Positions 1 to 56,904 of a stretch of DNA of 56,904 bases are shown here, one piece after another. The notes beneath the pieces were generated by a model. It was not told the origin of the DNA, searched no databases, and saw only the letters and a list, made by a program, of their open reading frames with translations. Made by a program: the position numbers and the translations under genes. Numbering within the stretch: the first letter of the stretch is position 1; each line of letters begins with the position of its first letter. The stretch covers positions 1 through 56,904 of the forward strand of contig JAHECK010000003.1 of NCBI GenBank assembly GCA_024641785.1, in the 5' to 3' direction. This DNA is from Flavobacteriales bacterium (GTDB lineage Bacteria > Bacteroidota > Bacteroidia > Flavobacteriales_D > JAHECK01).

Positions 1-148
1 CATTAATTCGTGAGGCGATCGAAGGAACAATCTGCATATAATTAGCCTGAGTAAATGAAGTTGCGCTAAACTTCTCTTGTTCATTTTGAGCAATACTTAT
101 AGTGCCTAAAAAAAGAATTATTGATAATGATAAAAAAATGTTTTTCAT
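1..148 (-). CDS. 5' fragment (N-terminal ~49 aa, gene runs off the window) of a secreted protein paralogous to the adjacent 978-aa T9SS cargo protein
   Basis: Manual minus-strand translation from the ATG at 148-146 gives MKNIFLSLSIILFLGTISIAQNEQEKFSATSFTQANYMQIVPSIASRIN. This is a signal peptide plus the same 'M.IVPSIAS.I' segment found at residues 38-49 of the 227..3163 product. It is truncated, so it is absent from the ORF track. Confidence 0.6.
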   Translation of the reverse strand, partial: MKNIFLSLSIILFLGTISIAQNEQEKFSATSFTQANYMQIVPSIASRIN

Positions 149-171
149 ATTTTGAACGATTCGATAGGGTT

Positions 172-204
172 TATAAAAAAATAAGGCTGCTTGAACGCAG
201 CCTT
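172..204 (-). terminator. Rho-independent terminator downstream of the 978-aa gene
   Basis: The 8-bp stem aaggctgc (183-190) / gcagcctt (197-204) has a 6-nt loop. On the minus strand it is followed by a T-run (complement of the A-run at 174-180). It lies 23 nt after the stop at 227. Confidence 0.6.
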
Positions 205-226
205 ATTTCTATGCAATTATATTAAT

Positions 227-3163
227 TTATTTAACAATGATTTTTTTAACTTTTCCAAATTTGTCGGATCCTAATCTTACCAGATATACACCCGGAGCAG
301 CATAAGACATATCAAAATCGTAGAAATAATTTCCATTAACATTTTGAACTCTATTTGAAATCACTTTTTGTCCTGCAGTATTATGAACCGTAATAATAAG
401 GGTCTCATCTGTGTTTAATGCAGTAAAGGTCACTTCAAATTGATTATTTGGAAGATAACTGATCATCATTTCATTTGGTTCAGAGATCCCTTCTCCTAGA
501 CCAATAGAAAGATCAATGTTGGCAGTATAATCCTCTGTTTCTCCATAAGAAGTCTCTTCACAGGCATCATCAGGAACGCCTGTGTTCCAATTTGTTTTAG
601 CTCGCATTAAATGCTGTCCTAAAGGAGCTGATTCATCTACTGTAAAATCAGTTGTTCCGCTATATGTTCCGGTAGCTGATCCAGCACCTAAAACAAAATC
701 ATCCACGATCAATTCATTATTTTCAAAAACAAAATTATCGTTGAAATCGATCCAAACTTTAACAAATTGATCACCATAGCCCGTAGTCACGGTAAGTTCA
801 TTGGTGGAGCCAGGATAGAGGTCAGCGACCATATCGGTGTAATCAGCATATCCGTCAGGTGAGCAATCGGTCTCATTATCAATGGTGGTCAATTGAAATA
901 ATTGAAAACCATCGCCGAAACTACAATTAGTAAAAGGAGTACACATACTATTTTCCACGGTGGTCATACTAGTGTCGTTGGATAAATCAGTATCTCCGGA
1001 AAGAGAGGTATAAGCCATAAATTCATAGCTACCAAGAGCAGAAAGGTCTGCAGTAGTATTAAAGTTATAGGTCATTGATCCCGGGCCATCTAAAGGTCCT
1101 GCTACCACTTCTGTTACAGGTGTACCTCCGTCTATTACGTAGCTAACATCAAAGTCAGTTTGAGCAGCACCGCCATAATTTTCTATACTTATGCTAACCA
1201 CTTCACTGCTGCTTAAGCCTGAAGCTGAAGCAGGACTTGTAATAGCTGTGATTCCGATATCATTTGGATTAAGATGTGTAAGCACCTTACTCAGTGTATC
1301 ATTCATATTATCCTCATCACCGATCAAGGCGGTGTAGGCTGTAATTTCATAATTAGCTCCAACAGTCGACATGTCAACAGTTGTAGCAAAACTATGCATA
1401 ACAGAAGTAGAAGGTGGAATGGTATCCATATAAATTTCACTATACACTGTACCACCGTCAACAGAAAAACTTACTGGCACTTCCCAAATAGAATCTACTC
1501 CAAAATTCCGAATTGAAACGGTGATCGTTTCGGTGGCACTTAAAGTTCCGTCATTTGGAGAGTTGATCAAATTGATTCCGGCATCGAGAAGAAAGTCAGG
1601 TGCCAGTTTAAATGCACCAACCACATTTTTTCTTGCATTGCTTTTAAAATATTCTCCAATATGCCAAAAGGTTTTGTCATCAGCAGGATCAATAGTCATT
1701 TGTGCATAATCTCCATATCGGGTTGATCCGTCATTTTGTAATCCTTCGCCAATGGTATCTTCAACCAGGGTCATTTGTCCTAAAGGATCGCTTTCATATC
1801 TACCGGTAAATCGAATACTCACTTTTTGAGTTGAACTTACCACAGAATAACCAAGTCCGATATTCCCTAAAGCATCCATAGCAATAGCTCCGCAAAAAGC
1901 ACTATGCCCGGCAGGTTGTTCGTAAGTACCTTCCTGATAAATATACCAGTCTTCACCATCATTGTCTTGACGCAGTTCCATCCATCTGATTCCGGCGTGA
2001 TCATCGTTATTATCCAAATCGACTACAAAATTAAGAACCGCTGAATTATGATCCGCAAAACGTCGATATTGAACTAAATTCATAATTGTTGCCTGAAGGG
2101 CGTCAATATCCGGACCGGAAGGTTGTGGTAAATTAGAGAAACTACCTCCATCGAATAAACCATCAAAAACTTCTGTATTAAGGATCTGAGGATCTGATAT
2201 GGTCGAATTCGCCGGGGTTGCCCAGTTTACATCTATGGTCCATACTTTTAAATGATCAGTAGATACTCCACTCCATGAATCATCTTGCATATAAACGATA
2301 GGAGCACCACCTGCCGGAGGAAGTTCTGCTCCATTGCAATTAAATCCTAAAGGACTATAAAACCCACTTGTTGTGATATCAGTTAAAGGAAAACCAATGA
2401 TCTGCACCGTTGCAGCTCCAGCAATCACCTCATCTCTTTCGATAGCAAAAACTACATCACTTGTTCCTGCAGATCCTGAAAATAAATTTGAAGTAAGATA
2501 ATAACCATCAGACCAGACAGAATATTTTGGATAATCCGGCAGACCTGCCATAGGAAATTCATAGGTATACCAATCATCATTTACAGGGTCAGGGCCTTGA
2601 CTTATTGCAATTAAAACACTACTAAAAGTGAGTTGGGTGATTAAAAATCGATCGGCAAATTTATCATATAATACAATGGGGTCACCAGTAGTCTCTCCCG
2701 GCCAAATGGTTGATAAAGAAGCAGCAGTAGTAAGCGCATTCCCTTCCTTATCCCATATTCTGAAAGAAGAATTCCAGGCATTTACTAAATGATTAGGACC
2801 CACAGCAGCTGTTGGGTCGGTGGGGGTCGAACTTCCACTAGCGGCATCCCATGAAACGATAGGTGTTTTTGAAGGATTCTTTGTCTTTAATTCTTCATCT
2901 ATCAGCAAAGGGTCATTTCCAATTGGGAGCCCTTTTCCTGGAACGGCTTTGTTGCCATCCATTCTTTTTGGGTTATACTCTTTTTTAATATCAACTGCAG
3001 GAACAAAAGTTCCATTTGCAATTTGAGAGGCAATAGAAGGAACGACTATCATGGTATTTGAAACACTGACTGAGGTCGCTTTTGTTTTTTCTTTACTTTC
3101 TTGAGCCGTAGAAACAGTAGCAACAAAAAGTAGTAATGTAAACAACAGTAAATATTTTTTCAT
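227..3163 (-). CDS. Large secreted multidomain protein: signal peptide, CARDB-like Ig repeats, GEVED-type domain, T9SS type-A C-terminal sorting domain
   Basis: 978-aa ORF with an N-terminal signal peptide (MKKYLLLFTLLLFVATVSTAQ). It has two CARDB-like repeats (..NFGVDSIWEVPVSFSVDGG.., ..NYGGAAQTDFDVSYVIDGG..) and the motif CEETSYGETEDY typical of GEVED domains. The C-terminal ~80 aa (..VTFTALN..ITVHNTAGQKV..GVYLVRL..KIIVK) looks like a T9SS sorting tail. Confidence 0.85.
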   Translation of the reverse strand: MKKYLLLFTLLLFVATVSTAQESKEKTKATSVSVSNTMIVVPSIASQIANGTFVPAVDIKKEYNPKRMDGNKAVPGKGLPIGNDPLLIDEELKTKNPSKTPIVSWDAASGSSTPTDPTAAVGPNHLVNAWNSSFRIWDKEGNALTTAASLSTIWPGETTGDPIVLYDKFADRFLITQLTFSSVLIAISQGPDPVNDDWYTYEFPMAGLPDYPKYSVWSDGYYLTSNLFSGSAGTSDVVFAIERDEVIAGAATVQIIGFPLTDITTSGFYSPLGFNCNGAELPPAGGAPIVYMQDDSWSGVSTDHLKVWTIDVNWATPANSTISDPQILNTEVFDGLFDGGSFSNLPQPSGPDIDALQATIMNLVQYRRFADHNSAVLNFVVDLDNNDDHAGIRWMELRQDNDGEDWYIYQEGTYEQPAGHSAFCGAIAMDALGNIGLGYSVVSSTQKVSIRFTGRYESDPLGQMTLVEDTIGEGLQNDGSTRYGDYAQMTIDPADDKTFWHIGEYFKSNARKNVVGAFKLAPDFLLDAGINLINSPNDGTLSATETITVSIRNFGVDSIWEVPVSFSVDGGTVYSEIYMDTIPPSTSVMHSFATTVDMSTVGANYEITAYTALIGDEDNMNDTLSKVLTHLNPNDIGITAITSPASASGLSSSEVVSISIENYGGAAQTDFDVSYVIDGGTPVTEVVAGPLDGPGSMTYNFNTTADLSALGSYEFMAYTSLSGDTDLSNDTSMTTVENSMCTPFTNCSFGDGFQLFQLTTIDNETDCSPDGYADYTDMVADLYPGSTNELTVTTGYGDQFVKVWIDFNDNFVFENNELIVDDFVLGAGSATGTYSGTTDFTVDESAPLGQHLMRAKTNWNTGVPDDACEETSYGETEDYTANIDLSIGLGEGISEPNEMMISYLPNNQFEVTFTALNTDETLIITVHNTAGQKVISNRVQNVNGNYFYDFDMSYAAPGVYLVRLGSDKFGKVKKIIVK

Positions 3164-3186
3164 TTTAGTATTGTATTGGTTTATAT

Positions 3187-3561
3187 TCAGTTTCTGATTT
3201 TAATAGTGTTAATATTAATAGGAGTTCCTAAAGGACAAGGGCCCTGGGGTCTTCTGGATCGCACAAAATCAAGCCAGATCTCTTTTCCATTTACTAAATA
3301 TTCTTCAGGTAGATCTATAAATTGTAAAAGCTCACCATTCTCTTCTAATTGAATTAAAAATTTGCAACCTTCAGGTTTATTGGTGTAATCAAGCATGATG
3401 GCTTTGTGCATATTCTTGCTGCTATCCGCAACTTCAGTAGATTCTTTCACTTGATTATCCTTGCTGATTTCTGCGCGATTTTTACATGAAGAAAGCGAAG
3501 TAAAGACAAGTAAAATAAATAGTTGTGCTCCTAGAGCTGAATAAACGAAACGATCTTTCAA
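3187..3561 (-). CDS. Small hypothetical lipoprotein
   Basis: 124-aa ORF with a hydrophobic N-terminus ending in LSSC (lipobox-like). No recognisable family. Confidence 0.55.
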   Translation of the reverse strand: MKDRFVYSALGAQLFILLVFTSLSSCKNRAEISKDNQVKESTEVADSSKNMHKAIMLDYTNKPEGCKFLIQLEENGELLQFIDLPEEYLVNGKEIWLDFVRSRRPQGPCPLGTPININTIKIRN

Positions 3562-3668
3562 GTTGTAAAAATTAGATACTTCAATAATAGCCTAATATAA
3601 GAATAAAAAAAAAGATAAAATGAAATTAATATTGGATTCTAAAGATTTTCAATGACTTATGAAAACCC

Positions 3669-4184
3669 TTATTTCTTTGAGATCTCTTCTATTGCTTTTA
3701 GTGCTGTAATGAATCGTTCGTCTTTCTTTCCTTTAATAATTACAAAGGGCTTCTTTTCTATTTTAAGCTGTTCTAAATAAATTGAGAAAAGGGCTTCCCG
3801 ATCATTCTGATTTTCTCGTAAAGGATCTTCCTTCCATTCTATATCCGGACTAAGCAATAAATAAAGGTCATATTGATGCTTCTTCCATGCGTGGTCAATT
3901 TCAATATCAACCACAGAAAATCTTACCATACTCCAAACCCAGATTACAAGTGGATCTGAGTCGCAAATTAAGAAGGGAGGTCTTAAAAGAGCATTCTTTT
4001 CTTCATTTATCAATTGACCTTTAAGAATTACTCTAAGATCTTCTTGATCATATTTTCCATTCGATATCTCAAGATATTCTCTTGCAAATTCAGGAACCCA
4101 CAAGCTTTTTAAATGCTTTGCCAAGGCGATTGCAAGTGTCGTTTTTCCGCTGGATTCAGGTCCTGTTAATGCAATTTTATACAT
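3669..4184 (-). CDS. NadR-type nicotinamide riboside kinase-like P-loop ATPase
   Basis: The Walker A motif ALTGPESSGKTTLA matches the G.ESsGK(S/T) signature of the NadR ribosylnicotinamide kinase domain. The gene overlaps pnuC by 8 nt, the classic pnuC-NR kinase pairing. Confidence 0.7.
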   Translation of the reverse strand: MYKIALTGPESSGKTTLAIALAKHLKSLWVPEFAREYLEISNGKYDQEDLRVILKGQLINEEKNALLRPPFLICDSDPLVIWVWSMVRFSVVDIEIDHAWKKHQYDLYLLLSPDIEWKEDPLRENQNDREALFSIYLEQLKIEKKPFVIIKGKKDERFITALKAIEEISKK

Positions 4185-4803
4185 GATTTAGTCGATATGT
4201 TTTCCTCCAGTTATAAAATCCGTAGATAGCAATGATCGTATAAACTAAAAATAATAAAGCGAATAAATTCCCGCCACGATCAAAATATAAGTAGATCGAA
4301 ATACCGTCGATGATGATCCAGTAAACCCAATTTTCAAGAATTCTTCTGGCAGTCATAAATGTTGCGAAAATAGCAAATACCGTAGTAAAGGAATCAAGGT
4401 AGGTGGAAGCTGCTTCTGTGTAGTTTTTAAGATAATAACCTAAAGTAAAAGTGAGGATCAATCCGCTAAGAATTAAAATAAAATGCCGACTAAAAGACCA
4501 TACTTCAATGGCTTTTTCCTTATGATCCCCGCTGCCATATTTCCATGAATAAAATCCATAAACGGCCATTCCTATATAATATATCTGCAAATAAAATTCA
4601 GCATATAATTGAAAATAAAAATACAAGGCATACATGCTGAATAAGGGTGATAAGATCCCGAAAAACCAGCACCAAATGTTATTTTTTGATGCAAGGAAGG
4701 CATAAGCGACACTGGTAATTACTGCAATGATCTCAACAATACTTATTTCTTTTAAAGCTTCTATCAATGAATCCAGGATCATGCTATGGTCTAAGGTCGG
4801 CAT
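4177..4803 (-). CDS. pnuC: PnuC-family nicotinamide riboside (vitamin) transporter
   Basis: 208-aa polytopic membrane protein rich in Trp/Tyr, with size and layout typical of PnuC. It is translationally coupled to the NR-kinase-like gene. Confidence 0.8.
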   Translation of the reverse strand: MPTLDHSMILDSLIEALKEISIVEIIAVITSVAYAFLASKNNIWCWFFGILSPLFSMYALYFYFQLYAEFYLQIYYIGMAVYGFYSWKYGSGDHKEKAIEVWSFSRHFILILSGLILTFTLGYYLKNYTEAASTYLDSFTTVFAIFATFMTARRILENWVYWIIIDGISIYLYFDRGGNLFALLFLVYTIIAIYGFYNWRKTYRLNHV

Positions 4804-5032
4804 TGACTAATTTGAATACGATCACCATCGCCGGATGATCTTCCATTGCACGTTTATTTTCAATGGTCATTATTTCCATTAGGCGATCATAAGACCCAAA
4901 TAGCTGAGTACTCATCGTATTGCCAAGAACAAGAATGTCGGTATAGGATTTTAGCCTGCTTATATAGTTTAGAATAGGGGTTTTGAATTCTTCGTCTAAA
5001 GGGTACATACTGATGTCAATGGATGCTTTCAT
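4784..5032 (-). CDS. MTH1187/YkoF-like (UPF0045) thiamine-binding family protein
   Basis: 82-aa ORF starting MKASIDISMYPLDEEF..P.ILNYI..L, which is typical of the MTH1187 family. It overlaps pnuC by 20 nt. Confidence 0.6.
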   Translation of the reverse strand: MKASIDISMYPLDEEFKTPILNYISRLKSYTDILVLGNTMSTQLFGSYDRLMEIMTIENKRAMEDHPAMVIVFKLVNADLRP

Positions 5033-5043
5033 TAATTCATTTT

Positions 5044-5661
5044 TTAGTCTGTTTCAGTTTCGATGCTTTCTTCTTCATCAAAACAATTACATGCTTTTGA
5101 GAATTTTATTGTTGCCTCAGGGAAAAGTTCACGGATATTTTGCTGCTCTTTTTCATTCATCTGTATCATCCGCATATCTAATTCAACAATTTCCAGATCC
5201 TTATAAGAAGCTGGAATTTTCGAAACTTCGTTTCCAACCATTAATAGGGTATTAAGGTGAATTAAATTTGTAAGGCATTCAGGTAAAATAGCAATTTCAT
5301 TGGTCGAAAAATCAATTACTCTCAATTGTTCGAGCTGACAAATAACTTTAGGAAAATCTTGAAAATGATTATTTGAGAAGCTGATAAAACGAAGCTGCTT
5401 ACATGAAGCAAGGCTGGGAGGCAAGTTATCCAGTTTATTTTTATCCAAATAAAGGGTGTGTAAATTGACTAGCTTATCAAATCGATCATCTAATGCTTTT
5501 AATTTTTGTTTTTGAAGATCAAGGACTTTAATATTCAACGGAGAACGAAGTGCCTCTTCCAAGGAATAAGCGATGCTGTCTTTTATAATTTCTTCTTGGG
5601 AAAAAACAGGGAGGAATAAAATGGAAAGAAGTATAAAGACAAGATTTCTTCTACTTAGCAT
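5044..5661 (-). CDS. Secreted leucine-rich-repeat (LRR) protein
   Basis: Contains tandem ~23-aa LRRs (L..L.L..N.L..LP..). I start the gene at MLSRRNLVFILLSILFLPVFSQ (ATG at 5661-5659), which gives a clean signal peptide. The ORF-track start at 5715 would overlap ribF by 65 nt. Confidence 0.7.
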   Translation of the reverse strand: MLSRRNLVFILLSILFLPVFSQEEIIKDSIAYSLEEALRSPLNIKVLDLQKQKLKALDDRFDKLVNLHTLYLDKNKLDNLPPSLASCKQLRFISFSNNHFQDFPKVICQLEQLRVIDFSTNEIAILPECLTNLIHLNTLLMVGNEVSKIPASYKDLEIVELDMRMIQMNEKEQQNIRELFPEATIKFSKACNCFDEEESIETETD

Positions 5662-6598
5662 TTTTGCTGGTGAAATACTGATTGATCTTTGTTTTGTCTT
5701 CATGCAATTGGGCAATAAGTTCGTCGGTAGAAGCGAATTTCACTTCATCCCTCATCCTTTTTAAGAACTTTACAGTAATGACTTTATTGTAGATATCCTC
5801 ATTAAAATCAAAGATATGCACTTCTAATGAAATACCGGCATCCGGATTATCAACGGTGGGTCTTCTTCCAATATTCATCATTCCCTGATACTCTTTTTCA
5901 TTAAGGATCACATTTACAGCATAAACGCCATTTCCGGGTATTAATTTATGACTATTGCTTATATGTATATTAGCCGTCTTAAAACCTAGCTTTCTGCCAA
6001 GTTGATTCCCTTTCACAACTTCTCCACTAAGACAATAAGGGTAGCCTAAATAAAGATCAGCGGTTTGAATATCACCTTTTAATAATGCCTGTCTGATCTT
6101 TGTGGAAGAAATTTTAACTTCATCGATGTCCTGAGCCGGAATCTCTTCTATTTTAAAATTAAAAAGGGGAGTAAATTCTCTAAGTTGTTCGATGCTTCCT
6201 TCTCTATTTCTTCCAAATTGATGATCATATCCAATGATCAGTTTATGAATTCCTATTTTTCCGACAAGTATATCTCTTACATAATTATAAGCGGTGATAC
6301 GGGAAAACTCAGGAGAAAATTTTTGAATAATAAGGTGATCAAGCCCAATGCTTTCGAGTAATTTAATTTTTTCGGGCTGAGTGGTAAGTAATTTAAGTTT
6401 TGTATCATCCGGAAAAAGAACCATTCTGGGATGTGGATAGAAAGTAAGTAGCACCGATTCGCCACCTTCTTCCTTCGCTTGTTGTATGATTTTTTTAAGA
6501 ATTACACGATGTCCTAAATGAACTCCATCAAAGGTACCAGTAGTAACAAAAGCTTTTTTTATTGGTTCGAAATGATCAATATCCGTGTGTACTTTCAA
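5651..6598 (-). CDS. ribF: Bifunctional riboflavin kinase / FMN adenylyltransferase
   Basis: The 315-aa product has an N-terminal FAD-synthetase region (GTFDGVHLGH) and a C-terminal riboflavin kinase region (GFKTANI ... G..NIG.RPT ... E.HIFDF..D.Y). Confidence 0.92.
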   Translation of the reverse strand: MKVHTDIDHFEPIKKAFVTTGTFDGVHLGHRVILKKIIQQAKEEGGESVLLTFYPHPRMVLFPDDTKLKLLTTQPEKIKLLESIGLDHLIIQKFSPEFSRITAYNYVRDILVGKIGIHKLIIGYDHQFGRNREGSIEQLREFTPLFNFKIEEIPAQDIDEVKISSTKIRQALLKGDIQTADLYLGYPYCLSGEVVKGNQLGRKLGFKTANIHISNSHKLIPGNGVYAVNVILNEKEYQGMMNIGRRPTVDNPDAGISLEVHIFDFNEDIYNKVITVKFLKRMRDEVKFASTDELIAQLHEDKTKINQYFTSKNAK

Positions 6599-6731
6599 AA
6601 TGAATTAATCTAAATTATTTAAAATCAACATCTTATAATAAAAGATAAAAGCTATTAAAAAGATGAAAACGGTGTCAAAAGTAAAAAATAAAATATTCTC
6701 AATTTTGCCTTAAAATTAGGATAATAGTTTA

Positions 6732-6739
6732 TACTTTTG
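6732..6739 (+). promoter_or_regulatory. Candidate Bacteroidetes -7 promoter box (TAnnTTTG) for atpDC
   Basis: The sequence tacttttg lies 47 nt upstream of the atpD ATG and matches the sigma-A -7 consensus TAnnTTTG described for Bacteroidetes. Confidence 0.4.
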
Positions 6740-6770
6740 CACTTCAAATTTTAGTGCATTTTAATCTTAA

Positions 6771-8297
<1,527 letters not shown>

Positions 8298-8309
8298 AAA
8301 AAATAGAAC

Positions 8310-8606
8310 ATGGAAAATAATTTTTTTCTAGAGATTAGAACCCCGGATAAAGAGTTGTTTCATGGTGAAATAGATCAAGTGATTTTACCGGGAAAAGATG
8401 GTTCTTTTGGAATATTAAAAAACCATGCTCCTCTTATTGCCAGTCTTACTAAAGGACGTGTAAAAGTTGATGCGATCCGTGTAATTAATATGGCGATTAA
8501 TCCTATTGAAGGGGATGTTGCTAAAAAGGAAAATCAGTATTTATTCGAAATTGATGGCGGAGTAGTTGAGGTTTTGAATAATCATGTTACAGTACTTGTA
8601 GGATAA
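8310..8606 (+). CDS. atpC: F1F0 ATP synthase subunit epsilon
   Basis: 98-aa ORF immediately after atpD. The N-terminal beta-sandwich motif (L.I.TP....F.G....V.LPG..G.FGIL..HAP.I) is typical of AtpC. Confidence 0.85.
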   Translation: MENNFFLEIRTPDKELFHGEIDQVILPGKDGSFGILKNHAPLIASLTKGRVKVDAIRVINMAINPIEGDVAKKENQYLFEIDGGVVEVLNNHVTVLVG

Positions 8607-8624
8607 ACAAACAAGATATAATTG

Positions 8625-8657
8625 AAAAAGCTACTCCTAAGAGTAGCTTTTTTTTTG
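8625..8657 (+). terminator. Rho-independent terminator after atpC
   Basis: The stem agctactc (8629-8636) / gagtagct (8641-8648) has the loop ctaa and is followed by a 9-nt T-run. Confidence 0.8.
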
Positions 8658-9030
8658 TCTTTTTTGTGGGAATCAGAACGAAGAGAATTTATTTGGAACG
8701 GAAGTGTTTCATTTTCCATTTTTTATCGAAATAATTGTCCTTTTTAAGGTCCTTTAGATAATAAAATCAAATGCTTCTAATTACTCAATTTTCAAGGAGT
8801 TTTTATTTGAATAATCGCTTTGTATAACAATAATGAAAAGTATTTATTCATCTAATGATTTTTATAATAAAACGTATCATTCTCCCTTGTACGAAATGTT
8901 TACTTTATGAGTATTTAGATATAATATTTCACCCTTACGATTATATTATAAATGATTGGAATAGGTCAAAAAACATCCTCAAAAACCTTATATATATAGA
9001 TATAAATGATTGTTTTGGCGAACTTAACCC

Positions 9031-9038
9031 TACTTTTG
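9031..9038 (+). promoter_or_regulatory. Candidate -7 box (TAnnTTTG) far upstream of lipoprotein pair 1
   Basis: This tacttttg is the only exact TAnnTTTG match I found in the 8658-9375 spacer. If used, it implies a ~330-nt 5' leader. Confidence 0.3.
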
Positions 9039-9268
9039 TAGAAGTAATTTCTTAAAATATAAAATCATGTTTAAAGGAATTGTCAATCGGCCGGATCTCT
9101 ATATCCGGGCCATGAAATAATCCGACAAATAAGATTGCTTTTCATTCAATCCTCAGTTTGAAAATAATCTTATAAAGTAGCTCGGTATAGTGGATGAGCT
9201 ATTCTTTCTTCCATGTTATTGCACATATTAAGGGATCAATACTAACTAAAAACCAAAGATCATGAAAA

Positions 9269-9362
9269 ATGATATCTCGGGTAGGTCAGTATCGGTTGTA
9301 ATAAGGTACTGACCACAGATTACTCTAATTTCGGATAGTGCATTGTGCACTATTTACCTAAC
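9269..9362 (+). promoter_or_regulatory. Conserved structured leader element upstream of lipoprotein pair 1 (12-nt box + hairpin A + hairpin B + tacctaac)
   Basis: The box atgatatctcgg is at 9269-9280. Hairpin A is GGTCAGTATC (9284-9293) / GGTACTGACC (9305-9314). Hairpin B is atagtgca (9335-9342) / tgcactat (9346-9353). The tacctaac box is at 9355-9362, 13 nt before the ATG. The same architecture recurs at 12386-12485 with compensatory substitutions. Confidence 0.5.
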
Positions 9363-9375
9363 CAAATCTATTATT

Positions 9376-10317
9376 ATGTTTAAAAATATGAAATTAATAG
9401 GAGTCATCTTTCTATCAATACTTCTATTAACAAATTGTAAAAAAGATGATAAAGTGGCCGATAATGGTCAAGGAGAAGTTGTTTTCTCACCTAATCAAAC
9501 TTCAAACTTTGAGAAAAGTGCAGAAAATAACTGTGAACTCGAGGTTTCCTACGCAATGGTTGTAGTGAATGAAATGACCTACAATCTTCCCGTGTTCTAT
9601 ATCGATGGAATGCTTACTACACAAGCGATTAAACTTAATGCAGGGGACTATATACTTGAAGAGTTTATTCTAATGAATGATAATGAAACTCCGGAAATCC
9701 TGGATGATGATATCGTAGTAATGTCTTCAGTAAATGAAGAGGGAGAATTCGAGAGTTATGTCGATATGACACTCCCTTATGAGTTTACTGTAGAAGCATT
9801 CTTGAAAGTAGAGCTTCATGTAGAAGTGATCTGTTATTATCCTGAATATTATGACTGGTACGGATTTGAATTTTTCACCGTATGGGTAACTAATATTCAT
9901 GAATGGTACTTCTTTGGAGATTTATGTCTTGAATATCCAGATCTATATGAAGGAAGCTTATATGAATTGCAAACTGAAGGTTTACAAGCCGACGTTCCAG
10001 CTATTTTTGAGATCGAAGTATGGCGAAATGAAGAATACCTTGGCACTTTCAGCAATGAAAGCTATCTGGGTGAAGAAATGCCATTGAAAGTAATTTATGC
10101 GGATAGGGTAGGAATAGAAGATAATTACGAATTCAAACTATACGTTCTTGTTAATGTAGGCGAAGGATTCGATTATGAATATTTCTATACCTGGGCATTT
10201 ACCGACCTTGCAGAGCTTGATATGGGAGAAGATGGAGTTACTGATTTCGTAATTGGTGACTGTGTGTATGATGGAATTGACCTTGTACTTCCACCTTGGA
10301 TGGATTATCCTAACTAA
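9376..10317 (+). CDS. Uncharacterised surface-lipoprotein family, 'short' member of pair 1
   Basis: The start is set at MFKNMKLIGVIFLSILLLTNC by alignment with the three paralogs. It has a lipobox LLTNC followed by KKDD. It is roughly four-fifths identical (by eye) to the N-terminal ~310 aa of the next gene and ends at ..LPPWMDYPN. Confidence 0.85.
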   Translation: MFKNMKLIGVIFLSILLLTNCKKDDKVADNGQGEVVFSPNQTSNFEKSAENNCELEVSYAMVVVNEMTYNLPVFYIDGMLTTQAIKLNAGDYILEEFILMNDNETPEILDDDIVVMSSVNEEGEFESYVDMTLPYEFTVEAFLKVELHVEVICYYPEYYDWYGFEFFTVWVTNIHEWYFFGDLCLEYPDLYEGSLYELQTEGLQADVPAIFEIEVWRNEEYLGTFSNESYLGEEMPLKVIYADRVGIEDNYEFKLYVLVNVGEGFDYEYFYTWAFTDLAELDMGEDGVTDFVIGDCVYDGIDLVLPPWMDYPN

Positions 10318-10328
10318 TAATTAGTGTT

Positions 10329-11747
10329 ATGATGAATAATTTGAGATTAATAGGGGTCATCTTTTTATCAGTTCTTCTATTAACGAATTGTAAAAAAGAT
10401 GATAAAGTGACCGATAATGGTCAGGGAGAAGTTGTTTTTTCAACTAATAAAACATCAAATTTTGATAAGAGTGCAGAATCTAACTGTGAGTTAACTGTTT
10501 CTTATGCATTTGTTGTAGTGAATGAAATGACCTATAACCTGCCTGTATTCTATATTGATGGAATGATCACTACACAAGCCATTAAGCTTGATGCAGGGGA
10601 TTATACATTAGAGGAATTTATTCTAATGAATGATAATGAAACTCCTGAAATATTGGATGACGATATCGTGGTAATGGCCTCTGTAAATGAAGAGGGAGAA
10701 TTTGCGAATTATGTGGAAATGACCCTCCCTTATGATTTTACTGTAGAAGCTTTCTTAAAAGTTGAGCTTCATGTAGAAGTGATCTGTTATTATCCTGAAT
10801 ATTATGACTGGTACGGATTCGAATTTTTCACTGTATGGGTAACAAATATTCATGAATGGTTCTTCTTCGGAGATCTATGTCTGAAAGCACCTTACGAATA
10901 CGAAGAAAGCTTATACGCTGAACAAAGTCAGGGATTGCAAGTAGATGTTCCTGCTATTTTTGAAATTGAAGTATGGCGAAATGAAGAATACCTCACTACC
11001 TTCAGCAATGAAAGTTTCTTAGGGGAAAACAATCCTCTAAAAATCACTTATGCTGATAGAGAAGGTATTTTGGATGAGTATGAGTTAAGACTTAATGTAC
11101 TCGTTAAAGTGGGTGACGGATTTGAATATGTTTATTTCTACAGCTGGTTCTTTACTGATGTAGCTGAGCTTCCTACAAATGGGGATGGTGTTACCGACTT
11201 TGTGATCGGAAACTGCGTATATGATGCACCCGACTTGTTATTAGCTCCTTGGATGAATCTTCCTATGGGAATTACATATGACTGTGTTCACCCTGGTGAA
11301 AATAGCTATTTCGATATCACTTTAAGCAATATCGGTCCTGGTTATGATATCCAAAATGGAGGTCCATACGAAGGATGGTGTGCTGATCTTGATAATACGA
11401 TCGGTCCTGGTGCCTATATAATGGATGCAAAAAGTTCATTATATCCTGAACTTCTACCGGGAGTATGGCAATTGAAAGGGCCTGCGTTGAATGCTTGTAA
11501 CTGGTTGTTTAACAATCTCGATAATTATGTATATACACCTGAAGAAATGCAAGATGCATTATGGTGCCTATTTGATGGCGTACCATGTACAGGTGTTGGT
11601 GCAACTATGGTTGCAGATGCATTGAATCATCAAGACTTCTCTCCTCTTCCAGGAGGATGGGCTGCGGTTCTATTCTTTGATGTGAATGATGATCCATTTA
11701 TTAATACGGATCATACTCAAATCACATTTTTCGTGGTAGATCCATAA
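10329..11747 (+). CDS. Uncharacterised surface-lipoprotein family, 'long' member of pair 1, with extra ~160-aa C-terminal Cys/Gln-motif module
   Basis: 472-aa ORF starting 11 nt after the short gene. It has the same signal peptide and lipobox. The C-terminal extension contains GWCADL (Cys351, nt 11379-11381) and EMQDALW (Gln408, nt 11550-11552). Confidence 0.88.
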   Translation: MMNNLRLIGVIFLSVLLLTNCKKDDKVTDNGQGEVVFSTNKTSNFDKSAESNCELTVSYAFVVVNEMTYNLPVFYIDGMITTQAIKLDAGDYTLEEFILMNDNETPEILDDDIVVMASVNEEGEFANYVEMTLPYDFTVEAFLKVELHVEVICYYPEYYDWYGFEFFTVWVTNIHEWFFFGDLCLKAPYEYEESLYAEQSQGLQVDVPAIFEIEVWRNEEYLTTFSNESFLGENNPLKITYADREGILDEYELRLNVLVKVGDGFEYVYFYSWFFTDVAELPTNGDGVTDFVIGNCVYDAPDLLLAPWMNLPMGITYDCVHPGENSYFDITLSNIGPGYDIQNGGPYEGWCADLDNTIGPGAYIMDAKSSLYPELLPGVWQLKGPALNACNWLFNNLDNYVYTPEEMQDALWCLFDGVPCTGVGATMVADALNHQDFSPLPGGWAAVLFFDVNDDPFINTDHTQITFFVVDP

Positions 11748-11772
11748 AGCGATCAACTAATTAATTAAAAGG

Positions 11773-11798
11773 AGAGGCGGACATTCCGCCTCTTTTTG
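11773..11798 (+). terminator. Rho-independent terminator after lipoprotein pair 1
   Basis: The stem agaggcgg (11773-11780) / ccgcctct (11786-11793) has the loop acatt and is followed by ttttt. Confidence 0.8.
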
Positions 11799-11868
11799 TT
11801 TCTGTATTTTTTTTTGATAGGATATTTTACTTAGATCAATTTTTGTTTTTAATTTTTAATTTTAGGAT

Positions 11869-11889
11869 AATTATCACAATGTGATAATT
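11869..11889. promoter_or_regulatory. Perfect 10-1-10 palindrome (candidate operator)
   Basis: The sequence aattatcaca-a-tgtgataatt is a perfect inverted repeat in the AT-rich spacer upstream of lipoprotein pair 2. Confidence 0.3.
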
Positions 11890-11998
11890 TTTCTAAACGC
11901 TATTTTATTTATAAGTAAGTGTTGTTTATTTTACACAAATAGCCATAATAAATAAATTGCTGTTAGACTTTTTGTATAAGCGTTTAACTAATATCAAT

Positions 11999-12006
11999 TA
12001 TGTTTG
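11999..12006 (+). promoter_or_regulatory. Candidate -7 box (TAnnTTTG) far upstream of lipoprotein pair 2
   Basis: The sequence tatgtttg is an exact TAnnTTTG match. If used, it implies a ~490-nt leader. Confidence 0.25.
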
Positions 12007-12385
12007 GCTAAAAACACATTTTAGCTATATAAAGCCTAAATTAATCGATAAAAAACTTGCTTTAGACGAAGTTTCTGTCGTAAATTTATACAACCTAACA
12101 ATTAAGAAAACCGCGCAACAATGAATTTAGATATAAAGGAAATGCCAGCTTAGAAAAACTGATGCTGGCATTTTATTCGCACAAAAAGAATACGATCTAA
12201 GTCCTCAAAAGTAATCCTCATTTCCGGATCGTATTTAACTCATAAGTAAATTGACTTTTATTTCAAACTCAAAATTCTTTGATATGGAAATAAATTATAT
12301 CGGCTCGAATAGGCTACAGTTTTAAGCCGCTGTAGCCCGCTCCTCAAGACTTTTATAGTATTCATTTAAACTCAGACTATGCAAT

Positions 12386-12485
12386 ATGATATCTCGGTAA
12401 GGCCGGTATCATGATCATCTGGTACCGGCCAAGCTACACCCAAGTTTAAAAATAAACAGTACCTAAAGGGTGCTGAATACCTAAC
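12386..12485 (+). promoter_or_regulatory. Conserved structured leader element upstream of lipoprotein pair 2 (homolog of 9269-9362)
   Basis: The box atgatatctcgg is at 12386-12397. Hairpin A is GGCCGGTATC (12401-12410) / GGTACCGGCC (12421-12430). Hairpin B is cagtacc (12457-12463) / ggtgctg (12469-12475) with one G-U pair. The tacctaac box is at 12478-12485, 14 nt before the ATG. Confidence 0.5.
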
Positions 12486-12499
12486 TTAAATTAATAAAC

Positions 12500-13468
12500 A
12501 TGTTTAAAAATATAAAACTAATAGGAGTGATTTTTTTATCCGTACTTCTATTAACTAATTGTAAAAAAGATAATAAAGACGACTCTATGTCTCCCGGTGA
12601 AATGGTATTTGCCGCTATAGACTACGATGATACTGAAAAGGATGGATTTGATTTTTTCTGTGATGAGAATTTAATCGTTCATCATGCATATATCGTTCTG
12701 GAAAATGAAGATGCAGTTGAAAGTATCCATGAACCATTGACTTTTACTTTGGATAATAAATTATATACACAAAGTATAAAATTGGCTCCGGGCGATTATA
12801 TTATTAAAGAATTTGCTCTAATGTCTGAAGATAATCAAGTCGTAAAAGCAACTCCAATGCTAGGAGCTGATTTTGATGAGTATGTTTCCAATCCTATTGA
12901 TGATCTAGTTGATTTTCATATTACTGCTTTTGAAAAAGCACAATATGCTATTGATGTGCTGTGTTATATTCCAGCTGAATGGGACAACTTTGGTTTCGAA
13001 TGGTTTGAAGTAACTGAGATCACATTGAGAGAACAATGCTTCTTTGGCGATATCTGTATCGATGATTTTAACGCCTATGCCGGATCATTGTATGATAACC
13101 CACTAGTGAATGATGAGGTTGCTATTTATAAAATTCTGGTTTTTCGTGATCGTATAGATAATCCTTCACCAGTAGGTATGTTCTATAACACATATTATGA
13201 AAATGATGTATTAATGTATAGATCACCACTTTGCGTTCAATATGCAGATTATGATCTTGATGTCAATAACTTCGAATTTGAGTTATGGATCTTAACCAAT
13301 TTTGGCTACGAAAAATTCCATGTCTGGACTTTCACTGATGCTGAAAGAATTCCAAGTAATAATTTTGATTATGTTCCCGGATATGATGACGGAGTAGTGG
13401 ATTTCGTATTTGGTGACTGTGTAGTAACTCCTTCCGATTTAGTGCTAACTGGTCCTATTCCTAATTAA
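12500..13468 (+). CDS. Uncharacterised surface-lipoprotein family, 'short' member of pair 2
   Basis: The 322-aa product starts MFKNIKLIGVIFLSVLLLTNCKKDNKDD. It shares the Cys pattern and motifs of the family (TQSIKL.PGDY, VLCY, FGFEWFEVTEIT.REQCFFGD.CI, DGVV.FV.G.CV). Confidence 0.85.
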   Translation: MFKNIKLIGVIFLSVLLLTNCKKDNKDDSMSPGEMVFAAIDYDDTEKDGFDFFCDENLIVHHAYIVLENEDAVESIHEPLTFTLDNKLYTQSIKLAPGDYIIKEFALMSEDNQVVKATPMLGADFDEYVSNPIDDLVDFHITAFEKAQYAIDVLCYIPAEWDNFGFEWFEVTEITLREQCFFGDICIDDFNAYAGSLYDNPLVNDEVAIYKILVFRDRIDNPSPVGMFYNTYYENDVLMYRSPLCVQYADYDLDVNNFEFELWILTNFGYEKFHVWTFTDAERIPSNNFDYVPGYDDGVVDFVFGDCVVTPSDLVLTGPIPN

Positions 13469-13517
13469 AATAGACTAGTAATTAAATCAGATAATATTAA
13501 TTTAAAAAGAAAAAAAG

Positions 13518-14990
13518 ATGTTGAACAATATAAAATTAATAGGAGTTATATTTCTTTCAATTCTCCTGTTAACAAACTGTAAGAAAGAAGTACAAGACAC
13601 GCAACAACCCGGTGAATTGGTATTTGCTGCGATTGATGTGAATACTGAAAAAGATGGTATCGATCAGTGGGATATTATGTGTAACGAAACCCTGATACCT
13701 GTTAAAGCTAGAGTAAATTTAAATGGTGAATTTTATTACCCAGCTCTCTTTATGTCAGAAGGAAAATTATTAACTCAAAGTATAAAACTTCCTCCTGGAG
13801 ACTATACAATTTTGGAGTTTAGTTTATTAACTGCAGATGATATCGTAGTGAAATCAACTCCGATGGAAGGGTCTGATTTTGCCGATTACGTTTCCAATCC
13901 TATCGATGGTGATGTTGACTTTACTATTGCATCATTTGTGAAAAGTGAATTTGAGATGGATGTTCTTTGTTACCTTCAAGCATATTATGAAAGCTTTGGT
14001 TTCGAATGGTTTGAAGTAACTGAAATTACCATTAGAGAACAATGCTTCTTTGGTGACTTCTGTATTAAAGATGTCAATCAATATGCACAATCATTGTACG
14101 GACTTAATGGAGTTACTATTGATGAAAAAGCGATTTTCAAAATTCGATTAAATAAGTTTGATAATGATTTGAACGAGTATGTTTATTATGCAGAATTCTA
14201 CAACTTTAATAATGGTGTTTATACATCCCCTTTATGTGTTGAATATGCAGATTATGACGCTACAGATGATTTTTACCAAGCTGAATTATGGATCTACGTT
14301 ACCAGTGGTGAAACCTGGGATTATGTTTATTTCCATACCTGGGATTTTCAAGATGCTGAAAGTATCGAAGAGCTTTATGGTGTTGGAAATGATGGAGTAG
14401 TAGAATTTGTGTTAGGTAATTGTGTCGATGACGAAACCGATCTATTATTACCTCCTTGGATGAATTTACCAACAGGACCTGATTATGATTTTACATTATC
14501 TAATGGTGGTGTTGGGCCTGATGCATACTGGCATATGACAATAGGTGGGATAAGTAGTTCACTTTATGATATGCAGAATGTTACTAATTATCCTGGATGG
14601 TGTGCAGATGAATTTACAACTATTGGTAATGGAACCATCTGTATGGATGCAATAAATTCTCTATATCCTGATATGTTACCAACTTATTGGTTAGATGCAA
14701 TCCCTAGTGGAGCTAATGCGCTTACAAGAAAACAAGCTATTTGTGCTGCAAACTGGTTGTGGAATAATGAAGCGATGTATGCACCATATACTTTTATGGA
14801 AATGCAAAATGCACTTTGGAATCTATTTAATAATTTAAATGTGGGGACTTCAGGTAAATCCTTTGTTATGGCTGATGCAGCCAGAGATCATCTTGATTAT
14901 TCACCATTGCCAGGTGGATGGGCCGCTATTTTCTTTGTGCCTTGTGATGATTCACAACTTCAAATGACCTTCTTCGTGGTTGATCCATGA
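13518..14990 (+). CDS. Uncharacterised surface-lipoprotein family, 'long' member of pair 2, with C-terminal Cys/Gln-motif module
   Basis: 490-aa ORF with the same signal peptide and lipobox. The C-terminal module has GWCADE (Cys362, nt 14601-14603) and EMQNALW (Gln430, nt 14805-14807). It ends in the shared motifs SPLPGGWAA and TFFVVDP. Confidence 0.88.
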   Translation: MLNNIKLIGVIFLSILLLTNCKKEVQDTQQPGELVFAAIDVNTEKDGIDQWDIMCNETLIPVKARVNLNGEFYYPALFMSEGKLLTQSIKLPPGDYTILEFSLLTADDIVVKSTPMEGSDFADYVSNPIDGDVDFTIASFVKSEFEMDVLCYLQAYYESFGFEWFEVTEITIREQCFFGDFCIKDVNQYAQSLYGLNGVTIDEKAIFKIRLNKFDNDLNEYVYYAEFYNFNNGVYTSPLCVEYADYDATDDFYQAELWIYVTSGETWDYVYFHTWDFQDAESIEELYGVGNDGVVEFVLGNCVDDETDLLLPPWMNLPTGPDYDFTLSNGGVGPDAYWHMTIGGISSSLYDMQNVTNYPGWCADEFTTIGNGTICMDAINSLYPDMLPTYWLDAIPSGANALTRKQAICAANWLWNNEAMYAPYTFMEMQNALWNLFNNLNVGTSGKSFVMADAARDHLDYSPLPGGWAAIFFVPCDDSQLQMTFFVVDP

Positions 14991-15011
14991 TGCATGTTTA
15001 GTATTAATTTA

Positions 15012-15041
15012 GAAAAAGACGGGCACAGCCCGTCTTTTTTA
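15012..15041 (+). terminator. Rho-independent terminator after lipoprotein pair 2
   Basis: The stem gacgggc (15018-15024) / gcccgtc (15028-15034) has the loop aca and is followed by tttttt. Confidence 0.85.
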
Positions 15042-15226
15042 TTTGCATTTTCTATGATATTTATCAAGGATAGTTTTTTTCTAAAGACCTTATTTACATG
15101 ACTATTAGTGCCCTTTTAACTGATACTAATCATTTTTTAAGGCCTTGTATAATCCTACTTTTATTGATTCAAGATCTAAGTGATTAGATCCGAGATTTTT
15201 AAAGAGAATTAGAAAACAAGAGAATT

Positions 15227-18200
15227 ATGAGCGGTCAAACAAAAGTGAAGTATCCAGGAAAAAGAATTACTACCAATGGGAACCTATTGGTATCATCTAC
15301 AGAAGCATTAATAGCACAGGGTGGGGTATTCTATCCGATCACCCCTTCCACAGAAATGGGGGAGAATTTTCAGTTGCATTTTGCTAAAGGCGATCTGAAT
15401 GCCTTTGGAGAAAATCTGATGGCAATCGAAGCCGAAGGAGAACACGCAGCACAAGGTGGTGCCATCGCCATGTCGGTAACCGGTAAGCGAACGGTTAACT
15501 TTACCTCCGGTCAGGGGATCATCTATGGTTTAGAGCAATATTATCATGCACCCGGTAAATTAAGTACCATGGTGTTAGAAGTAGGTGCAAGAGCACTTAC
15601 AAAACATGCCTTAAACGTGCATTGTGGTCACGATGACCTTTATGCCACTTTCGATACCGGTTGGACGATCCTGATGAGTAAAGATGCTCAACAAGCGGCC
15701 GACCAAGCTTTGATCTTACGTAAAGTCAATGAGATCTGTCTGAATCCCGGAATAAATGCCCAAGACGGTTTTTTAACAACTCACCTCGAACGTACTTTTT
15801 TAAAACCCGAAGCAGCCCTTGTTAGAGAATACCTTGGCGCTCCAGATGATATTATCGAATGTCCGACAGAAGGACAAATAGAATTATTTGGCCCAACACG
15901 ACGAAGAGTACCAAAGATCATCGACCTGAAAAATCCTATCGTTCTTGGTCCGGTTCAAAACCAGGAGCATTATATGAATGGAGTTGCAGCCCGAAGAAAT
16001 AATTTCTCTGAACATATTTTAGAAACACTTGAAGCAGCTTACGAAGAATATGCCGAATTAACAGGCCGCTCTTATGGATTGATCTCTCAATACAGATGCG
16101 AGGATGCAGATACTGTTTTCGTTGCCTTAGGTTCAGCCGCAGAGAATATAGAAGCCATGGTCGATCACCTTCGAGCCAATAGCGATGCGAAAGTAGGAGT
16201 GATCCATGTAAATGTTTTACGTCCTTTCCCCGAAAAAGCGATCATTGATGCGCTAAAAGGAAAAGATAATGTGATTATTTTAGAACGGACCGACGAACAA
16301 CTTGCAGGTGATAATCCACTCACAAGAGATATTCGATCTTCTCTTAGTAAAGCAGAAGCAAATCACAGAGATCTTTCTTTTGCTGATTTACCAAGCATTG
16401 ATCCTAAAACCGAAATGCCTCATTTATTTTCCGGCGTTTATGGTTTAGGTTCAAGAGATTTTAGACCCGAACATATTTTAGGAGCTTATGAATATGCCTC
16501 TGGAAAAGGAAAACGTAAAGATGGAAAAACAGCGAAAGATGGTGAGTCTTTCTTCTATTTAGGGATCGATCATCCTTATGCCGTTATTTCAAAACAAAAT
16601 CCATCCGGCTTACCTAAAGGTTCTATCGCTGTTCGTTTTCATTCTATAGGAGGATGGGGAATGATCACTACCGGTAAAAACCTTGGAATGATCTTAGGTG
16701 AATTTTCAAATTATATTGCCGAAAGAGATCAGTTAAAAGAAGAGGATGGAAGTCCGAAGGAAGTGATCCATATCTCTGCTAATCCAAAATACGGATCAGA
16801 GAAAAAAGGAGCCCCTACCAATTATTTTATGGTAGCAGCGCCCGAAAGAATTCGAGTTAATTGCGATCTGCAACATGTAAATGTGGTTTTATGCCCAGAC
16901 CCTAAAATTTTCCTACATACCGATCCATTAGCCGGATTGCGCAAAGGAGGTTCATTTATTTGGGAATCGAGCGAAACCGATCCTGCAAAAGCATGGGAAC
17001 GAATTCCAAGAAAATACCGAAAAGAATTGATCGATAACGAGATCAAAGTATATATTTTAAATGGTTTTGATATCGCGAAAAAAGCCACTCAAAAAGAAGA
17101 ATTACAAACCCGTATGCAAGGGAACTCCTTCTTGGGCGCCTTCTTTAGCGTTTCTACTTTCTTATCTGATAACCATATTCCAAACAACGAATTTCTTGAA
17201 ACAGTAAATGAGCAATACAAGAAAAAATTCGGTCGTTTTGGCGATGCGGTTGTAGAATCGAATATGATGGTAATGAAGGCCGGTTTTGAGCAGATCATAG
17301 AAGTGCCTGTAGGTGAGATCGATGCTCCTGATAAGTCACATTTCATCGCTTCTGTAATCTCCCCTTGTGAGGTTGATCTCAGTGAAGAAGAGATCTATGA
17401 AGGAGAAGAAAAAGCACCGATGTTTAAAATGTCAACCTTCGATAAGGAATTTAGAAATGGCCTTGGTTATCACCAGCCTTCTTCTGTACTTTCTTCAGTT
17501 GGATTAGTTGCTGCCGGTACCGGAGAGACTGCAAGTAAATATGTTGCACGAAGAGAAGTACCACGTTTTATTGCTGCTAATTGTACTCAGTGTATGGATT
17601 GTATAACGGATTGTCCTGATACAGCTTTACCTAATACAGCACAGGATATCTCAACAGTGGTTGCAACGGCGGTTCGGCATTATGTAAGTGATGAAGACGA
17701 TCGTCAAAGCTTATTGAAAGGAATTGATAAACTGGATAAAACAGTTCGTGCAGAAATGATCATGCGGGCTGCGATAAGTGATGACCAAAGTTTATTCTCT
17801 GATATCGTTTTGAAAAATATCGTCGAATTGAATTTGATCAGCAAAGATTCAGCCGCTTATTCAGAGTTAAGCGCCATTATGGAAACGCTTCCTTTTGCCT
17901 TTCATAAAGCGAAAGCTATTTTCGGAAATAAAGAAAATAAAGAACCGGGTGAAGGAGGAATTTTTGGAATCTTTGTAAATGACCTTTGTAAGGGATGTGG
18001 CGCATGTGTCGAAGCTTGTGGCCACGGAGCGCTGGAGATGATCTCTGAAAAAGAAGATATCCATGCAAATTATAAATCTTCAATTAAATTTTTAGATCTA
18101 TTATCCAATACACCAAGAAAATATCTAGGTCTTTTCAACCCTGAAAATCCTGAAGAATCGAAAGCAGCAGCATTGAAAAATCACATGATGCTTCGCTCAA

Positions 18201-19873
18201 AATACAATGCATTGGTTTCAGGAGATGGAGCTTGTGCCGGTTGTGGAGAAAAATCGGTATTGCATGCCATCGCCACCTTAACCGAAACAATGATGCGTCC
18301 GATTTACCATCATAAAGCAGATCGTTTTAATGAGAAAGCGGATCAGCTGGAAAAAGTTGGATTAGCCAATTTGATGGAATTAAAGAAAAAAGATGAATCC
18401 GCATATTTTTCATTCCGACGAACTATTTTACATCTTTTGATGGGTTTAGGAGCCGAGAATACTAAGGTAACGGATAAAATGATCGAAGATGAATTTGATG
18501 GGGAAGATGCTGATATCATTAACTCTCTGATCGTAGTTCTTCGTCAGGAAGCATTTAACCATAAATACCTGCAAGCGATCGAAGGAAGATTTCCAAATGG
18601 AATGACTGCGATGGCAATGACCGCAAATACCGGTTGTAATAGTGTTTATGGATCAACTCCTCCAAATAATCCACATCCTTATCCATGGATGAATTCATTA
18701 TTCCAGGATGGGGCAACAATTGGTTGGCTTATTGGCGAAAGTTTTATTTATGATCATGCAAAAAGATCGGTTATTCCTGAGCGATTAAGCGATACAGTGA
18801 TAGGAGGATTTAAAAAATCATACAGCGATAAGGACTACTTTAAGTATACTCACTTCACTGATTTTGATATGACGGATGATGAGGTGATGGAAATGCCGAA
18901 AGTATGGGCCATTGGTGGTGATGGAGGAATGGGAGATATCGGTTTCCAGAATGTTTCTAAAGCAGTGCTTCAAAATCGACCTAATGTAAATATCATGTTA
19001 TTGGATACTCAAGTGTATTCAAATACAGGAGGACAAAATTCTGATTCTTCACCGATGACAGGTGGTTTTGATATGAATCAGTTTGGGGCTGCTTCTGAAG
19101 GAAAACAAACCGAAAGAAAATCAGTAGCTGAAGCCTTTTTAGGTGGACATGGTTCTCCATACATTGCTCAAGTTTCTTTTGCTAATTCAGCAACTTTGTT
19201 TAAATCATTGCTCGATGGTTTGTACTATAGAGGTACTGCTTTTTTCCAGGCCTTTACTTCATGTATGCCGGAACATGGTATTCCGGATCATGCAGCACAG
19301 ATTCAAGCCCTTCGATTAAGAGATAGTAGAGGAATGGCCGAATTTGTATATGATCCTTCATTAGGAGAGCGTTACGATGATACTTTGAATATAAGAAGTA
19401 ATCAGGCTTATGACAGAGACTGGGCTCAAAAAGTGATTCCGGTAACTCGTAAACGATATGATTATACCGTTGCACATTGGACATTCACTGAAGCTCGTTT
19501 CAGATACCATCATAAAATCGTGAAGAAAGAAGCGACTGAAGGTATGATCTCTCTTGAAGACAAGATCAAATTCGTATCGATGAATGATATCGTTCATCGT
19601 CGTCATACGAATCCTGAACATCGTTCATATATTCAAGATTTTGGAGTATATACGATCGATTACGATAATGAAGGAAATGAGGTTTATCACATACTTTCTC
19701 GTCAGATGGTTGCATTTGTAGTAGAAAGAAGAAAAGCATGGAGGATCCTTCAAAGTCGCGCAGGAGTGGTTAATAAAGATTATATAGAGCAACGTAACTT
19801 ACTTAGCCGAATGGATAAGGAAGGACTTTCTCAAAACGATATATTAAGTGAGATAGCTGCAAGTTTAAATTAA
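15227..19873 (+). CDS. Unusually long fused pyruvate/2-oxoacid:ferredoxin(flavodoxin) oxidoreductase (PFOR/NifJ-type)
   Basis: 1548-aa ORF. It has an N-terminal PFOR domain I (GGVFYPITPSTEMGE), a gamma-like domain (IGGWGMITTGKNLG) and two 4Fe-4S motifs (CTQCMDCITDCP and CKGCGACVEAC). It also has the TPP-binding motif GGDGGMGDIGF...N.VYSNTGGQ. Confidence 0.9.
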   Translation: MSGQTKVKYPGKRITTNGNLLVSSTEALIAQGGVFYPITPSTEMGENFQLHFAKGDLNAFGENLMAIEAEGEHAAQGGAIAMSVTGKRTVNFTSGQGIIYGLEQYYHAPGKLSTMVLEVGARALTKHALNVHCGHDDLYATFDTGWTILMSKDAQQAADQALILRKVNEICLNPGINAQDGFLTTHLERTFLKPEAALVREYLGAPDDIIECPTEGQIELFGPTRRRVPKIIDLKNPIVLGPVQNQEHYMNGVAARRNNFSEHILETLEAAYEEYAELTGRSYGLISQYRCEDADTVFVALGSAAENIEAMVDHLRANSDAKVGVIHVNVLRPFPEKAIIDALKGKDNVIILERTDEQLAGDNPLTRDIRSSLSKAEANHRDLSFADLPSIDPKTEMPHLFSGVYGLGSRDFRPEHILGAYEYASGKGKRKDGKTAKDGESFFYLGIDHPYAVISKQNPSGLPKGSIAVRFHSIGGWGMITTGKNLGMILGEFSNYIAERDQLKEEDGSPKEVIHISANPKYGSEKKGAPTNYFMVAAPERIRVNCDLQHVNVVLCPDPKIFLHTDPLAGLRKGGSFIWESSETDPAKAWERIPRKYRKELIDNEIKVYILNGFDIAKKATQKEELQTRMQGNSFLGAFFSVSTFLSDNHIPNNEFLETVNEQYKKKFGRFGDAVVESNMMVMKAGFEQIIEVPVGEIDAPDKSHFIASVISPCEVDLSEEEIYEGEEKAPMFKMSTFDKEFRNGLGYHQPSSVLSSVGLVAAGTGETASKYVARREVPRFIAANCTQCMDCITDCPDTALPNTAQDISTVVATAVRHYVSDEDDRQSLLKGIDKLDKTVRAEMIMRAAISDDQSLFSDIVLKNIVELNLISKDSAAYSELSAIMETLPFAFHKAKAIFGNKENKEPGEGGIFGIFVNDLCKGCGACVEACGHGALEMISEKEDIHANYKSSIKFLDLLSNTPRKYLGLFNPENPEESKAAALKNHMMLRSKYNALVSGDGACAGCGEKSVLHAIATLTETMMRPIYHHKADRFNEKADQLEKVGLANLMELKKKDESAYFSFRRTILHLLMGLGAENTKVTDKMIEDEFDGEDADIINSLIVVLRQEAFNHKYLQAIEGRFPNGMTAMAMTANTGCNSVYGSTPPNNPHPYPWMNSLFQDGATIGWLIGESFIYDHAKRSVIPERLSDTVIGGFKKSYSDKDYFKYTHFTDFDMTDDEVMEMPKVWAIGGDGGMGDIGFQNVSKAVLQNRPNVNIMLLDTQVYSNTGGQNSDSSPMTGGFDMNQFGAASEGKQTERKSVAEAFLGGHGSPYIAQVSFANSATLFKSLLDGLYYRGTAFFQAFTSCMPEHGIPDHAAQIQALRLRDSRGMAEFVYDPSLGERYDDTLNIRSNQAYDRDWAQKVIPVTRKRYDYTVAHWTFTEARFRYHHKIVKKEATEGMISLEDKIKFVSMNDIVHRRHTNPEHRSYIQDFGVYTIDYDNEGNEVYHILSRQMVAFVVERRKAWRILQSRAGVVNKDYIEQRNLLSRMDKEGLSQNDILSEIAASLN

Positions 19874-19881
19874 ATCTGAAG

Positions 19882-19915
19882 ATGGTCCTTTCCTCACGGG
19901 AAGGGCCATTTTTTA
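19882..19915 (+). terminator. Rho-independent terminator after the PFOR gene
   Basis: A 12-bp stem, atggtcctttcc / gggaagggccat (two G-U pairs), has the loop tcac and is followed by tttttt. Confidence 0.75.
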
Positions 19916-19946
19916 ATTGAGTCAATGTATATTAATTCCGATTTTT

Positions 19947-20321
19947 ATGAATGATAAAAGAATCGATCAAATGATCTATGATGGGAATAAGATGCTGCAA
20001 ACGGCATTATATGAACTCAATCGCCCGGAAGAAGATGTGGTCACACTATCTGTATGCAGAGGAACTAAATTAACACTGGATACTTTTTTAAGTGCCTTTT
20101 TATTAAAGAATAATATCGACCCATTGTCTTTTAATTCCATCAATGAGCGTTATGAAAAATGTTTGATCCTTGATCCCACTTTTAAAAAAGTAGATATTTA
20201 TCAATTGGATTGTGTAGATGAAAAAGGCTGTGATGTCTCTCGTTATTGCTTATCGGTAGAGAAAGTAAATGAATGCTTAAAAGTAGCTGAAGACATCAGG
20301 AATAAAGTGGTGATGAGCTAG
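19947..20321 (+). CDS. Small hypothetical helical protein
   Basis: The ORF is re-started at the ATG (MNDKRIDQMIYDG..) because the track's TTG start at 19917 abuts the PFOR terminator. I recognise no family. It is weakly HEPN-like in helical pattern but has no R-x4-H motif. Confidence 0.45.
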   Translation: MNDKRIDQMIYDGNKMLQTALYELNRPEEDVVTLSVCRGTKLTLDTFLSAFLLKNNIDPLSFNSINERYEKCLILDPTFKKVDIYQLDCVDEKGCDVSRYCLSVEKVNECLKVAEDIRNKVVMS

Positions 20322-20337
20322 TTTTTAATTACTTAAA

Positions 20338-20380
20338 CTACCCTTCGACAAGCTCAGGGGGACATGGTATTTTAACTTTT
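20338..20380 (+). repeat. Solo copy of a REP-like interspersed element
   Basis: ctacccttcgacaagctcagggggacatg...taactttt is near-identical to 30480-30522. Its reverse complement also occurs at 30447-30472. Confidence 0.7.
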
Positions 20381-20398
20381 CCTCTCTTGCTCTTTTAC

Positions 20399-21079
20399 TT
20401 ACCAGTCCTTTACTTTTTTATCAATTATAAAACAGCCATTCGGAATCTCTTCATTTACTGATAACCATACCGCGCTTTCGGCTCCTTTGTCAACTTCTCG
20501 CTGAGCGTCTTTTCCACCCATATCTGTTTTTACCCAGCCGGGATGCATTGCATTTACTTTTATTTTGGGTAGTTCTCCTGAAAGTTGAATCGTAAGGGCA
20601 TTTAGTGCTGCTTTCGACATACGGTAAGCTGCACGTCCGCCTCTTTTTAATTCACTTAATTCACCCATTTGACTGCTTATATTGATGATCCTGCCATCCT
20701 TACTTTTTTGAAGCAAGGGAATAAAGGCTTTTATCATTTCCCATGGTCCGTAAAAATTCGTTTCCATCACTTTCCTATAATCGGATGGATCACTGTCAAC
20801 AATACTCGAATCTTCACTGATGATCCCTGCATTATTGATCAAGACATCAAGTTTTCCATATGTGGATTGAATATATTTTGCTAGTTTTTGAATTGATTGA
20901 GTGTCAATTACATCCAGTTCTTGGACATCCACCTTAGGGCTCATTTGCCCAGCCGCTTTTTCACCTTTGGAAAGATCACGACTACATAAGATCACCTGAT
21001 GATCCATTTGGTCTAATTGTCGGCATATTTCTTTTCCAATGCCTCTATTTCCTCCTGTTACAAGAATTATTTTAGTCAT
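20399..21079 (-). CDS. Short-chain dehydrogenase/reductase (SDR, carbonyl-reductase-like)
   Basis: Carries TGGNRGIGKEI (cofactor-binding TGxxxGIG), NNAG, and the catalytic Y...K motif (AYRMSKAAL). Confidence 0.88.
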   Translation of the reverse strand: MTKIILVTGGNRGIGKEICRQLDQMDHQVILCSRDLSKGEKAAGQMSPKVDVQELDVIDTQSIQKLAKYIQSTYGKLDVLINNAGIISEDSSIVDSDPSDYRKVMETNFYGPWEMIKAFIPLLQKSKDGRIINISSQMGELSELKRGGRAAYRMSKAALNALTIQLSGELPKIKVNAMHPGWVKTDMGGKDAQREVDKGAESAVWLSVNEEIPNGCFIIDKKVKDW

Positions 21080-21088
21080 AGTACTAAT

Positions 21089-21784
21089 TTAACAATTCAT
21101 ACGAAATCCAATCCCATGGATATTCTCAATTTTAATATTGGAGTCTAATTTTAAATAGGAGCGTAATTTTGAAATAAAAACATCCAGACTTCTTCCCAAA
21201 AAATAATCATCATCCCCCCAAATTAACATTAAGATCTCTTCTCTTTTAATGACTTCGTTTTTGTGCTTAATAAGTAATTGTAACAAGGAAGCTTCTTTTC
21301 TTGTCAATTGTCTTGAGTGATCTTCAATATTCAATTTTAAATTGATCATATCGAAATGGTATTTACCCACTTTTTCAAATTGTTTCTTTTCTGCTTCAGG
21401 AAGGGAGACCAGGCTTCTTTTCAAAAAGATCTTGATCTTCAGCAAGAGCTCTTCAATACTGAAGGGTTTGGTGATATAGTCATCGGCTCCGATCTTTAAA
21501 CCTTTGATCTTATCCTCAGACAATGATTTAGCACTCAAAAATAAGATGGGGATATCTTTGTCCTTCTTCCTTAATTTTCCTGCTATCTCAAAGCCATCAG
21601 CTAAAGGGAGCATAATATCCAGAATACACAGATCAAAATTTTCTTTTTCGATAGTATTGAGTGCTTCCTGACCATCGCTACAATGCGTCACTTCATAACC
21701 GGCCAGAGTAAGATTGTCTTTTGTTACAAAGCCTAAATTAAGATCATCTTCTACATAAAGGATATGTGCTAATTTTTCACTCAT
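21089..21784 (-). CDS. OmpR/PhoB-type response regulator
   Basis: Has a receiver domain (YVEDD...DLCILDIMLP...K) plus a C-terminal winged-helix Trans_reg_C domain (LT.KE..LL.LL......V..RE.I.. .W). Confidence 0.92.
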   Translation of the reverse strand: MSEKLAHILYVEDDLNLGFVTKDNLTLAGYEVTHCSDGQEALNTIEKENFDLCILDIMLPLADGFEIAGKLRKKDKDIPILFLSAKSLSEDKIKGLKIGADDYITKPFSIEELLLKIKIFLKRSLVSLPEAEKKQFEKVGKYHFDMINLKLNIEDHSRQLTRKEASLLQLLIKHKNEVIKREEILMLIWGDDDYFLGRSLDVFISKLRSYLKLDSNIKIENIHGIGFRMNC

Positions 21785-23043
21785 TGCGGAATCGTAATTT
21801 TAAATTTTGAACCCTCATTTAAATTGCTTTCAACGTCAATTTTCCAATGATGATTTTTTATCACATTCTTGACATAATTCAGACCTAAACCAAAGCCCTT
21901 TACGTTATGAATATTTCCTTTTGGGACGCGATAGAATTTATCGAAAATTCTTTTTTGTTGCTCTTTTGATATCCCAATTCCTTTATCGGTAATTTCAAGT
22001 GTCAATCCATTGACTTTATTTATAGTACTAATTCTTATTTCAATTTTATTAGGACTGTATTTAATAGCATTATCTATTAAATTACTTATTACATTTTTTA
22101 AATGGAGTTTATCGGCGAAAATCATTGAATTACTTGCCTTTAATTCATAAAGAATTGAGCCATTCATTTTTATCAATCGCGCTTCCATCTGATAGGCAAC
22201 TTCCTTAATAATGCTGTGTAATTCAATTTCTTCTTTGTTTAAGCGACTCGTTTCCTTTTCTATATCGGCCATGCGTAAAACCAAGTCTACTTGTTGTTGA
22301 AGTCGTTCGTTTTCATTTTTAATAATATTCACATATTTATCCAGTCGGGCAGGATCAGAAATAATTCCCGGACTTGAGAGCACTTCACTTGAAACCTTTA
22401 TCGTGCTGATAGGGGTTTTAAATTCATGCGTCATATTATTAATAAAATCTTTTTGTACTTCGGACAATCTATTTTGCTTTAGGATGATATATAGCGTTAA
22501 ACTGAAGAATAGAATTACAATCATCAGAATCAAACTTGAAAAGAGCCAATTATTATAATCACCTCTTAAAAATCCTGTTTTACTTGGGAAATCAACTCCA
22601 AAATAATAGATGTAATCTTCATATTTAGGCAGATCTGAGCTTTCTGTTTTCTTTTTATTTTTCTCATCAGAGCTGATGTAATTTCCGTAAACCATCACGT
22701 CACTTACGCAATCATAAATCCCGTATTCATAGTCAAGTGAAATACCATTCCTTTCAAATTCTTTCGAAAGGTAATGCTCAAGAATATTGGCATCAATTTT
22801 ATCATTAATATTTACAACAAAGTAATTGGCTGATAATTGAACTACCGGATTAGAGTTTGGAGGTTTGATTTGCGAAAAAGCAGCCATGTCATGGGCTACA
22901 TTTATTAACGCGACCTGGATACTTTGGTCGAGTTCTTTTTCATGAATACTAAAGGCTCGTTGTACCCAATAAATTTGTGTAATGATCAATCCTATTAAGG
23001 AGATAGTTCCGAAAATAACAACGATCCGAATCCTTTTTTGCAT
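21781..23043 (-). CDS. Sensor histidine kinase with ~140-aa extracytoplasmic domain
   Basis: Two TM segments flank a periplasmic region. It has the H-box THEFKTPIS, the N-box LIDNAIKYS, and G-boxes DKGIGI and GFGLGL. It overlaps the response regulator gene by 4 nt. Confidence 0.92.
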   Translation of the reverse strand: MQKRIRIVVIFGTISLIGLIITQIYWVQRAFSIHEKELDQSIQVALINVAHDMAAFSQIKPPNSNPVVQLSANYFVVNINDKIDANILEHYLSKEFERNGISLDYEYGIYDCVSDVMVYGNYISSDEKNKKKTESSDLPKYEDYIYYFGVDFPSKTGFLRGDYNNWLFSSLILMIVILFFSLTLYIILKQNRLSEVQKDFINNMTHEFKTPISTIKVSSEVLSSPGIISDPARLDKYVNIIKNENERLQQQVDLVLRMADIEKETSRLNKEEIELHSIIKEVAYQMEARLIKMNGSILYELKASNSMIFADKLHLKNVISNLIDNAIKYSPNKIEIRISTINKVNGLTLEITDKGIGISKEQQKRIFDKFYRVPKGNIHNVKGFGLGLNYVKNVIKNHHWKIDVESNLNEGSKFKITIPQ

Positions 23044-23129
23044 TAAAATAGCTTGTTATTAATTACAAGTATATCTCTTATTATTCAGCTTAATTAGATT
23101 TCTACTAACAAGATGTATAGGTTGAAATT

Positions 23130-23158
23130 AAAAAAGGCCTGTGATATTTCATAGGCCC
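23130..23158 (-). terminator. Rho-independent terminator between the TAXI-like gene and the histidine kinase gene
   Basis: On the minus strand, the stem ggcctatg / cacaggcc (one G-U pair) has a 6-nt loop and is followed by tttttt. Confidence 0.6.
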
Positions 23159-23167
23159 TTTTTAAAA

Positions 23168-24070
23168 TTAGTTAGTATAAAGTCGCCAATCAGTTGGGTC
23201 CCAATCAGCAAAATTAACTTCGATCCAGCTTGGGTGACCCTTTTCAACCAAATTAACATAATTCGATTTTACAGCGTTAGTGAATTGATCAATAAAAACC
23301 CTATCGTCTGCCGTTAACTTTGATTCATTAACTACTAATACGGTTCTCACTCCAAAGGTTTGAACATCATTGTTTTGCCATTTATACGTTCCGGATTTTA
23401 TTATTCTAGGAGTATAGAATTCAGCCCAGTCATTTACGTTTTCCAAATCCATAATCTTTATTTGAGTGACCAAGGATTGAGGATTTACATTTAATAGTTC
23501 AAGGGGGGCACTTCCAACAATGATAAAAGCATCTATTTGTCTTCCTAATAATTCTTTTAGAGCTTGTGGATAAGGAATTAATTTTGTGTTCCAAAAAACT
23601 CGCGATCTATCTTTCATTAGAGTAGCGGTAGCAAAAGTCCCTTCATTTTCTGTTCCGCAAGCCACATTTTTTTCAACGAGATCTTGAAGTTTATTTAACC
23701 TTTTTTCATCGCGTGTAACTACATGAATTTCTTCATATGCAAGGGGCATTAAGACGCTGAGAGGAACTGTTTTTTTGGTATTATTTTTATTGTCAAGCAT
23801 TGCCTGATAATATAAATAATCTGATTGCATCATCACCATTTTTACAGGCGTATTAGGATCAACTAATTGATCGAAATTGAAAGCAGAGCCACTGGAAGGA
23901 ATATTTTTGATATCGCCGATAGAATCATTGGCGCAAACTCTGATCATATCATTAACAATAACATTATAGGATCCTTTTTCAGGTCCTGATAATATGATCA
24001 TTTGCCCGATCATTGAGTTTAAATAAAAAACAGACAAAAGGGTAAAAAGGATAGGTTTTGAAATTTTCAT
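23168..24070 (-). CDS. Orphan TAXI-family (TRAP-type) periplasmic solute-binding protein homolog
   Basis: It has a signal peptide. By-eye motif matches to TAXI proteins include GPEKGSYNVIVNDM (cf. GGTGGVYYPLG) and SSGSAFNFDQL (cf. TGGSVENLRLL). Further matches are MMQSDYLYY (cf. LVQSDVAYY) and QIDAFIIVGSAP (cf. QIDAAFFTAGLP). There is no TRAP permease in the window. Confidence 0.55.
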   Translation of the reverse strand: MKISKPILFTLLSVFYLNSMIGQMIILSGPEKGSYNVIVNDMIRVCANDSIGDIKNIPSSGSAFNFDQLVDPNTPVKMVMMQSDYLYYQAMLDNKNNTKKTVPLSVLMPLAYEEIHVVTRDEKRLNKLQDLVEKNVACGTENEGTFATATLMKDRSRVFWNTKLIPYPQALKELLGRQIDAFIIVGSAPLELLNVNPQSLVTQIKIMDLENVNDWAEFYTPRIIKSGTYKWQNNDVQTFGVRTVLVVNESKLTADDRVFIDQFTNAVKSNYVNLVEKGHPSWIEVNFADWDPTDWRLYTN

Positions 24071-24148
24071 TATTGTGCTTATTAGTTAAGAAATATTTAA
24101 TTCAATAAAATAACATCAAACCAAATATAATCAAAAGCAAAATAATCT

Positions 24149-25123
24149 TTACAATTTTTGGAATTCGAATTTAGGAGCACCTTTCACACCATTATCGTCA
24201 TAAAAGTCAACGAATCGGAGTTTATAGAAAACGCCTTCGACATCTTGAATGATATAATTTTGATCAGATAAAACAGAATAATAGCCTTCTTCAAAATTGT
24301 AATATTTCCAATCAAACCCAATGACATCAAGTTTATTAACTAAAGAGATTTCCGAAGCATATTCCAGATCAATATCTTCAAAAAGCACATTATCTTCCTC
24401 AATTGCTCTTACATTATGAGGATTTAGTAATACTCCGGTCACCTGATATGGAGTGATCTCATCAAGATCATAATAGACATAAGTATAGGAAGTGAAAACG
24501 ATGTCCCAATCTTCTTTGTCGGGTGAAAGTGTAGAAACATATTCATGACCTTGTTCAAAGGAAAAGGGGGTATAGTTGAGTCGTTTTAATTTGGGAACGG
24601 TTGAATTTAATATATTGTCGCCATTTAGATTGGAACTACGGATATAAAAATTATTTACATCCACACTGTCAATGCTTAATTTTGAAAATCCCTGAAATTC
24701 TCCTAATTCATTATAGCCACGATCAATTAAGTAGATTCCATCTGTACTTCTCCAGTCACCAATAGCAGTCGAATCCATATTCCCTGTCCATGAATCCCAT
24801 TTCCATTCTGCCAGGTTTTCATTTAGTTCATCCGGAAAATCGGCTCCTTCATAAAAGGCAACTTTCATTATTTTACCTGAATTTATAAGCACATTCCAAC
24901 CCTCATCTGAGGATTCGAATGAAAGATCATATATTACTTTAGGGAATTCACTCACTACTTCATTATTTTTCAAGCTAAAGAATAGCTTTAAAGAATAATC
25001 ACCGCCCATTTCAACTTGTTTTACAATTACATCTCCCGGAACAGGAGCTGATACTGGAATCTCTTGCTTTTCACAAGCAAAAAACAGAATGGAAAGGCTA
25101 AACAGAAGAAAATAGTTTTTCAT
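24149..25123 (-). CDS. HmuY-like lipoprotein (TonB-receptor accessory)
   Basis: Has a lipobox (LFFACEK). The motifs DWDIVFTSY and VFYKLRFVDFY resemble HmuY-family signatures (WD[IL].F; Y.K[IL]....). It lies immediately downstream of the TonB-dependent receptor with a 1-nt overlap. Confidence 0.5.
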   Translation of the reverse strand: MKNYFLLFSLSILFFACEKQEIPVSAPVPGDVIVKQVEMGGDYSLKLFFSLKNNEVVSEFPKVIYDLSFESSDEGWNVLINSGKIMKVAFYEGADFPDELNENLAEWKWDSWTGNMDSTAIGDWRSTDGIYLIDRGYNELGEFQGFSKLSIDSVDVNNFYIRSSNLNGDNILNSTVPKLKRLNYTPFSFEQGHEYVSTLSPDKEDWDIVFTSYTYVYYDLDEITPYQVTGVLLNPHNVRAIEEDNVLFEDIDLEYASEISLVNKLDVIGFDWKYYNFEEGYYSVLSDQNYIIQDVEGVFYKLRFVDFYDDNGVKGAPKFEFQKL

Positions 25124-27390
25124 TAGTTTTTACTTATAAAGTTATATTTCAAAGAGATAAAAAAACTTCTACCCATCCCAACAGGAAGGCTGCCTCCTCC
25201 GGTGTGGACGCCTCCACTTGAACTTGAACTCACGCTGGAATTTACAGATTCAATATTAAATAAATTTTTAATTCCTGTAGATAGATTGATCTGGTTTTTC
25301 CAGAGATTTTTGGCGATGGTAAAATCAGACCAGGTATAAGCATCAACAAACAATTCTTCTACTTGATCATCGGCTCCTATTGCATAGGATGGCAAAGCAC
25401 CTTGATATTTAATAAATAATGCGGTAGTTAATCCTATGGATTTAAATTCATAAGAAAGATTGAATTGTCCTTCTGTTGTCCAATTGTAAACACTTTGTGC
25501 TACCTGGTCAGAAAATTCATTATATCGACCAATGTAGGAAGCTCCAAGACTTATTTTAAAATGATGAAGGTCCATTTGAATTCCACCACTGATTCCTGTG
25601 GTTTTGAATCGATCGATATTTACATAAGAGTATACCGTTCCGCTTGTATTAGCTAAGGTAATAAGGTTTTCGATCGAATTGTAGAAACCTGATAATTCGG
25701 CTTTAAATAGAGTGTTTTTAAATATAGATGTGTATTTAGCCGAAACATTAAAATTATTTGAATTTTCGGGTTTCAAATTTGGATTTCCAACGATATTATG
25801 ATTGGAATCTACGAATTCAAAATATTGTTCTTTAATTGAAGGGGCTCTAAATCCTAGCGCATAGGATCCTCTCAAAGAGAACTTTCTAATATCTTGTTTA
25901 ATATTAATTGAAGGAATAAGTGGCCCCTGATAACTAGTATTGTATGCGATTCTAAGACCGGGTCTAATCACTGTGTTTATCCAAGGTTTATATTCAGCAC
26001 TTGCATACAGTGCAAAATCATTTTGACTTTGTTTTCCGTCTAAAATTCTTTTTCCAACACCTTCTTCGAGATTAATATCGTAACCAACTTCATAATTGAT
26101 CTTTGTGTTAGGATTTACATTACTCACACTTCCTCTAAATGTCCATTGATCAAATTTACTTGTATCCTGGTTATCCGGATTTTCACTTAAAGTTTGATTG
26201 ATCGTGGTAAGATCAGTGACGTAAGTATTTTTTATTCTTTCATATTGATTATAGGCTGCAATAAAGTTTCCTTTGAAATTTTCAGAAATGGAACCATTAG
26301 CAAAAATGGAATTATCGAATCTAAAGGTATAGAAGTAATCATCGAAAGCACTAATATGATAGGGTGGACGTGGAAGTCCTTTACTTGTGATCTTCTCATT
26401 AAAATAATCACTTTTTAACCTGAAATTCCAAGATCTTAATTGATAGCCATATTGGAAATTAGCAAGGTATTGTAACTTAGGTTTCCATTGTTGAAACCGT
26501 GTTGAGTCTGCAATTGGATCATCATTTGAGTAAGGTTTATCGCCCGGATTCCAGCCATCAAAATAGTTTCTTCCTCCTGAAAGTCCAATATTATTTGGTC
26601 CTTTTCGGTAATTTAAACTTCCGGTCAGATTGTATTTACCAATGCTTTCGGTATAGGCCTGAATACCGGCATCCCATTTTTGTGTACTTCCTTTTTTTGT
26701 GATGAGGTTGATCGCTCCTGCAAGGGCGTTTGTACCGTAGTTTACACTCATCGGTCCTTCAACTACTTCGATCCTTTCGATATTATCTAAGTTGATCTGG
26801 TTTAGATCTATGTTTCCATCAGTACGTCCTATCATCGGAACTCCATCGATAAGGATCTTAACATTTTCTCCTCCTAAACCTTGCATACTCACCTGACTTC
26901 CAAGAATATTATCCTGGGAAATTCGCATATTTAATTGATTACTTAGTGCATCAGTAAGGTTTACTGCGGCCATCGCTTCAATTTTCTCGCTATTAATGAT
27001 CGAGATCTTGTAGACAGATTTGTCAGGACTACTTGGCGCGTATTGCGCGGTGACAACAAATTCATCTAAAGAATATTCATCCTCTTGTAAAACGAATCTT
27101 AGCTTACTATCCGCCTTAACAGTATCTTTTACAATTGATTTAAAGCCTAAGTAACTAATACTAATAATGAAAACAGGGTTTTCCTTTGTAAAATCAAGCG
27201 GAATGATGGCGATACCTTTATTATCGGTAAGTACCATATTCATCTTTTCTTTCGTAGTAGAAAGGCCTGAATAAATAATATGAGCACTAGGCATTCCTTT
27301 TTTCTCATTATCCAATACCTCTATAGTGGTCTGAGCCTCAGCTGTAAGAAGGATAAAGGTAAAAACAAAAAAGAAGAGCCTAGTGATCAT
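25123..27390 (-). CDS. TonB-dependent outer-membrane receptor with N-terminal carboxypeptidase-regulatory-like domain
   Basis: 755-aa product with a signal peptide, a CarboxypepD_reg-like N-terminus and a plug domain (..FVVTAQ...L.G.V.G...). The long beta-barrel has typical YxF/G-rich repeats. Confidence 0.9.
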   Translation of the reverse strand: MITRLFFFVFTFILLTAEAQTTIEVLDNEKKGMPSAHIIYSGLSTTKEKMNMVLTDNKGIAIIPLDFTKENPVFIISISYLGFKSIVKDTVKADSKLRFVLQEDEYSLDEFVVTAQYAPSSPDKSVYKISIINSEKIEAMAAVNLTDALSNQLNMRISQDNILGSQVSMQGLGGENVKILIDGVPMIGRTDGNIDLNQINLDNIERIEVVEGPMSVNYGTNALAGAINLITKKGSTQKWDAGIQAYTESIGKYNLTGSLNYRKGPNNIGLSGGRNYFDGWNPGDKPYSNDDPIADSTRFQQWKPKLQYLANFQYGYQLRSWNFRLKSDYFNEKITSKGLPRPPYHISAFDDYFYTFRFDNSIFANGSISENFKGNFIAAYNQYERIKNTYVTDLTTINQTLSENPDNQDTSKFDQWTFRGSVSNVNPNTKINYEVGYDINLEEGVGKRILDGKQSQNDFALYASAEYKPWINTVIRPGLRIAYNTSYQGPLIPSINIKQDIRKFSLRGSYALGFRAPSIKEQYFEFVDSNHNIVGNPNLKPENSNNFNVSAKYTSIFKNTLFKAELSGFYNSIENLITLANTSGTVYSYVNIDRFKTTGISGGIQMDLHHFKISLGASYIGRYNEFSDQVAQSVYNWTTEGQFNLSYEFKSIGLTTALFIKYQGALPSYAIGADDQVEELFVDAYTWSDFTIAKNLWKNQINLSTGIKNLFNIESVNSSVSSSSSGGVHTGGGSLPVGMGRSFFISLKYNFISKN

Positions 27391-27401
27391 AAATAATAGT
27401 T

Positions 27402-28646
27402 CTAGTTGACAATCAATTTTTGACTCACTTTACTACTTCCATTTTCTAAAGAAACGATATACATTCCTTTTGAAAGATCAGTAATGTCAATTTGTTGACT
27501 TTGATTCCCTTGACTGGTGAGACGTTCAGCTAATACTTCTTTTCCACTTAGGTCAATAATTCTTACGATAACACTGCTTGATGGAGTATTAAAGTTTAAA
27601 GTTAGATTGCCATTAGTAGATGGATTTGGATAAATTGTAAATCCACTGATATTGCTTATCTCATCAATTCCAACAAAGGTTCCTACTTCTTCTATAGTGA
27701 AATCAATTTCACCTGTAGAACTTCCTATAAAAGCGGTAAATATTATTTTCCAGACAGAAGAATTTTGATCAACTACAAAATAACATCGATCTTCAAGTAT
27801 GTCGTAAGAAAAAGTAGAATTATTAAATGATTTCCAATCCCATCCAATCGTTGAAATAGTGTCGTTCATAGTGTAATCCGTCCAAATTGCATCATCTACA
27901 TTTACACCATCCGATTGTGCGGTCATTAATCCTCTGTTATGCAATGCGCCGGTTACAGCATAATGGACGCCTGGAGAATAAATTCCGTAATATTTAGTGA
28001 AAACGATATCCCAGGTATTTGAATCAGGTTCTCTATCTAGGGTTTCTTCAGTTTGAATAGAATAATACCCGAAGTTTTTACCTGCATAATCCCCTTTGGC
28101 AAAACTTACTTCAGTTTCATTTGCTCCATCAAGATCAGCAAATTTGAATGTAAAAACATTGGAGATCATACTAACGATCCAGATTTTTTTGTAGCTGTTA
28201 TCAGAAAGCTTAATCACATACAATGAGTCACCAACTACGTGATGTGTAATTGAATTGTAGATTCCCCAACCATAGTCGAAAAGGTTATCCGGATCTACAT
28301 TTTGATTAAATGCGCCTTCTTCCCAATAATTATCAGAGTCATAAGATTGTGACCAGGAAGAAAGACCGGTGGTATCTAAAGTTTCCCAATCGGAAATATC
28401 TCCGTTTGGATATAAATACAAAGCAGTACCCATTTGGCCATTAATTCGAATTGAAACTCCAAATGGATCAGCATCTAAAGCGATGTCCCAATTGGTATTG
28501 TCTACGTTTGCAATTTCTTCATTTGCAAAACTATAGTAGGATTGATTTGCATATCCTCCGTCAAGAAATACGAAATCGTCAACTTGTTGAGAAAAAACGT
28601 TTAAGCCCAGGCTTAGAAACAAAGTAAAAAGTATTAATCTTTTCAT
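27402..28646 (-). CDS. HmuY-like secreted protein with T9SS C-terminal sorting domain
   Basis: Has a signal peptide and the HmuY-like motifs NWDIALD, LYVIKLSDNSYKKIWIVSM, TWDIVFTKYY and VWKIIFTAF. The C-terminal tail is IYPNPS...MYIVSL...KLIVN. Confidence 0.55.
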   Translation of the reverse strand: MKRLILFTLFLSLGLNVFSQQVDDFVFLDGGYANQSYYSFANEEIANVDNTNWDIALDADPFGVSIRINGQMGTALYLYPNGDISDWETLDTTGLSSWSQSYDSDNYWEEGAFNQNVDPDNLFDYGWGIYNSITHHVVGDSLYVIKLSDNSYKKIWIVSMISNVFTFKFADLDGANETEVSFAKGDYAGKNFGYYSIQTEETLDREPDSNTWDIVFTKYYGIYSPGVHYAVTGALHNRGLMTAQSDGVNVDDAIWTDYTMNDTISTIGWDWKSFNNSTFSYDILEDRCYFVVDQNSSVWKIIFTAFIGSSTGEIDFTIEEVGTFVGIDEISNISGFTIYPNPSTNGNLTLNFNTPSSSVIVRIIDLSGKEVLAERLTSQGNQSQQIDITDLSKGMYIVSLENGSSKVSQKLIVN

Positions 28647-28812
28647 GATCTTAAAATTAAATTGTAAAGTGTTTTAGTGTAACAAATTCCTCGTTTAAGA
28701 ATTTTTAACAAAAGTAAAAGCTCGTATATGATGAATTGTCATAATAGTGTATGAGCTTGCTTTACAGTAGATGATTTATATCAGAAAAAAAGATGAGAAT
28801 GGTTTTTTAAAG

Positions 28813-29340
28813 TTACTTTTTAGTGACTTTGATACTTGTTTTTTTTACTTTTAATTTCTCTGATTTAGGAGTGGAAGGCTTGTTTTTAATAGCTTTCACC
28901 TTTTTTATTTCAATTTTTTCTTTTTGCTTTTCAAGTTTTGACACCCCGCTTTCACAATATTCTTTTAACATAATAAAATGGCGTGCCCAATGAAAATTAC
29001 AAGTGGCATAAAAACTACTTTGTCGTTTCCATTTTGCATGCTTAAATTGAAGAATGGATCCGCTATTTTCACTTGAAATCGAAAAAGTCAATTTCGTTCC
29101 TCTCCATTCTTTATCTCCTTCTACACATTTCCATACTATTTTTGTATCAGTGACTAATTTTCTGATCTTCATTTTCGTACTGGGATAACCTTCGAAAGTA
29201 AAGGTATTTATATATCCTACTTCCGCTTTAGCTTCACAGTCCTTTATCCACCAACTTGAGAGTCCTTTCTGACTTGTGATCGCTTCATATATTACTTTAG
29301 GGTCAGCATTAATAATGAGTTGATGAAAAATAGTTGCCAT
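28813..29340 (-). CDS. SRPBCC / AHSA1-like (Activator of Hsp90 ATPase homolog 1-like) protein with Lys-rich C-terminal tail
   Basis: The N-terminus MATIFHQLIINADPKVIYEAITSQKGLSSWW is typical of AHSA1/SRPBCC proteins often linked to ArsR regulators. The last ~45 aa are about 40% Lys. Confidence 0.65.
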   Translation of the reverse strand: MATIFHQLIINADPKVIYEAITSQKGLSSWWIKDCEAKAEVGYINTFTFEGYPSTKMKIRKLVTDTKIVWKCVEGDKEWRGTKLTFSISSENSGSILQFKHAKWKRQSSFYATCNFHWARHFIMLKEYCESGVSKLEKQKEKIEIKKVKAIKNKPSTPKSEKLKVKKTSIKVTKK

Positions 29341-29407
29341 TTTTTTTAAATTAAAAATCTACCGCAAAAGATACGGTAGATTTTTGATAAATTGATAGAA
29401 ATCATTT

Positions 29408-29884
29408 TTAACAGCAACTTTCTTTTTGCGTTTTTTCGGACTTTGAATGATCACTCGAACAACAAGTCGATTCAGCTTCCATTTCATAATGTGGATCATT
29501 GAACTTAACATCCTTATGGAAATAGTAAACTTCCCAAGCAATTCCATTTGGATCGTGCACCCAGAATTTATCTTGAACTGCATAGCAACACGAAACACCC
29601 ATTTCTTCTGATGAAACGAGTTTTGATTCTTTCGCTAAGGCTAATTTTTTATTGAGTTCCTCGAGTGTATCAACCTGAAATCCTAAATGGCCAAAATAGG
29701 CTTGTACTTTTGAAGGATTTTCAATAAATGAAATGATCAAAGCCGGTTCATCTAGAATGTATTTCGTGTATTTATTTTCTACTTTATCGGGTTTTTGCCC
29801 GAAAAAAGCTGAATAGAATTTAATTGTATCTTCAAGATTCTTCACATAAAGTGAAACATGCATTTTTGGAAAATTTGTCTTCAT
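29408..29884 (-). CDS. ArsI/CadI-family VOC (glyoxalase-fold) metal/organoarsenical resistance enzyme
   Basis: Carries MHVSLYVKNLEDTIKFYSAFFG (VOC N-terminus) and a vicinal Cys pair in VSCCYAVQDKFWVHDPNGIAWEVY, as in ArsI/CadI. The tail is Cys-rich (STCC...ESCC). The start is moved to the ATG at 29884 (MKTNFPK..). Confidence 0.7.
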   Translation of the reverse strand: MKTNFPKMHVSLYVKNLEDTIKFYSAFFGQKPDKVENKYTKYILDEPALIISFIENPSKVQAYFGHLGFQVDTLEELNKKLALAKESKLVSSEEMGVSCCYAVQDKFWVHDPNGIAWEVYYFHKDVKFNDPHYEMEAESTCCSSDHSKSEKTQKESCC

Positions 29885-29893
29885 CGTTTTTGA

Positions 29894-29917
29894 TTTATTA
29901 CATTGCAATATTGCGAT
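29894..29917. promoter_or_regulatory. Candidate ArsR operator upstream of the arsI-like gene
   Basis: tttattacattgcaatattgcgat contains the overlapping palindromes ATTGCAAT and GCAATATTGC. A near-identical copy lies upstream of arsR at 30276-30299. Confidence 0.5.
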
Positions 29918-29935
29918 ATATAAGTTTAAAAAATT

Positions 29936-30268
29936 TTAACAACAAGAATCGGCGTCGCAAGAAAACTGAGTAAACAAGTTTTCAAACAAAGACTTTATGC
30001 TTTGCCAACGCTGACCATTTATACAATAATTTACAGAAACCCCTTCGATATTCCCAATAATAATCCCTAGGTCTTTGAGTTCTCTTAAGTGCTGACTGAT
30101 CGTTGCTTGTGCCAATCCGGTTTCTTTAACAAGGTCGCTATTAATACAAGTATTGCTTTTTAAGAGATGCATTAAAATCGCAATTCTAGCAGGATGCCCT
30201 AAGGCTTTGGCTAATGAAGCGATCTCATTTTGCTCTTTTGTAAAAAGACTTGTTTTAGTAACTCCCAT
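29936..30268 (-). CDS. arsR: ArsR/SmtB-family metalloregulatory transcriptional repressor
   Basis: 110-aa product with the HTH region LAKALGHPARIAILMHLL....C..DL......AQATISQHLRELKD.G. The C-terminus is Cys-rich (CDADSCC). Confidence 0.88.
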   Translation of the reverse strand: MGVTKTSLFTKEQNEIASLAKALGHPARIAILMHLLKSNTCINSDLVKETGLAQATISQHLRELKDLGIIIGNIEGVSVNYCINGQRWQSIKSLFENLFTQFSCDADSCC

Positions 30269-30275
30269 TTATTAT

Positions 30276-30299
30276 TTTATTACATTGCAATATTACGAT
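30276..30299. promoter_or_regulatory. Candidate ArsR operator upstream of arsR (autoregulation)
   Basis: tttattacattgcaatattacgat begins 8 nt upstream of the arsR start. It matches 29894-29917 at 23 of 24 positions. Confidence 0.5.
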
Positions 30300-30446
30300 G
30301 AAATAAATTAGTGGCAAAATTATTTTGAAAAAAATCTCACATGCCATCTATACAAATTGGAAAAGGGAAATCCAAAATCAACCTAGCAGAATAGTAGGAG
30401 GGATTTATTAAAGTGTTCTTCACTTTTTTAGTAAAAGTGAACATGT

Positions 30447-30508
30447 CATGTCCCCCTGAGCTTGTCGAAGGGCGTTATACTACCCTTCGACAAGCTCAGG
30501 GAGACATG
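30447..30508. repeat. Inverted pair of REP-like elements forming a 26-bp-arm palindrome
   Basis: The arms are catgtccccctgagcttgtcgaaggg (30447-30472) and cccttcgacaagctcagggagacatg (30483-30508). They are separated by a 10-nt spacer and have a single mismatch. Confidence 0.8.
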
Positions 30509-30541
30509 AATATCTAACTTTTAAAATCAAGATTATTCATT

Positions 30542-30640
30542 CACTCACCCACTTATACACTCACCCACTTATACACTCATACACTCACACACTCATACAC
30601 TCACACACTCATACACTCACACACTCATCCACTTAAACAC
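30542..30640. repeat. ~6 tandem copies of a CA/TC-rich 16-nt unit
   Basis: The units are cactcacccacttata x2, cactcatacactcaca x3 and cactcatccacttaaa x1. The array ends exactly at the stop codon (30641-30643) of the minus-strand ORF. Confidence 0.9.
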
Positions 30641-32395
30641 TTATTTCAAATCTACCACGATCAGCGGACCATGATTGTTTCCAATAAAATAGGATTCGCT
30701 ATTCCCTCTTTTAATAGAAAGGATTTTCCGAGAATTAAATGGCATATAAAAGCCACTTTCGGTCGGCATTAGGTAGCTAAATGAATCGTTTTCTCCCTGT
30801 ATTAATACCAAACCTGTTCCGGCATCTTCCCTAACGGTTTCCACCTCTGTTTGATAGCGATTTCCAACCCCAATCAAATCGAGTTTCCCATCCTTATTCA
30901 AATCCTTTACTTCCCAATCCATAATTGGTGAAATCTGAGCTGCATGAGTTAAGGGCTTAAAAGTAAAACTGCCGTTCTTTTGCTGGTAGAAAATCCCATG
31001 TCGGAATTCATTCGCTTCTGCATAATAAGATGCTGCTAATGCTTCGGGAGTATATATTTCCTCGGCACTGGCATTTGCAAACTGTTCGTAGCTTGAAAAT
31101 CGCTCTTCCAGTAAAGGCAATTGTTCTGTACTACATTCTTTACCCCGAACAGGGACTATCTTATCTCCGTCATGTTTAACCAATACTACATCCTGTGTTC
31201 CGGACGAATCAAAATCATATAAATAAACCGCTAATGGTTTTTCTTTTGAAGCTCTGAATTTATTATTCATCCCTTCATTTCCTGCAACAATATCGAGTAG
31301 TCCGTCATTATTCATATCGGCGATTTCAAGACTATTAAACCAACCCTTTATATCATTGGAAATCATAATTGGCTTATCAAATTGCTTTTGTTTATTCCCA
31401 TAATAAGCCCATACACCTGTCCAATGCCCAGTACATATTAGATCTTTAAATCCATCCTTATTAAGATCTTCAAATTTCAGATCCTGGATCATTCCAAGTT
31501 GATTAATTCCATCGAATACTGTATTGGCATCTATTTCACTTAAATCTTTTCCATCGCCGATCCATAAAGTAAAAGGCGCTGGTAAGGGATAGTGATTTGG
31601 ATTGATCCTGCCGGCTACTAAAATATCCTTTCGACCATCTGAATTAAAGTCATCGCTAATGCTTGTACCTCCATTTACAAATGACACGTTTTTCAATTCT
31701 CCTTTATTAAAATTTCCAACTCCATCCGAAATATAAATTCGATCGGCATTTTCTGCATTTCCCGCTTCATGTGTGCCACCGCCGGAACTCACAAATAGAT
31801 CTTTAAATGTATCTCCATTTACATCTAAAAACACGCATCCTTCATCTTCATAATCTTTATCTTTCAAAAAAGTGGGAAGTGTATATGAATTATAGCTTCC
31901 ATAAATATCCTGAATTAAAAATGACCCCGTGTTTCCTGCCGAGCCGCTGACATAAATTTCGTCTAAACCATTTTGCAGAATATCTGCTTTACACATAAAA
32001 GGACCAGATACACTCACCATATGAGGCAATAAACGCTGAAATTCATAATCATTATTGTTGTTTTCACTGTATCCAATCTTTAATCCTGCATTATTTTCTG
32101 CAGGTTTGAAAAATCGCACATTCGCATATTGAAAAGCGAAATTGGTCTGTTCACTATTTTTCCCCGCTATTATATTTCCTGAATTCACTTTTACTTTTTG
32201 AAAGTTATTGTATGCATCTTGATAGATCAACTCATTAGGCATATTTCCATTTTGGTCAGGGTAGAAAAACAAAGATGATTCCATCGAACTGGCATAACCA
32301 TGAACGGTTTGGTATTCACTCATCAAAGTATCGCTGTTATACAAAGCATAAAAACGTGTATTTAGCCAGGTTGCATTGGCGGCCGGAATACTCAC
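30641..32395 (-). CDS. C-terminal portion of an FG-GAP/VCBS-repeat (CRTAC1-like) protein; probably the downstream half of a frameshifted gene
   Basis: 584-aa ORF with FG-GAP/VCBS repeats (DVNGDTFKDLFVS, DFNSDGRKDILV, DLNKDGFKDLI, DMNNDGLLDIV, DLNKDGKLDLI). It has no signal peptide and a GTG start 2 nt after the stop of the preceding ORF, in another frame. Confidence 0.6.
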   Translation of the reverse strand: MSIPAANATWLNTRFYALYNSDTLMSEYQTVHGYASSMESSLFFYPDQNGNMPNELIYQDAYNNFQKVKVNSGNIIAGKNSEQTNFAFQYANVRFFKPAENNAGLKIGYSENNNNDYEFQRLLPHMVSVSGPFMCKADILQNGLDEIYVSGSAGNTGSFLIQDIYGSYNSYTLPTFLKDKDYEDEGCVFLDVNGDTFKDLFVSSGGGTHEAGNAENADRIYISDGVGNFNKGELKNVSFVNGGTSISDDFNSDGRKDILVAGRINPNHYPLPAPFTLWIGDGKDLSEIDANTVFDGINQLGMIQDLKFEDLNKDGFKDLICTGHWTGVWAYYGNKQKQFDKPIMISNDIKGWFNSLEIADMNNDGLLDIVAGNEGMNNKFRASKEKPLAVYLYDFDSSGTQDVVLVKHDGDKIVPVRGKECSTEQLPLLEERFSSYEQFANASAEEIYTPEALAASYYAEANEFRHGIFYQQKNGSFTFKPLTHAAQISPIMDWEVKDLNKDGKLDLIGVGNRYQTEVETVREDAGTGLVLIQGENDSFSYLMPTESGFYMPFNSRKILSIKRGNSESYFIGNNHGPLIVVDLK

Positions 32396-32397
32396 TT

Positions 32398-33861
32398 TCA
32401 GGTAAGTTTCACCGATTCTTTATCTACATTATTGAGTACCAGATCAAGATCACCATCATTATCTAAATCACCATATGCAACGCCATGACTATGCATTTTT
32501 TGGTAAATCCCCCACTTATCCCCACTATTTTCAAACTCAAATAATCCTTTGTTTTCAAAAACTAAATTGGCTAATACTGTTTGAGGAATTTTATCCAGAT
32601 ATTCATTGATATCCTGAGCTTTGCCTTCTTTTTGCATTTCGCTAAACATACTTGGCAAATCATTATAGCGTGTATCCCGCTTATATCCATTCGAAATAAA
32701 AATATCACGATTATTATCTCCATTCAAATCGACCATCAACATAGCCCAACTCCAATCCGATTGATGTACCCCGCTTAATTGAGCTACTTCACTAAAGGTT
32801 CCGAGGCCGGTATTTACTTGCAAAACATTCGACATGTATTGATAATTCCAACCCAGTTTTACACGTGCATCAAATTTTTCGGGTTGCATGCTAGGCATAT
32901 TCGTTTTCGATCGGTAATGCGAAGAAAAGGACATGTCGGCTGAGGCGATATCGATATAACCATCATTATTTATATCTGCAGCGTCGCACCCCATGCTATA
33001 ATTACTAGTATGCTTAAAAGCGGCTTGTGCTACATTACTAAAAGTCCCGTTCCGATTGTTTAGAAGTAAAAGGTCGGGTTCGTCAAAATCGTTGCCAACG
33101 AAAATATCCGGCCAGGTGTCGTTATTGATATCACAAATGGCAATTCCCAATGAATAACCATATTCCGAAATTCCGGCTTCTGCAGTTACATTTACAAATA
33201 CCCCATTATCATTTCGCAATAATTGGTCAGATTCAACCTTACCTTCCTTCACTTTTACAAGAAAAGTTTGAAGATCATCCTTATTTTTAAAATTTGCCGG
33301 ATGGGTGATCATATAGGCATCCAGATCGCCATCTCGATCATAATCTAAAAAAGCGGTTTGAGTAGAAGGAGCACTTATGTCCAACTTATATTTTGCCGCT
33401 TCTTCTTTAAATTTCATTCCCCCCAAATTTATGTACAAAGCATTTTTTCGGTAAAGGGGAAGAGGTCCCGAACGAGAAACATAAATATCAGGAAGTCCAT
33501 CATTATTTAGATCAACGATACTTACACCGACACTCCATCCTTTGTTTGAAATACCGGCATCTTTACTGATATCAACAAAGCGTAAATTCCCGATATTTTT
33601 GTAGAGTTTATCTTCAACTTGATTGCCCGCAAAAAAGAGATCTTGCAAGCCATCACCATCAAAATCAGCAATACCTACACCGGCTCCATTGTAGAAATAA
33701 TCGTAATCCAATACAGATTCATTATTATCTTCCTTTAAACTATTGATGAAAGTAATGCCACTTTCGCTTGAAGAAAGAAGTTCGAAGCCCATTTTCTTTT
33801 CCTGAGAGAATAAAAATATCGGACTTAGAATGAGGAGGGTAAAAACAATAAATCGATTCAT
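32398..33861 (-). CDS. N-terminal portion of an FG-GAP/VCBS-repeat (CRTAC1-like) secreted protein
   Basis: 487-aa ORF with a signal peptide and FG-GAP repeats (DFDGDGLQDLFF, DLNNDGLPDIYV, DYDRDGDLDAY, DINNDTWPDIFV, DINNDGYIDI, DLNGDNNRDIF, DLDNDGDLDLVL). It ends abruptly inside a repeat. Confidence 0.65.
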   Translation of the reverse strand: MNRFIVFTLLILSPIFLFSQEKKMGFELLSSSESGITFINSLKEDNNESVLDYDYFYNGAGVGIADFDGDGLQDLFFAGNQVEDKLYKNIGNLRFVDISKDAGISNKGWSVGVSIVDLNNDGLPDIYVSRSGPLPLYRKNALYINLGGMKFKEEAAKYKLDISAPSTQTAFLDYDRDGDLDAYMITHPANFKNKDDLQTFLVKVKEGKVESDQLLRNDNGVFVNVTAEAGISEYGYSLGIAICDINNDTWPDIFVGNDFDEPDLLLLNNRNGTFSNVAQAAFKHTSNYSMGCDAADINNDGYIDIASADMSFSSHYRSKTNMPSMQPEKFDARVKLGWNYQYMSNVLQVNTGLGTFSEVAQLSGVHQSDWSWAMLMVDLNGDNNRDIFISNGYKRDTRYNDLPSMFSEMQKEGKAQDINEYLDKIPQTVLANLVFENKGLFEFENSGDKWGIYQKMHSHGVAYGDLDNDGDLDLVLNNVDKESVKLT

Positions 33862-33896
33862 TTTACAAGATTAAGCAATATAAATATCAGTTAATT

Positions 33897-34889
33897 TCAA
33901 TTTTCTACTTTAATTAATCGCAAAGTTTGCATCCCTGTTTTATGAGTCACATCAATAAAATAGACGCCCTTTTGAAGTGAATTTAAATCAAGTATAAATT
34001 CATTTCCATTAGCTGAAGATTCAGAAAAAACGAGCTTCCCACTGGCATCATTAATATTGATCTTTACATTTTGTAAAAGATATTCAGATTGAATCTTTAT
34101 GATCGAATTAAAGGGGTTTGGATAGATCTTTAATGAATTATAAGTACTTAGATCCTGTACATTATTTGCTGAAAGCGCTGTAATCGAAACATCATCAATA
34201 AAATAGTATGCGCCATAACAACCAACGCAAGTCCCGCCTCCTTCATTCAATTGAGTAGAAGTATTTTGATCATCATTAAAATTTCCAATAGTGATATAAT
34301 TAAAATTATTACTCGCAACAATTGTATCGGCAATAAGAACCCAGGTTTCAGTATCATCGATAAAAGTGCTAAACTGAACTTGAGGTTCAAAATCAAGTGG
34401 ACCATCATTGGAAGCACTAACTGGATTCACTGACAAATAAGCCCCCACATTGTCCACCGAAACTTCAGTAAAATCAGCCAGTGAAACATAAAATTCAACA
34501 ATATATTCGTTTCCTTCGATCATAGCGCTACTCAGTTCAACTTGTAGGTATTCTCTTTGATTTAAACCCGGGATCGTGTATGCAAAAAACCCCAGAAAGG
34601 AAACCCCGCTATGAGGTAACTGGCTTCCTTTTATTCCTATTGGACCATCATAGGTTGAGTTATCTTGAAAATTCCAGCAGCTGGAATCTATTGTAGTTAA
34701 AAAAATATCCGGGGTTCCCAGGTTGGCTACTTGCCAAAACAAGACATCGTTATCAAAATCTATTGCGGATGTCGTTAGTCCACAAGGTTCGTTATTAAGT
34801 TCTTCAAAACTACCATTTTGGATAAGTTCCTGAGAAAAACTTTTCACCGAAAAAAACAGAAAAGTAGCGGATAGAATAATTCTAAACAT
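33897..34889 (-). CDS. Secreted protein with T9SS C-terminal sorting domain
   Basis: Has a signal peptide and an N-terminal ..LIQNGSFEE.. beta-sandwich-like domain. The C-terminal tail is LKIYPNPFN....GVYFIDV...LRLIKVEN. Confidence 0.75.
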   Translation of the reverse strand: MFRIILSATFLFFSVKSFSQELIQNGSFEELNNEPCGLTTSAIDFDNDVLFWQVANLGTPDIFLTTIDSSCWNFQDNSTYDGPIGIKGSQLPHSGVSFLGFFAYTIPGLNQREYLQVELSSAMIEGNEYIVEFYVSLADFTEVSVDNVGAYLSVNPVSASNDGPLDFEPQVQFSTFIDDTETWVLIADTIVASNNFNYITIGNFNDDQNTSTQLNEGGGTCVGCYGAYYFIDDVSITALSANNVQDLSTYNSLKIYPNPFNSIIKIQSEYLLQNVKININDASGKLVFSESSANGNEFILDLNSLQKGVYFIDVTHKTGMQTLRLIKVEN

Positions 34890-35029
34890 AGCTTCAAGAT
34901 TCGTTTTATAAAGATAAAATCAAAACGGGAATAAAAAAGGGATATAAAAAGTCAAGTGTTTAAAGTTTGATTTATTTTCATCTAAAGCTCTAATTATAAA
35001 CATTTCCTTTACATACTTAGCTACATTTT

Positions 35030-35037
35030 TAAATTTG
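35030..35037 (+). promoter_or_regulatory. Candidate -7 box (TAnnTTTG) for the LysM/SGNH/MBOAT cluster
   Basis: The sequence taaatttg lies 20 nt upstream of the ATG at 35057. Confidence 0.4.
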
Positions 35038-35056
35038 CTGATTATTAAATAAAACA

Positions 35057-36511
35057 ATGAGGTATATACTGGTACTTTTCTTTCTCATTATGGCTTTAAG
35101 TTCGATCGGGCAGACTGAGTTTGAAGGAAAATTAAATGCTATTATCAGTGAATCTCAGGAGCAAGTGTCGATGTATGGAATCGATGATCAGATCGAATCC
35201 TATGCTTGTCCGCCAAAACTGACCAAAGCAGGAGATGATAGTTTACTTTCTTTTTTGCATGACTTATTTATAGAAAACGATCTTGAGAAAACCTTCTTTC
35301 TTGATAAAATGATGCAGGATCATTGTCAACCTTATTATAACGCGAAGATTTTAGATGAACATTATCGCCCCATTTATTCAAAATTAATAAAGGAATATGT
35401 CGAGTCTGATCTATATGAATCAATACCAATCGCACTAAGTTCTTCCAATCCAAGTTTACAAATAGAAGGGGATCGGGTTGGACTCTGGCAATTATCTTAT
35501 GTTAATGCTCGCCGATTTGGCTTGCAAATAGATGAATTAATTGATGAACGTTATGACCTCACTCGATCAACATACGCAGCGATACAGTATTTCATGTTTT
35601 TAGAAAGTACTTATCCCGATCGACCACTTTTAGTAATAAGTGCATTTTATACATCAGTTCCTTATGTAAATAAAAAACTTTCAAGACTTCAGGATAGATC
35701 AGATGAAGCTTTTTTAAAAGCTATCGATGCTGACTTAAGAAGTTTTTTGATCTACCTCGTAACATGGAATGAATGGAGTAATAATTTCAAAGAGTATAAA
35801 AAAAATGATCTGATCGCTAAAGTTCAAAAGAAGTGGAAGACAATTGAAGTAAAAGATACTATAGAGATTTCGGTATTAGTAGAGTTTTTAGGTTTGAAAA
35901 CAAGTCTTATTAAACAAATGAATCCGCTTTGGATCGGAGATATTATTACGGATAAAACAATGGAATATCCCTTTTATTTACCCGAAGAGAAAGCCGATTT
36001 TATTATGTCGCATTATGATGGCTTTTTGAATTTCAAAAAGGAAAAAGAAAACAAGAAGAAGGAAGAACTCATCGCTTTAAAAAAGCGATTGGCTAACAAT
36101 GTTCCTGATCCTTCAAAATACATGGCGATTACTTATAAAGTAAGGTCGGGCGATGTATTAGGGCTGATTGCACAACGAAACAGTGTTTCGGTTACTAACA
36201 TTAAAAAATGGAATAAACTTTCGTCTGATCGAATCAATATTGGTCAGGAACTCGTCCTTTATGTTCCAAAAGGAAAAGAAAAAGAGCTAGAGCAGGAAGA
36301 GGAAAAAGACGATAATAAGATTGAATTAGTAAATACAGAACCAAAACCGGGAAAAGGCTCGTATACGAATTACACTGTAAAAGATGGAGAATCTTTATGG
36401 TTGATCGCACGAAAATTCCCGGGTGTTTCTTCCGAGAATATTATGGAGTGGAATGGAATAAGCGATAAAATAAAACCCGGACAAGTTTTAAAGATCTATA
36501 AAGGGGAGTAG
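35057..36511 (+). CDS. MltD-like lytic transglycosylase homolog with two C-terminal LysM domains
   Basis: Has an SLT-like segment (..NPSLQIEGDRVGLWQLSYVNARRFGL..) and two LysM repeats (YKVRSGDVLGLIAQRNSVSVTNIKKWNKL; YTVKDGESLWLIARKF...NIMEWNGI). Confidence 0.8.
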   Translation: MRYILVLFFLIMALSSIGQTEFEGKLNAIISESQEQVSMYGIDDQIESYACPPKLTKAGDDSLLSFLHDLFIENDLEKTFFLDKMMQDHCQPYYNAKILDEHYRPIYSKLIKEYVESDLYESIPIALSSSNPSLQIEGDRVGLWQLSYVNARRFGLQIDELIDERYDLTRSTYAAIQYFMFLESTYPDRPLLVISAFYTSVPYVNKKLSRLQDRSDEAFLKAIDADLRSFLIYLVTWNEWSNNFKEYKKNDLIAKVQKKWKTIEVKDTIEISVLVEFLGLKTSLIKQMNPLWIGDIITDKTMEYPFYLPEEKADFIMSHYDGFLNFKKEKENKKKEELIALKKRLANNVPDPSKYMAITYKVRSGDVLGLIAQRNSVSVTNIKKWNKLSSDRINIGQELVLYVPKGKEKELEQEEEKDDNKIELVNTEPKPGKGSYTNYTVKDGESLWLIARKFPGVSSENIMEWNGISDKIKPGQVLKIYKGE

Positions 36512-36541
36512 TTATTGAAAATGGATTAATTAAAAGAGGAT

Positions 36542-38011
36542 TTGAAGCCAATACAAATATTTTTTATTCTTCTTGCCATAGGTTTTCTAGGCTTATTTAC
36601 GATGCTTTATTTTCCAAAGGATGGAATTAAAATAAACGATGAGATTACCCTTCGCTTTGCTTCTATCAATGATTTTTTAGAGCTAGAAGATGATCGAATA
36701 AAGAATGTTGAAGAATTCCTCAATCTTTACGAAGTTGGGATCGATTCGACGGCGATCTTAGATTCTATTCAGAGGGCAAAGATTGCTTATCATAAAGAAA
36801 TGCTTCGTATTCAATGGCCAAATAATGATCGAAGCGCTTTAAGAATTTTCCTTAATTCTTTAGAGAAAGTGAAGGAGGGATCGGTTAAAAAAGTGCGCGT
36901 AATGCATTATGGCGATTCTCAAATTGAAGGTGATCGGATCACATCCTATATTCGAAACGAATTTCAAAATGAATATGGTGGTCAGGGTCAGGGTCTTATT
37001 CCTATTGTTGAAGGGGTTCCAAGTGCTTCTATTAAGCAAATCAATTCCGATAATTGGTACCGTTTCACCTTATTTGGCCGTCCGGATACAAATATTCAAC
37101 ACAATCGATATGCTCCTTTAGGAAGTTTAGGGATGTTCAGCTATCCTTTGATCGACTCTTTATTGCCAGATACCAGCATGAAAAAAGCCTGGATAGAGTT
37201 TTCACAGAGTGGGATGGCTAAAAAAAGAGCGAGAGAATTTTCGGAGTTGACTTTATATTATGGCTATTCTACGAAAGAAACCATCGTAAACACTTTCATT
37301 GAAGATAGTCTGAAACGCTTTGACGAACTAAAAATAGGGGAGGGATTTCAAAGTATAAAATGGAACTTCCCGACTACGCCAAAAAAATTACGACTGGAAT
37401 TTGAAGGTACTGAAAGTCCGGAGTTTTATGCTTTTTCTTTTGAAGGAAACCGTGGTGTCATCGTTGATAATATCGCTATGAGAGGGAGTTCCGGGACCTT
37501 GTTTAAGAAAATGAATCACAATCAACTCGCTAGTTTTATTCAGAATAAAAATGTCGAATTATTTATTCTCCAATATGGTGGGAATACGGTTCCTTATATT
37601 AAAAATCAAGCACAGGCAGTGACTTATGGAGGTTGGATAAAATCACAAATTGAATACCTGAGGAAATTAAAACCAAATGCGGCCTTTATTATTATAGGAC
37701 CTTCGGATATGTCTACTAAAGTTGCCGGAAAATTCATGACCTTCCCTTATTTAGTTGATGTTCGAAATGCCTTAAAGAAAGCGGCATTTGAAAGTGGAGC
37801 CGGGTTTTGGGATCTTTATGAAGTGATGGGAGGAAGGAATTCAATGATCTCTTGGGTAGAGTCTGACCCTCCATTAGCAGGTGCCGATTATGTACATTTT
37901 AATCATCGGGGAACTCAAAGAGTCTCTGAATTATTTATAAAAGCTTTATGGACTGATTTTAAGGAATTGAAAGCCGAATCGGTCAAGGTGAATACAGTAA
38001 CAAACGAATAA
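36542..38011 (+). CDS. SGNH/GDSL-family hydrolase or O-acetyltransferase (membrane anchored)
   Basis: Has an N-terminal TM anchor, SGNH block I (VMHYGDSQIEG) and block V (DYVHFNHRG). It uses a TTG start. Confidence 0.7.
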   Translation: MKPIQIFFILLAIGFLGLFTMLYFPKDGIKINDEITLRFASINDFLELEDDRIKNVEEFLNLYEVGIDSTAILDSIQRAKIAYHKEMLRIQWPNNDRSALRIFLNSLEKVKEGSVKKVRVMHYGDSQIEGDRITSYIRNEFQNEYGGQGQGLIPIVEGVPSASIKQINSDNWYRFTLFGRPDTNIQHNRYAPLGSLGMFSYPLIDSLLPDTSMKKAWIEFSQSGMAKKRAREFSELTLYYGYSTKETIVNTFIEDSLKRFDELKIGEGFQSIKWNFPTTPKKLRLEFEGTESPEFYAFSFEGNRGVIVDNIAMRGSSGTLFKKMNHNQLASFIQNKNVELFILQYGGNTVPYIKNQAQAVTYGGWIKSQIEYLRKLKPNAAFIIIGPSDMSTKVAGKFMTFPYLVDVRNALKKAAFESGAGFWDLYEVMGGRNSMISWVESDPPLAGADYVHFNHRGTQRVSELFIKALWTDFKELKAESVKVNTVTNE

Positions 38012-38037
38012 CATCCATTTAAAACAAGGGAAAGAAA

Positions 38038-39357
38038 ATGAAATTTAAAGTGCTAAGAAATAAGAGATTTGGAAATGGTTTTTTGTTAGTCTTAATTCTC
38101 TTAAGTGTCATTTTCTTTTATCAATTTTCATTCACAGCGAAAGAGAGCTATAAAAATCTCAATCCTGCCGATAACATTCCTAATTATAGCTTTATAGAAT
38201 ATCAGGAAAACCGTTTGCAATTCCCCGGGGGAAAAGATGGTTTTGAGTCTTTTTATCAAAAATTGGATTCACTTACTCTTTATGGAATTGGAAAAGTCAA
38301 TATAATGCATATTGGTGGATCCCATGTTCAGGCAGGTACGCTTTCAGGTCGTATGAGAGAAAATATGTATACACTCGCGGATGGAATTAAAGGGGATAGA
38401 GGTTTCTTTTTTCCGTATTCTATGGCGCATACAAATAGTCCAAGAAATTTTAAAGTGAGTTTTACAGGCGAATGGGAAGGATGTCGAAATGCCCTTAAAA
38501 AGAATCATTGCCCTTGGGGTTTATCCGGAATTACAGCAACAACTTATGATTCTTTAACGAGCACGCAGATCTACGCTTTCGATAAGGATTCGGTTTTATA
38601 CTCTTTTAATAAGGTCTTAATTTATCATTTGGCAACACCTGAATCATTTGAGGTTAGACTCGATAGCCGTTTTGAAGTGAATAGTGTCTGGACCGATTCC
38701 ATCGCCGGAATTACCACCTTTGAATTAGCAAAAAGCTATGATACCCTATACTTCGAAACTGTAAAATGCGATTCAAATCAAAGTTATTTTGTCTTACAAG
38801 GCATTCAGCTGGAAAGCGGACAGGACGGACTCAGTTATACTTCAATTGGGGTAAACGGAGCCTCCGTTCCAGCCTATTTGCGCTGTCAATATTTTGAGGC
38901 GCAATTAAAAAGTGTGATTCCTGATCTGGTGATTTTTGGAATTGGTATCAATGATGCCTACGTCCCGGAAAATCAGTTTTCACAAGAAGAATACGAACAA
39001 AATTATCGTGAATTAATGAATCAATTCAGGTCGGTAAATCCAAGGGTGCAGTTTCTCTTTATGTCGAATAACGACAGCTATTATAAAAGACGTTTCCCAA
39101 ATCCGAACATTTTTAAAGTAAGAGATGCAATGCTTAATCTTTCGACCGAATATGGGGCTGCTTATTGGGATTTATTCGCCGTAATGGGAGGCTTGAATTC
39201 GATCAGTTATTGGCAAAATGAAGGCTTGGCAAAAAGTGATAAAGTTCATTTTACCCCTTCTGGCTATATATTACAAGCCGATTTATTATTCAAAGCATTT
39301 CGTGACTCTTATGGAGATCATTTAAGTATGTTAAATTCTACCGCAAGCAAAGACTAG
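38038..39357 (+). CDS. SGNH-like hydrolase/acetyltransferase paralog
   Basis: Has an N-terminal TM anchor, block I variant IMHIGGSHVQAG, block III-like GINDA and block V DKVHFTPSG. Confidence 0.65.
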   Translation: MKFKVLRNKRFGNGFLLVLILLSVIFFYQFSFTAKESYKNLNPADNIPNYSFIEYQENRLQFPGGKDGFESFYQKLDSLTLYGIGKVNIMHIGGSHVQAGTLSGRMRENMYTLADGIKGDRGFFFPYSMAHTNSPRNFKVSFTGEWEGCRNALKKNHCPWGLSGITATTYDSLTSTQIYAFDKDSVLYSFNKVLIYHLATPESFEVRLDSRFEVNSVWTDSIAGITTFELAKSYDTLYFETVKCDSNQSYFVLQGIQLESGQDGLSYTSIGVNGASVPAYLRCQYFEAQLKSVIPDLVIFGIGINDAYVPENQFSQEEYEQNYRELMNQFRSVNPRVQFLFMSNNDSYYKRRFPNPNIFKVRDAMLNLSTEYGAAYWDLFAVMGGLNSISYWQNEGLAKSDKVHFTPSGYILQADLLFKAFRDSYGDHLSMLNSTASKD

Positions 39358-39360
39358 AAG

Positions 39361-41019
39361 TTGAAATTCGATTACAGCGACATATTTCTTTATCTGGAAA
39401 ACACACCCTTGCTGTTTACCCAGCTTTATTTCTGGATTTTCTTTGCTATCGTTCTTTTTATCTACTCTTTTATTTATAAAAACAAGCCGGTACGAAATGC
39501 ATATCTATTTATTGTTTCTTTATTTTTTTATTGGAAGACCTCAGGGTTTTTCTTCATTATACTTTTGGTTTCTACTCTAACAGATTATCTCCTTGGCTTT
39601 AAGATCTATAATGCCAAGAAATTAACGATAAAAAGAAGCTGGTTAGCCATTAGTATTTTTGTAAATCTCTTTTTACTGATCTACTTTAAGTATGCCTACT
39701 TCTTTACATCATCGATCAATGAGCTATTAGGTACTCATATAGAAGTGATTAACCATTTTGCTCATTTTACAAATGTGCTTTACAATACTAATTTTAGAGT
39801 AGATGCTATTTTATTACCGGTGGGGATTTCCTTTTATACTTTTCAAACGATGAGTTATTCCATCGATTTGTATAGAGGTGAATTAAAACCGGTAAAAAGC
39901 TTTCTTGATTTCGGATTTTATGTTTCCTTTTTCCCGCAATTAGTAGCGGGACCTATTGTAAGAGCATCGAATTTCATCCCTCAACTTTATGAGGATTATC
40001 ATTTAACGAAAAGAGAATTCGGGATAGCGGTATTTTGGATTCTGAATGGTCTGGTTAAAAAGATGTTTTTAGCAGATTATATTGCGGTAAACTTTATTGA
40101 TAGAGTTTTCAGTAATCCCCATTCTTATTCCGGTTTTGAAGGTTTGATGGCTTTATATGGCTATTCACTACAGGTATATGCTGATTTTTCGGGATATACT
40201 GATATTGCCATTGGAGTGTCTCTTTTAATGGGATTCCGTTTGCCTAAAAACTTTGATTCACCATATAAAGCGGTAAGTACGGGAAATTTCTGGAAGCGTT
40301 GGCATATTAGTCTTTCTACATGGCTCAAAGATTATCTCTATATCCCAATGGGAGGAAATAGAGGAGGTTCGATCTTTATGTACATCATGTTGACCATCAT
40401 TTTATTTTTTATCACCTTGATCGCGGCATCATTGTGGGTAGCTTTGGGCCTTCTCGTTTTTGTTACATCAATGATGGTATTGGCACGCTTCGTCCCAATG
40501 TTTAAGCGATGGCTGATCACTAATATAAACATTATGCTTACCATGTTGATCGGAGGATTGTGGCATGGAGCAAGTTGGAATTTTGTTCTTTGGGGAGGAT
40601 TGAATGGAGTCGGAATTGTAGTTTATAAACTATGGCGAAAGATCAGTCCATGGGAGAGTAAAAACACCTGGTATAAAAGAGCCTGGGCGATATTTTTAAC
40701 TTTTAATTTCATCACCTTCACAAGGATCTGGTTTAGAAGTGAATCTTTCGAAAAAGCAGCCCAACTCATCCATCAGATCCAATACAATTTTAATTTCGGA
40801 ATTATTCCGGAGGTCGTTTCTTCCTTTTGGAAGGTGTTTTTGGTGATGGTAATTGGATATGTAATTCACTGGTTACCAGGATGGTTTAAAGACTGGTATA
40901 AAGAATTATTTATCAAAACACCTATCGTTCTAAAAATTGTGATTTCTTTTATTGCTGTATTCATTATTTATCAGGTAATGTCGGCAGATATGCTCCCTTT
41001 CATTTATTTTCAGTTTTAG
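39361..41019 (+). CDS. MBOAT-family membrane O-acyltransferase (AlgI/PatA/DltB-like)
   Basis: 552-aa polytopic protein carrying the conserved FW.RWHISLS.WL.DYLYIP.GG..G and GLWHGASWNF(V)LWG motifs (the MBOAT catalytic His region). Confidence 0.9.
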   Translation: MKFDYSDIFLYLENTPLLFTQLYFWIFFAIVLFIYSFIYKNKPVRNAYLFIVSLFFYWKTSGFFFIILLVSTLTDYLLGFKIYNAKKLTIKRSWLAISIFVNLFLLIYFKYAYFFTSSINELLGTHIEVINHFAHFTNVLYNTNFRVDAILLPVGISFYTFQTMSYSIDLYRGELKPVKSFLDFGFYVSFFPQLVAGPIVRASNFIPQLYEDYHLTKREFGIAVFWILNGLVKKMFLADYIAVNFIDRVFSNPHSYSGFEGLMALYGYSLQVYADFSGYTDIAIGVSLLMGFRLPKNFDSPYKAVSTGNFWKRWHISLSTWLKDYLYIPMGGNRGGSIFMYIMLTIILFFITLIAASLWVALGLLVFVTSMMVLARFVPMFKRWLITNINIMLTMLIGGLWHGASWNFVLWGGLNGVGIVVYKLWRKISPWESKNTWYKRAWAIFLTFNFITFTRIWFRSESFEKAAQLIHQIQYNFNFGIIPEVVSSFWKVFLVMVIGYVIHWLPGWFKDWYKELFIKTPIVLKIVISFIAVFIIYQVMSADMLPFIYFQF

Positions 41020-41193
41020 CGTAAAGTGCTGCTTAATTATTTATAAAAAAAGTGCATTTAAAGCTTCCTTCGAAGTTGGTGTAAGTGTAAGATATACAAT
41101 TACTTACCTTCCCAAATCAAATATCGGATCAGTTTTTAGCTTTTTAAGTGTTATTTCTTTCTCTTTTTCGCTATATACTCACGAAAGGTTTTT

Positions 41194-41201
41194 TATTTTT
41201 G
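41194..41201 (+). promoter_or_regulatory. Candidate -7 box (TAnnTTTG) for the nqr operon
   Basis: The sequence tatttttg lies 24 nt upstream of the ATG at 41226. It falls inside the ORF-track N-terminal extension of nqrA, which argues against that extension. Confidence 0.45.
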
Positions 41202-41225
41202 CACTCAATAAAATTGTTCAGCCAT

Positions 41226-42584
41226 ATGTCAAATGCTATATCTATCAAGCGAGGACTAGATATCAAGCTGAAAGGGTCAGCCGAAAAAATTACCGGACCT
41301 GAAACCCGCTCAAATGTTTACGCAGTTAAACCCACAGATTTTATAGGTTTGACCCCAAAACTTTCTGTCCGACAAGGAGATGAAGTTTTAGCGGGGACGT
41401 CATTATTCTATGATAAAAACAATCCTGAAATTTTCTTTCCTTCTCCAGTAAGCGGGGAGGTTTTAGAAATTAAACGTGGGGCAAAGCGTAAAATTCTTGA
41501 AGTATTAGTTCTTGCAGATAAAGAGATTCATTATCTGGATTACGGGAAAGCCGATTCAGCTTCCATGACCCGAGAAGAAGTGATCGATAAGTTGGTTAAA
41601 GCCGGTTTATGGTCTCTCATCAGACAACGTCCTTTTTCTATTATACCTGATTATACCTCGCTTCCTAAAGCGATCCATATTTCAGCATTTAATAGTAATC
41701 CTCTCGCTCCTGATATGGATTATGTTATCAGAGGAAACGAAGCATTATTCCAAAAAGGGATTGATGTGATCACAAAACTTTCTGATAATGTTAATCTTAA
41801 TATCAGCGGTAAAACGGGATATTCTAAAGAATTTGAATCCGTAAAAGGAGTAAAGATCAATCGATTTGTTGGTCCACATCCGGCGGGTAATATTGGAGTT
41901 CAGGTGAGTAAGCTGGGTCCGATCAATAAAGGCGAAAGCATCTGGTATCTTTATCCTGCTGAAGTTTTAATGATCGCTCGTTTATTTGAAACCGGTAAGG
42001 TTGATTTACGAAAAAAGATTGCACTTACAGGTTCAGAAGTGAAAGCTCCTCAATATTTTGATGTTATTGTTGGAACATCCATTTCGTCTGTAGTTCAAAA
42101 AAGTGTAGCCAATACAAATGTTCGATATATTTCTGGAAATCCATTGTCTGGAACAAAAGTAGAGTTAGATGGATTTTTAAGTTTTTATGATGATCAGATC
42201 ACCGTACTTCCTGAAGGAAATAAGTTGGATTTTCTTTTAACGGAAGGTTGGTTTAGTCTTGGTTTAAATAAATTCAGCATTTCTAAATCCTATTTTTCTT
42301 GGTTAATGCCAAATAAGGAATACAGTCTTACAACCAATATGAATGGTGAAAAAAGATCCTTTGTGGTTACCGGAGAAATGGAAAAAGTATTTCCATTCGA
42401 TATTTATCCAATGCAATTGATTAAATCAATAATGATCAATGATATTGATAGCATGGAGCAATTAGGTATTTATGAAGTTGATGCAGAAGATTTTGCATTA
42501 TGCGAATTTGTAAATACTTCGAAGATCGACATTCAGGACATTGTAAGAACCGGAATGGAAAATCTTAGAGAAGAATTATATTAA
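41226..42584 (+). CDS. nqrA: Na+-translocating NADH:quinone oxidoreductase subunit A
   Basis: MSNAISIKRGLDIKLKG is the typical NqrA N-terminus, and this is the first gene of an nqrABCDEF array. Confidence 0.92.
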   Translation: MSNAISIKRGLDIKLKGSAEKITGPETRSNVYAVKPTDFIGLTPKLSVRQGDEVLAGTSLFYDKNNPEIFFPSPVSGEVLEIKRGAKRKILEVLVLADKEIHYLDYGKADSASMTREEVIDKLVKAGLWSLIRQRPFSIIPDYTSLPKAIHISAFNSNPLAPDMDYVIRGNEALFQKGIDVITKLSDNVNLNISGKTGYSKEFESVKGVKINRFVGPHPAGNIGVQVSKLGPINKGESIWYLYPAEVLMIARLFETGKVDLRKKIALTGSEVKAPQYFDVIVGTSISSVVQKSVANTNVRYISGNPLSGTKVELDGFLSFYDDQITVLPEGNKLDFLLTEGWFSLGLNKFSISKSYFSWLMPNKEYSLTTNMNGEKRSFVVTGEMEKVFPFDIYPMQLIKSIMINDIDSMEQLGIYEVDAEDFALCEFVNTSKIDIQDIVRTGMENLREELY

Positions 42585-42610
42585 TAGCTATTAATCTAAA
42601 TTGACATATT

Positions 42611-43795
42611 TTGAAATTTTTAGAGAACTTTTTTCAAAAGCACAGACAAGATTTCGAAGAGGGAGGAAAGAACTATAAGTGGAGAACCTTTTACGAAACT
42701 TTTTTCACTTTTGCTTTTACTCCGGATATTACTACTCAAAAAGGATCACACATTCGCGATTCTATAGATCTTAAACGAACCATGTTTTTTGTGGTTATTG
42801 CGCTTATTCCGGCAACATTATTTGGAATGTGGAACTTAGGCTTTCAGCACTATATGGCTATAGGTCAGGAGTCGGGTCTCTGGGAGAATTTTTGGTTCGG
42901 ACTACTACAGTCATTACCAATGATCCTTGTTTCATATGGAGTTGGACTAGGTATTGAATTTATTTTTGCCCTCAAGCATCATGACGGTTTACAAGAAGGA
43001 TTTTTAGTTTCCGGTTTGTTGATCCCATTGATCATGCCTGTTAATACACCTTTATGGATGGTTGCAGTTGCAACTGCATTTGCAGTGGTAATTGGAAAGG
43101 AAGTTTTTGGTGGAACGGGAATGAATATCGTAAATATTGCGATTACAGCACGTGCCTTCTTATTCTTCGCTTACCCTACTCAAATGTCGGGAAACAAAGT
43201 ATGGATTGACCTTGCAGGTGAAGCTCCAGTGGATGGATTTACCGGTGCGACTGCCTTAGGAATAGCTGTTGAAGGAGGTAGTGAAGCGATCAATAATGCA
43301 GGAATGACATTAATGAATTCCTTTTGGGGTGTGATCCCGGGATCTATTGGAGAAACATCAACTGCTGCCATATTAATTGGGGCTTTGATCTTAATTTATA
43401 CCGGAATAGCATCATGGAAGATCATTGTATCTGGAATTGCCGGTGGTGCTTTAATGGGAATGTTGTTCAATTGGCTAGGGCCACAATTTTTCCCTGATAA
43501 CCTGTACTTGCAAGTTGGCTGGTTGCATCATTTAGTACTTGGAGGCTTTATGTTTGGGATCGTTTTCATGGCTACTGATCCTGTTACTGCGGCTCAAACT
43601 GAAAAAGGAAAATGGATCTATGGCTTTTTAATTGGTTTACTGGCAATTCTAATTAGAACAGTCAATCCAGCTTACCCTGAAGGAATGATGATGGCTATTT
43701 TATTCATGAATATTATGGCTCCGCTTGTTGATCATTATGTGGTCCAAGGAAATGTTAAGAAAAGAATGAAACGCTTAAAGGCCGTAAAAGCCTAA
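42611..43795 (+). CDS. nqrB: Na+-NQR subunit B
   Basis: Polytopic membrane protein with the FMN-attachment region GATALG... and overall NqrB/RnfD-like sequence. It uses a TTG start. Confidence 0.93.
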   Translation: MKFLENFFQKHRQDFEEGGKNYKWRTFYETFFTFAFTPDITTQKGSHIRDSIDLKRTMFFVVIALIPATLFGMWNLGFQHYMAIGQESGLWENFWFGLLQSLPMILVSYGVGLGIEFIFALKHHDGLQEGFLVSGLLIPLIMPVNTPLWMVAVATAFAVVIGKEVFGGTGMNIVNIAITARAFLFFAYPTQMSGNKVWIDLAGEAPVDGFTGATALGIAVEGGSEAINNAGMTLMNSFWGVIPGSIGETSTAAILIGALILIYTGIASWKIIVSGIAGGALMGMLFNWLGPQFFPDNLYLQVGWLHHLVLGGFMFGIVFMATDPVTAAQTEKGKWIYGFLIGLLAILIRTVNPAYPEGMMMAILFMNIMAPLVDHYVVQGNVKKRMKRLKAVKA

Positions 43796-43808
43796 AATTA
43801 GAAATAAC

Positions 43809-44534
43809 ATGGCAATAGATAGAAATAGTAATTCTTTCACGTTTGGCTTCGCAATAGCAATGGTTATTGTTGTCGGAACAACATTGGCCTTTTTATCGAT
43901 GTATCTTAAACCTTATCAATTAAAAAATGAGAAGGATAAAAAGATGATAAGTATTCTGGGGGCAATAAACGTTGAAGCAGATCGAACGAATGCAGCGGAG
44001 GTTTATAAAACCTTTATCCTGGATTCAAAAGTATTAAATAGCAAAGGAGAACAAATCGAAAGTGATCAAAATGCTTTTGATATCGATGTTCAAAAACAAT
44101 ATAAAGACAAAAATGTTGCCGTTGCAGATCGAATATATCCTTTATTTATTGCAGATAAAGAAGGGGTCAAATATTATATCATGCCGGTTGCAGGAACAGG
44201 TCTTTGGGGTCCAATTTGGGGTTTTATCTCTGTCGGAAGTGACTTAAGCACAATTTATGGAGCTCGCTTTGATCATAAAGGGGAAACTCCGGGTTTAGGA
44301 GCCGAAATTTCTTCTTATGAAAAATTCCAAAAACAATGGGATGGTAAAAAAATCAGCGATCCTGATGGATCATTTCATCCTATGAATGTCTCAAAAACAC
44401 CCGTTGAAGGAAGTGATCCTTTCGCAGTTGATGGAATTACAGGAGGAACAATAACCAGTAAAGGACTAGAAGAAATGGTAAATCGTTCAGTTACGATTTA
44501 TGTGACATATTTTCAGTCGATTAGCACTAAGTAG
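43809..44534 (+). CDS. nqrC: Na+-NQR subunit C
   Basis: 241-aa product with a single N-terminal TM segment and the FMN-binding motif VDGITGGTITSKG (S/TGAT-type). Confidence 0.9.
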   Translation: MAIDRNSNSFTFGFAIAMVIVVGTTLAFLSMYLKPYQLKNEKDKKMISILGAINVEADRTNAAEVYKTFILDSKVLNSKGEQIESDQNAFDIDVQKQYKDKNVAVADRIYPLFIADKEGVKYYIMPVAGTGLWGPIWGFISVGSDLSTIYGARFDHKGETPGLGAEISSYEKFQKQWDGKKISDPDGSFHPMNVSKTPVEGSDPFAVDGITGGTITSKGLEEMVNRSVTIYVTYFQSISTK

Positions 44535-44554
44535 TTGAATAAAATTGTAATAAA

Positions 44555-45232
44555 ATGAGTGAAGAAACAACGGATATTCAATTGAAAAAACCTAAAGAAG
44601 GTCTTTTTTCAAAAAAGAATAGAAAACTGATCACCGATCCGCTCGATGATTCTAATCCAATCACAGTTCAGGTACTTGGGATCTGCTCCGCATTAGCAAT
44701 TACAGTTCAAGTAGAACAAGCGATTGTAATGTCATTATCAGTATTGTTCGTTTTAATGGCAGGTAACTTTCTTATCTCATTGATGAGAAACGTAATTCCA
44801 AATCGAATTCGAATTATTGTACAGCTGGTAGTTGTTGCTGCTTTGGTGATTATAGTTAATGAATTATTGAAAGCTTTTATGCCGGATGTATCAGAAAAAT
44901 TATCAGTTTTTGTTGGCTTGATCATCACTAACTGTATTATTATGGGACGACTTGAAGCTTTTGCTCTTGGAAATAAACCTTGGCCTTCTGTATTAGATGG
45001 AATTGGAAACGGATTTGGTTATGCCTGGGTTTTAATCGTTGTGGCTGTTTTTAGAGAACTTTTAGGATCAGGAACAATTTTAGGTATTAAATTATTAGAA
45101 CCTTTAGGTATTTATAACATCGGGTATATGAATAATAATATGATGATTCTCCCTCCAATGGCACTTGTTACTGTAGGGATAATAATTTGGGTACAACGTG
45201 CTCGAAATACTAAACTGATCGAAGCTAATTAA
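44555..45232 (+). CDS. nqrD: Na+-NQR subunit D
   Basis: NqrD/RnfE-like membrane protein (..NP..VQVLGICSALA.T..). Confidence 0.93.
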   Translation: MSEETTDIQLKKPKEGLFSKKNRKLITDPLDDSNPITVQVLGICSALAITVQVEQAIVMSLSVLFVLMAGNFLISLMRNVIPNRIRIIVQLVVVAALVIIVNELLKAFMPDVSEKLSVFVGLIITNCIIMGRLEAFALGNKPWPSVLDGIGNGFGYAWVLIVVAVFRELLGSGTILGIKLLEPLGIYNIGYMNNNMMILPPMALVTVGIIIWVQRARNTKLIEAN

Positions 45233-45244
45233 TAGAAAAAGACT

Positions 45245-45859
45245 ATGGATTCATTAAATATATTCATTAAATCGATCTTTATCGAAAACATGATATTTGC
45301 CTATTTCTTAGGAATGTGTTCTTATTTGGCAGTATCCAAATCGGTAAAGACAGCTGTTGGTTTAGGTGCCGCGGTGATCTTTGTACTAGGGATAACCGTT
45401 CCGGTTAACTATTTACTTGAAAATTATTTCCTTAAAGCTGGTGCACTTCAGTGGATAGATCCTTCTTATGCCGATATCGATCTAAGCTTTTTAAGTTTTA
45501 TCCTTTTCATTGCAGTTATAGCCTCTATGGTTCAACTTGTTGAAATGGTTGTAGAGAAATTTTCACCGGCGCTTTACGGAGCCCTTGGGATCTTCTTACC
45601 ACTGATCGCTGTGAATTGTGCCATCCTTGGTGGTTCTTTGTTTATGCAAGAACGTCAATACAGTACTATTGGTGAAGCTACTTGGTTTGGTTTAGGTTCC
45701 GGAGTTGGATGGTTACTGGCGATTGTAGCGATTGCGGCAATCCGTGAAAAGATCCGTTATTCAAATATTCCTGCTCCTCTTCGAGGCTTAGGAATCACTT
45801 TTATCATTACCGGCTTAATGGGAATTGCTTTCATGAGCTTTATGGGAATTAAACTGTAA
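45245..45859 (+). CDS. nqrE: Na+-NQR subunit E
   Basis: NqrE/RnfA-like membrane protein (..[18 protein letters not shown].. ; ..[11 protein letters not shown]..). Confidence 0.93.
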
Positions 45860-45874
45860 CAAAACAGACAAAAA

Positions 45875-47170
45875 ATGGCGTTAACAATAATTTTAACCAT
45901 CGCAGTTTTCTTAGTTCTTACTTTATTTTTAGTTGGGATTCTGCTTTTTGCTAAATCGAAACTTTCTCCGTCAGGGAAAATAAAAATACTTATTAATGGC
46001 GAAAAGGAAATTGAAGTAGAAGGGGGTAGCTCTTTACTTAGTACACTGGGAGAAAATGGAATCTTTTTACCTTCTGCCTGTGGAGGTGGAGGTACCTGTG
46101 TTCAATGTACTTGTCAGGTTACTAAAGGTGGTGGATCAATTCTTCCTACTGAGGTTCCTAATTTTTCTAGAAAGCAAATTGCTGATCATTGGAGATTAGG
46201 TTGTCAGGTAAAAGTGAGAGAAGACATGGAGATCCATGTTCATGAAGAAATTTTCGGAATTAAAAAATGGGAAGCTACTGTTGTCTCAAATTATAATGTT
46301 GCTTCTTTTATTAAGGAATTTGTAGTTGAACTTCCGGAAGATATGGATTATAAAGCCGGAGGATATATACAAATTGAAATTCCACCTACCACTGTTAATT
46401 TTAAAGACATGGACATCACTGCTCACCCGGAAGAACATCCAGGTGAACCGGATAAGTTTAAACTGGAATGGGATAAGTTCAATCTATGGCCGCTTGTGAT
46501 GAACAATAACGAAGAAGTTGTTCGGGCATATTCGATGGCTTCCTATCCTGCAGAAGGAAGACGAATAATGTTAAATGTTCGGATAGCAACTCCGCCATGG
46601 GATCGTAAATCAAATGGATGGATGAAAGTGAATCCAGGAATTGCTTCATCATTTATTTTTGCTCAAAAACCGGGAGACAAAGTAGTTGTTTCCGGTCCTT
46701 ATGGTGAGTTTTTCATTAAGGAGACTGATTCAGAAATGATCTATATCGGAGGTGGTGCCGGAATGGCACCAATGCGATCTCATTTATATCACCTTTTTAA
46801 AACATTAAGAACAGGTCGTAAAGTTACTTATTGGTATGGTGGCCGTTCTAAAAGAGAATTATTTTACCTGAAACACTTCCAAGAATTAGAAGAAGAATTT
46901 CCAAATTTCAAATTTTACCTGGTCTTAAGTGAGCCGATGGAAGAAGATAACTGGAAGGTTAAAAAAGACATGGATGATACTGAAGGTGATGGTTTTGTCG
47001 GGTTTGTACATCAATCTGTGATCGATAATTATTTGAGTAAAATTGATGCTCCTGAAGATATTGAGTTTTATTTCTGTGGTCCTCCTATGATGAACAATGC
47101 AGTAACTGCAATGTGCGAAGATTTTGGAGTTCCCCCTGAAAATGTAAGTTTTGATGACTTTGGAGGCTAA
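45875..47170 (+). CDS. nqrF: Na+-NQR subunit F (2Fe-2S / FAD / NADH)
   Basis: Has an N-terminal TM segment, the 2Fe-2S motif CGGGGTCVQCTC, the FAD-binding motif RAYSMAS and the NAD-binding motif GGGAGMAPMRS. Confidence 0.95.
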   Translation: MALTIILTIAVFLVLTLFLVGILLFAKSKLSPSGKIKILINGEKEIEVEGGSSLLSTLGENGIFLPSACGGGGTCVQCTCQVTKGGGSILPTEVPNFSRKQIADHWRLGCQVKVREDMEIHVHEEIFGIKKWEATVVSNYNVASFIKEFVVELPEDMDYKAGGYIQIEIPPTTVNFKDMDITAHPEEHPGEPDKFKLEWDKFNLWPLVMNNNEEVVRAYSMASYPAEGRRIMLNVRIATPPWDRKSNGWMKVNPGIASSFIFAQKPGDKVVVSGPYGEFFIKETDSEMIYIGGGAGMAPMRSHLYHLFKTLRTGRKVTYWYGGRSKRELFYLKHFQELEEEFPNFKFYLVLSEPMEEDNWKVKKDMDDTEGDGFVGFVHQSVIDNYLSKIDAPEDIEFYFCGPPMMNNAVTAMCEDFGVPPENVSFDDFGG

Positions 47171-47192
47171 AGCTTTTAATCCCTATCGGAAG

Positions 47193-48218
47193 ATGGGGAT
47201 TTTTTTTAAAGGACTAAATCTTTTTCTTATCGTTCTGTGCTTTAGCTCTTGCACTAGCGAAAAGCTTTACGATATTAAAGGAGAGGCTCAAGGCACTTAT
47301 TATTCGATCAAATATATCGCAGCGAGTGAGGTCTTGACTAAAGCGGATTTTGATGCGCTTTTTTTAAAAATTGATTCCTCATTATCTACTTATAAGGATT
47401 ATTCATTGATAAGTAAATTCAACCGGGAAGATTCAATCATTACAAATGATCCTTTTTTTATTGAGATGATCCGCGAATGTGATCAGATCTATCATAAAAG
47501 CAATGGCGCTTTTGATGCAACTGTTTTGCCTTTGGTTCGTGCATGGGGCTTTGGTCCTGAAGGGAATGAGTATGTATCTTCCATCCCTATTGATTCTCTA
47601 ATGAAACTTGTTGGATGGGAAAAACTAGCTATAAAATATTTTCCAGATGGAAGACTCTCTCTTAAGAAAGGGGTAAAAGGGATGCAGCTCGATTTTAATG
47701 CCATAGCACAGGGTTATTCGAGCGATATCATTGCTGATATTCTTAATGAAGCAGGAATCAATAATTACCTTATTGATAGCGGAGGAGAATTAAAGGCAAA
47801 GGGTTTAAATAGTAATGGTGAATCATGGAAAATAGGAGTTGATAATCCGGAAGAAAATGCGAGTGAAAGGAGTTTAATCGCCACTTTTGAACTAAATAAT
47901 ACATCGGTAGCAACAAGTGGAAATTATCGCAAATTTTATATCAAAGATGGGGTTAAATATTCTCATACGATCTCTCCTTTTACAGGAAGTCCGGTAAAAC
48001 ACACTTTATTGAGTGCGACTGTAATTACAGATACATGCTCAATTGCCGATGGTTTTGCCACTGCATTAATGGTAATAGGAACTGAACAAGCTATTTCATT
48101 AATTGAAAACCTTGATAATGTAGAAGCTTATCTGGTGTATTCAGATGAAGAAGGAAACTTTAAAAGCTATTTAAGCAAAGGCTTAGCCGGAATAATTAAA
48201 GAGAGCTCGAAGCATTAA
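47193..48218 (+). CDS. apbE: FAD:protein FMN transferase (ApbE) lipoprotein
   Basis: The start is set at MGIFFKGLNLFLIVLCFSSC (lipobox). ApbE motifs include GAFD.TV.PLV..WGFGP, DFNAIAQGY and TSGNYRKF. It lies downstream of nqrF, as in many Na+-NQR loci. Confidence 0.88.
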   Translation: MGIFFKGLNLFLIVLCFSSCTSEKLYDIKGEAQGTYYSIKYIAASEVLTKADFDALFLKIDSSLSTYKDYSLISKFNREDSIITNDPFFIEMIRECDQIYHKSNGAFDATVLPLVRAWGFGPEGNEYVSSIPIDSLMKLVGWEKLAIKYFPDGRLSLKKGVKGMQLDFNAIAQGYSSDIIADILNEAGINNYLIDSGGELKAKGLNSNGESWKIGVDNPEENASERSLIATFELNNTSVATSGNYRKFYIKDGVKYSHTISPFTGSPVKHTLLSATVITDTCSIADGFATALMVIGTEQAISLIENLDNVEAYLVYSDEEGNFKSYLSKGLAGIIKESSKH

Positions 48219-48403
48219 GAATTCTCACATCGTTGATCCGGACGGGCACCGCAAACGGAACAATTTTCACCTTCTTTATTTAAATTTAAACCAGCACTGG
48301 CACAAGTACCATTAAACTTCCCGTTTTTCTTTACTAAGATCTTAATCGCTAATCCGGCGAAGGCAAGTGCCAATAAAACAATGGTGATAAGAACTAATTT
48401 CAT
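48215..48403 (-). CDS. Small single-TM, four-Cys protein; candidate NqrM-like Na+-NQR maturation factor
   Basis: The 62-aa product starts at MKLVLITIVLLALAFAGLAIKIL (TM helix). Exactly four Cys follow (GTC...ENCSVC...QRC), as described for NqrM/DUF539. It is convergent with apbE, and the stop codons overlap at 48215-48218. Confidence 0.45.
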   Translation of the reverse strand: MKLVLITIVLLALAFAGLAIKILVKKNGKFNGTCASAGLNLNKEGENCSVCGARPDQRCENS

Positions 48404-48624
48404 CTCTATTTTCTTAGACTGCAAAGCTACAACTTATTCACTTAAATCGTTTTAAAAAGGGCTATAATAAGTGTAAAGAAAATCACATATCTCTATTTAA
48501 TAATGATAAAAGGAATAATAGACGGAGCGAATATTTGAAAATTGAAAATGTTAGGCGTTGGATGACGAAAATTGGATGTGAAAATGATACTTATTTGAAC
48601 ATTTTCTTTATTTTATTTATGCAT

Positions 48625-49365
48625 TTAGTAATGTATCAATTGACCGGATCCAATATGCGATGAAATAAAAATTTCAGGATCATTAGTATAGTATATATTC
48701 CCTGTCAAGTTGAGTTCTACTCTGATATAATCGCTTGTATTAATAGTGAAGTCTCCGGTGCCTCCATTTTTATATAAACCGCTATAGCTAATAAGATCTT
48801 GTAGATCAATGATCGAATAGGAAGCAGAATAGGCAAACACATAATCGAAAGTCCCGGTGAGTTTTACATTACTTGCTCCTGTATGTTGAATGAGATATAA
48901 AGCATTTCCGGAGAAAGCTAATTCAATATTTCCAACGCCGTCTTTTGTTTCTATTTTAAATGTATCTACTTCCAGAACGCCATCGCTATAGATGTTTCCA
49001 TAACCGGAGAATAATATAGAATCTATTTCAGGCATAGTAATAGATACTTCGTAGGGTGTATCTTGATCCCTTATCCATTGACAAGCAGTTTTATTTTCAA
49101 TTACTAATTTATAACCTTCAACGGTAGTTGTATAACTATCAATTAAATTAGATCCTCCTTTCACCACTACCTTATATTCAGGTCCTTCTTTAATGGTAAC
49201 CGTAGCATTATCCCGAATATCCAGTGTGTTAAAAGGGCTTTCAATTAATCGCTCTTCAGAAACAATATCCCCCGGCTTTGTTAAACAAGCACTTCCATTG
49301 TCTTTATTACAGCCGCAAAAAGCCATGAAGATCAGTATTGCTAATGTAAATTTTAAAAGCGCCAT
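48625..49365 (-). CDS. Lipoprotein, DUF2807 / head-GIN-domain-like (by eye)
   Basis: Has a lipobox (MAFCGCNKDN) and repetitive beta-strand segments with GSG/GTG/GNI motifs (..SGYGNIYSDG.., ..GVGNIELAFSG.., ..TGASNVKLTGT.., ..LTGNIYY..). Confidence 0.5.
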   Translation of the reverse strand: MALLKFTLAILIFMAFCGCNKDNGSACLTKPGDIVSEERLIESPFNTLDIRDNATVTIKEGPEYKVVVKGGSNLIDSYTTTVEGYKLVIENKTACQWIRDQDTPYEVSITMPEIDSILFSGYGNIYSDGVLEVDTFKIETKDGVGNIELAFSGNALYLIQHTGASNVKLTGTFDYVFAYSASYSIIDLQDLISYSGLYKNGGTGDFTINTSDYIRVELNLTGNIYYTNDPEIFISSHIGSGQLIHY

Positions 49366-50423
49366 CCTATTCCCAATTCTACATTTCTAGCTCTGGCCCA
49401 AACGGTCCGTAAGCTTAAATTAACTATTAAGTGTTCTGAAGCCATCCACATACAACCTAAACGATGATAGTAAGTGTCATTATCGTTGCTGTTATTATAG
49501 GCATAAAATCCCCATTCTAACATAAATTGGATTTGCTCTAAATTTAATAAATACCCAGCTGCAATTCCAACTTGAAATACATTTGATATTTCTTCAAATT
49601 CATATTGAGTTGGGTCGCTTATATCAAAAAATAAATCGACACTCCCTACTAATTTACTCCTGAAATTAAGCGAATATAAAGCTTGATATCGAGCGTTTAT
49701 GACAGTAGCGACAGCCTTTGCAACTTCAGATTGTCTTCGGCCAAAATTTAAAAGAACTTCATTTCTCCACTTTTTATATTCGCGAGTAGGCAGCGTTTTA
49801 AGATCGATGGTTTGTTCCCCTATTCGATATTTAATTCCCACTTGTAAAGAAGCTAAGTTAATCCCTAAATTAGGCTTTTGAACCCCGGTATTTGAAAAAT
49901 GAGACATTCCTAATCCTAATTTTATATCCATCGCTTTACTGATCTTAAATTCTTTTTGAAGATCGATAAAGAAAAAAAAGTTGACATTGGTTCCGATGGC
50001 AATATTTTGATTGTTAGTCTCAGCATCAAATTTTGAACTTAAAAAACCGGGTCCAAAACCAAATCGAAAATGAAAATTATTCCTTTCTTTTTTTCCATAA
50101 ACCTTGTCGAAATAGCCAAATATAGCATAGGCCTGTCCTAGTTGTTGGTTGTACATAAGAGGTGAAAAGAATGCACCTACTCCTAATTCCGGAAAATTGG
50201 CTTCCTGATGCCATTCTTTCTTACCTGTAGTTTTATGTCCGACAAAAAGCCTGAAAGAAGGGAAATATCGGACAGATAAACGATGCATTTCGGAATGATG
50301 ACTAATAAGATAGCCATATTCTGATTGACCTGTTACAGAATAGGTATAGCTCTCTTTTTCCTGAGAAAATCCGGAAAAAGAAAAAATTATAAGGGATAAT
50401 ATGAATGTGAATAAACTCCTCAT
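49353..50423 (-). CDS. Acyloxyacyl hydrolase / PagL-like lipid A deacylase outer-membrane protein
   Basis: Has a signal peptide and beta-barrel-like sequence. The motif GMSHFSNTGVQKPNLGINL matches the SH.SNG...PN.G.N signature of this family. Confidence 0.6.
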   Translation of the reverse strand: MRSLFTFILSLIIFSFSGFSQEKESYTYSVTGQSEYGYLISHHSEMHRLSVRYFPSFRLFVGHKTTGKKEWHQEANFPELGVGAFFSPLMYNQQLGQAYAIFGYFDKVYGKKERNNFHFRFGFGPGFLSSKFDAETNNQNIAIGTNVNFFFFIDLQKEFKISKAMDIKLGLGMSHFSNTGVQKPNLGINLASLQVGIKYRIGEQTIDLKTLPTREYKKWRNEVLLNFGRRQSEVAKAVATVINARYQALYSLNFRSKLVGSVDLFFDISDPTQYEFEEISNVFQVGIAAGYLLNLEQIQFMLEWGFYAYNNSNDNDTYYHRLGCMWMASEHLIVNLSLRTVWARARNVELGIGWRF

Positions 50424-50490
50424 TTATAAGGGGTCAAAATTAAGATAAGCTATTTGATTTTTTACTTTTATACCAGAAAATTTATATGCA

Positions 50491-51252
50491 ATGGATGAAC
50501 GATTAGTAGCTTTTAAGCGATTATTGGATATAATGGACGATCTGAGAGAAAAGTGTCCATGGGATATGAAACAAACCATGGAGAGTTTGCGTCATTTGAC
50601 TATTGAAGAAACCTATGAATTATCAGATTCTATTATAGATAATGATCTTCCTGAGATCAAAAAAGAATTAGGTGATCTAATGTTGCATTTGGTCTTTTAT
50701 GCTAAAATCGGAAGTGAAAAAAATGCTTTCACAATGAGCGATGTTCTAAATGGGATCTGTGAAAAGTTGATCAGTCGTCACCCTCATATATATGGAGATG
50801 TTGTGGTTACAGATGCTGAGGAAGTAAAGGCTAATTGGGAAAAATTAAAATTAAAAGAAGGCAATGAGTCAGTTCTATCCGGAGTGCCAAGGTCACTTCC
50901 TTCTTTAGTAAAAGCCTCAAGAATTCAGGATAAAGCAAAAGGGGTTGGATTTGATTGGGAACGTAAAGAGCAAGTATGGGAGAAAGTTGAAGAGGAGATC
51001 CATGAGTTCAAAGTGGAAGTGGAGAAGGGCTCGGATAAAATAGAAGATGAATTCGGGGATGTATTGTTTTCCTTGATAAATTATGCGCGATTTATCGATG
51101 TAAATCCGGACGATGCTTTAGAAAGAACGAACAAGAAATTTATAAAGCGCTTTCAATATCTGGAATCAGAAGCTAAAAAAATGGGTAAAGAACTCTCAGC
51201 TATGAGCCTTGATGAAATGGATGTATATTGGAATAAAGCGAAAGAACTTTAA
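50491..51252 (+). CDS. mazG: Nucleoside triphosphate pyrophosphohydrolase MazG
   Basis: Has two MazG EEXXE-type repeats (TIEETYELSD..ELGDLMLH ; EEEIHEF..EFGDVLFSLINYAR) and the LR..CPWD motif. Confidence 0.9.
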   Translation: MDERLVAFKRLLDIMDDLREKCPWDMKQTMESLRHLTIEETYELSDSIIDNDLPEIKKELGDLMLHLVFYAKIGSEKNAFTMSDVLNGICEKLISRHPHIYGDVVVTDAEEVKANWEKLKLKEGNESVLSGVPRSLPSLVKASRIQDKAKGVGFDWERKEQVWEKVEEEIHEFKVEVEKGSDKIEDEFGDVLFSLINYARFIDVNPDDALERTNKKFIKRFQYLESEAKKMGKELSAMSLDEMDVYWNKAKEL

Positions 51253-51311
51253 ATAAGATAAGAATTCGAAGCACGAAGAGAAAATTCTACTTTAGGTATT
51301 CTGAAATCAAT

Positions 51312-51350
51312 AAAAAAAACCGTCATTGATCTTTGATCGATGACGGTTTA
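51312..51350 (-). terminator. Rho-independent terminator for the peroxiredoxin gene (possibly bidirectional with mazG)
   Basis: The stem ccgtcat (51320-51326) / atgacgg (51340-51346) is followed on the minus strand by an 8-nt T-run (the A-run at 51312-51319). Confidence 0.7.
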
Positions 51351-51370
51351 ACTATCTTAATGAAAAATTC

Positions 51371-52003
51371 TTAATGAGAAGAAAGATATTCCGCTACTCC
51401 TTCATGAGATTCTTTCATTCCTTCTTTTCCTTTTTGCCAATTTGCAGGACAAACCTCTCCGTTTTCTTCATGAAATTGTAAAGCGTCAACCATACGGATA
51501 GCTTCTCCAACATTTCTTCCTAATGGAAGGTTATTTACAATTTGATGTTGTACGATTCCATCTTTATCGATAAGGAAAAGTCCACGGTAAGAAACCATAT
51601 CACCGGAAGCGATTAGTTTACCATTGTCATCATAATCATATTCACCTGTAAGGACATCGTAGGCATCTCCAATCGTTTTGTTTGTATCGGCAACGATCGG
51701 ATAAGTAACTCCTTTAATTCCACCCTTATTCTTATCCATTGTTAACCATCCCCAATGTGATTGTTCTGTATCTGTAGAACAAGCTACTACTGCGACATTT
51801 CTCTTTTCAAATTCTCCTAAAGCTTCTTGAAAAGCGAATAACTCGGTAGGACAAACAAAAGTGAAATCTTTTGGGTAAAAGAAGAATAATACGTGTTTTT
51901 TACCTAAATATTGATCTAATGAAAAATCATCAACGATTTGAATTCCATTTATCACCGCTTTTGAACTAAATGAAGGTGCTTTTTTACCAACTAATACTGA
52001 CAT
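51371..52003 (-). CDS. Typical 2-Cys peroxiredoxin (AhpC/Tsa family)
   Basis: Has the peroxidatic Cys motif DFTFVCPTE and the resolving Cys in GEVCPANW. Confidence 0.92.
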   Translation of the reverse strand: MSVLVGKKAPSFSSKAVINGIQIVDDFSLDQYLGKKHVLFFFYPKDFTFVCPTELFAFQEALGEFEKRNVAVVACSTDTEQSHWGWLTMDKNKGGIKGVTYPIVADTNKTIGDAYDVLTGEYDYDDNGKLIASGDMVSYRGLFLIDKDGIVQHQIVNNLPLGRNVGEAIRMVDALQFHEENGEVCPANWQKGKEGMKESHEGVAEYLSSH

Positions 52004-52089
52004 GATCTTATTGTTTTAATTAAGCTACAAAACTAATCTAAAACTAGCTCTTTTGGCAATTTCAAGCCTAAAAGATCAATTATAAATAA

Positions 52090-52809
52090 TTATAAAGCTA
52101 TAAGAAATACTGATAGTACAAAGCCAAGAATAATCGCAATGAGTTTAGCGAAGTTAATACTGTGCGTATCGGAACTTTCAAAAATGATGGTCGTTCCAAC
52201 ATGGATGAAAATACCAACCACTACAGCCATTATTTGCTCCGATCGAAGAGGAAATGACTCATGAAAATAATAGCCATATATAAAACCTAATGGCGACATG
52301 ATCGCAAATATGATGATTTGAACAATTACTTTTTTATTGTTTTTATATTGATTAATTAATAGGCTTGTGAGTACGATAGCGATCGGTAATTTATGCAAAA
52401 CAATACCCAGTAGAAACGAATGGTTTTCATTTAAATGAGTCAGATCAGCCATTCCTAAAGGAATCCCTTCTAAAAAAGCATGAAGATAAAGACCAATTAA
52501 TACACCGCTCAAGGATGTGTTTTCATGAATATGTGCATGTCCATGCTCTATCCCCCGAGAGAAATAATCGAGAAGTACTTGAATAAAAAAGCCTAATAAA
52601 ATAAGTAAACCGATGTTTTTAGCATCCGAATGGTAGATTTCAGGTAAAATATGTAAAAAGACAATTGAAAGCAGATAAGCTCCACTAAAGGTAAGCAGCA
52701 GCTTTAAGTGTTTCTTGATCCCCCCAATAGAAAAAACGAGAAGGGCACCGATTATTGGTATGATAGTGAGTATAAATAAATCTATTTTCACAATTATTTC
52801 TTTTTGCAA
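52090..52809 (-). CDS. ZIP-family divalent metal transporter
   Basis: 239-aa polytopic protein with a His-rich loop (EHGHAHIHE) and HAFLEGIPLG / HKLP motifs typical of ZIP/ZupT. Confidence 0.8.
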   Translation of the reverse strand: MQKEIIVKIDLFILTIIPIIGALLVFSIGGIKKHLKLLLTFSGAYLLSIVFLHILPEIYHSDAKNIGLLILLGFFIQVLLDYFSRGIEHGHAHIHENTSLSGVLIGLYLHAFLEGIPLGMADLTHLNENHSFLLGIVLHKLPIAIVLTSLLINQYKNNKKVIVQIIIFAIMSPLGFIYGYYFHESFPLRSEQIMAVVVGIFIHVGTTIIFESSDTHSINFAKLIAIILGFVLSVFLIAL

Positions 52810-53540
52810 ATAAGGATTAAGCGATCTGATCTTTCCTCATCAAAAGGATTCATATTATAGTCACCAAAAATACCTTTTATTATAAACCCTGATTCCTGTA
52901 GCATCGATTTAAAATCATTCAAGCAAAAGGCCTGTACTTTTTCGGTGAATTGAAATTGCACTCCGGCATCCTCAAAGCGTATCTCTTTAATGATCATATC
53001 GTTTTCGACTTTTCTTTCGATGGAAAAATCAAGTCCTTCCACTCGTTTGCATTCTTTTTCAATCAAAGTATCAATGATCTTTGAAACATTTAAGAAATCG
53101 ATAACAAAGCAACCCTCTTTATCGAGCATTTTATAAGCAGAAGATAAAACGTTAATATTATCATTTCTATTTGTGAAATAACCAAAGCTGGTAAACAGAT
53201 TAAAAATACAATTAAAATGAGCTCCTTCAATGGGTTCACGCATATCTTGAACAAGAAAATGAAGATGATCACTTTCGTATTTCTTTGCCCATTCGATACT
53301 TGATGGCGATAGATCTGCTCCTGTAACGTTAAATCCTAAAGAACTTAAAAAACGACTATGACGACCTCTTCCACATGCTAGATCTAATATCTCAGCTTGT
53401 TCAGGAGCTTTTATTTTATTCAATAAATTTCTTAAAAAGGACTGAGCCTCAACGTCATTCCTGTCCTTATATAATTTATGGTAATAAGGGGAATCAAACC
53501 AAGTTTTAAACCACTCCGAGTTCTTTGAAACGTTTTGCAT
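52794..53540 (-). CDS. Class I SAM-dependent methyltransferase
   Basis: Has SAM motif I ILDLACGRGRHS and motif II-like FNCIFNLFTSFGYF. Confidence 0.8.
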   Translation of the reverse strand: MQNVSKNSEWFKTWFDSPYYHKLYKDRNDVEAQSFLRNLLNKIKAPEQAEILDLACGRGRHSRFLSSLGFNVTGADLSPSSIEWAKKYESDHLHFLVQDMREPIEGAHFNCIFNLFTSFGYFTNRNDNINVLSSAYKMLDKEGCFVIDFLNVSKIIDTLIEKECKRVEGLDFSIERKVENDMIIKEIRFEDAGVQFQFTEKVQAFCLNDFKSMLQESGFIIKGIFGDYNMNPFDEERSDRLILICKKK

Positions 53541-53660
53541 ATTATATACGTTTAATAAACAAAACTATGTGAAAAAGCATTCTTATGATTCATAAATGGT
53601 GTTATTTAATTAATCAATTTGTGTTTGGAAATATACGTCTAGAAATTCCATCTATTTAAT

Positions 53661-54236
53661 ATGTCAAAAATTAGCAGTACCGGTTTGTTCGAAATTTACG
53701 AAGATTTAAAAAAGAGAAATATAATACTTTCTTTTAATGGGGATATTACTCCGGATTTATTGACTTCGATCTTATACGTTATTGAACAAAAGTTGGATAG
53801 GTATGATGAGACAACAAAAATAAAAAGAAAGGTTTTTAATGTTTTAGTTGAATGTCTTCAGAATCTTTATCATCATTCTGATGAAGATCTTGAAGAAGAA
53901 ATCATCATCGAAGAAAGTGAGAAAAGTAAACCTTCAGTTATTGTAATGGTTGCTAAGAATAGCGATGGCTATAATATCCTTACCGGAAATATGATTCCAA
54001 GTGAAAATGTAGGAACACTTAAAAATAGGTTAGAAGAAATTAATGATTTATCTAAAGATGAACTAAAAGAATTATATCTTGCAACCTTAACCGACGGAAA
54101 GAGATCACGTAAAGGAGGTGGAGGTCTTGGATTTCTTGAAATTGCAAGAAAGTCAGGAAGGAAATTGGAATTTGGAATTGTCCCTTACAATGATCAAAAT
54201 TCGTTTTTTAGTTTGAATGTAAAAATTGATCAATAG
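53661..54236 (+). CDS. SiaB-like GHKL-type protein kinase (partner-switch kinase)
   Basis: 191-aa product with the N-box-like motif ECLQNLYHHS and the ATP-lid GGGGLGFLEIARKSG. Its size and its pairing with a DUF1987 gene match SiaB-family kinases. Confidence 0.6.
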   Translation: MSKISSTGLFEIYEDLKKRNIILSFNGDITPDLLTSILYVIEQKLDRYDETTKIKRKVFNVLVECLQNLYHHSDEDLEEEIIIEESEKSKPSVIVMVAKNSDGYNILTGNMIPSENVGTLKNRLEEINDLSKDELKELYLATLTDGKRSRKGGGGLGFLEIARKSGRKLEFGIVPYNDQNSFFSLNVKIDQ

Positions 54237-54247
54237 TTTATATAGTT

Positions 54248-54631
54248 ATGAAAGACCTAGTAATTAAAGGTGAAGCGAAGACCCCAACAATTAATTTTAA
54301 TTTTCTAAATGGCGAGTTATTAATTTCGGGAAGATCAATTCCTGAAAATTCTGTTGAATTTTACGAGCCTGTCATTGCTTGGTTAGATGAATATAAATCT
54401 TCAAATGCCGGAGCTTTAAAAATTGATATTAAGCTCGAGTACTTTAATACTTCTTCTTCAAAATGTATTTTAGACCTTTTTAAAAAACTTGAAGAGTTAA
54501 AGGAAGTGGCGAAGGAAGTGAATATAAATTGGTACTATGAGTCAGATGATGAGGATATGGAAGAAGCCGGACAGGATTTTCAGGCTATCATTAATGTTCC
54601 AATGAAATTGATCTCTGTTGAAAGTCTCTGA
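54248..54631 (+). CDS. DUF1987 / SiaC-like partner-switch protein
   Basis: The 127-aa product starts ..KTPTINFNFLNGELLISGRSIPENSVEFYEP...WL. The conserved EYFNTSSSK segment places a Thr at residue 68. Confidence 0.65.
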   Translation: MKDLVIKGEAKTPTINFNFLNGELLISGRSIPENSVEFYEPVIAWLDEYKSSNAGALKIDIKLEYFNTSSSKCILDLFKKLEELKEVAKEVNINWYYESDDEDMEEAGQDFQAIINVPMKLISVESL

Positions 54632-54675
54632 TTAAATTTAATCAGAACCCTAATTTGATAATTTATGTCAGAGTT

Positions 54676-54701
54676 AAGCCTTTTTTTAAAAGGCTTTTTT
54701 T
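54676..54701. terminator. Bidirectional hairpin terminator between the siaC-like gene and the ABC transporter gene
   Basis: The stem aagcctttt (54676-54684) / aaaaggctt (54688-54696) is followed by a T-run on the plus strand. On the minus strand no T-run follows the stem (ctctgacat), although the stem itself contains four U residues. Confidence 0.65.
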
Positions 54702-54716
54702 CTATTAGAGGATTCT

Positions 54717-56904
54717 CTATTTATTAAAGATACTTTCAATTTTTTGACCTACCCATTTCCCGATGCGGTTAAATGCATTTGTAAATAAGGTGATCCCAAA
54801 TAGTAAGGTAAGCATCCAAATAACAAGCGTATTTGCCCATAAGGTAGGCACCCACTGTCCGAATAAACGCTTATACGGCGAATAGAAATGCGAATTTAGA
54901 AAGGTGCTTGTATAGGGCTTAATATAGATGTAATCTTTCTTAGATATTAATCTACCTTCGAACTCCTGGATAAAGGTTGTGGTATTACTATTGGTCAAAA
55001 AAGTGTTTAAATTATCATTGCTATAAGCATCCTTAAAATCGATAAATTTTTCTTTACCCATCTGTTCTTCATAACTGATGATAATGTTATCCTTTTTCCG
55101 ATTATTCCGATTATAGATTTTATTATAATGCTTCCCAATTTTTTCTAATAATGCATAGGTTTCATTATAAACATCCATTGTAAATTTTTTGGCATTCAAA
55201 TTTGAACCATCAAATTCAAAATCTAAAAATTTACTTTCAGATTCCAAGGCATTTCTTACAATACCCAAATCATAATTAAGCTTGTTGGTCGATCCTTTGT
55301 CATCTGGATTTTGAATAGCACGTTTTGCGCTTCTTAAATGATTTCCAACCACATCTTTCCAGCTCCCTTTTTTATAATTGGCAAATTTTAGTTTGCTTTC
55401 AAGTGGATAGAATTTCTTTTCATATTCATTGTCTATGAATTGATTTACAGCCAATGCTTCGTATGCCCATCTTGAGGTCATTATATTCCCAATAATTGGA
55501 ACACCATTCTGGGAGGCAAAAAGTGGATTTAATTTATCGAATTTCACTATAACTCCACTAAATAATAATTGAGGAATAATAATGATCGGGATAATGATGT
55601 AGATCACTTTTACCGATTTGAGTGATGCCGAAATATTTAATCCAAGAATATTGGCAAAGGCACTTGCGCTAAACAATACAACCCAATAGGGAAATATCAT
55701 TCCTTTTATTCCAAGAATTAAATTTCCAAGAATCACAAAACTTAAAGTCTGAAGTAAGGAGATGATAAATAATATCGAAATCTTGGCAAAGAGATAACTT
55801 CCTTTGCTTAAATTAAGGAAAGATTCACGTGTCAAAATCTTTTTATCGCGGATAATTTCCTCAGCGCTAACTGTAAGTCCGATAAAAATAGCAACGATCA
55901 CCGACATAAAAATGAATACCGGTATATTTTCATTTAATCTGAAATTATAAACTGCTTCTGACTCACCACCTGTTTGCACAAAACGAAGAAACCAGGCTAA
56001 AAACACGGCTAATAGCGGGGCTTCAAGAGAGTTGATGATCATGTACTGTCTATTGGCAAGTTTTGTCAGAACATCACGAACAGCAAACACTTTAAATTGG
56101 TTTAATTTACTTGGAACTTTGAAGATATTTTTCGGCAATTTTGTTTTTTCAACCTTTTTGCCACTATTTTCATTGCCCGTTTTTTCCAAGTAGATCTTGT
56201 TCCAGTCTTCGGCACTTTTCTTCCTTATTTCTGTAAAATTCCCATCTTCATCAACTATATTCGACTCAATAATATTGAATATTTGTTCGGGATTTACATT
56301 ACCACAAGTAGGGCATTCGCTCTCTTCGCAATTTGCATGACCAATTACCCTTTTAAAATAAACGATCGATTCAACCGGGTTCCCTTTATATACAGGATAT
56401 CCTCCTTGATCAAGAATCAATAGATCATCGAACATTTTAAAAATATCTGAACTTGGCTGATGAATCACTACAAATACCAACTTGCCCTTTAAAGCGAGTT
56501 GTTTTAGTAAATCCATAATATTTTCAGAATCCCTGGAAGATAATCCGGAGGTAGGTTCATCAACAAATAAAACTGCCGGCTCGCGAATAAGCTCTAAGGC
56601 GATGTTTAATCGTTTCCTTTGCCCTCCGCTTACCGTTTTGTCAAGCGGACTCCCGACTTTTAAATTTCGTGCTTCGAATAGGCCTAATGAACGTAAAGTC
56701 TCATTAACCTTTTCTATTATGGTGATCTCATCTAAATTTCCAAAACAAAGTTTGGCATTATAAAAGAGATTTTGAAAAACGGTCAGCTCATCAAATAAAA
56801 GATCATCTTGGGCTACATATCCGATCAATCCTTCTATTTGAGATTTATCATTATGTATATCGTAGCCATTGATCAATACCTGTCCACCTGTTGGCGGATT
56901 ATTT
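54717..56904 (-). CDS. ABCG-type (ABC-2) fused ATP-binding/permease transporter, 5' end outside the window
   Basis: Has the ABC signature VSGGQRKRLNIA, Walker B LFVDEPTSGLS and a C-terminal ABC-2 membrane domain. The reading frame stays open to the window edge (..NNPPTGGQVLINGYD..), so Walker A lies beyond 56904. The track's TTG start at 56876 is internal. Confidence 0.85.
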   Translation of the reverse strand, partial: NNPPTGGQVLINGYDIHNDKSQIEGLIGYVAQDDLLFDELTVFQNLFYNAKLCFGNLDEITIIEKVNETLRSLGLFEARNLKVGSPLDKTVSGGQRKRLNIALELIREPAVLFVDEPTSGLSSRDSENIMDLLKQLALKGKLVFVVIHQPSSDIFKMFDDLLILDQGGYPVYKGNPVESIVYFKRVIGHANCEESECPTCGNVNPEQIFNIIESNIVDEDGNFTEIRKKSAEDWNKIYLEKTGNENSGKKVEKTKLPKNIFKVPSKLNQFKVFAVRDVLTKLANRQYMIINSLEAPLLAVFLAWFLRFVQTGGESEAVYNFRLNENIPVFIFMSVIVAIFIGLTVSAEEIIRDKKILTRESFLNLSKGSYLFAKISILFIISLLQTLSFVILGNLILGIKGMIFPYWVVLFSASAFANILGLNISASLKSVKVIYIIIPIIIIPQLLFSGVIVKFDKLNPLFASQNGVPIIGNIMTSRWAYEALAVNQFIDNEYEKKFYPLESKLKFANYKKGSWKDVVGNHLRSAKRAIQNPDDKGSTNKLNYDLGIVRNALESESKFLDFEFDGSNLNAKKFTMDVYNETYALLEKIGKHYNKIYNRNNRKKDNIIISYEEQMGKEKFIDFKDAYSNDNLNTFLTNSNTTTFIQEFEGRLISKKDYIYIKPYTSTFLNSHFYSPYKRLFGQWVPTLWANTLVIWMLTLLFGITLFTNAFNRIGKWVGQKIESIFNK

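Follow-up and report, generated by a model that had tools for sequence, protein, structure and literature searches.

The first genes of two lipoprotein gene pairs share a leader element made of two hairpins, A and B, and two short boxes, and compensated changes together with changes through G·U intermediates show, as judged from aligned sequences, that the pairing of both hairpins is maintained by selection. The two pairs lie in a window of 56,904 nucleotides, the whole stretch of DNA that we analyzed, from contig JAHECK010000003.1 of an uncultured Flavobacteriales bacterium. The motif is real and narrowly distributed, being restricted to one genus-level clade of uncultured Bacteroidota and to one lipoprotein family. 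It is a new leader-RNA motif of a known type, the orphan cis-acting 5' UTR RNAs, and its best reading is a lineage-specific cis-acting leader RNA that would work as a stability, translation, or factor-binding module.

Shared architecture of the two leaders

An earlier note on this DNA, made from the sequence alone, had placed a conserved box, two hairpins, and a second box in front of the short gene of each pair. Our own reading of the window arrived at the same positions for all four parts in both copies (Table 1), and it bore out the statement that the hairpin A stems of the two copies differ at two pairs, each compensated on the opposite arm. The arms are identical at 16 of 20 positions, the four differences being those two compensated pairs, and box 1 is identical at 12 of 12 positions, while the hairpin A loops are unrelated.

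This conservation can be set against the divergence of the genes themselves. The two short genes are old paralogs, with 14 of 34 four-fold degenerate sites identical and 38% identity at third codon positions, and given a genome of 35% G+C the synonymous sites between them are saturated. It is against that background that an invariant box 1 and compensated stems have to be read. The DNA encoding the signal peptide is 89% identical between the paralogs, and a Pfam search returned no matches for the lipoproteins.

Box 1 is also rare. The 12-mer occurs three times in the 3.3-Mb genome, in both leaders and in one unrelated coding region, and the expectation within the window is 0.27 matches at one mismatch or fewer. 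In both copies the leader of about 120 nt folds better than 200 of 200 dinucleotide shuffles (z = -3.0 and -4.3).

Table 1. Positions in the window of the lipoprotein genes, their boundaries, and the parts of their leaders
Feature	Position	Strand	Remarks
Intrinsic terminator of atpC	8624-8653	+	13-bp stem then T run; upstream boundary of unit 1
Candidate sigma-A -7 box TACTTTTG, leader 1	9031-9038	+	Sole TAnnTTTG within 750 nt before the ATG
Distal module, leader 1	9067-9111	+	ATG at 9067-9069; hairpin GGCCGGAT/ATCC(G)GGCC at 9089-9111
Leader helix ATAAGATTGCTTT...AAAATAATCTTAT	9129-9173	+	Inverted repeat I9; RNAalifold in c1 and L075 groups
Leader helix TAGCTC...GAGCTA	9178-9201	+	RNAalifold in c1 and L075 groups
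Conserved unpaired stretch ATACTAACTAAAAACC	9239-9254	+	Kept across most leaders
Box 1, copy 1, ATGATATCTCGG	9269-9280	+	Read in window
Hairpin A, copy 1, GGTCAGTATC/GGTACTGACC	9284-9293/9305-9314	+	10-bp stem, 11-nt loop; RNAalifold agrees independently
Hairpin B, copy 1	9335-9353 (9334-9354 at its widest)	+	8-9 bp stem, 3-nt loop; window reading, RNAalifold, covariance model (CM) alignment
Box 2, copy 1, TACCTAAC	9355-9362	+	13 nt to ATG at 9376
Short lipoprotein gene 1 (first of pair 1)	9376-10317	+	Conserved signal peptide and lipobox
Long gene of pair 1	10329-11747	+	
Intrinsic terminator after long gene of pair 1	11769-11797	+	13-bp stem then T run; upstream boundary of unit 2
Candidate -7 box TAAATTTA, leader 2	12081-12088	+	Positionally conserved
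Distal module, leader 2	12121-12173	+	ATG at 12121-12123; hairpin AAATGCCAGC/GCTGGCATTT at 12140-12173
Leader hairpin GGCTACAG/CTGTAGCC	12312-12337	+	In c2, L075, and C181 types; absent from c1 type
Box 1, copy 2, ATGATATCTCGG	12386-12397	+	Read in window
Hairpin A, copy 2, GGCCGGTATC/GGTACCGGCC	12401-12410/12421-12430	+	10-bp stem, 10-nt loop; also inverted repeat I19
Hairpin B, copy 2, CAGTACC(T)/(G)GGTGCTG	12457-12475	+	
Box 2, copy 2, TACCTAAC	12478-12485	+	14 nt to ATG at 12500
Short lipoprotein gene 2 (first of pair 2)	12500-13468	+	
Long gene of pair 2	13518-14990	+	

Homologous leaders and the molecule under selection

Among 61 related genomes, the lipoprotein family was present in two only, the genome of the window (G000) and that of a genus-mate (G001, labeled Flavobacteriales bacterium CSMAG_231 in GenBank). 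A covariance model of box 1 and hairpin A (R1) found 16 distinct sites, three in G000 (window positions 9258 and 12375, and contig C208), three in G001, and 10 on metagenome contigs. Looking up proteins by identity added leaders L146/L147 and L148, and a second model covering hairpins A and B with their flanks (R2) recovers 19 leaders from the two genomes and the metagenome contigs. In each unit the R1 match starts 112 to 126 nt before the ATG of the first gene, with box 1 beginning 11 nt into the match, and no R1 match lay upstream of the second gene of a pair. The element goes with this lipoprotein family and keeps a fixed spacing to the start codon. Each genome holds three copies, always in the same gene context and diverging along with their genes.

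Outside this context the motif was not encountered. In the rest of G000, no other gene carried box 1, the distal motif CGCGCAACAATG described below, a TACTAAC stretch, or the hairpin pattern. Nor did the motif occur in 299 further genomes of the order, where three weak matches in coding regions of higher-GC genomes were taken as chance. Wider scans turned up distant lipoprotein homologs at about 120 loci in Bacteroidales, Lentimicrobiaceae, Prolixibacteraceae, and Marinilabiliales metagenome-assembled genomes and in metagenomes, and in R1 and R2 searches none of these had the motif upstream. Canonical TAnnTTTG boxes stand 70 to 90 nt before the ATG of these distant homologs, and their leaders are A-rich and unstructured.

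Within the clade, the parts of the element are kept to different degrees. Box 1 is retained in most of the 19 leaders and is degenerate in copies of the C181 type, and roughly half of the leaders have the box 2 core ACCTAAC. In the most divergent copy (L075:54-197) both hairpins are present and box 1 is missing, so box 1 may not be essential.

We assessed the pairing of hairpin A in a structure-blind MAFFT alignment of 16 leaders, in which 99.4% of cells were paired, versus 28 to 47% when the 3' partners were slid out of register. The corresponding figure was 98.4% in the CM alignment of 19 leaders, which is fitted to the model and therefore leans towards the structure. About 10 distinct hairpin A stem sequences occur, all of them able to pair. 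Double-sided changes in the MAFFT alignment exchanged CG and UA in five sequences, AU and GC in three, and GC and AU in one, and G·U intermediates of these changes were seen in related sequences. Manual parsimony over the evident orthologue groups gave at least four independent compensated events for hairpin A. Across the 19 leaders, double-sided changes affected three pairs in hairpin A and four in hairpin B, a total of seven pairs and 23 cells, with hairpin B exchanging AU and GC in six cells and GC and AU in five in the CM alignment. The covariation score of these leaders was 0.336 against a shuffled mean of 0.252, and none of 500 shuffles reached it. Unaided, RNAalifold predicted hairpins A and B from the region -150 to +75 of 16 leaders, and nothing else of note. 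The compensatory events are few, and the sample is about 19 sequences from one narrow clade.

The kinds of mismatch in hairpin A are the strongest clue to which molecule is under selection. Its cells in the 16-leader alignment comprised 136 Watson-Crick pairs, 23 G·U pairs, no A·C pairs, and one other, and in the 19 leaders the count was 25 G·U to 0 A·C. In duplex DNA, or if the opposite strand were the one selected, transitions would give G·T and A·C equally, and the bias for G·U alone thus indicates that a single strand, the + strand, is under selection. This points to hairpin A acting as + strand RNA (or as a single + strand), rather than as a double-stranded DNA palindrome or a minus-strand RNA. 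The earlier note had proposed that pairing is selected in a 5' leader and had looked to orthologous leaders to test it; the claim, as a statement about RNA, has come out stronger, with pairing in 98 to 99% of hairpin A cells across 19 leaders, and the cruciform that the note had allowed as an alternative is strongly disfavored by the same excess of G·U.

A probable long leader with a second module

The element picked out in the earlier note is probably only the proximal part of a leader of 330 to 430 nt, in which a second, homologous module had been overlooked. Intrinsic terminators stand upstream of both units and none was found inside the leaders, and each pair is thus its own transcription unit. 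The phylum uses a sigma-A -7 consensus of TAnnTTTG (PMC9723704). A TAnnTTT(G/A) box occupies the same alignment column in 13 of 16 leaders, 345 to 444 nt upstream of the ATG, and it is the sole positionally conserved sigma-A-like -7 box in the full-length alignment, although most of these boxes end in A, unlike the G of the consensus. We infer that transcription starts at this box, which would give leaders of about 330 nt for copy 1 and about 410 nt for copy 2. Two other exact matches occur. One, TATGTTTG, spans 11999-12006, and neither L060 nor C208 has an equivalent there. The other, TAATTTTG, lies between hairpins A and B in leaders G1_c1 and L075, at -50/-52 from the ATG, and this proximal -7-like box is not conserved in leaders of the c2 or C181 types. 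If TAATTTTG were the main promoter, hairpin A would fall upstream of the transcript.

Downstream of the conserved -7 box, the distal motif CGCGCAACAATG is kept and is followed by a GCCRG...CYGGC hairpin, which we found by inspection in 16 of 16 leaders; in leader 2 this hairpin is inverted repeat I17, with 100% complementarity. The distal ATG is invariant in the 16-leader alignments, and leader L148 reads TTG there. This distal module is similar to the combination of box 1 and hairpin A, and model R1 weakly matches the homologous distal position in five loci, in leader 2 at 12117-12173. The leader therefore appears, from the alignment, to consist of two tandem homologous modules, each with the order CTAAC, AAAACCG, ATG, box, and GCCRG-hairpin.

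Further helices between the two modules are specific to groups of leaders. The conserved unpaired stretch in this region, ATACTAACTAAAAACC, has no other occurrence in an intergenic leader context genome-wide. We also asked whether the distal and proximal hairpins might pair with each other as alternatives. By inspection, the variable R/Y positions of the two hairpins covary only within each hairpin, which argues that local hairpins are maintained and not a long-range alternative helix.

Several known classes of element were considered and set aside. The whole window was run against Rfam 15 (4227 models), a check that the earlier note had suggested, and no family matched at its gathering score; at E of 10 or below, the overlaps in 8600-12600 were at chance level, the archaeal sRNA162 scoring 28.4 bits where 78 are required and mir-5912 scoring 16.9 where 88 are required. 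No intrinsic terminator or attenuator was found in 9056-9375 or 12100-12499, and no T run follows hairpin A or B. The RNA thermometer raised in the earlier note, or any comparable translational platform, fares badly in the RNAalifold consensus of 16 leaders, which is unpaired downstream of hairpin B as far as +25 and leaves the region from -25 to +25 around the AUG free. A helix that we tried around box 1 (P0, AUCAUG/UAUGAU plus CCGA/UCGG) was paired in 73% of cells, and 95 of 500 shuffles did as well. As for an invertible promoter, the leaders are spanned only by AT-rich chance pairs of 71 to 85% complementarity. A relaxed scan of 19 upstream regions for sigma-54 promoters (TGGCAC-N5-TTGC, with GG and GC 10 nt apart) gave no match in a leader and one match outside it, 620 nt upstream of the ATG in L146. 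A sigma-54 activator gene adjoins the locus of one sub-lineage, and this neighbor is not conserved, being a TPR protein in G001.

The leaders do show what is expected of a generic structured cis-acting 5' leader RNA, that is, covarying sense-strand helices between a candidate promoter and the ATG, in a region that is probably transcribed.

Proposed action, rival explanations, and related systems

We think it somewhat probable that hairpins A and B form + strand stem-loops in the 5' leader of the lipoprotein mRNA and together make up a post-transcriptional module. This module would comprise the two hairpins plus the conserved single-stranded box 5' of hairpin A. It could work in two ways. A putative trans-acting protein or sRNA might bind at box 1 and at the stem of hairpin A, whose sequence is conserved; a protein-binding site was among the options in the earlier note. 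Alternatively, the long leader might be processed in the AU-rich box, so that the new 5' end would lie 3 nt from hairpin A, which could then act as a barrier to decay. In either mode the module would set the level or the lifetime of the lipoprotein mRNA and leave the start site open.

A different possibility is that leader translation does the regulating: ribosomes starting at a leader AUG would enter the 5' arm of the hairpin, melt or remodel it, and so tune downstream transcription, for example through protection from Rho, or downstream translation. Of the first 16 leaders, 14 do have an ATG 5 to 7 nt ahead of box 1 (the exceptions, G1_C181 and L100, are C181-type), and the distal module is headed by its invariant ATG. 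Each of the three ATGs, the real start among them, has an A at -3 and an A-rich context, in a phylum that makes no use of Shine-Dalgarno sites (PMC9723704). In several copies, by manual reading, the short ORF stops in the hairpin loop (MQYDISVRPVS*, MYYDRSGWPVS*, and MKYDISGWPVL*). However, the length of this ORF ranges from 5 to 33 codons, its stop may precede the hairpin, lie within it, or come well beyond it, the proximal ATG is missing from L100, and the distal ATG is TTG in L148. Variation in the leader ORF looks nucleotide-like, with TCG kept and no synonymous alternation, and between G1_C181 and L100 one of six changed codons is synonymous. A terminator and an alternative pairing, on which coupling of this kind or a leader-peptide attenuator would draw, were not found. 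We therefore regard upstream-ORF coupling as unlikely, although leader translation as such may play a role in a phylum without Shine-Dalgarno sites. A metabolite or ion riboswitch, whose aptamer would be a junction of box 1, hairpins A and B, and box 2, seems very unlikely indeed. In the MFE folds of both window copies, the end of box 1 does pair with box 2 in a short helix (P1) that encloses hairpins A and B, and conserved unpaired boxes flank the helices. This closing helix, however, is paired in 70% of cells, two of its four pairs are broken in 6 to 8 of 16 sequences, and its covariation is unconvincing; neither loop is conserved, nor is most of the linker that joins the hairpins. With no terminator and no occlusion of the start site, an expression platform is absent as well, and the restriction to one genus-level clade and one surface-lipoprotein family without a metabolic link, along with the lack of an Rfam match, tells against a new riboswitch. 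The riboswitch-like option of the earlier note loses its footing on these grounds.

It is also conceivable that the element acts as DNA, either as a palindromic operator on the proximal promoter for a dimeric factor or as remnants of the single-stranded hairpins of IS200/IS605-type transposons, and we judge this very unlikely. Arms of 10 bp held 10 to 11 bp apart would place half-sites two helical turns apart, the exact TAATTTTG is present 50 to 52 nt before the ATG in two leaders, and the leader repeats a similar hairpin module in the same orientation at a spacing of about 280 nt, in a way reminiscent of transposon ends. But a duplex operator should keep its half-sites constant and show G·T and A·C equally, whereas the arms covary and the mismatches are of the G·U kind only, and the proximal -7-like box is not conserved in the c2 and C181 types. 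A transposon origin, for its part, is at odds with three copies per genome, a constant gene context, and no transposase nearby. Least credible of all is that the element is a functionless relic of tandem duplications of the gene's 5' end, given a conserved look by gene conversion between the paralogs. Direct repeats do link leader and gene start (9055-9075 with 9364-9384, 81%; 12441-12454 with 12499-12512, 93%), and the high signal-peptide DNA identity between paralogs could reflect conversion. Conservation is nonetheless patchy rather than block-wise, with an intact box 1, unrelated loops, and compensated stems, and a relic would not account for about 10 stem sequences that all pair with a G·U-only mismatch spectrum. 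A duplicated gene start as the source of the leader modules was set aside too, since the repeats are short and an nhmmer comparison of gene starts with leaders was not significant.

Beyond the post-transcriptional module that we favor, a bolder reading can be put forward tentatively, and we hold it to be rather doubtful. The leaders might represent a new class of cis-regulatory leader RNA, in which tandem modules of start codon, box, and hairpin sit on surface (possibly thioester-adhesin) lipoproteins of uncultured marine Bacteroidota, and in which ribosome loading or an RNA-binding factor sets expression. If true, this would be a principle of translation-coupled control suited to a phylum without Shine-Dalgarno sites. 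Post-transcriptional control has been little explored in the Bacteroidota, where promoters are unusual and initiation is not Shine-Dalgarno-based. A covariation-backed motif on one lipoprotein family offers a small, testable entry point to the control of surface-protein mRNAs, whether through stability, factor binding, or an upstream ORF, and it would add one family to the catalog of orphan structured RNAs. Its reach is narrow, being confined to uncultured sediment bacteria of one genus-level clade, each genome having three copies, and we expect its general impact to be modest; in kind it is not surprising.

The leaders can be compared with several known systems. The leader-peptide attenuators of trp, his, thr, and phe operons resemble them in that a short ORF begins shortly before a hairpin and extends into it, but the present leaders have no runs of regulatory codons, no conserved peptide or ORF length, and no terminator-antiterminator pair. 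Riboswitches and thermometers similarly have conserved 5' leader helices flanked by conserved unpaired boxes; here, in contrast, there is no supported multi-helix junction, no conserved loop, no expression platform, and no sequestration of the AUG. The capsule loci of Bacteroides have long 5' leaders on which UpxY antiterminators act. Like them, the lipoprotein loci are paralogous loci for surface structures, each with its own long leader, which could give locus-specific control, although no UpxY- or UpxZ-like gene is found at the lipoprotein loci.

Closer in form is the 5' UTR stabilizer of Escherichia coli ompA, an element of about 120 to 130 nt with two stem-loops and single-stranded segments, in which a hairpin near the 5' end protects the mRNA. 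Both systems have two stem-loops with single-stranded spacers in front of the gene of an abundant envelope protein, and in both the start region is open. They are not related in sequence, however, and the hairpins described here lie inside a leader of 330 to 430 nt, so that a 5' end next to hairpin A is hypothetical; the phylum also has other translation signals and other RNA chaperones. Rfam also lists orphan RNA motifs of the Bacteroidota that are lineage-restricted, among them Flavo-1 and the Bacteroid-trp leader. The present motif differs from them in being bound to a single lipoprotein family and in having no Rfam model at gathering score, but it is like them in being small, defined by covariation, present in part of the phylum, and given a function, if any, from gene context.

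Putative promoter signals and a further hairpin in the leaders

An A-rich stretch containing ATCGAT lies about 30-40 nt 5' of the candidate -7 box, the positionally conserved TAnnTTT(G/A) motif, and the same alignment column is conserved in other leaders. This stretch may be an UP-like site or one for a transcription factor. When the stretch was combined with a nearby -7 box, the resulting pattern matched, among the lipoprotein leaders, only at 12043 and on C208, the contig with the third locus of this genome, and it also matched two unrelated sites. Two leaders (G1_c1, one of those in the genus-mate genome, and that of locus L075) carry an exact copy of the -7 consensus (TAnnTTTG) 50-52 nt 5' of the ATG, in the interval that separates hairpin A from hairpin B; in other leaders a degenerate TAATTT takes its place. 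This copy could act as a second, proximal promoter. Three of the four leader types also share an extra hairpin, missing from the c1 type, whose stem occurs at homologous positions in compensated variants (GGCCGTAG/CTGCGGTC and GGCTGTAG/CTACAGCC).

Positions of features in and around the leaders (window coordinates unless a locus is named)
Feature	Position	Sequence or identity
ATCGAT-containing A-rich stretch	12043-12056	TTAATCGATAAAAA
Proximal -7 consensus, G1_c1 leader	L012, about 2951-2958	TAATTTTG
Proximal -7 consensus, L075 leader	L075, about 2567-2574	TAATTTTG
Extra leader hairpin	12312-12337	GGCTACAG/CTGTAGCC
Direct repeat, leader vs gene start, pair 1	9055-9075 vs 9364-9384	81%
Direct repeat, leader vs gene start, pair 2	12441-12454 vs 12499-12512	93%
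5' ends of the short paralogues	9376-9447 vs 12500-12571	64/72
ORF with TTG start	9343-10317	
66-aa ORF	8855-9055	
Response regulator and Hpt protein genes	L146, 529-2233 (minus strand)	

Gene starts and doubtful reading frames

At the 5' ends of the two short paralogues, the DNA that encodes the signal peptide and lipobox agrees at 64/72 positions; their mature parts share about 37% protein identity (108/272 aligned residues), with synonymous sites saturated. Such 5' identity may reflect gene conversion or constraint at the nucleotide level. Each leader also contains a short direct repeat of its gene-start region, a hint that leader modules could have derived from a duplicated 5' gene end, and an nhmmer profile built from gene starts gave no significant result for this origin. 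The mechanical ORF list contains two doubtful entries. The TTG at 9343 falls within hairpin B and is probably an artefact; ATG 9376 is the real start, since the signal peptide is conserved. The 66-aa ORF, which overlaps the candidate promoter region, is probably spurious.

Neighbouring genes and distant homologues

In one metagenomic sub-lineage, the lipoprotein leader at locus L146 is flanked on its 5' side by genes for an Hpt protein and a divergent response regulator of the sigma-54-activator type, an arrangement that L085 probably shares. The activator neighbour is not conserved at other lipoprotein loci, and no sigma-54 promoter motif was found in the leaders. The distant homologues (L013-L058 and L064-L125), lipoprotein genes from MAGs of Bacteroidales, Lentimicrobiaceae and Prolixibacteraceae, carry TAnnTTTG boxes of the ordinary kind 70-90 nt before the ATG, and their leaders are A-rich and unstructured. 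It follows that the long, structured leader is an addition specific to its clade.

What the first reader, a model, noticed from the sequence alone, without database searches (positions are those of the whole stretch)
9376..14990. Two tandem 'short + long' gene pairs encoding an unrecognised surface-lipoprotein family
Four ORFs (9376-10317, 10329-11747, 12500-13468, 13518-14990) are clear paralogs, and I cannot place them in any family I know.

- **Signal peptide:** All four share an almost invariant signal peptide and lipobox (LIGVIFLS[IV]LLLTNC). This holds even though the mature parts of pair 1 and pair 2 are only about one-third identical by eye.
- **Surface export:** Residues +2 to +5 after the lipid Cys (KKDD, KKDD, KKDN, KKEV) fit the K-(D/E)2 lipoprotein export signal reported for surface-exposed Bacteroidetes lipoproteins.
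- **Pair layout:** Each pair is a ~320-aa 'short' gene followed closely (11 nt and 49 nt gaps) by a 'long' gene. The long gene has the same ~310-aa body plus a ~160-aa extra C-terminal module. The pair 1 short protein stops at the domain boundary (..LPPWMDYPN*) where the long proteins continue (..APWMNLP.. / ..PPWMNLP..). The pair 2 short protein stops at the aligned position (..LVLTGPIPN*).
- **Divergence:** Pair 1 members are roughly four-fifths identical, with a 56-nt perfectly identical run (9811-9866 = 10764-10819). This suggests recent duplication or gene conversion. Pair 2 members are about half identical.
- **Conserved residues:** Cys positions (NCE, V[IL]CY, FFGD.C, G.CV) and very acidic, aromatic-rich sequence are conserved.
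- **Transcription units:** Each pair has its own ~0.7 kb AT-rich upstream region and its own strong terminator.

The block sits between housekeeping atpDC and a PFOR gene, like an inserted accessory module.
Basis: partly seen in the sequence, partly recalled or inferred. Interest (0 to 1): 0.8.

Follow-up and report, generated by a model that had tools for sequence, protein, structure and literature searches.

The report
Bacteroidota lipoproteins carrying hidden thioester domains
Two tandem gene pairs encode probable outer-membrane surface lipoproteins, and the longer member of each pair ends in a domain that matches, by predicted fold and conserved Cys/Gln residues, the 'thioester' warhead that Gram-positive pathogens use to bond covalently to their targets; the literature searched here describes that device only in Gram-positive bacteria.

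Summary
Four paralogous lipoprotein genes form two short+long pairs, and each pair has its own AT-rich spacer and terminator.

**What they are.**
- The ~290-aa body has no Pfam or NCBIfam family. It is predicted as two beta-sandwich domains with three covarying Cys pairs.
- The ~170-aa C-terminal module of the long genes is a divergent Class-I-like thioester domain (TED).

**Evidence for the TED.**
- The top 22 PDB hits of a domain-only AlphaFold model are all TEDs.
- A Cys, a helix Gln/Trp and a last-strand Gln are conserved in 63-64 of 64 homologs.
- A profile of the module links to a cyanobacterial protein that passes Pfam's TED threshold (hhalign probability 98.3%).

**Most likely function.** These are lipid-anchored surface proteins whose stalk presents a covalent-adhesion warhead. 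The thioester bond, surface exposure and target are untested.

- The locus is syntenic in related genomes, so it is not an insertion.
- Patchy gene conversion, not recent duplication, explains the similarity within pair 1.
- A conserved two-hairpin leader precedes each pair.

Homologs come almost only from uncultured Bacteroidota and are annotated as hypothetical. This is a new variant of a known kind.

The parts
9255..9375 (+). Conserved structured leader of pair 1. It has an invariant box ATGATATCTCGG (9269-9280), hairpin 1 (9284-9314), hairpin 2 (9333-9355) and an A-rich run up to the ATG.
   Evidence: (D7). Nine copies were found in five genomes or contigs, and every one precedes a gene of this family. 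Of the base-pair cells, 96.5% are paired, against 27-45% in slid controls. Six pairs show compensatory double changes. None of 500 shuffles reaches the observed covariation score. No Rfam family reaches its gathering score here.
9376..10317 (+). S1, the short lipoprotein of pair 1 (313 aa). It has a signal peptide and lipobox (Cys21 at 9436-9438), the export-signal-like CKKDD, and a two-domain body, and it ends in the linker PPWMDYPN. It has no thioester domain.
   Evidence: dN/dS is 0.13 against its L001 ortholog.
10329..11747 (+). L1, the long lipoprotein of pair 1 (472 aa). The body spans residues 22-305 and the C-terminal thioester domain spans residues 306-472 (nt 11244-11744). The candidate thioester Cys351 is at 11379-11381, the helix Gln408/Trp412 at 11550-11564, and the candidate thioester Gln464 at 11718-11720.
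   Evidence: L1 is a row of alignments A2 and A3, which were used for the models and profiles. dN/dS of the TED part is about 0.04.
11769..11797 (+). Terminator-like hairpin with a T-run after pair 1.
   Evidence: 13-pair stem with 6 GC pairs, followed by a T-run.
12372..12499 (+). Conserved structured leader of pair 2. It has the box at 12386-12397, hairpin 1 at 12401-12430 (with a compensatory G-C change relative to the pair 1 copy) and hairpin 2 at about 12454-12478.
12500..13468 (+). S2, the short lipoprotein of pair 2 (322 aa). Lipobox Cys21 is followed by KKDN. The body carries all six conserved Cys, and there is no thioester domain.
   Evidence: Short orthologs exist in L001 (68% identity) and L050 (57%). 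dN/dS is 0.18.
13518..14990 (+). L2, the long lipoprotein of pair 2 (490 aa). The body spans residues 22-311 and the thioester domain spans residues 312-490 (nt 14451-14987). The candidate thioester Cys362 is at 14601-14603, the helix Gln430/Trp434 at 14805-14819, and the candidate thioester Gln482 at 14961-14963.
   Evidence: The full-length AlphaFold model has pLDDT 87. The domain-only model has pLDDT 86 and pTM 0.86. Foldseek results are, conservation and coordinates.
15012..15040 (+). Terminator-like hairpin with a T-run after pair 2.
   Evidence: 13-pair stem with 6 GC pairs, followed by a T-run.
8654..9254 (.). Unconserved AT-rich spacer (about 29% GC) between the atpC terminator and leader 1. 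The equivalent spacer before leader 2 is 11798-12371.
   Evidence: Only the last ~140 nt of each intergenic region is conserved between paralogs and genomes, and no small ORF is shared.

Best explanation
The four genes encode N-terminally lipidated outer-membrane proteins that are probably flipped to the cell surface.

- **Scaffold.** Each has a ~290-aa scaffold of two beta-sandwich domains, probably stapled by up to three disulfides.
- **Warhead.** In the long members, the scaffold presents a C-terminal Class-I-like thioester domain at the end far from the membrane.
- **Chemistry.** By analogy with Gram-positive TEDs, the buried Cys (L1 C351, L2 C362) and the last-strand Gln (L1 Q464, L2 Q482) would form an internal thioester spontaneously on folding. 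A nucleophile on a target, typically a Lys amine, would then attack this bond and leave the bacterium covalently tethered.
- **Short members.** These are maintained, co-transcribed stalk-only paralogs of unknown role. A partner or spacer role is pure speculation.
- **Regulation.** Each pair is one transcription unit behind a conserved two-hairpin 5' leader and ends at its own terminator.

**Shown here:** gene structure, paralogy, lipobox, the TED fold prediction, conservation of the motif residues, remote sequence homology to Pfam-recognised TEDs, purifying selection, synteny and leader covariation.

**Inferred:** disulfide pairing, surface exposure, thioester formation, covalent adhesion, and that the leader acts as RNA.
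For: **Fold**
- The domain-only model (pLDDT 86, pTM 0.86) returns TEDs as its top 22 PDB hits: SfbI 5a0l (E=3.8e-6), Cpa 4c0z, CpTIE 5a0g/5a0d, Cpa 2xid/2xic/4bug and BaTIE 6fwv.
- The first 15 hits have probability 1.00 and TM 0.45-0.55. The next non-TED hit has E>1 and probability <=0.03.
- The full-length model finds the same TEDs.

**Topology**
- The secondary-structure order matches the published Class I layout.
- It runs: beta strands (the Cys immediately follows the third strand), a short alpha0, three helices with Gln/Trp on the second, a 12-residue linker, and two strands with the Gln at the start of the last.

**Motifs in 64 homologs**
- W-C-[GA]-D: Cys in 63 of 64, Asp in 61 of 64.
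- [IML]-Q-x-A-[ILV]-W: Gln and Trp in 64 of 64.
- Q-x-x-F-x-V-V-D-P: Gln in 63 of 64.
- Cys-Gln spacing is 113-120 residues, against 129 in CpTIE and 153 in PnTIE.

**Unpaired Cys**
- The six body Cys co-occur strictly in pairs: 55-151, 182-302 and 176-240.
- C362 has no Cys partner, and it persists in the two sequences that lack all the body Cys.

**Sequence bridge**
- The module profile hits P0216 at E=1e-25 over residues 334-488.
- Pfam TED PF08341 scores 56.3 bits on the same region (376-480), against a gathering cutoff of 22.
- hhalign gives 98.3% probability and E=1.5e-14. It aligns GWC[AG]D with GYCLD and IQxAIW with IQRAIW.
- NCBI names fragments in the P0216 cluster 'thioester domain-containing protein'.

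**Constraint**
- dN/dS of the TED is about 0.04, the lowest value in the protein.

**Anchor and export**
- A lipobox is present in 111 of 120 homologs. Position +3 is K in 108 of 111 and +4 is D or E in 94 of 111, resembling the C. canimorsus export signal CQKDDE.

**Stalk-like body**
- The body's structural hits are BT_0210 (E=1e-8) and the shaft pilin SpaA.
Against: - **Direct HMM tests fail.** None of 38 modules hits Pfam TED, Pfam TED_2 or an NCBIfam TED model, even at E<=10. No PDB TED is found by sequence profile. A control weakens this objection: the validated pLS20 TED barely passes Pfam and finds no PDB TED by phmmer.
- **Structural similarity is moderate.** TM is about 0.5 and rmsd 5-7 A.
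- **The motifs deviate from the published ones.**
  - Trp replaces [YFL] before the Cys in 52 of 64 sequences.
  - Gly or Ala sits at the hydrophobic position after the Cys.
  - A hydrophobic residue follows the last-strand Gln where the motif expects a hydrophilic one.
- **The hhalign alignment is incomplete.** It stops before the last strand, so the Gln equivalence rests on topology and conservation.
- **The export signal is incomplete.** The strict signal is present only in pair 1, and in 37 of 111 family members.
- **No experimental handle exists.** No cultured organism, expression data or target is known.
- **The short paralogs are unexplained.**
Confidence: 0.6

Rival explanations
1. The C-terminal module has the TED fold but no longer forms a thioester. 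It would then be a non-covalent binding head on a surface lipoprotein.
For: The motifs deviate from the published consensus: W replaces [YFL], G or A sits at the hydrophobic position, and a hydrophobic residue follows the Gln. The curated TED HMMs do not recognise the module. No chemistry was tested.
Against: The two residues that matter for the bond are conserved in 63 of 64 homologs down to about 30% identity. The helix Gln and Trp that pack on the bond are invariant. C362 has no disulfide partner and survives the loss of all other conserved Cys. [quoted passage not shown] The module has the lowest dN/dS in the protein.
Confidence: 0.15
2. The proteins are periplasm-facing lipoproteins of the outer-membrane inner leaflet. 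Their thioester would trap or tag invading molecules, such as proteases, which is functionally like the bacterial alpha-2-macroglobulin lipoproteins.
For: Thioester-bearing lipoproteins in Gram-negative bacteria have a precedent in E. coli alpha-2-macroglobulin (PMC4498604, listed). Pair 2 lacks the strict export signal.
Against: The fold is the Gram-positive adhesin-type TED, not the alpha-2-macroglobulin type. Complement and TEP structures appear only as weak body hits with probability <=0.18, and they are absent from the domain-only search. There is no CxEQ motif, because the Cys and Gln lie 113-120 residues apart. K at +3 and D/E at +4 after the lipid Cys are almost universal in the family and resemble the surface-export signal. 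Relatives of the module occur in proteins with secretion-related domain hits, namely a weak T9SS sorting-domain hit and RTX repeats.
Confidence: 0.08
3. Short and long proteins are subunits of a polymer, by analogy with type V pili or Gram-positive pili. The short protein would be the shaft and the long one the tip adhesin.
For: Short and long genes are conserved as co-oriented pairs behind one leader. The body resembles the shaft pilin SpaA (E about 1e-4) and weakly resembles BACOVA_04078, a 'putative cell adhesion protein' structure. From my own knowledge, type V pilins are lipoprotein precursors.
Against: From my own knowledge, PDB holds many FimA/Mfa-type pilin structures, yet the search shows only one weak 'putative cell adhesion protein' hit (3up6, probability 0.15-0.18). 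No pilus assembly, usher, sortase or protease gene is conserved nearby. In Bacteroidales most arrays are long+long. The lipid anchor would have to be removed for polymerisation, and no conserved cleavage site was identified, although this was not searched for systematically.
Confidence: 0.07
4. The C-terminal module is a cysteine-dependent enzyme, such as a peptidase or a transglutaminase-like protein, and not an adhesin warhead.
For: There is a nearly invariant Cys, and a frequent His occurs in the motif H-x-[DF]-x-P-L-P-G-G-W.
Against: No peptidase or transglutaminase structure appears among the fold hits, which are exclusively TEDs. The His does not reach 90% conservation. The invariant partners are Gln, Trp and Gln, as in TEDs.
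Confidence: 0.04

Closest known systems
Class I thioester domains of Gram-positive TIE adhesins (SfbI, Cpa and FbaB of S. pyogenes; CpTIE of C. perfringens)
   Same: The predicted fold is the same, a beta-barrel plus a three-helix bundle. The order of elements is the same, and the alpha3-to-strand-P linker is short. A conserved Cys lies in an aromatic-C-small-acidic motif, Q..(A)(I/L)W lies on the central helix, and a conserved Gln lies on the last strand. The domain sits at the end of the protein far from the anchor, on a beta-sandwich stalk.
   Different: - The host is a diderm (Bacteroidota), not Firmicutes or Actinobacteria.
- The anchor is an N-terminal lipid, not a C-terminal LPXTG/sortase link, so the TED is C-terminal and not N-terminal.
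- The stalk is an unannotated Cys-pair-rich scaffold, not isopeptide (CnaB/SdrD_B) or ester domains.
- Sequence identity is 10-15%, and the Pfam and NCBIfam TED models do not detect the module.
- Trp replaces [YFL] before the Cys.
- The thioester has not been demonstrated.
Auto-annotated 'thioester domain-containing' SdrD_B/RTX adhesins of the cyanobacterium Coleofasciculus (P0216 cluster), and other multi-domain proteins carrying the same module
   Same: They carry the same TED subfamily at the sequence level (profile E=1e-25; hhalign 98.3%). They show that this branch of TEDs occurs in diderm bacteria.
   Different: Those are large proteins (about 600 to 3,300 aa) with up to 5 TED modules. 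They carry isopeptide-type stalk domains (SdrD_B, DUF7507, DUF11), and some also carry RTX repeats or a weak hit to the T9SS sorting domain. The window's proteins are small lipoproteins with one TED and a different stalk. Pfam recognises the TED in P0216, but not in the window's family.
BT_0210 of Bacteroides thetaiotaomicron (PDB 4ecn), N-terminal part
   Same: It is the best structural match of the N-terminal body (Foldseek E=9.8e-9, probability 1.00). It is also from Bacteroidota.
   Different: TM-scores are low (0.10-0.16) over 274 columns. No sequence-level similarity is found. BT_0210 continues into leucine-rich repeats, not a TED, and its function is unknown.
Surface-exposed Bacteroidetes lipoproteins bearing the lipoprotein export signal (Lauber et al. 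2016, PMC5080379)
   Same: They share the lipobox Cys followed by (K/Q)-K-(D/E). S1 and L1 have the full K-D-D at +3..+5.
   Different: S2 and L2 have only one acidic residue in the motif, which was a weak signal experimentally. Export was not tested, and the cargo is unrelated to Sus-like systems.
Bacterial alpha-2-macroglobulin lipoproteins (E. coli ECAM/YfhM type)
   Same: They are Gram-negative lipoproteins that carry a reactive internal Cys-Gln thioester.
   Different: The fold is unrelated and the motif differs. From my own knowledge, the alpha-2-macroglobulin thioester sits in a CxEQ motif within a helical thioester domain and the protein is periplasmic. Here the Cys and Gln are 113-120 residues apart in an adhesin-type TED.

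Membership tests
Bacterial thioester domain (TED), Class I | Fold: a six-stranded beta-barrel plus a three-helix bundle | tested here: met
   The domain-only AlphaFold model (pLDDT 86, pTM 0.86) returns TEDs as its top 22 Foldseek PDB hits. The first 15 have probability 1.00 and TM 0.45-0.55. The next non-TED hit has E>1. This is a prediction, not a solved structure.
Bacterial thioester domain (TED), Class I | Bond-forming Cys in a [YFL]-C-hydrophobic-hydrophilic motif on a beta strand | tested here: met
   The motif here is W/F/Y-C-[GA]-D. Cys is present in 63 of 64 sequences and Asp in 61 of 64. The preceding aromatic residue is W in 52, F in 5 and Y in 4. The Cys immediately follows predicted strand 355-361. 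Trp and Gly/Ala deviate from the letter of the motif. hhalign aligns this Cys with the YCLD Cys of a Pfam-positive TED.
Bacterial thioester domain (TED), Class I | Bond-forming Gln in a (weak) hydrophobic-Q-hydrophilic-hydrophobic-hydrophobic motif on the last beta strand | tested here: inconclusive
   Q482 is present in 63 of 64 sequences at the start of the last predicted strand, 113-120 residues after the Cys. The residue after Gln is hydrophobic, not hydrophilic. The hhalign alignment ends before this strand. The Cys-Gln distance could not be measured because no coordinates were available.
Bacterial thioester domain (TED), Class I | TQxx(hydrophobic)W motif on helix alpha2, adjacent to the bond | tested here: met
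   The motif here is [IML]-Q-x-A-[ILV]-W on predicted helix 426-438. Gln and Trp are present in 64 of 64 sequences. Thr is replaced by a hydrophobic residue. The motif aligns with IQRAIW of P0216.
Bacterial thioester domain (TED), Class I | Class I versus Class II: a short linker of about 10 residues between alpha3 and strand P, no beta-sandwich insert, and alpha0 present | tested here: met
   The linker is 12 residues (456-467). No insert is present. A short helix (389-392) precedes alpha1. The best structural matches are Class I TEDs, and the Class II BaTIE scores only probability 0.1.
Bacterial thioester domain (TED), Class I | Recognition by the curated sequence models (Pfam PF08341 TED, PF20610 TED_2; NCBIfam TED models) | tested here: not met
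   None of 38 modules hits these models, even at E<=10. In the control, the validated pLS20 TED scores only 28.8 against a cutoff of 27, and 23.6 against 22. A transitive link exists: the module profile matches P0216 at E=1e-25, and Pfam TED scores 56.3 bits on the same region.
Bacterial thioester domain (TED), Class I | Presence of the internal Cys-Gln thioester (-17 Da, amine-reactive) | not testable with these tools
   This needs intact-mass MS of recombinant protein and of the C362A and Q482A variants, or a structure with coordinates.
TIE proteins (thioester-isopeptide-ester adhesins of Gram-positive bacteria) | N-terminal TED, a stalk of isopeptide (CnaA/B) or ester domains, and a C-terminal LPXTG sortase anchor | tested here: not met
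   The TED is C-terminal and the anchor is an N-terminal lipobox. The body has no CnaB, SdrD_B or DUF11 hit. Instead it has three covarying Cys pairs. No sortase gene lies nearby. The logic is the same (anchor, stalk, distal TED), but this is not a member.
Bacteroidetes surface lipoproteins with a lipoprotein export signal (LES) | Lipobox Cys followed by K-(D/E)2 or Q-A-(D/E)2 within +2..+6 | tested here: inconclusive
   S1 and L1 have C-K-K-D-D, which meets the motif. S2 (C-K-K-D-N) and L2 (C-K-K-E-V) have a single acidic residue, which was a weak signal in the defining study. In the family, the strict motif is present in 37 of 111 proteins, K at +3 in 108 of 111, and at least two acidic residues within +2..+8 in 94 of 111. 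Surface exposure was not tested.
Bacterial alpha-2-macroglobulins | CxEQ thioester motif in a helical thioester domain flanked by macroglobulin domains | tested here: not met
   The defining feature is stated from my own knowledge. There is no CxEQ motif, and the Cys and Gln are 113-120 residues apart. The domain-only fold search returns no alpha-2-macroglobulin or complement thioester domain.
Type V (FimA/Mfa) pilins of Bacteroidota | Fold match of the lipoprotein precursor to FimA-family two-domain pilins | tested here: not met
   There is only one weak hit to a 'putative cell adhesion protein' structure (3up6; E=0.02, probability 0.15-0.18). From my own knowledge, PDB holds many FimA/Mfa-type structures. 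No pilus accessory genes lie nearby.

The most novel reading that the evidence does not exclude
Covalent, thioester-mediated adhesion is not confined to Gram-positive bacteria. A large, mostly unannotated branch of TEDs exists (at least 2,168 clusters at 50% identity match the module profile). It is deployed by diderm bacteria on three kinds of chassis:
- small surface lipoproteins such as those in this window;
- proteins with a (weak) T9SS sorting-domain hit;
- RTX-type, probably T1SS-secreted, adhesins.

In this Flavobacteriales lineage it forms a dedicated two-gene module. A stalk-only protein and a stalk-plus-warhead protein sit behind a previously undescribed structured RNA leader, are duplicated, and are homogenised by gene conversion. 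Uncultured aquatic and sediment Bacteroidota could then weld themselves to particles, hosts or prey.
Probability: 0.45. Interest if true: 0.78.

Novelty: new variant of a known kind. Interest (0 to 1): 0.62.

Why it matters
**Where the field stands.** Thioester domains are the only known bacterial device for forming a covalent bond to a target surface. Every paper found here, up to April 2026, treats them as a feature of Gram-positive Firmicutes and Actinobacteria.

**What would change if the prediction holds.**
- Covalent adhesion would extend to Bacteroidota, on a completely different chassis: a lipid anchor, a disulfide-type stalk and a C-terminal warhead.
- It would expose a branch of TEDs that current HMMs miss, with thousands of clusters in metagenomes.

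**Practical value.**
- It gives a function to a family that is annotated only as 'hypothetical protein'.
- It offers new TED scaffolds for protein-ligation tools.
- It raises an ecological question about what uncultured particle- or host-associated Bacteroidota bind covalently.

**Testability.** The prediction is cheap to test by checking for a -17 Da mass shift that is lost in a Cys or Gln mutant.

**Side finding.** The structured leader is a separate, small addition to the few cis-regulatory RNAs known in Bacteroidota.

Tried and rejected
**Searches that found nothing**
1. Direct family assignment. Pfam and NCBIfam scans of all four proteins, of 64 full-length homologs and of 38 isolated C-modules gave nothing significant. 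The faint DUF4458 and DUF7632 hints did not recur: DUF4458 hit only 6 of 64 members, with a best E-value of 0.11.
2. Sequence-profile searches of PDB with the full-length and C-module alignments. The only hit was a spurious designed armadillo repeat matching 'IQxAIW'.
3. Using the pLS20 TED as bait to pull solved TED sequences for a profile-profile test. phmmer found no TED in PDB. The run is still useful as a control, because it shows how divergent TEDs are.
4. Rfam on the whole block at a permissive threshold. Nothing came near a gathering score. The hits at 8515-8734 overlap the atpC terminator.
5. A search for a conserved small ORF or other conserved element in the ~0.75-kb spacers. None was found beyond the ~140-nt leader.
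6. A search for conserved accessory genes (sortase, transporter, usher, protease) around homologs in five other genomic contexts. None was found.
7. Pfam scans of the alternative C-terminal heads of related proteins. They gave no hit.

**Ideas considered and rejected**
- A cysteine peptidase or transglutaminase-like fold, because of the fold hits and the lack of a conserved His.
- An alpha-2-macroglobulin-type thioester, because the fold and motif differ.
- A type V pilin, because there is no convincing fold match.
- A horizontally inserted island, because the locus is syntenic and has native composition.

**Limits and caveats**
- The metagenome pattern scan for the leader gave 10 hits, of which 6 were GC-rich coding sequences matching by chance.
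- The percentages printed are inflated 100-fold by a unit slip. The corrected values are used in this report.

Full report

Yes, in every particular.

- *ORFs and identity.* The four ORFs lie at 9376-10317 (S1, 313 aa), 10329-11747 (L1, 472 aa), 12500-13468 (S2, 322 aa) and 13518-14990 (L2, 490 aa). They align along their whole length. Over the mature body, S1-L1 is 81% identical, S2-L2 is 54%, and the two pairs are 37-40% identical to each other.
- *Signal peptide.* The signal peptide and lipobox LIGVIFLS[IV]LLLTNC are invariant. Between the pairs the signal peptide is 83-91% identical, against 36-40% for the body. Homologs from other genomes carry nearly the same signal peptide. Its conservation is therefore a family trait and not only a local effect.
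- *Layout.* The gaps are 11 and 49 nt. S1 stops inside the linker motif PPWMDYPN, at the point where the long proteins continue with [AP]PWMNLP. The 56-nt identical run is exact.
- *Composition.* The mature proteins are very acidic and aromatic-rich, and unusually poor in Lys and Arg (3.3-5.3%) (the printed percentages are 100-fold too high).
- *Flanks.* The upstream spacers are 769 and 752 nt at 29-30% GC. Terminator-like hairpins follow atpC, L1 and L2.
- *Selection.* All four genes are under purifying selection against the syntenic genome L001. dN/dS is 0.13 for S1, 0.09 for L1 and 0.18 for S2, against 0.06 for AtpD. dS is near saturation, so these values are approximate. The short genes are therefore maintained genes and not decaying truncations.

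**2. What is the body?**

- *Sequence.* The ~290-aa N-terminal body has no significant match in Pfam or NCBIfam, whether tested on the four proteins or on 64 homologs. Its profile matches no PDB sequence.
- *Fold.* AlphaFold models the full-length L2 confidently from a 64-sequence alignment (mean pLDDT 87). The body appears as two nearly all-beta domains. Its best structural matches are the N-terminal part of BT_0210 from B. thetaiotaomicron (4ecn, E=1e-8) and the Gram-positive shaft pilin SpaA (E about 1e-4). These are generic beta-sandwich, stalk-like folds.
- *Cysteines.* Six conserved Cys co-occur strictly in pairs across 64 homologs.
  - 55 with 151: both present in 61, both absent in 3, never one alone.
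  - 182 with 302: the same 61 / 3 / 0 pattern.
  - 176 with 240: both present in 52, both absent in 11, one alone in 1.
  - I read these as three disulfides. This is an inference, because no coordinates were available. Pair 1 in the window lacks the 176-240 pair.

**3. What is the extra C-terminal module?**

It is a thioester domain (TED). The consensus of the module drew my attention because of GWC[GA]D and IQxAIW. The literature defines three sequence features for bacterial TEDs:
- a bond-forming Cys in [YFL]C-hydrophobic-hydrophilic on a beta strand;
- a central-helix motif TQxx(hydrophobic)W that packs on the bond;
- a bond-forming Gln in a weak motif on the last strand.

The fold is a beta-barrel plus a three-helix bundle. 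In Class I, a ~10-residue linker joins helix 3 to the last two strands.

Four independent lines fit this definition.

(a) *Fold.* A domain-only model (pLDDT 86, pTM 0.86) returns TEDs as its top 22 PDB hits, and nothing else of note.
- The hits are SfbI, both Cpa TEDs, CpTIE and BaTIE.
- The first 15 have probability 1.00 and TM 0.45-0.55.
- The next non-TED hit has E>1.
- The full-length model finds the same domains.

(b) *Topology.* The order and spacing of the predicted elements reproduce the Class I layout, including a 12-residue linker and a short alpha0.

(c) *Residues.* In 64 homologs, down to about 30% identity, the Cys is present in 63, the helix Gln and Trp in all 64, and the last-strand Gln in 63.
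- The Cys has no cysteine partner and persists in sequences that have lost all the body Cys.
- The Cys-Gln spacing is 113-120 residues, against 129 and 153 in solved Class I TEDs.

(d) *Sequence bridge.* An exhaustive HMMER search with the module profile finds 2,168 cluster representatives at E<=1e-3.
- One of them, P0216, matches at E=1e-25 over residues 334-488.
- Pfam's curated TED model scores 56.3 bits on the same region, against a cutoff of 22.
- hhalign gives 98.3% probability and aligns the two Cys motifs and the two Q..W motifs.
- P0216 belongs to the cyanobacterium Coleofasciculus. NCBI names members of its cluster 'thioester domain-containing protein', 'type I secretion C-terminal target domain' and 'SdrD B-like'.

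*Weaknesses.*
- The curated HMMs do not detect any of 38 modules, even at E<=10.
- The motifs deviate in detail: Trp replaces Tyr/Phe/Leu, Gly or Ala sits after the Cys, and a hydrophobic residue follows the Gln.
- TM-scores are moderate.
- The hhalign alignment stops before the last strand.
- I could not measure the Cys-Gln distance.

A control tempers the first weakness. The experimentally validated TED of plasmid pLS20 barely passes Pfam (28.8 bits against 27, and 23.6 against 22), and by phmmer it finds no solved TED. TEDs are notoriously divergent in sequence.

**4. Anchor and orientation.**

- A lipobox Cys is present in 111 of 120 homologs.
- The positions after it are strongly conserved: +2 is K or Q in 79 of 111, +3 is K in 108, and +4 is D or E in 94. 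This resembles the C. canimorsus lipoprotein export signal C-Q-K-D-D-E, whose minimal form is K-(D/E)2.
- S1 and L1 meet the strict motif. S2 (KDN) and L2 (KEV) have one acidic residue, which was a weak signal in the defining experiments.
- Surface exposure is therefore likely but not shown.
- With the lipid at the N-terminus and the TED at the C-terminus, the warhead sits at the end far from the membrane. This is the mirror image of Gram-positive TIE proteins, which have an N-terminal TED and a C-terminal LPXTG anchor.

**5. Genomic context and evolution.**

- *Distribution.* All 49 genome loci found are from uncultured metagenome-assembled genomes. They are Bacteroidales, Lentimicrobiaceae and Flavobacteriales, apart from two labelled Chlorobiota and one labelled only 'uncultured bacterium'. 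None comes from a cultured isolate.
- *Arrays.* The genes form tandem arrays of one to about eight copies. Most arrays in Bacteroidales are long+long. The short+long layout is seen in the Flavobacteriales relatives.
- *Partners.* No accessory gene is conserved around them.
- *Synteny.* The position between atpDC and the PFOR gene is conserved.
  - L001 has the same two pairs, including the 11-nt spacer.
  - L050 has one pair.
  - L051 has the long gene and the same downstream genes.
  - GC and GC3 match the neighbouring genes.
  - The block is therefore native and stable, not an insertion.
- *Gene conversion.* In both the window and L001, S1 and L1 are closer to each other (81-83%) than to their orthologs (72-76%). 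The duplication therefore predates the split of the two genomes, and patchy gene conversion homogenises pair 1. Synonymous divergence within the pair is still high, so conversion is local, as in the 56-nt run. Pair 2 short and long genes are separate orthologous lineages.
- *Rate.* These proteins evolve much faster than AtpD, which is 91% identical between the two genomes.

**6. A structured leader.**

Only the last ~140 nt of each spacer is conserved.
- It holds an invariant box ATGATATCTCGG, which occurs exactly twice in the window, followed by two hairpins.
- Nine copies were collected: two in the window, two in L001, one in L050 and four on metagenome contigs. Each lies 104-112 nt upstream of a family gene.
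- On these nine copies, 96.5% of pair cells are paired, against 27-45% in slid controls. Six of 19 pairs show compensatory double changes. None of 500 shuffles reaches the observed covariation score.
- The search pattern fixed part of hairpin 1, but not its covarying positions and none of hairpin 2.
- No T-run follows either hairpin, so it is not an intrinsic terminator.
- No Rfam family matches.
- I regard it as a probable 5'-UTR regulatory or stabilising structure. Its function is unknown.

**7. Mechanism, with its status marked.**

- *Shown:* gene structure, paralogy, lipobox, predicted fold, conserved residues, remote homology, selection, synteny and leader covariation.
- *Inferred:* lipidation and export to the surface; three disulfides in the stalk; autocatalytic Cys-Gln thioester formation; attack by a target amine giving a covalent tether.
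- *Unknown:* the target, the role of the short stalk-only paralogs, and the conditions of expression.
- The very low Lys content of the TED (median 1.6%) would fit avoidance of self-reaction, but that is speculation.

**8. Comparison with what is known, and novelty.**

- The closest known kind is the Class I TED of Gram-positive TIE adhesins. The domain passes the fold, Cys-motif, helix-motif and class tests. The Gln test is inconclusive. The direct HMM test fails.
- The whole protein is not a TIE protein. It has no isopeptide or ester stalk and no LPXTG, and its polarity is reversed.
- It is not an alpha-2-macroglobulin-type thioester protein, and it is not a type V pilin.
- Papers up to April 2026 describe TEDs as Gram-positive. 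A 2025 survey extended isopeptide stalk domains to Gram-negative adhesins, but not TEDs.
- Automated annotation does already label some diderm proteins as TED-containing, so 'TEDs in diderms' is not wholly new to the databases.
- New here:
  - a Bacteroidota lipoprotein family, annotated only as hypothetical, that carries a TED invisible to current models;
  - its chassis of lipid anchor, Cys-pair stalk and C-terminal TED;
  - the size of the hidden branch.
- I rate it a new variant of a known kind.

**9. Verdict.**

The 'unrecognised family' resolves into an unannotated stalk plus a recognisable, though cryptic, thioester warhead. The 'inserted module' idea is wrong. Interest is moderate to high. 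The prediction is specific, would be surprising to specialists in bacterial adhesion, and can be tested with one mass-spectrometry experiment.

Noticed in passing
window 9255-9375 and 12372-12499; also L001 6927-7050 and 10137-10263, L050 8905-9031, L057, L060, L061, L064: A conserved two-hairpin leader with an invariant ATGATATCTCGG box lies 104-112 nt upstream of the first gene of each pair. It shows compensatory base changes and matches no Rfam family. Its function is unknown.
   Followed up: yes
window 9376-11747 compared with L001 7048-9419: Pair 1 evolves in concert. S1 and L1 are 81-83% identical within each genome, but only 72-76% identical to their orthologs, although both genomes share the layout and the 11-nt spacer. 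This indicates patchy gene conversion, and the 56-nt identical run is one such tract.
   Followed up: yes
P0034, P0036, P0043, P0052 (homologs); loci L067 and L068: The same N-terminal body also occurs fused to at least two other C-terminal modules of about 140 aa that have no Pfam match. These genes sit in a different locus, as a tandem of 453 and 466 aa followed by a DUF3667 gene. The body therefore looks like a general display scaffold with exchangeable heads.
   Followed up: partly
P0121, P0122, P0143, P0187, P0216, P0217, P0225, P0244, P0250: The TED-like module occurs in at least 2,168 clusters at 50% identity, including giant proteins with up to 5 copies. It is combined there with DUF7507, DUF11 and SdrD_B stalk domains, PKD or cadherin-like domains, RTX repeats or a weak hit to the T9SS sorting domain. 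Most copies are not recognised by Pfam TED. The taxonomy of these proteins was checked only for the P0216 cluster, which is from Coleofasciculus.
   Followed up: partly
window 14451-14987 and family alignment A2: The thioester domain is strikingly Lys-poor (median 1.6% Lys, against 4.1% in the body), and the whole mature proteins have only 3.3-5.3% K+R. This might limit self-reaction of a Lys-reactive warhead, or it might simply reflect an acidic surface protein.
   Followed up: partly
window 15227-19873: The downstream pyruvate:ferredoxin-oxidoreductase-type ORF is 1,548 aa as a single reading frame. In the related contig L051 the same region is called as two genes of 1,095 and 461 aa that overlap by about 25 nt. 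That could be a frameshift or an assembly difference in L051.
   Followed up: no
L051 1030-3561: In this relative, the place where the short gene should be holds only small ORFs of 37-71 aa. The long protein P0014 also has an aberrant C-terminus (...QMTLTWLTHDVVFVTNKKRRARPVFFCLNLL instead of ...QMTFFVVDP). This suggests decay or sequencing errors in that contig.
   Followed up: no
window 227-3163 (minus strand): By synteny with L050, this 978-aa ORF is probably the counterpart of a 990-aa protein there that has GEVED, a faint CARDB hit and a weak Por_Secre_tail hit. If so, it would be a candidate T9SS-secreted surface protein a few kb from the lipoprotein block. Orthology was not verified.
   Followed up: no

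Follow-up and report, generated by a model that had tools for sequence, protein, structure and literature searches.

A compact module related to Gram-positive thioester domains, with a predicted Cys-Gln thioester, in a predicted surface lipoprotein of a Flavobacteriales bacterium

A module homologous to the thioester domains (TEDs) of Gram-positive adhesins was identified at the C-terminus of a predicted surface lipoprotein in the analyzed window, a 56,904-nucleotide stretch of DNA from a Flavobacteriales bacterium (contig JAHECK010000003.1). The protein, long paralog 1, consists of 472 aa and is encoded by an open reading frame at positions 10329..11747 of the forward strand. The TED-like module comprises residues 311-472 (11259..11744, forward strand); its start had been annotated at 11257, which is two bases out of frame, and the in-frame start is 11259. 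We consider it probable that these residues form a compact class-I-like TED at the distal end of an N-terminally lipid-anchored, surface-exposed lipoprotein, and that a thioester between Cys351 and Gln464 serves covalent adhesion. Of this reading, the homology, the fold and the conservation of the module were shown by the analyses, and the surface exposure, the formation of the bond, the choice of Gln464 as the partner and the adhesive role are predicted.

The N-terminal sequence reads as a signal peptide with the lipobox LLLTN-C21, followed by the lipoprotein export signal C21-K-K-D-D-K26 (10329..10406, forward strand). The optimal form of the Flavobacteriaceae surface-export signal is C-X-K-(D/E)2-X (PMC5080379), and the C-K-K-D-D-K of long paralog 1 matches it. 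On the basis of the lipobox and this signal, the protein is predicted to be exposed on the cell surface. The lipobox is also present in most of the ~500-aa relatives. Residues 22-310 (10392..11258, forward strand) form an N-terminal region which, as alignments A4 and A5 revealed, is common to both short paralogs described below and contains four invariant cysteines (53, 153, 184 and 296). The search with the N-terminal 290 aa gave no PDB sequence match, no Pfam match was found for residues 22-310, and this part is presumed to be a stalk or spacer. All 109 full-length relatives of long paralog 1 are unnamed or 'hypothetical', and none has a Pfam match. A terminator-like hairpin is located 3' of the gene (11769..11797, forward strand).

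The window encodes three further members of this group on the forward strand, recognized as open reading frames and by alignment. Long paralog 2 (490 aa, 13518..14990), supported also by BLASTP, carries a TED-like module at 14430-14987, with the key residues Cys362 (14601-14603), Gln430 of the T motif (14805-14807) and the strand Gln482 (14961-14963). The modules of the two long paralogs are 42% identical (BLASTP, E 2e-36), and all three TED motifs are found in both. Short paralog 1 (9376..10317) lacks the module and shares 80% identity with residues 1-310 of long paralog 1; its sequence ends with LPPWMDYPN, at the exact point where the module of the latter starts. Short paralog 2 (322 aa, 12500..13468) also lacks the module and lies immediately upstream of long paralog 2. 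Other assemblies likewise encode short forms, of 304-313 aa.

The structure of the module was predicted with AF2 in the absence of templates, giving a model with a pLDDT of 91.2 and a pTM of 0.87; an earlier input of 4 sequences (pLDDT 47.5) was not used. The model contains six strands (residues 315-320, 328-333, 344-351, 361-369, 445-451 and 466-470) and three helices (residues 378-394, 404-416 and 422-432), that is, the six-stranded β-barrel and three-helix bundle that make up the class I TED fold. In a Foldseek comparison of the model with the PDB, ranks 1-13 were all TEDs, and the matches that followed had a probability of <=0.02. The CpTIE structures 5a0d/5a0g, which have the same length (172-176 aa), were matched with E 7e-4, a probability of 1.00 and a TM-score of 0.48. 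Cpa (2xic/4bug) was matched with a TMq of 0.49, and BaTIE (6fwv) was also found. The TM-scores across the TED matches are moderate (0.45-0.49, with an rmsd of about 6 Å).

TEDs carry a triad of motifs, with the C motif on a β-strand, the T motif on the central helix and the Q motif on the C-terminal β-strand (PMC4450167, PMC6194298). All three are present in the module of long paralog 1, each in the expected secondary structure of the AF2 model. The C motif, W350-C351-A352-D353, is placed at the end of strand β3 (11376..11387) by conservation, AF2 and the PF08341 positions, of which 2-4 align to it in relatives. It corresponds to the [YFL]-C-Φ-ζ pattern, with Trp in place of Y/F/L. The codon of Cys351, the predicted thioester donor, is TGT at 11379-11381, in the context EGWCADLD. 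Helix α1 carries N391-W-L-F-N395 (11499..11513; conservation, AF2, helical stretch at residues 384-394). The T motif, M407-Q408-D-A-L-W412, lies on helix α2 (11547..11564; conservation, AF2, TIGR03934 alignment) and follows the T-Q-x-x-Φ-W pattern; in the relative P0143, it is aligned with positions 31-42 of TIGR03934. The codon of Gln408 is CAA at 11550-11552, in the context EEMQDALWCLFDG, and that of Trp412 is at 11562-11564. Cys351 in WCAD and Gln408 in MQDALW are located where the initial annotation had put them. The last β-strand contains the Q motif, Q464-ITFFVVDP472 (11718..11744; conservation, AF2, CpTIE position), with the codon of Gln464 at 11718-11720 and the protein ending in HTQITFFVVDP. 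Here T-Q-I-T-F, at the start of this strand, corresponds to Φ-Q-ζ-Φ-Φ, the letters fitting loosely, as they do in known TEDs. The spacing between the Cys and the strand Gln is 113 aa in long paralog 1 and 113-120 aa across both long paralogs. A complement-type CGEQ thioester was rejected, as neither long paralog contains C-x-E-Q.

A search of 1.84 billion proteins with the module profile (A1) returned 669 cluster representatives at E<=1e-3, of which 141 were aligned with MAFFT to count residue conservation. Cys351 and Gln464 are each retained in 139 of the 141 sequences, Gln408 in 140 and Trp412 in all. The residue before Cys351 is W (105), Y (18) or F (12), which gives an aromatic residue in 135/141, and the Asp of the C motif is kept in 120/141. 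In the helix α1 motif, Asn391 occurs in 137/141 and Asn395 in 140/141 sequences. Gln464 is also invariant in alignments A2, A3 and A5, and the two sequences without it have aberrant C-termini. HTQITFFVVDP had already been recorded as a conserved Gln-containing strand. Two caveats raised at that time are removed. The replacement of Thr at the first T-motif position extends throughout the family, where this position is I/V/L/M, and is not peculiar to the Met of long paralog 1. Likewise, the 57-68 aa spacing that had seemed too short is the normal distance between the C motif and the T motif, since the 102 positions of PF08341 extend from the Cys through QxAIW. Domain relatives occur within T9SS cargo, RTX, SdrD-B, DUF11 and pilin-like surface proteins. 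When genome contigs were searched with profile A1, only one Flavobacteriales MAG was matched, and the contig index has no entry for the exact window protein.

The relationship to known TED families at the sequence level was established through relatives. The initial annotation had proposed comparison with PF08341 and TIGR03934. The module itself gave no match to either, even at E<=10, and neither did the consensus of the lipoprotein subfamily; scanning the two long paralogs and the module alone with Pfam and NCBIfam revealed no TED, nor did Pfam in the two short paralogs. The expected similarity did appear among proteins found with the module profile. Profile A1 matches P0127 with E 9e-12, and in the same region PF08341 (threshold 22) gives this protein a score of 56.3 bits. 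A second protein, P0168, reaches 22.8 bits (gathering score 22), and a score of 20.2 bits was obtained with the consensus of the P0127-like subfamily. P0143, P0159, P0166, P0120 and P0156 fall slightly under the PF08341 threshold, each match beginning at the Cys motif. The only families matched by more than one member, in weak hits, were TED, TQXA_dom and 'thioester-forming surface-anchored protein'. In hhalign, the lipoprotein subfamily was aligned with the PF08341-scoring subfamily at 99.8% probability (E 1.9e-30), and the columns of the three motifs coincided. When the PDB was searched by sequence, neither the module nor profiles A1, A2 and A5 found a TED chain, and the PF08341-positive P0127, used whole or as a single domain, found none either. 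The sole PDB sequence match, the designed repeat protein 5mfi, was rejected because the common part is merely an IQEAVW-like helix. Together with the exclusively TED matches in Foldseek, the links through relatives support the TED-like identity that had been assigned by eye.

If the prediction is correct, the thiol of Cys351 would attack the side-chain amide of Gln464 on folding, and ammonia would leave. The resulting Cys-Gln thioester would be buried where the β-barrel meets the helical bundle, and Gln408 and Trp412 of helix α2 would pack against the bond, like the TQxxΦW of known TEDs, without being partners in it. An amine on a target surface could then attack the thioester, so that the target would become amide-linked to Gln464 and Cys351 would be released, resulting in covalent adhesion. 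Gln464 is therefore the predicted thioester acceptor as well as the predicted site of target cross-linking; it was chosen as the bond-forming residue because of its position, secondary structure and conservation.

We regard it as unlikely, though worth weighing, that the TED fold is present but the protein is not a covalent adhesin. In that case the thioester would be absent or would only stabilize the fold, or Cys351 would have a catalytic, redox or disulfide role, and binding would be non-covalent. The lipoprotein subfamily lies outside direct HMM detection by PF08341, and two relatives, P0005 and P0104, have Ser instead of Cys351 while the Gln is retained; moreover, the protein passes through an oxidizing periplasm, unlike Gram-positive TEDs. 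Against a disulfide, the other module cysteines (319, 390, 413 and 420) are not conserved, and so Cys351 has no conserved disulfide partner within the module. Apart from the lipidated Cys21, it is the fifth conserved Cys after the four invariant ones of the N-terminal region, which makes it the odd one out for disulfide pairing. A purely stabilizing role fits poorly with published TED structures, which show that the thioester does not determine the structure.

The bond between Cys351 and Gln408 of M-Q-D-A-L-W, as originally annotated, is very improbable within the TED reading. Gln408 is conserved in 140/141 representatives, and the equivalent Gln of TEDs directly adjoins the bond; in every characterized TED, however, the bond-forming Gln belongs to a weak ΦQζΦΦ motif on the C-terminal β-strand, and neither the TQxxΦW Gln, which neighbors the bond from helix α2, nor the Trp is essential for its formation (PMC6194298, PMC4450167). 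TQxxΦW itself is conserved in most TEDs, not in all. In the AF2 model, Gln408 is on helix α2 and the conserved Gln464 occupies the canonical strand position. By analogy, M-Q-D-A-L-W is best regarded as the TQxxΦW equivalent that flanks the predicted bond. A chance likeness of motifs in an unrelated domain, suggested by the missing direct Pfam, NCBIfam or PDB sequence match of the window module, is scarcely credible in view of structural matches to TEDs exclusively, the 99.8% hhalign result and a three-motif pattern that sits in the right secondary-structure elements and is conserved across 141 representatives.

A Cys351-Gln464 thioester in long paralog 1, which we favor, would have wider consequences. 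In the literature searched, up to 2026, TEDs are described as Gram-positive, and covalent attachment through thioesters counts as a property of Gram-positive bacteria, most of them pathogens. The earlier remark that a TED on a Bacteroidota surface lipoprotein is unusual still holds. If the bond forms, the mechanism reaches outer-membrane lipoproteins of Bacteroidota, a large 'hypothetical' family acquires a testable function, and researchers gain a very small natural TED (about 160 aa) to study and possibly to develop into protein-ligation tools. PF08341 and TIGR03934 overlook a whole branch of the TED family. Our judgement is evenly divided on a broader reading, in which all parts are taken jointly: an unrecognized clade of compact TEDs would be widespread outside Gram-positives as a covalent harpoon with which environmental diderms attach to particles, hosts or other cells. 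It would be found at the tips of Bacteroidota surface lipoproteins (>100 unnamed 90%-identity clusters) and also in T9SS cargo and in RTX-type, type-IV-pilin-like and Chloroflexota surface proteins, and the tandem pairs with and without a TED would represent versions with and without the warhead.

Among known systems, the complement/α2-macroglobulin thioester proteins would have the coupling to targets through a Cys-Gln thioester in common with the module; their fold is unrelated, and in the module 113 residues separate the Cys from the Gln. Class II TEDs are exemplified by BaTIE, SaTIE, EfmTIE86 and pLS20 p34/TIEpLS20, and BaTIE (6FWV) was among the Foldseek matches. Unlike them, the module has neither the ~75-residue β-sandwich insertion nor the slipknot. 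The hhalign comparison of the family with a class II set (an alignment of pLS20 p34 and eight plasmid relatives) was not significant (probability 0.4%, E 0.15); its sole local alignment placed Gln464 and FFVVDP on Gln245 of pLS20 (Gln256 in the numbering of the paper) and FVVDP.

TIE (thioester-isopeptide-ester) proteins, sortase-anchored adhesins of Gram-positive bacteria, begin with a TED at the N-terminus, continue into a stalk built from isopeptide or ester domains and end in an LPXTG sortase anchor. Long paralog 1 contains no LPXTG, and its N-terminal region gave no CnaB or ester-domain match. With an N-terminal lipobox and export signal and a TED at the extreme C-terminus that ends in VVDP, it does not belong to the TIE proteins, though its domain is a TED homologue.

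The class I TEDs (CpTIE-TED of Clostridium perfringens, 5A0G/5A0D, which is the closest, SfbI-TED, PnTIE-TED and Cpa) differ from the module in several respects. The host of the window module is a Gram-negative Bacteroidota, and because long paralog 1 is anchored by an N-terminal lipid, its TED is C-terminal, whereas it is N-terminal in class I TED proteins; recognizable isopeptide or ester stalk domains are also missing from long paralog 1. The helical subdomain is shorter (about residues 378-432, compared with Ser163-Ile250 in CpTIE), the Cys-Gln spacing is 113 rather than 129-153, a hydrophobic residue takes the place of Thr at the start of the T motif, a near-invariant N-W-x-x-N is added, and the window module is too divergent for detection by PF08341 and TIGR03934. 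The likenesses comprise a length of about 170 aa, a six-stranded β-barrel with a three-helix bundle, an aromatic-C-Φ-ζ motif carried by the third strand, QxxΦW in the middle helix, a conserved Gln in the final strand, 8-10 residues ahead of the Pro that closes the domain, and a location at the end of the surface protein farthest from the anchor. In CpTIE-TED, Cys138 is found 38 residues into the β-subdomain and Gln267, at a spacing of 129, is 10 residues before the terminal Pro277; similarly, in the module Cys351 lies 36 residues past strand 1 and Gln464 8 residues before the terminal Pro472.

Long paralog 1 (10329..11747, forward strand) encodes a protein of 472 aa, whose C-terminal residues 311-472 form a module resembling a thioester domain (TED). 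Translation of this ORF confirmed the positions assigned by the initial annotation to Cys351 (TGT, 11379-11381, within EGWCADLD) and Gln408 (CAA, 11550-11552, within EEMQDALWCLFDG). The module start at 11257 proved to be out of frame, and the in-frame start is 11259. A second glutamine, Gln464 (11718-11720), is located within the C-terminal HTQITFFVVDP. The module of long paralog 2 (13518..14990) is 42% identical (E 2e-36) and has Cys362, Gln430 and Gln482 as the equivalents of Cys351, Gln408 and Gln464. Four other cysteines of the module (Cys319, Cys390, Cys413 and Cys420) are not conserved in the family.

Known TEDs are recognized by three motifs (PMC4450167, Walden et al. 2015; PMC6194298, Miller et al. 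2018). The C motif, [YFL]CΦζ, lies on a β-strand and bears the bond-forming Cys, and the weak Q motif, ΦQζΦΦ, lies on a C-terminal β-strand and bears the bond-forming Gln. The Gln and Trp of the T motif, TQxxΦW, are placed on a central α-helix beside the bond, are hydrogen-bonded to the Cys backbone, and are dispensable for bond formation. The initial annotation had paired Cys351 with Gln408. We rejected this bond because the TQxxΦW Gln is not essential and the bond Gln of TEDs is that of the C-terminal strand; judged by these published roles, the Cys was paired with the wrong Gln. The 57-68 aa spacing, earlier regarded as too short, is the ordinary distance between the C and T motifs. In the relatives, the 102 positions of PF08341 (Pfam TED) extend from the Cys motif, which takes up positions 2-4, through QxAIW. 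The Cys351-Gln464 spacing is 113 aa (120 in long paralog 2), while known TEDs have 129 (CpTIE) or ~152-153 (SfbI and PnTIE).

The fold of the module was predicted with AF2 from 37 sequences without templates (pLDDT 91.2, pTM 0.87). The model contains six strands (315-320, 328-333, 344-351, 361-369, 445-451 and 466-470) and three helices (378-394, 404-416 and 422-432), as do class I TEDs with their six strands and three-helix bundle (PMC6194298). Cys351 ends strand 344-351, Gln408 and Trp412 are within helix 404-416, and strand 466-470 begins just after Gln464. In a Foldseek search of the PDB, ranks 1-13 were all TEDs, and from rank 14 the probability was ≤0.02. The matches included CpTIE-TED 5a0d/5a0g (E 7e-4 to 1e-3, probability 0.99-1.00, TM 0.40-0.48, targets of 172-176 aa), Cpa 2xic/4bug (TMq 0.45-0.49) and BaTIE 6fwv. 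CpTIE-TED is composed of a β-subdomain (Ser100-Gly162 and Pro251-Thr276) and a helical subdomain (Ser163-Ile250). Its Cys138 lies 38 residues into the β-part and its Gln267 10 residues before Pro277; in the module, Cys351 lies 36 residues after strand 1 and Gln464 8 residues before Pro472. The 16-residue difference in Cys-Gln spacing is explained by the shorter helical part of the module.

The TED/TQXA likeness noticed earlier by eye was borne out by fold and, indirectly, by homology, but not by a direct profile match. The module gave no match to PF08341 or TIGR03934 (NCBIfam TQXA) even at E≤10, nor did the lipoprotein-subfamily consensus, and no TED chain was found when the PDB was searched with family sequence profiles. 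When 33 diverse family members were scanned singly, TED was matched in four (best E 5e-4), TQXA_dom in four and "thioester-forming surface-anchored protein" in two; no other family was matched more than once. P0127, a member that the window profile detected at E 9e-12, scored 56.3 bits with PF08341 over the same stretch (threshold 22), P0168 scored 22.8 bits, and five further relatives were just under threshold. In P0143, positions 31-42 of TIGR03934 align to DIQCAIWHFTDG. P0163 has a precomputed Pfam assignment to PF27764.1, perhaps a newer family that covers part of this protein. When 66 lipoprotein-type modules were compared with 22 P0127-like ones by hhalign, the alignment covered 156 columns (probability 99.8%, E 1.9e-30) and brought together all the columns of the Cys, NWxxN, QxAIW and the terminal Gln. 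Against class II sequences assembled around pLS20 p34, a protein already studied by experiment, hhalign reached no significance (probability 0.4%), which fits the identities of 12-23% reported among TEDs (PMC6194298). The sole local alignment of this comparison, an anecdotal one, matched Gln464 with the pLS20 Gln modelled as the bond partner (PMC8092201), and FFVVDP with FVVDP.

A word-indexed search with the module returned only two close relatives. When a four-sequence profile of the module was run with HMMER over all 1.84 billion cluster representatives, 669 proteins passed E≤1e-3, of which 146 also passed E≤1e-10. In a MAFFT alignment of 141 domain sequences, Trp412 was invariant (141/141), followed by Asn395 and Gln408 (140 each), Cys351 and Gln464 (139 each), Asn391 (137), Pro472 (128), Ala410 (122) and Asp353 (120). 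Both sequences without Gln464 have aberrant tails. At the sequence level, the motifs are a family trait and not chance. In P0005 and P0104, Ser replaces the conserved Cys and the strand Gln is retained; these two members could be inactive or could form an ester in place of the thioester.

The module is the C-terminal end of a ~500-aa protein in 82 of the 152 family proteins examined, and most of these 82 start with a lipoprotein signal. In the others it occurs in varied surface proteins, e.g., directly after a signal peptide. Three tandem modules precede the T9SS C-terminal sorting domain of P0014 (616 aa), and five are interspersed among DUF7507/DUF11 repeats in P0007 (3310 aa); each would be a surface protein with several warheads. 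SdrD-B domains adjoin the module in P0127 and P0130, and RTX repeats in P0081. P0121 (465 aa) has the module at its C-terminus together with a Big_9/cadherin-like domain and the N-methylation motif of type IV pilins. Like Cpa on sortase pili, it may serve as a thioester adhesin at the tip of a type IV pilus or pseudopilus. In P0159-P0181 (~350 aa, family alignment A3), the module is apparently inserted between the halves of another conserved domain (..LYVKY..THLxVATS.. and ..ETAWGG..NWAxYFxYxVQ), which recalls the insertion of the Cpa TED into a β-sandwich domain; P0168 and P0175, the two close relatives with a source name, are from Anaerolineae. The module also occurs in proteins encoded on plasmids (H1-H4) from Paracoccus, Limimaricola, Alloyangia and Rhodobacter; the Limimaricola protein is annotated as "hypothetical protein", and the other three carry no annotation beyond "SdrD B-like domain-containing protein".

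The N-terminus of long paralog 1 (..LLLTN-C21-K-K-D-D-K) contains a lipobox and then matches C-X-K-(D/E)2-X, the optimal lipoprotein export signal of Flavobacteriaceae (PMC5080379), so a cell-surface location is predicted for the protein. Residues 22-310 (10392-11258) had no sequence match in Pfam or the PDB. This region is common to all four window paralogs and ~100 relatives, and contains a conserved FFGDxC motif and four invariant cysteines (53, 153, 184 and 296), beside which Cys351 is an odd, fifth conserved one. The paralogs form two short and long pairs (9376-10317 with 10329-11747; 12500-13468 with 13518-14990). Both short paralogs end exactly at the TED boundary (..LPPWMDYPN, then stop); the conservation of 304-313-aa short forms across other assemblies shows that they are not pseudogenes. 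A terminator-like hairpin follows each pair, only behind the long gene (11769-11797 and 15012-15040). The same gene order was found in the closest genome, a Flavobacteriales MAG. All 109 full-length relatives are unnamed or "hypothetical", none has a precomputed Pfam domain, and those with a source name are from Bacteroidota or Bacteroidales MAGs. Tandem paralogs and nearby T9SS cargo were also seen elsewhere, with no conserved partner gene in the neighbourhoods examined there. By eye, the cluster is flanked on one side by a beta/epsilon gene pair of ATP synthase and on the other by a pyruvate:ferredoxin oxidoreductase-like ORF of 1548 aa (6786-8606 and 15227-19873), housekeeping genes rather than an adhesion or secretion locus; the ATP synthase beta-like ORF also lies upstream of the paralogs in the related MAG (L001).

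We conclude with high confidence that the module is homologous to TEDs and has their fold. Judged from position and conservation, a Cys351-Gln464 thioester would probably form autocatalytically, releasing NH3. The analogy of SfbI, Cpa and pLS20 p34 gives an even chance that this bond would serve for covalent attachment to an amine on a target. The domain type itself is already known; this branch is invisible to current HMMs and unannotated. A Bacteroidota surface lipoprotein is indeed an unusual host, as the initial annotation held, since TEDs are described as Gram-positive in the literature searched, up to 2026. The module differs from known TEDs in its Gram-negative host, lipoprotein anchor and C-terminal position, as well as in a compact helical subdomain, a hydrophobic residue replacing Thr in the T motif and an extra NWxxN motif. 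In Gram-positive TIE proteins the TED is N-terminal and the sortase anchor C-terminal, whereas long paralog 1 shows the mirror arrangement, in which the N-terminal lipid anchor places the C-terminal TED at the distal end.

Follow-up and report, generated by a model that had tools for sequence, protein, structure and literature searches.

In the literature searched, which extends to a 2026 preprint, thioester domains (TEDs) are described as adhesin modules of the Gram-positive Firmicutes and Actinobacteria. A class I TED combines a six-stranded β-barrel with a three-helix bundle, the cysteine being located on strand C and the glutamine on strand Q (PMC6194298). The bond-forming glutamine belongs to a ΦQζΦΦ motif on the last β-strand, while the glutamine of a second motif, TQxxΦW, hydrogen-bonds with the backbone of the cysteine and is not the residue that forms the bond (PMC4450167, PMC6194298). 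Only the cysteine and the strand-Q glutamine are universally conserved, whereas the glutamine and tryptophan of the helper helix are not (PMC4450167, PMC6194298).

Here we describe a candidate TED in a window of 56,904 nucleotides, the window being the whole stretch of DNA that was analysed, from an uncultured Gram-negative member of the Bacteroidota. The gene of interest, long paralog 2, and its surroundings are composed of the following features.

11235–11744, + strand: TED-like module of long paralog 1 (Cys351, Gln408, Gln464)
12500–13468, + strand: short paralog 2, 322 aa, stalk without the module, 49 nt upstream of long paralog 2
13518–14990, + strand: gene of long paralog 2, predicted lipoprotein of 490 aa, stop codon included (ORF list)
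13518–13580, + strand: signal peptide with the lipobox LLTNC at its end, Cys21 being at 13578–13580
13581–14441, + strand: stalk of two β-sandwich domains (residues ~30–155 and 170–300), common to the short paralogs (model secondary structure and paralog alignment)
14442–14987, + strand: TED-like C-terminal module, residues 309–490, six β-strands and a three-helix bundle (AF2, Foldseek)
15012–15040, + strand: hairpin resembling an intrinsic terminator, ending the unit of short paralog 2 and long paralog 2 (sequence)

Position 14451 is the codon of Pro312 in PPWMNLP of long paralog 2, and position 14990 is the final base of its TGA stop. The short paralogs end at the PPWM linker in the alignment of the paralogs and have no module, in agreement with the sequence-only reading, which assigned a reactive-cysteine module to the long paralogs and not to the short ones. 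The only other copy of the module in the genome is that of long paralog 1. The two copies are 51% identical (84 of 164 aligned positions), the N-terminal parts of the two proteins 42%. Both long paralogs carry WCAD (residues 361–364 in long paralog 2 and 350–353 in long paralog 1), TIG.G, MDA..SLYP..LP..W, A.NWL.NN, EMQ.ALW.LF, [ND]H.D[FY]SPLPGGWAA and Q[IM]TFFVVDP. The last of these, which holds Gln482, had been listed before without being given any role. All motifs that had been reported for long paralog 2, including Cys362 at 14601–14603 and Gln430 at 14805–14807, are present in the sequence, and those discussed below are located as follows.

14598–14609, + strand: W361-C362-A363-D364, counterpart of the TED motif [YFL]CΦζ; Cys362 is tgt, 14601–14603
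14751–14765, + strand: N412-W-L-W-N416 in helix α1, with two near-invariant Asn
14802–14819, + strand: M429-Q430-N-A-L-W434 in helix α2, counterpart of TQxxΦW; Gln430 is caa, 14805–14807
14889–14891, + strand: His458 (cat), the His of a proposed catalytic triad, not conserved
14958–14987, + strand: L481-Q482-M-T-F-F-V-V-D-P490 on the last β-strand, counterpart of ΦQζΦΦ; Gln482 is caa, 14961–14963

The AF2 model of residues 309–490 (pLDDT 90.3, pTM 0.88) begins with four strands, continues through a short helix and three main helices to two final strands, and reproduces the six-stranded β-barrel and three-helix bundle that define the TED fold. Cys362 directly follows the strand 47–53, Gln430 and Trp434 lie within the helix 118–130, and Gln482 lies within the strand 174–179 (numbering of the module model). 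When this model is compared with the PDB by Foldseek, ranks 1–19 are all TEDs, headed by SfbI (5A0L, E 3.6e-6) and followed by CpTIE (5A0G/5A0D), Cpa (4C0Z/2XID/2XIC/4BUG) and BaTIE (6FWV). The Foldseek probability is 1.00 at ranks 1–12 and 0.13–0.20 for two BaTIE chains at ranks 18–19, while the best non-TED match has an E value of 0.85. The TM-scores against solved TEDs are just 0.45–0.5, with rmsd values of 5–8 Å.

The conservation of the motifs was determined in two sets, one of 88 domain copies from a library of 1.84 billion proteins, with a mean identity of ~30%, and an independent one of 28 copies taken from Bacteroidota genomes of the GTDB. Cys362, the sole conserved cysteine within the module, is kept in 87/88 and 27/28 copies, respectively, and is preceded by W, F or Y in 85 of the 88. 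Gln430 and Trp434 are each kept in 87/88 and 28/28 copies, Asn412 in 86/88 and 28/28, and Asn416 in 88/88 and 28/28, while Asp364 is found in 84 of the library copies. Gln482 is present in all 88 library copies, two incomplete alignment rows having been judged by eye, and in 28/28 of the GTDB set. The selective retention of the cysteine and of the Q-x-A-L-W motif, which had been noticed in the two diverged copies of the window, is thus borne out far outside this genome. One natural copy (P0030/L002) has Ser in place of the Cys, so the thiol is not required by every copy.

By analogy with the TED topology, WCAD at the end of its strand is the predicted thioester cysteine motif, with Trp in the position of Y/F/L, and Cys362 the predicted thioester cysteine. 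On the same grounds, MQNALW, whose first residue is hydrophobic where TEDs have Thr, is the TQxxΦW helper helix and not the bond-forming site. The bond-forming glutamine is most likely Gln482, as suggested by its place in the modelled topology and by the equivalence of its motif to that of the TEDs. This assignment differs from the sequence-only reading, whose main proposal was an internal thioester between Cys362 and the glutamine of the Q-x-A-L-W motif, Gln430. The near-invariance of Gln430 is what that proposal would lead one to expect, and the equivalent glutamine does adjoin the thioester cysteine in TED structures (PMC4450167). However, Gln430 sits in a helix in the AF2 model and aligns with the TQxxΦW motif both of Cpa and of a TED recognized by Pfam (see below), and mutation of that glutamine in TEDs leaves bond formation intact (PMC4450167, PMC6194298). 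Moreover, the second copy in a tandem-domain protein (P0091) has lost the equivalents of Gln430 and Trp434 and retains those of the Cys and Gln482. We therefore consider a Cys362–Gln430 bond very unlikely.

The module escapes the curated family models. Neither long paralog is matched by the Pfam TED model (PF08341) or by NCBIfam, including its TQXA domain model, at E ≤ 10, and none of the four paralogs has a relevant match in either collection at the same threshold. Searches of the PDB sequences with the family, by phmmer and by profiles, gave no significant TED match, and the profile of a small subgroup reached Cpa (4C0Z) at E = 1 only, over the QxAIW motif. Such silence is uninformative for the TED superfamily, because a phmmer search of the PDB sequences with a Pfam-positive TED of the same phylum likewise fails to find the PDB TEDs.

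That Pfam-positive TED provides the sequence link. The family profile (A6) picks the N-terminus of ORFs of 1,500–1,600 aa in 2 of 401 Bacteroidota genomes, with per-genome E values of 4e-6 and 8e-6. One of the two ORFs, L043, was examined; it carries a T9SS tail and scores 46.2 bits with PF08341, whose cut-off is 22. In hhalign, A6 and the L043 TED align with a probability of 87.7% and an E value of 3.4e-6, Cys being paired with Cys, NWLxN with YILNN, and QNALW with QLAIW; the alignment ends short of the last two strands. The counterparts of M429–W434 in the alignments are TQNAIW in Cpa (4C0Z) and VQLAIW in L043. Three distant members of the family give sub-threshold matches to PF08341 (P0108, E 0.0064; P0087, E 0.063; P0086, E 0.1), the best scoring 17.3 bits against the cut-off of 22; these matches are colinear with the model and are the only Pfam matches of the three proteins at E up to 1. 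A profile search for short relatives returned archaeal and other architectures, none of which carries a precomputed Pfam TED annotation. The homology to Pfam-positive TEDs is established by these comparisons, and the kinship with TEDs proposed from the sequence alone holds for both the fold matches and the profile comparison. Judged from the model and the alignments, residues 309–490 are a compact, strongly diverged copy of a TED that standard family models miss. This family indicates that PF08341 overlooks a whole branch of the TED superfamily.

The remainder of long paralog 2 was analysed in the same way. Cys21, the predicted lipid-attachment site, never varies in an alignment of 67 full-length relatives, and residues 5–20 form a helix in the full-length AF2 model (pLDDT 88.7). 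Two features of this region count against an adhesin: the acidic export signal following Cys21 is only partial (CKKEVQD), and the Asn at position −1 of the lipobox is unusual. The stalk contains four further invariant Cys in the same 67 relatives, and its domains have no SpaA, CnaB or ester-domain matches in Pfam. The best Foldseek match of the full-length model is 4ECN, the N-terminal Ig-like domains of BT_0210 (E 5e-9), and BaTIE, CpTIE and Cpa are matched as well. Relatives carry the same stalk with different tips, e.g., one that combines Ig and lectin-like parts, and the TED-like module is also found with PEP-CTERM or archaeal PEF-CTERM-like anchors. Such swapping of tips on one stalk, together with the variety of anchors, fits a modular surface adhesin. 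The relatives were searched by N-terminal patterns (alignment A2), so the taxonomic picture is skewed to the stalk family.

Taken together, we estimate with a probability of about 0.65 that long paralog 2 is an extracytoplasmic lipoprotein adhesin, probably surface-exposed, in which a lipidated Cys21 is followed by a stalk of two β-sandwiches and by a C-terminal TED of the class I type. By analogy with characterized TEDs, the thiol of Cys362 at the end of strand C would, on folding, attack the side-chain amide of Gln482 in the LQMTF segment of the last strand, and the departure of ammonia would leave an internal Cys362–Gln482 thioester. Gln430 and Trp434 from the neighbouring helix would pack on the backbone of the cysteine. 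A nucleophilic amine of a target, typically a Lys, could then attack the thioester to form an intermolecular isopeptide bond to Gln482, by which the cell would be covalently tethered to the target.

We have also considered that the module has the TED fold without the thioester and acts as a non-covalent binding tip, the Cys, Gln and Trp serving for packing or ligand contact. Such a tip would accommodate the natural Cys-to-Ser copy, the scores under the Pfam TED thresholds and the TM-scores of just ~0.5 against solved TEDs, and the thioester of the module is itself predicted by analogy. On the other hand, the Cys and the strand-Q Gln are invariant at ~30% identity, together with the helper Gln and Trp and two Asn. 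A lone, unpaired, invariant Cys in an extracytoplasmic domain would be unusual if it were purely structural. In addition, Walden et al. tested 12 TEDs predicted from sequence and found the bond in every one (PMC4450167). We thus regard a non-covalent tip as unlikely, although it deserves more weight than the other alternatives. A different chemistry could be imagined for Cys362, which might bind metal, sense redox state or form an intermolecular disulfide, be it to the short paralog or to some other partner, because it is the sole conserved Cys of the module, the stalk common to both types of paralog has four invariant Cys, and the short and long genes are putative co-transcribed pairs. It would, however, leave unexplained both the invariance of Gln482, Gln430 and Trp434 and the exclusive match to the TED fold, and there is no second conserved Cys or His in the module for metal binding; we judge it highly improbable, ranking below even the Cys362–Gln430 bond. 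A structural disulfide of Cys362 was likewise rejected on the basis of conservation and fold.

The sequence-only reading had offered as its alternative a papain-, transglutaminase- or NlpC/P60-like triad, Cys362-His458-Asp477/478, which would make the module a peptidase or transamidase. In both long paralogs, the His is indeed followed by an acidic residue 17–20 positions further on. His458 is kept, however, in only 41 of the 88 library copies (Gly in 30) and in 4/28 of the GTDB set, Asp477/478 lies in a variable, gapped loop and is not conserved, and the alignments contain no other conserved His in the module. Furthermore, the Foldseek matches listed (best 50 of 125 with E ≤ 10) include no papain, transglutaminase or NlpC/P60 structure. 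Conservation thus speaks against the triad residues and the listed Foldseek matches against a papain-like α+β fold, and we give this possibility almost no credence. In the two comparisons that had been suggested to decide the matter, homolog conservation and structure, Cys and Gln are kept where His and Asp are not, and TEDs are matched where the transglutaminase core and NlpC/P60 are absent among the matches listed.

If the class-I-type TED reading is true, the range of covalent adhesion would be widened to diderm bacteria and archaea, and a family annotated so far merely as hypothetical proteins would gain a functional handle. TEDs also serve as protein-engineering tools, and the family would be a source of small thioester modules that are new and differ in their specificity loops. 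Going further, we tentatively suggest, at somewhat less than even odds, that the covalent "thioester harpoon" is not a Gram-positive speciality but an old surface mechanism across prokaryotes that uses at least four anchoring systems. In that case, uncultured Bacteroidota would display, on stalks anchored by a lipid, functional TEDs that Pfam and NCBIfam do not recognize, and the same module would be borne by bacterial proteins with PEP-CTERM anchors and by proteins of methanogenic archaea with PEF-CTERM-like ones. The adhesin might even have two components, with the tip-less short paralog as partner or spacer.

With the thioester domains of complement C3 and α2-macroglobulin, the module would share the chemistry, i.e., an internal Cys–Gln thioester that captures nucleophiles. 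Those domains have a CGEQ motif in an α/α-toroid, whereas the module has no C-x-E-Q, with its Cys and Gln 120 residues apart. A C3-like CGEQ thioester was rejected, the sequence being C-A-D-E-F and the fold a β-barrel with helices. No complement or α2-macroglobulin structure is found among the listed matches of the module (best 50 of 125), while the full-length model gives weak matches to complement C5, C4b/C3, TEP1r and A2ML1 chains (E 0.03–0.09). The class II TEDs (BaTIE 6FWV, SaTIE, EfmTIE86) are matched weakly by the module in their head lobe (E 0.3–0.8), and their whole architecture of TED plus Ig stalk is matched by the full-length model (E 9e-7). They carry a β-sandwich insertion of ~75 residues and a slipknot (PMC6194298), for which the 182-aa module has no space.

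The Gram-positive TIE proteins consist of an N-terminal TED, a stalk of isopeptide or ester domains and a C-terminal LPXTG sortase anchor. Long paralog 2 is built otherwise: its architecture mirrors theirs, because the TED is C-terminal and the anchor is a predicted N-terminal lipid, and no isopeptide or ester domains are recognized in its stalk. The host is also a Gram-negative organism, unlike the Gram-positive ones of the TED literature. The L043 protein belongs to the same phylum and is a 1,581-aa T9SS adhesin with PF08341 (46 bits), SdrD_B, DUF11, pAdhesive_15 and Por_Secre_tail domains. Its last-strand motif, TLQSLVFIP, resembles LQMTFFVVDP. Unlike the C-terminal module, its TED lies above the Pfam threshold and forms the N-terminal tip of a giant, secreted multidomain protein, and the spacing from Cys to Gln is 95 residues vs 120 in the module.

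The class I TEDs (CpTIE-TED 5A0G, SfbI-TED 5A0L, Cpa 4C0Z/2XID; PF08341) are distinguished from the module by the cysteine motif, WC[AG]D instead of [YFL]CΦζ, by the Thr in place of a hydrophobic residue at the start of the helper motif, and by the invariant NWLxN and nearly invariant ...VDP C-terminus of the module. In the fold and the order of strands and helices the two agree, as they do in size (182 aa vs 176 aa for CpTIE-TED). The cysteine motif at a strand end, the QxxΦW helix and the ΦQxΦΦ last strand are colinear in both, with the Cys and Gln among the few invariant residues, and both cap, at its far end, the β-sandwich stalk of a protein anchored at the surface, as predicted here for long paralog 2.

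Four co-directional paralogous genes lie in the window between atpDC and a PFOR-like gene, with terminator-like hairpins after atpC and after both long paralogs:

8624-8653, terminator-like hairpin after atpC
9343-10317, short1, 324 aa
10329-11747, long1, 472 aa
11769-11797, terminator-like hairpin after long1
12500-13468, short2, 322 aa
13518-14990, long2, 490 aa, the protein under study
15012-15040, terminator-like hairpin after long2

All four open with a near-identical signal peptide ending in LLLTNC and share an N-terminal part of ~300 residues, the stalk. The short paralogs end at a PPWM linker, and the long ones run ~170-180 residues further, into a C-terminal module (residues 309-490 of long2) that has two copies in the 3.3-Mb, 219-contig assembly, those of long1 and long2. 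The intergenic gaps inside the short-long pairs are 11 and 49 nt. In view of the hairpins, each pair resembles one transcription unit, and the arrangement suggests two bicistronic units, each of which would encode a tip-less stalk protein followed by one tipped with a thioester domain (TED). The same order, atpD-short-long-short, is found at L001:2588-9229 of 'Flavobacteriales bacterium CSMAG_231', a contig that is syntenic with the window and stops short of the expected long2 position.

Pfam and NCBIfam scans of the window proteins gave no match, and PDB sequence searches returned nothing significant. Residues 309-490 of long2 were modelled with AlphaFold2 from an alignment of 85 sequences, with high confidence (pLDDT 90.3, pTM 0.88), and the Foldseek matches of this model in the PDB at ranks 1-19 are all TEDs, including SfbI-TED (5A0L, E 3.6e-6), CpTIE-TED (5A0G/5A0D), Cpa (4C0Z/2XID/2XIC/4BUG), and BaTIE (6FWV). 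The match probability is 1.00 at ranks 1-12 and 0.13-0.20 for two BaTIE chains, and the earliest unrelated match has an E-value of 0.85. The TM-scores to the TED structures are modest (0.45-0.5), and the structural similarity is moderate. In module numbering, the model consists of strands 16-20, 30-35, 47-53, and 64-72, a short helix, helices 96-108, 118-130, and 139-148, and strands 160-167 and 174-179, an order that agrees with the class I TED, a six-stranded barrel with a three-helix bundle (PMC6194298).

A link to recognised TEDs was also found at the sequence level. Run against 401 Bacteroidota genomes, a domain-only profile of 30 sequences (A6) matched, in two of them, the N-terminal end of ORFs of ~1,500-1,600 aa, with E-values per genome of 4.4e-6 and 8.1e-6. 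The 1,581-aa protein at L043:3257-8002 (+) has an N-terminal Pfam TED (PF08341; score 46.2 bits, cut-off 22), together with SdrD_B, DUF11, pAdhesive_15, and a T9SS sorting tail. Aligned with this TED by hhalign (probability 87.7%, E 3.4e-6), the profile pairs PGWC362AD of long2 with KFYCID, NWLWN with YILNN, and MQ430NALW with VQLAIW. By score, the module falls outside the curated PF08341 family; in Pfam scans of three distant members run to E 1, PF08341 was the sole match, sub-threshold and colinear with the module model (P0108, E 0.0064; P0087, E 0.063; P0086, E 0.1). The match to a Pfam-positive TED and these sub-threshold members argue that the module is a diverged TED, more than a look-alike. 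Since the L043 domain is Pfam-positive, canonical TEDs are present in Gram-negative Bacteroidota, contrary to the TED literature searched, which describes them as Gram-positive.

The codons of Cys362 (tgt, 14601-14603) and Gln430 (caa, 14805-14807) lie where the sequence-only reading had placed them, and every motif it listed occurs in long1 and long2 alike; the two proteins are 51% identical in the module and 42% in the stalk. A word-indexed search yielded 25 relatives, and phmmer, run exhaustively over 1.84 billion cluster representatives, found only 70, so the family around the module is small. Among 88 domain copies, Cys362, Gln430, and Trp434 are each kept in 87 and Asn416 in all; Tyr337, Asp364, Ser381, Pro388, Asn412, and Ala432 and, towards the C-terminus, Gly466, Gln482, Asp489, and Pro490 are near-invariant as well. 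Two seeming gaps at Gln482 are shortened alignment rows, and the Q-strand is present in both proteins, which brings this residue to 88/88. A second, independent set of 28 copies comes from named GTDB genomes, each of them a MAG of an uncultured member of the Bacteroidota; 27 of these copies have the Cys, and all 28 have Gln430, Trp434, Gln482, Asn412, and Asn416. The Cys and Gln are thus kept far outside the source genome. In one relative (P0030, L002:6001-7401), the thioester Cys is naturally replaced by Ser (AWSAD), and the C-terminus differs too, with QLVES where VDP would be expected; this variant could be degenerate or could form an oxoester.

The sequence-only reading had taken Gln430 as the partner of Cys362, with a Cys-His-Asp catalytic triad as the alternative. 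In TEDs, the thioester Cys lies on strand C in motif 1 ([YFL]CΦζ), the Gln and Trp of motif 2 (TQxxΦW, helix α2) hydrogen-bond the Cys backbone and are dispensable for bond formation, and the bond-forming Gln belongs to motif 3 (ΦQζΦΦ) on the C-terminal strand Q (PMC4450167, PMC6194298). Gln430 and Trp434 are located on helix 118-130, aligned with TQxxΦW, which argues against Gln430 as the partner. Gln482 stands at the start of the last strand of the module model, where LQMTFFVVDP resembles TLQSLVFIP of the L043 TED, and its spacing of 120 residues from Cys362 is comparable to those in CpTIE (Cys138-Gln267) and SfbI (Cys109-Gln261). In P0091 (358 aa), which has two TED-like modules in tandem, the second is without equivalents of the helper Gln and Trp (ERAIR) and keeps WCVD and the strand-Q Gln. 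Topology, together with this pattern, makes Cys362-Gln482 the probable thioester pair. As for the triad, its His458 is present in 41 of the 88 copies (Gly in 30) and in 4 of the 28, its Asp, 17-20 residues later, sits in a gapped, variable loop, and neither alignment has a further conserved His in the module. The fold found by Foldseek is that of a TED, with no cysteine peptidase or transglutaminase among the best 50 of 125 matches listed. The triad was rejected on both counts. The observation itself (motifs, coordinates, conservation) is thus confirmed, and the sequence-only interpretation is supported in part: the conserved-cysteine module of the long paralogs stands, but not the role given to Gln430 or the triad.

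The module is rare, with matches in 9 of the 401 sampled Bacteroidota genomes, the source genome included, several of them further diverged sub-families. In Bacteroidota MAGs, stalk-family relatives are arrayed in tandem, short (stalk-only) forms alongside long ones, and some stalks have other tips (L020:3697-5637, L009:7992-9740, L025:629-2104, L031:5995-7308). The L020 tip comprises an AIR9-type Ig domain and a weak Lcl_C/Fib_succ_major-like region; nothing in Pfam matched the other three tips. The stalk looks like a scaffold for exchangeable tips. The module is also found beyond the stalk family, with a PEP-CTERM anchor in P0082, as a tandem pair in P0091, and in P0046, P0057, P0065, P0097, P0098, and P0108 behind another N-terminal domain (conserved LEGIPQTKKGxPKIGxFPY ... 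AAHAVV ... ETAWG) that has no Pfam match. P0107 (L045:599-1303), P0095, P0096, P0100, P0104, and P0109 are short secreted proteins with a TED-like module and a hydrophobic C-terminal tail with a basic end, PEF-CTERM-like at sub-threshold score. The P0107 gene lies in a Methanomicrobiaceae MAG in archaeal contig context, adjoining a four-subunit POR operon and DUF5803, which indicates archaeal members.

Another family of Bacteroidota lipoproteins, further diverged, has a TED-like module immediately after the lipobox (GWCID ... INYLLN ... IQVAIW ... VQTVFAVVE). Some of its proteins are stand-alone (~222 aa) and others extended C-terminally; in the L042 copy, Thr replaces Cys. Its loci are:

L037:1357-2034, member
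L038:1216-1884, member
L041:4244-4909, member
L039, L040, L042, L044, longer relatives

In the model of full-length long2 (pLDDT 88.7), a signal helix is followed by two β-sandwich domains and the TED. The best PDB matches of this model include the Ig-like domains at the N-terminus of BT_0210, a lipoprotein-like protein from Bacteroides (4ECN, E 5e-9), the entire BaTIE protein (6FWV, E 9e-7), and CpTIE-TED. The lipobox Cys21 and the stalk Cys residues 55, 151, 182, and 302 (13518-14441) are invariant or nearly so in 67 relatives, which fits an extracytoplasmic, disulfide-stabilised stalk; the four stalk Cys may form two disulfides that stiffen it. The Bacteroidota lipoprotein export signal consists of acidic residues directly after the lipidated Cys, a rule to which long1 (CKKDDK) presumably conforms and long2 (CKKEVQD) in part only. 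We infer lipidation, surface exposure, and an adhesin role for long2. With a probability of about 0.65, long2 is a predicted lipoprotein whose stalk bears a diverged class-I-type TED tip with Cys362-Gln482 as the putative thioester pair. Compared with the Gram-positive TIE proteins, such an architecture would be mirrored, having an N-terminal anchor and a C-terminal reactive tip.

Follow-up and report, generated by a model that had tools for sequence, protein, structure and literature searches.

What kind of sequence is the tandem array that meets the stop codon of a minus-strand gene at positions 30542-30640 of the window, i.e., the whole 56,904-nt stretch of Flavobacteriales DNA analysed here, and does it act on the genes beside it? 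The genome that carries it (3.31 Mb in 219 contigs, 35% GC, 96% complete) belongs to the Bacteroidota, as shown by genes for proteins with type IX secretion sorting domains and by the Saprospiraceae MAGs that supply its best named homologues. The original prediction presented the array as a rarity and offered several roles for it, among them a contingency locus and a 3′ untranslated element. With a probability of roughly 70%, we read it instead as a long simple-sequence repeat with an octamer unit, one member of a genome-wide population of non-coding arrays with a period of 7 or 8 nt.

On the plus strand, the array comprises 12.4 units of 8 nt arranged head to tail with the consensus CACTYAYN. 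The units are paired into 16-mers, each made of two 8-nt CACTYAYN units, and the 16-mers form three blocks: two perfect copies at 30542-30573, three perfect copies at 30574-30621, and one copy at 30622-30637 followed by CAC. The count of three in the middle block is provisional, being taken from a short-read assembly of a MAG, and it is precisely there that an independent Logan contig is interrupted. The six 16-nt tandem copies built on a CACTCAYA-type 8-nt subunit that had been described at the outset are thus present, as 2+3+1 16-mers. TRF reports a period of 8, 13.1 copies and a score of 119, which ranks the array first among the short-period arrays of the window, and all 10 matches to the double-unit pattern in the window fall within it, against 0.02 expected from 100 dinucleotide shuffles. 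Over its 99 nt, the plus strand contains 43 C, 35 A, 21 T and no G; the minus strand, which is the sense strand of the adjacent FG-GAP gene, accordingly reads T(A/G)AGTG-NN and is C-free. Stop triplets are present in all three sense frames, and no ORF covers 30542-30640. A regular-expression scan reveals a 13th, degenerate unit, CACTTATT, at 30638-30645 of the plus strand, whose sequence includes, in reverse complement, the TAA with which the FG-GAP ORF stops (30641-30643). The array was said to end exactly at this stop codon: it does adjoin the codon, but its 13th unit runs across it.

The composition and layout of the array exclude several structural readings. Its units are contiguous and lack spacers, so that it is not a CRISPR array, in agreement with the original prediction. 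G-quadruplex, i-motif and triplex readings were also rejected, the G or C tracts being too few and the sequence not homopurine. Indeed, the G-rich strand contains only two GGG runs, which places it outside the GGGNATC G-tract subtype. The array is unpaired in the centroid fold, and a search of Rfam returned no family on it, the sub-threshold chance matches all lying on a neighbouring palindrome.

The array occupies a spacer between two minus-strand genes. The first of these is an ORF of 584 aa with FG-GAP/VCBS repeats (30641-32395, minus strand; FG-GAP_3, E 2e-23), which encodes a secreted or surface-type repeat protein. Its stop is native, as relatives share a C-terminus of the form NNGPL..D.K with the stop at the same place. 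Near-identical FG-GAP proteins were found neither by searching with the whole protein (best 69%), nor with its last 150 residues, nor by exact look-up. As a separate observation, the FG-GAP gene is split into adjacent ORFs in different frames, 32398-33861 and 30641-32395 (junction 32395-32398), which reflects either a frameshifted gene or an assembly error. The second gene, an arsR-family regulator (29936-30268), lies downstream of the array on the same strand. The array is located 274 nt upstream of the arsR start, with a 26-bp hairpin in between, and the promoter-like sites that a generic sigma-70-type scan detects for arsR are confined to 30289-30347, on the far side of the hairpin and clear of the array. 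No canonical intrinsic terminator was predicted in the array's spacer. Because the array lies between a stop codon and a strong hairpin, and because the arsR promoter-like sites lie beyond that hairpin, it is probably 3′ untranslated RNA, one of the roles suggested earlier; it would ride on the FG-GAP transcript as an unstructured extension up to the hairpin.

This position bears directly on the proposal that the array is a contingency locus, in which changes in copy number would switch or tune the FG-GAP surface protein or the arsR operon. A slippage-prone array that differs between strains, next to a gene for a secreted or surface-type protein, is in keeping with such a role. However, length changes after a stop codon cannot alter a reading frame, and the distance to the arsR start, beyond the hairpin and outside the promoter-like sites, speaks against an effect on that gene. 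The array is also one of 64 similar arrays that adjoin genes of all kinds, mostly at their 3′ ends, and no link to phase variation was found for comparable heptamer repeats either (Rehm et al. 2015, PMC4692102). Since the array can change neither a reading frame nor the spacing of a promoter, and since similar arrays stand beside genes of all kinds, phase variation is unlikely. The contingency locus of the original prediction, which would require a place in a promoter, a 5′ leader or a reading frame, is thus highly improbable, and the array would be expected to have no gene-specific switching role.

The original prediction also proposed that the array should be compared between strains. Three short Logan contigs (runs SRR12825426, SRR12825430 and SRR12825431) were retrieved through an exact look-up with the ArsR protein and aligned to the window; this strain comparison consists of these three contigs, all of which break inside or near the array. 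One of them (L015) is identical to the window save for one SNP in the array and breaks exactly at the start of the three-copy block, and one contig of the locus begins inside the palindrome. In another (L014), (TAAGTGTT)n stands in place of the TATAAGTG/GGTGAGTG units of the window, and three substitutions are found within the 9 nt adjoining the array, while 154 of 154 nt are identical to the window from the junction to the arsR start. Since contigs with identical flanks carry either a SNP or different units, the array appears to be hypervariable and to evolve much faster than its own flanks; the strain variation that had been anticipated is indeed observed.

How such changes arise is suggested by the internal order of the array. 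Perfect 16-mers, registers of 8 and 16 nt, overlap with the stop codon and differences between strains all argue for remodelling in place by slippage. The array would grow, shrink and swap units through strand slippage in 8- and 16-nt registers, and the perfect 16-mer copies would point to recent events of this kind. The earlier view of the array as a slippage-type non-coding tandem repeat agrees with its position outside ORFs, its registers and its variation between strains.

Comparisons between species extend this picture. CYGAACTW arrays, another word of the same genome (G000), are found at eight loci in G000; its congener G001 has none, nor have three further genomes from the order. CACTYA arrays are found at five loci in G000 and one in G001. 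The repertoire of words is accordingly species-specific, with complete turnover between species. At the locus itself, no array follows the stop of a related FG-GAP gene in G001, nor that of a 55%-identical FG-GAP homologue on an ENA metagenome contig; the contigs of the 69% and 55% homologues either lack an array or end 10 nt after the stop. The closest FG-GAP match in G001 reaches a contig end inside the gene, and the arsR neighbourhood of G001 is not syntenic with the window. As a side observation, a spacer near an arsR homologue in that non-syntenic region (L011, G001:C86, about 10880-10915) contains an array of the 9-nt unit TACTTCCGA. Exact-pattern scans of JGI metagenome contigs did not find the locus.

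The motif itself is widespread. Stretches with a CACTCAYA triple number more than 119 and come from many phyla; among the genomes that contain it are several from Saprospiraceae, Lewinellaceae, Cyclobacteriaceae and Aquimarina. The motif is therefore neither unique nor diagnostic. A MAG labelled Metamycoplasmataceae (record CBDHHR01) stands out among these records, with dozens of long CACTCAYA arrays on many contigs, including L021, L025, L048, L074 and L098, and up to 33 pattern matches in a single 7-kb contig, which is unusual for Metamycoplasmataceae; these array-rich contigs may be host or eukaryotic contamination.

Within G000, the array is far from isolated. TRF applied to the whole genome with a threshold of at least 3 copies detects 41 period-7 and 27 period-8 arrays, of which 64 of 68 lie outside ORFs; most of the other four are found about 40 nt or less from the start of an over-extended ORF. 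In the same survey, period-6 arrays are all inside ORFs, as are 9 of 11 period-9 arrays. The 64 non-coding period-7/8 arrays occupy 45 of about 1,577 spacers. They are built from some ten words (CYGAACTW, TTCTATCC, GTCTTCS, CTTCGWG, TAAATCC, TGCACGR, CACTYA plus two further nucleotides, and a few more), and different words are often strung together. The search of the genome for further CACTCAYA arrays that the original prediction had recommended proved productive: the CACTYA word recurs at four other loci (C78:31234, C122:7298, C72:11626 and C213:11803). The copy at C78:31234 likewise adjoins the stop codon of a gene on the minus strand, and its first 18 nt are almost the same as those of the window array. 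The rarity claimed for such arrays holds for bacteria in general, but neither for this genome, with its 64 arrays, nor for the repeat class. On the C-rich strand, a T-run precedes each of the CYGAACTW arrays (C66:2568, C113:9135, C131:16998, C183:8205, C186:4863, C194:8793 and C209:8303 among the G000 loci), and most of them adjoin the stop codon of a gene on the minus strand.

The distribution of these arrays among spacers is biased. Convergent spacers with arrays number 20, against 6.7 expected by length (about 3-fold over expectation), while divergent spacers with arrays number only 5 against 12.7 expected, and co-directional spacers are slightly below expectation; the bias by spacer type reaches a p value of about 1e-7. 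The orientation of the arrays is biased as well. On the strand read away from the gene, G exceeds C in 27 of 30 arrays at stops and in 10 of 10 at starts, counting arrays whose nearest gene end is no more than 60 nt away, with arrays of one spacer not being independent of each other; as gene calls are longest ORFs, with exact stops and approximate starts, the stop-codon cases are firm and the 5′ cases less so. The window array obeys this polarity: it follows the FG-GAP stop as a C-free, G/T-rich run on the sense strand. Background compositional skew was rejected as the cause, because ordinary flanks without arrays show no comparable skew (GC skew of 0.001 at 3′ and -0.07 at 5′ ends); polarity is therefore a property of the arrays. 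Richness in stop codons was also considered and set aside, the difference across 3′ arrays (10 versus 5, p 0.3) being not significant. Among the CACTCAYA arrays collected across phyla (119 loci), many lie inside spurious long ORFs of high-GC genomes and polarity is noisy.

Being symmetric about genes, the polarity has little resemblance to a signal carried by sense RNA. It fits either a constraint linked to the direction of the polymerase or a geometry imposed by mosaic elements whose arms are inverted. Words that recur from locus to locus, together with strict polarity at both gene ends, are not well explained by neutral, independent slippage, and hint at selection, at an interaction with a protein or the polymerase, or at dispersal as arms of mosaic elements. 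In the reading that we favour, i.e., a slippage-driven population of simple-sequence repeats, the orientation of each array would be set by a constraint on the whole class, which we take to be a transcription-related filter such that transcripts running out of a gene are rich in G and those running into it are rich in C and poor in G.

A stronger version of this idea holds that the arrays are polar transcription insulators, kept for their effect on RNA polymerase traffic. Rho prefers C-rich, G-poor RNA for loading, and G-rich RNA is stable on C-rich DNA. Read-in or antisense RNA across the window array would be C-rich and G-free (43% C and 0% G over 99 nt) and could lead to Rho termination, while the G-rich, C-free RNA read out of the gene would be prone to R-loop formation and pausing and would aid 3′ end formation. 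Symmetric polarity (27/30 stops and 10/10 starts) that is not due to background composition, enrichment at 3′ ends and between convergent genes, and the lack of a predicted canonical intrinsic terminator in the spacer all agree with such a function. At this locus, however, the next gene is co-directional, and no transcript obviously runs into the FG-GAP gene from its 3′ side. An array in front of a start would, moreover, place a Rho-loading sequence in the sense 5′ leader, the words drift fast and differ between congeners, and only 45 of about 1,577 spacers have an array, so that most genes do without one. We thus consider it unlikely that the arrays are insulators kept for polymerase traffic; the broader statement, in which they are orientation-dependent insulators of Bacteroidota genes or, in a variant, are made or spread by hairpin/GIY-YIG elements, is given the same low chance. 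If it were true, polarity at both gene ends would be functional, and the drifting words would matter only through their composition.

The other geometry compatible with the polarity involves the palindrome beside the array. This 62-nt sequence (30447-30508), with 26-nt arms and a 10-nt centre, is one copy of a hairpin family that is dispersed over 22-28 loci of the genome. Its arms match at 25 of 26 positions, and the minus-strand RNA would form 26 consecutive pairs, including one G-U. The gap between the palindrome and the array measures 33 nt, rather than the 34 nt first reported. The palindrome is contained in a 95-nt segment (30422-30516) bounded by a 6-nt direct repeat, ACTTTT (30422-30427 and 30517-30522). 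This segment is absent from L014, and deleting the same 95 nt from the window recreates the L014 junction. As L014 has the array without the palindrome segment, the hairpin is an independent insertion, and the 95-nt segment is an insertion/deletion polymorphism separate from the array. In itself, the segment has the appearance of a MITE-like insertion whose presence or absence is polymorphic in the population. The tie between the array and a REP-like palindrome that the original prediction had drawn is hence accidental at this locus: L014 has the array without the palindrome, and of the 11 full palindromes in the genome just one lies within 200 nt of an array.

Single arms of the hairpin behave otherwise. 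At the stricter threshold of 2 mismatches, a period-7/8 array lies no more than 200 nt from 7 of the 17 single-arm copies of the motif, and for all motif loci the count is 8 of 28, against 1.3 expected from random intergenic positions. The window contains a second copy of the motif, of the single-arm type, at 20337-20366, with TTTTAACTTTT and a tract rich in pyrimidines after it; an arm, TTAACTT and arrays are arranged in the same way at C66, C68, C72, C82 and C218. At G000:C209 (L138, i.e., C209:2500-4300), a 98-aa GIY-YIG ORF (695-991, minus strand; PF01541, E 2.6e-9) is bracketed by inverted single hairpin arms at L138 647-671 and 1264-1290, the sole locus of this kind seen. GAAGNNN-type arrays, themselves inverted, lie outside these arms and reach the stops of two convergent genes (L138 600-1380). 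Besides its Pfam GIY-YIG match, the C209 nuclease has a weak PDB match to a UPF0213 protein.

The C209 arrangement recalls the NTS/SRM hairpins that flank the ssnA genes for GIY-YIG ssDNA nucleases (Chenal et al. 2025, PMC11893778). As in NTS-ssnA-NTS, dispersed hairpin arms bracket a single-domain GIY-YIG gene in an IR-gene-IR order (PMC11893778). Unlike NTS/SRM, the palindrome family does not match the SRM pattern, so that the likeness is one of architecture only (PMC11893778): the published SRM search pattern has no match in 30401-30540 on either strand, and its single match genome-wide compares with 7 in a shuffled genome. This comparison concerns the palindrome alone, the tandem array being separate from the hairpin.

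Such loci raise the possibility that the arrays are the outer inverted arms of mobile mosaic elements centred on the hairpin motif, on one occasion with a GIY-YIG gene, and that polarity is a geometric by-product of elements filling spacers. The nested inverted arms and GAAGNNN-type arrays of C209, the excess of arrays near motif loci and single arms, the recurrence of the same words at many loci, and the presence of the palindrome as a 95-nt insertion bounded by a 6-nt direct repeat are all features that such elements could produce. Against this stand the separability of array and palindrome in L014, the scarcity of arrays near full palindromes, the fact that most arrays have no hairpin motif nearby, and the failure of the published Ssn-related motif pattern to match the hairpin. 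The overlap of the last unit with the stop codon likewise fits local seeding better than insertion. Altogether, an origin of the arrays as arms of mobile elements appears quite unlikely, and we retain the slippage-driven simple-sequence repeat as our reading of the window array.

The array, being composed of tandem units within the 5-11-nt range, non-coding, dispersed, polar and variable between relatives, has the properties of the long simple-sequence repeats and polar repeats described in other bacteria. The cyanobacterial STRR heptanucleotide repeats are likewise dispersed, short-period intergenic tandem repeats with lineage-specific words. They have a period of 7, belong to a different phylum and are not known to be related in sequence to the array.

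As summarised by a later author, Mrazek, Guo and Shah (2007) described statistically long SSRs with units of 5-11 nt, mostly heptamers, with unit lengths that are not a multiple of three excluded from coding regions, and proposed polymerase slippage as their source (summary in PMC4679880). The contrast in this genome between periods 7 and 8 outside ORFs and periods 6 and 9 inside them follows the rule as given in that summary, whereas Bacteroidota are not among the top genomes that the summary names (PMC4679880).

The closest parallel is provided by the abundant intergenic heptamer arrays of Xanthomonas (GGGAATC) and Nostoc PCC 7120 (GGGGAYT) (Rehm et al. 2015, PMC4692102). In these, the G-rich strand is the coding strand within 50 bp after a stop and the non-coding strand upstream of a start, some arrays overlap the stop codon, and spacers between divergent ORFs are under-represented while co-directional (aligned) ones are preferred; the arrays vary extensively in length and sequence between close relatives and are mostly transcribed (PMC4692102). 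The arrays of this genome share their intergenic abundance, their placement at gene ends, their polarity, their overlap with stops and their variability (PMC4692102). They differ in that the unit of the window array is 8 nt and AT-rich, in that some ten words are used in the genome rather than one, in that the host is a low-GC Bacteroidota, and in that convergent spacers are enriched 3-fold and co-directional ones fall slightly below expectation (PMC4692102). The G-quadruplex explanation of Rehm et al. is inapplicable here because the array has two GGG runs.

Oriented heptamer arrays were also reported for the word TAACTGA in marine Beggiatoaceae, cyanobacteria and five Bacteroidetes (MacGregor 2015, PMC4679880). 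These lie mainly one to a few nt upstream of start codons, for which a role in translational control was proposed, are mixed with other heptamer arrays in some Bacteroidetes, and are absent from the orthologous spacers of close relatives (PMC4679880). The window array is likewise intergenic and oriented relative to the end of a neighbouring gene, but its word and period are different and it follows a stop codon (PMC4679880). The array thus belongs to a kind of repeat already described, and its polarity rule was published earlier for the heptamers of Xanthomonas and Nostoc.

For the locus itself, these findings mean that the array is unlikely to be a regulator of the FG-GAP or arsR genes, and that it is a predictable source of assembly breaks and of variation in strain typing. 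For the family of repeats, they add another Bacteroidota genome of low GC whose many unrelated words of 7 and 8 nt follow the polarity rule published for heptamers of the G-quadruplex type. That polarity extends across unrelated words argues that the rule is independent of G-quadruplexes or of any particular word. Candidate causes of the polarity are insulation by Rho or R-loops and the arms of mosaic elements.
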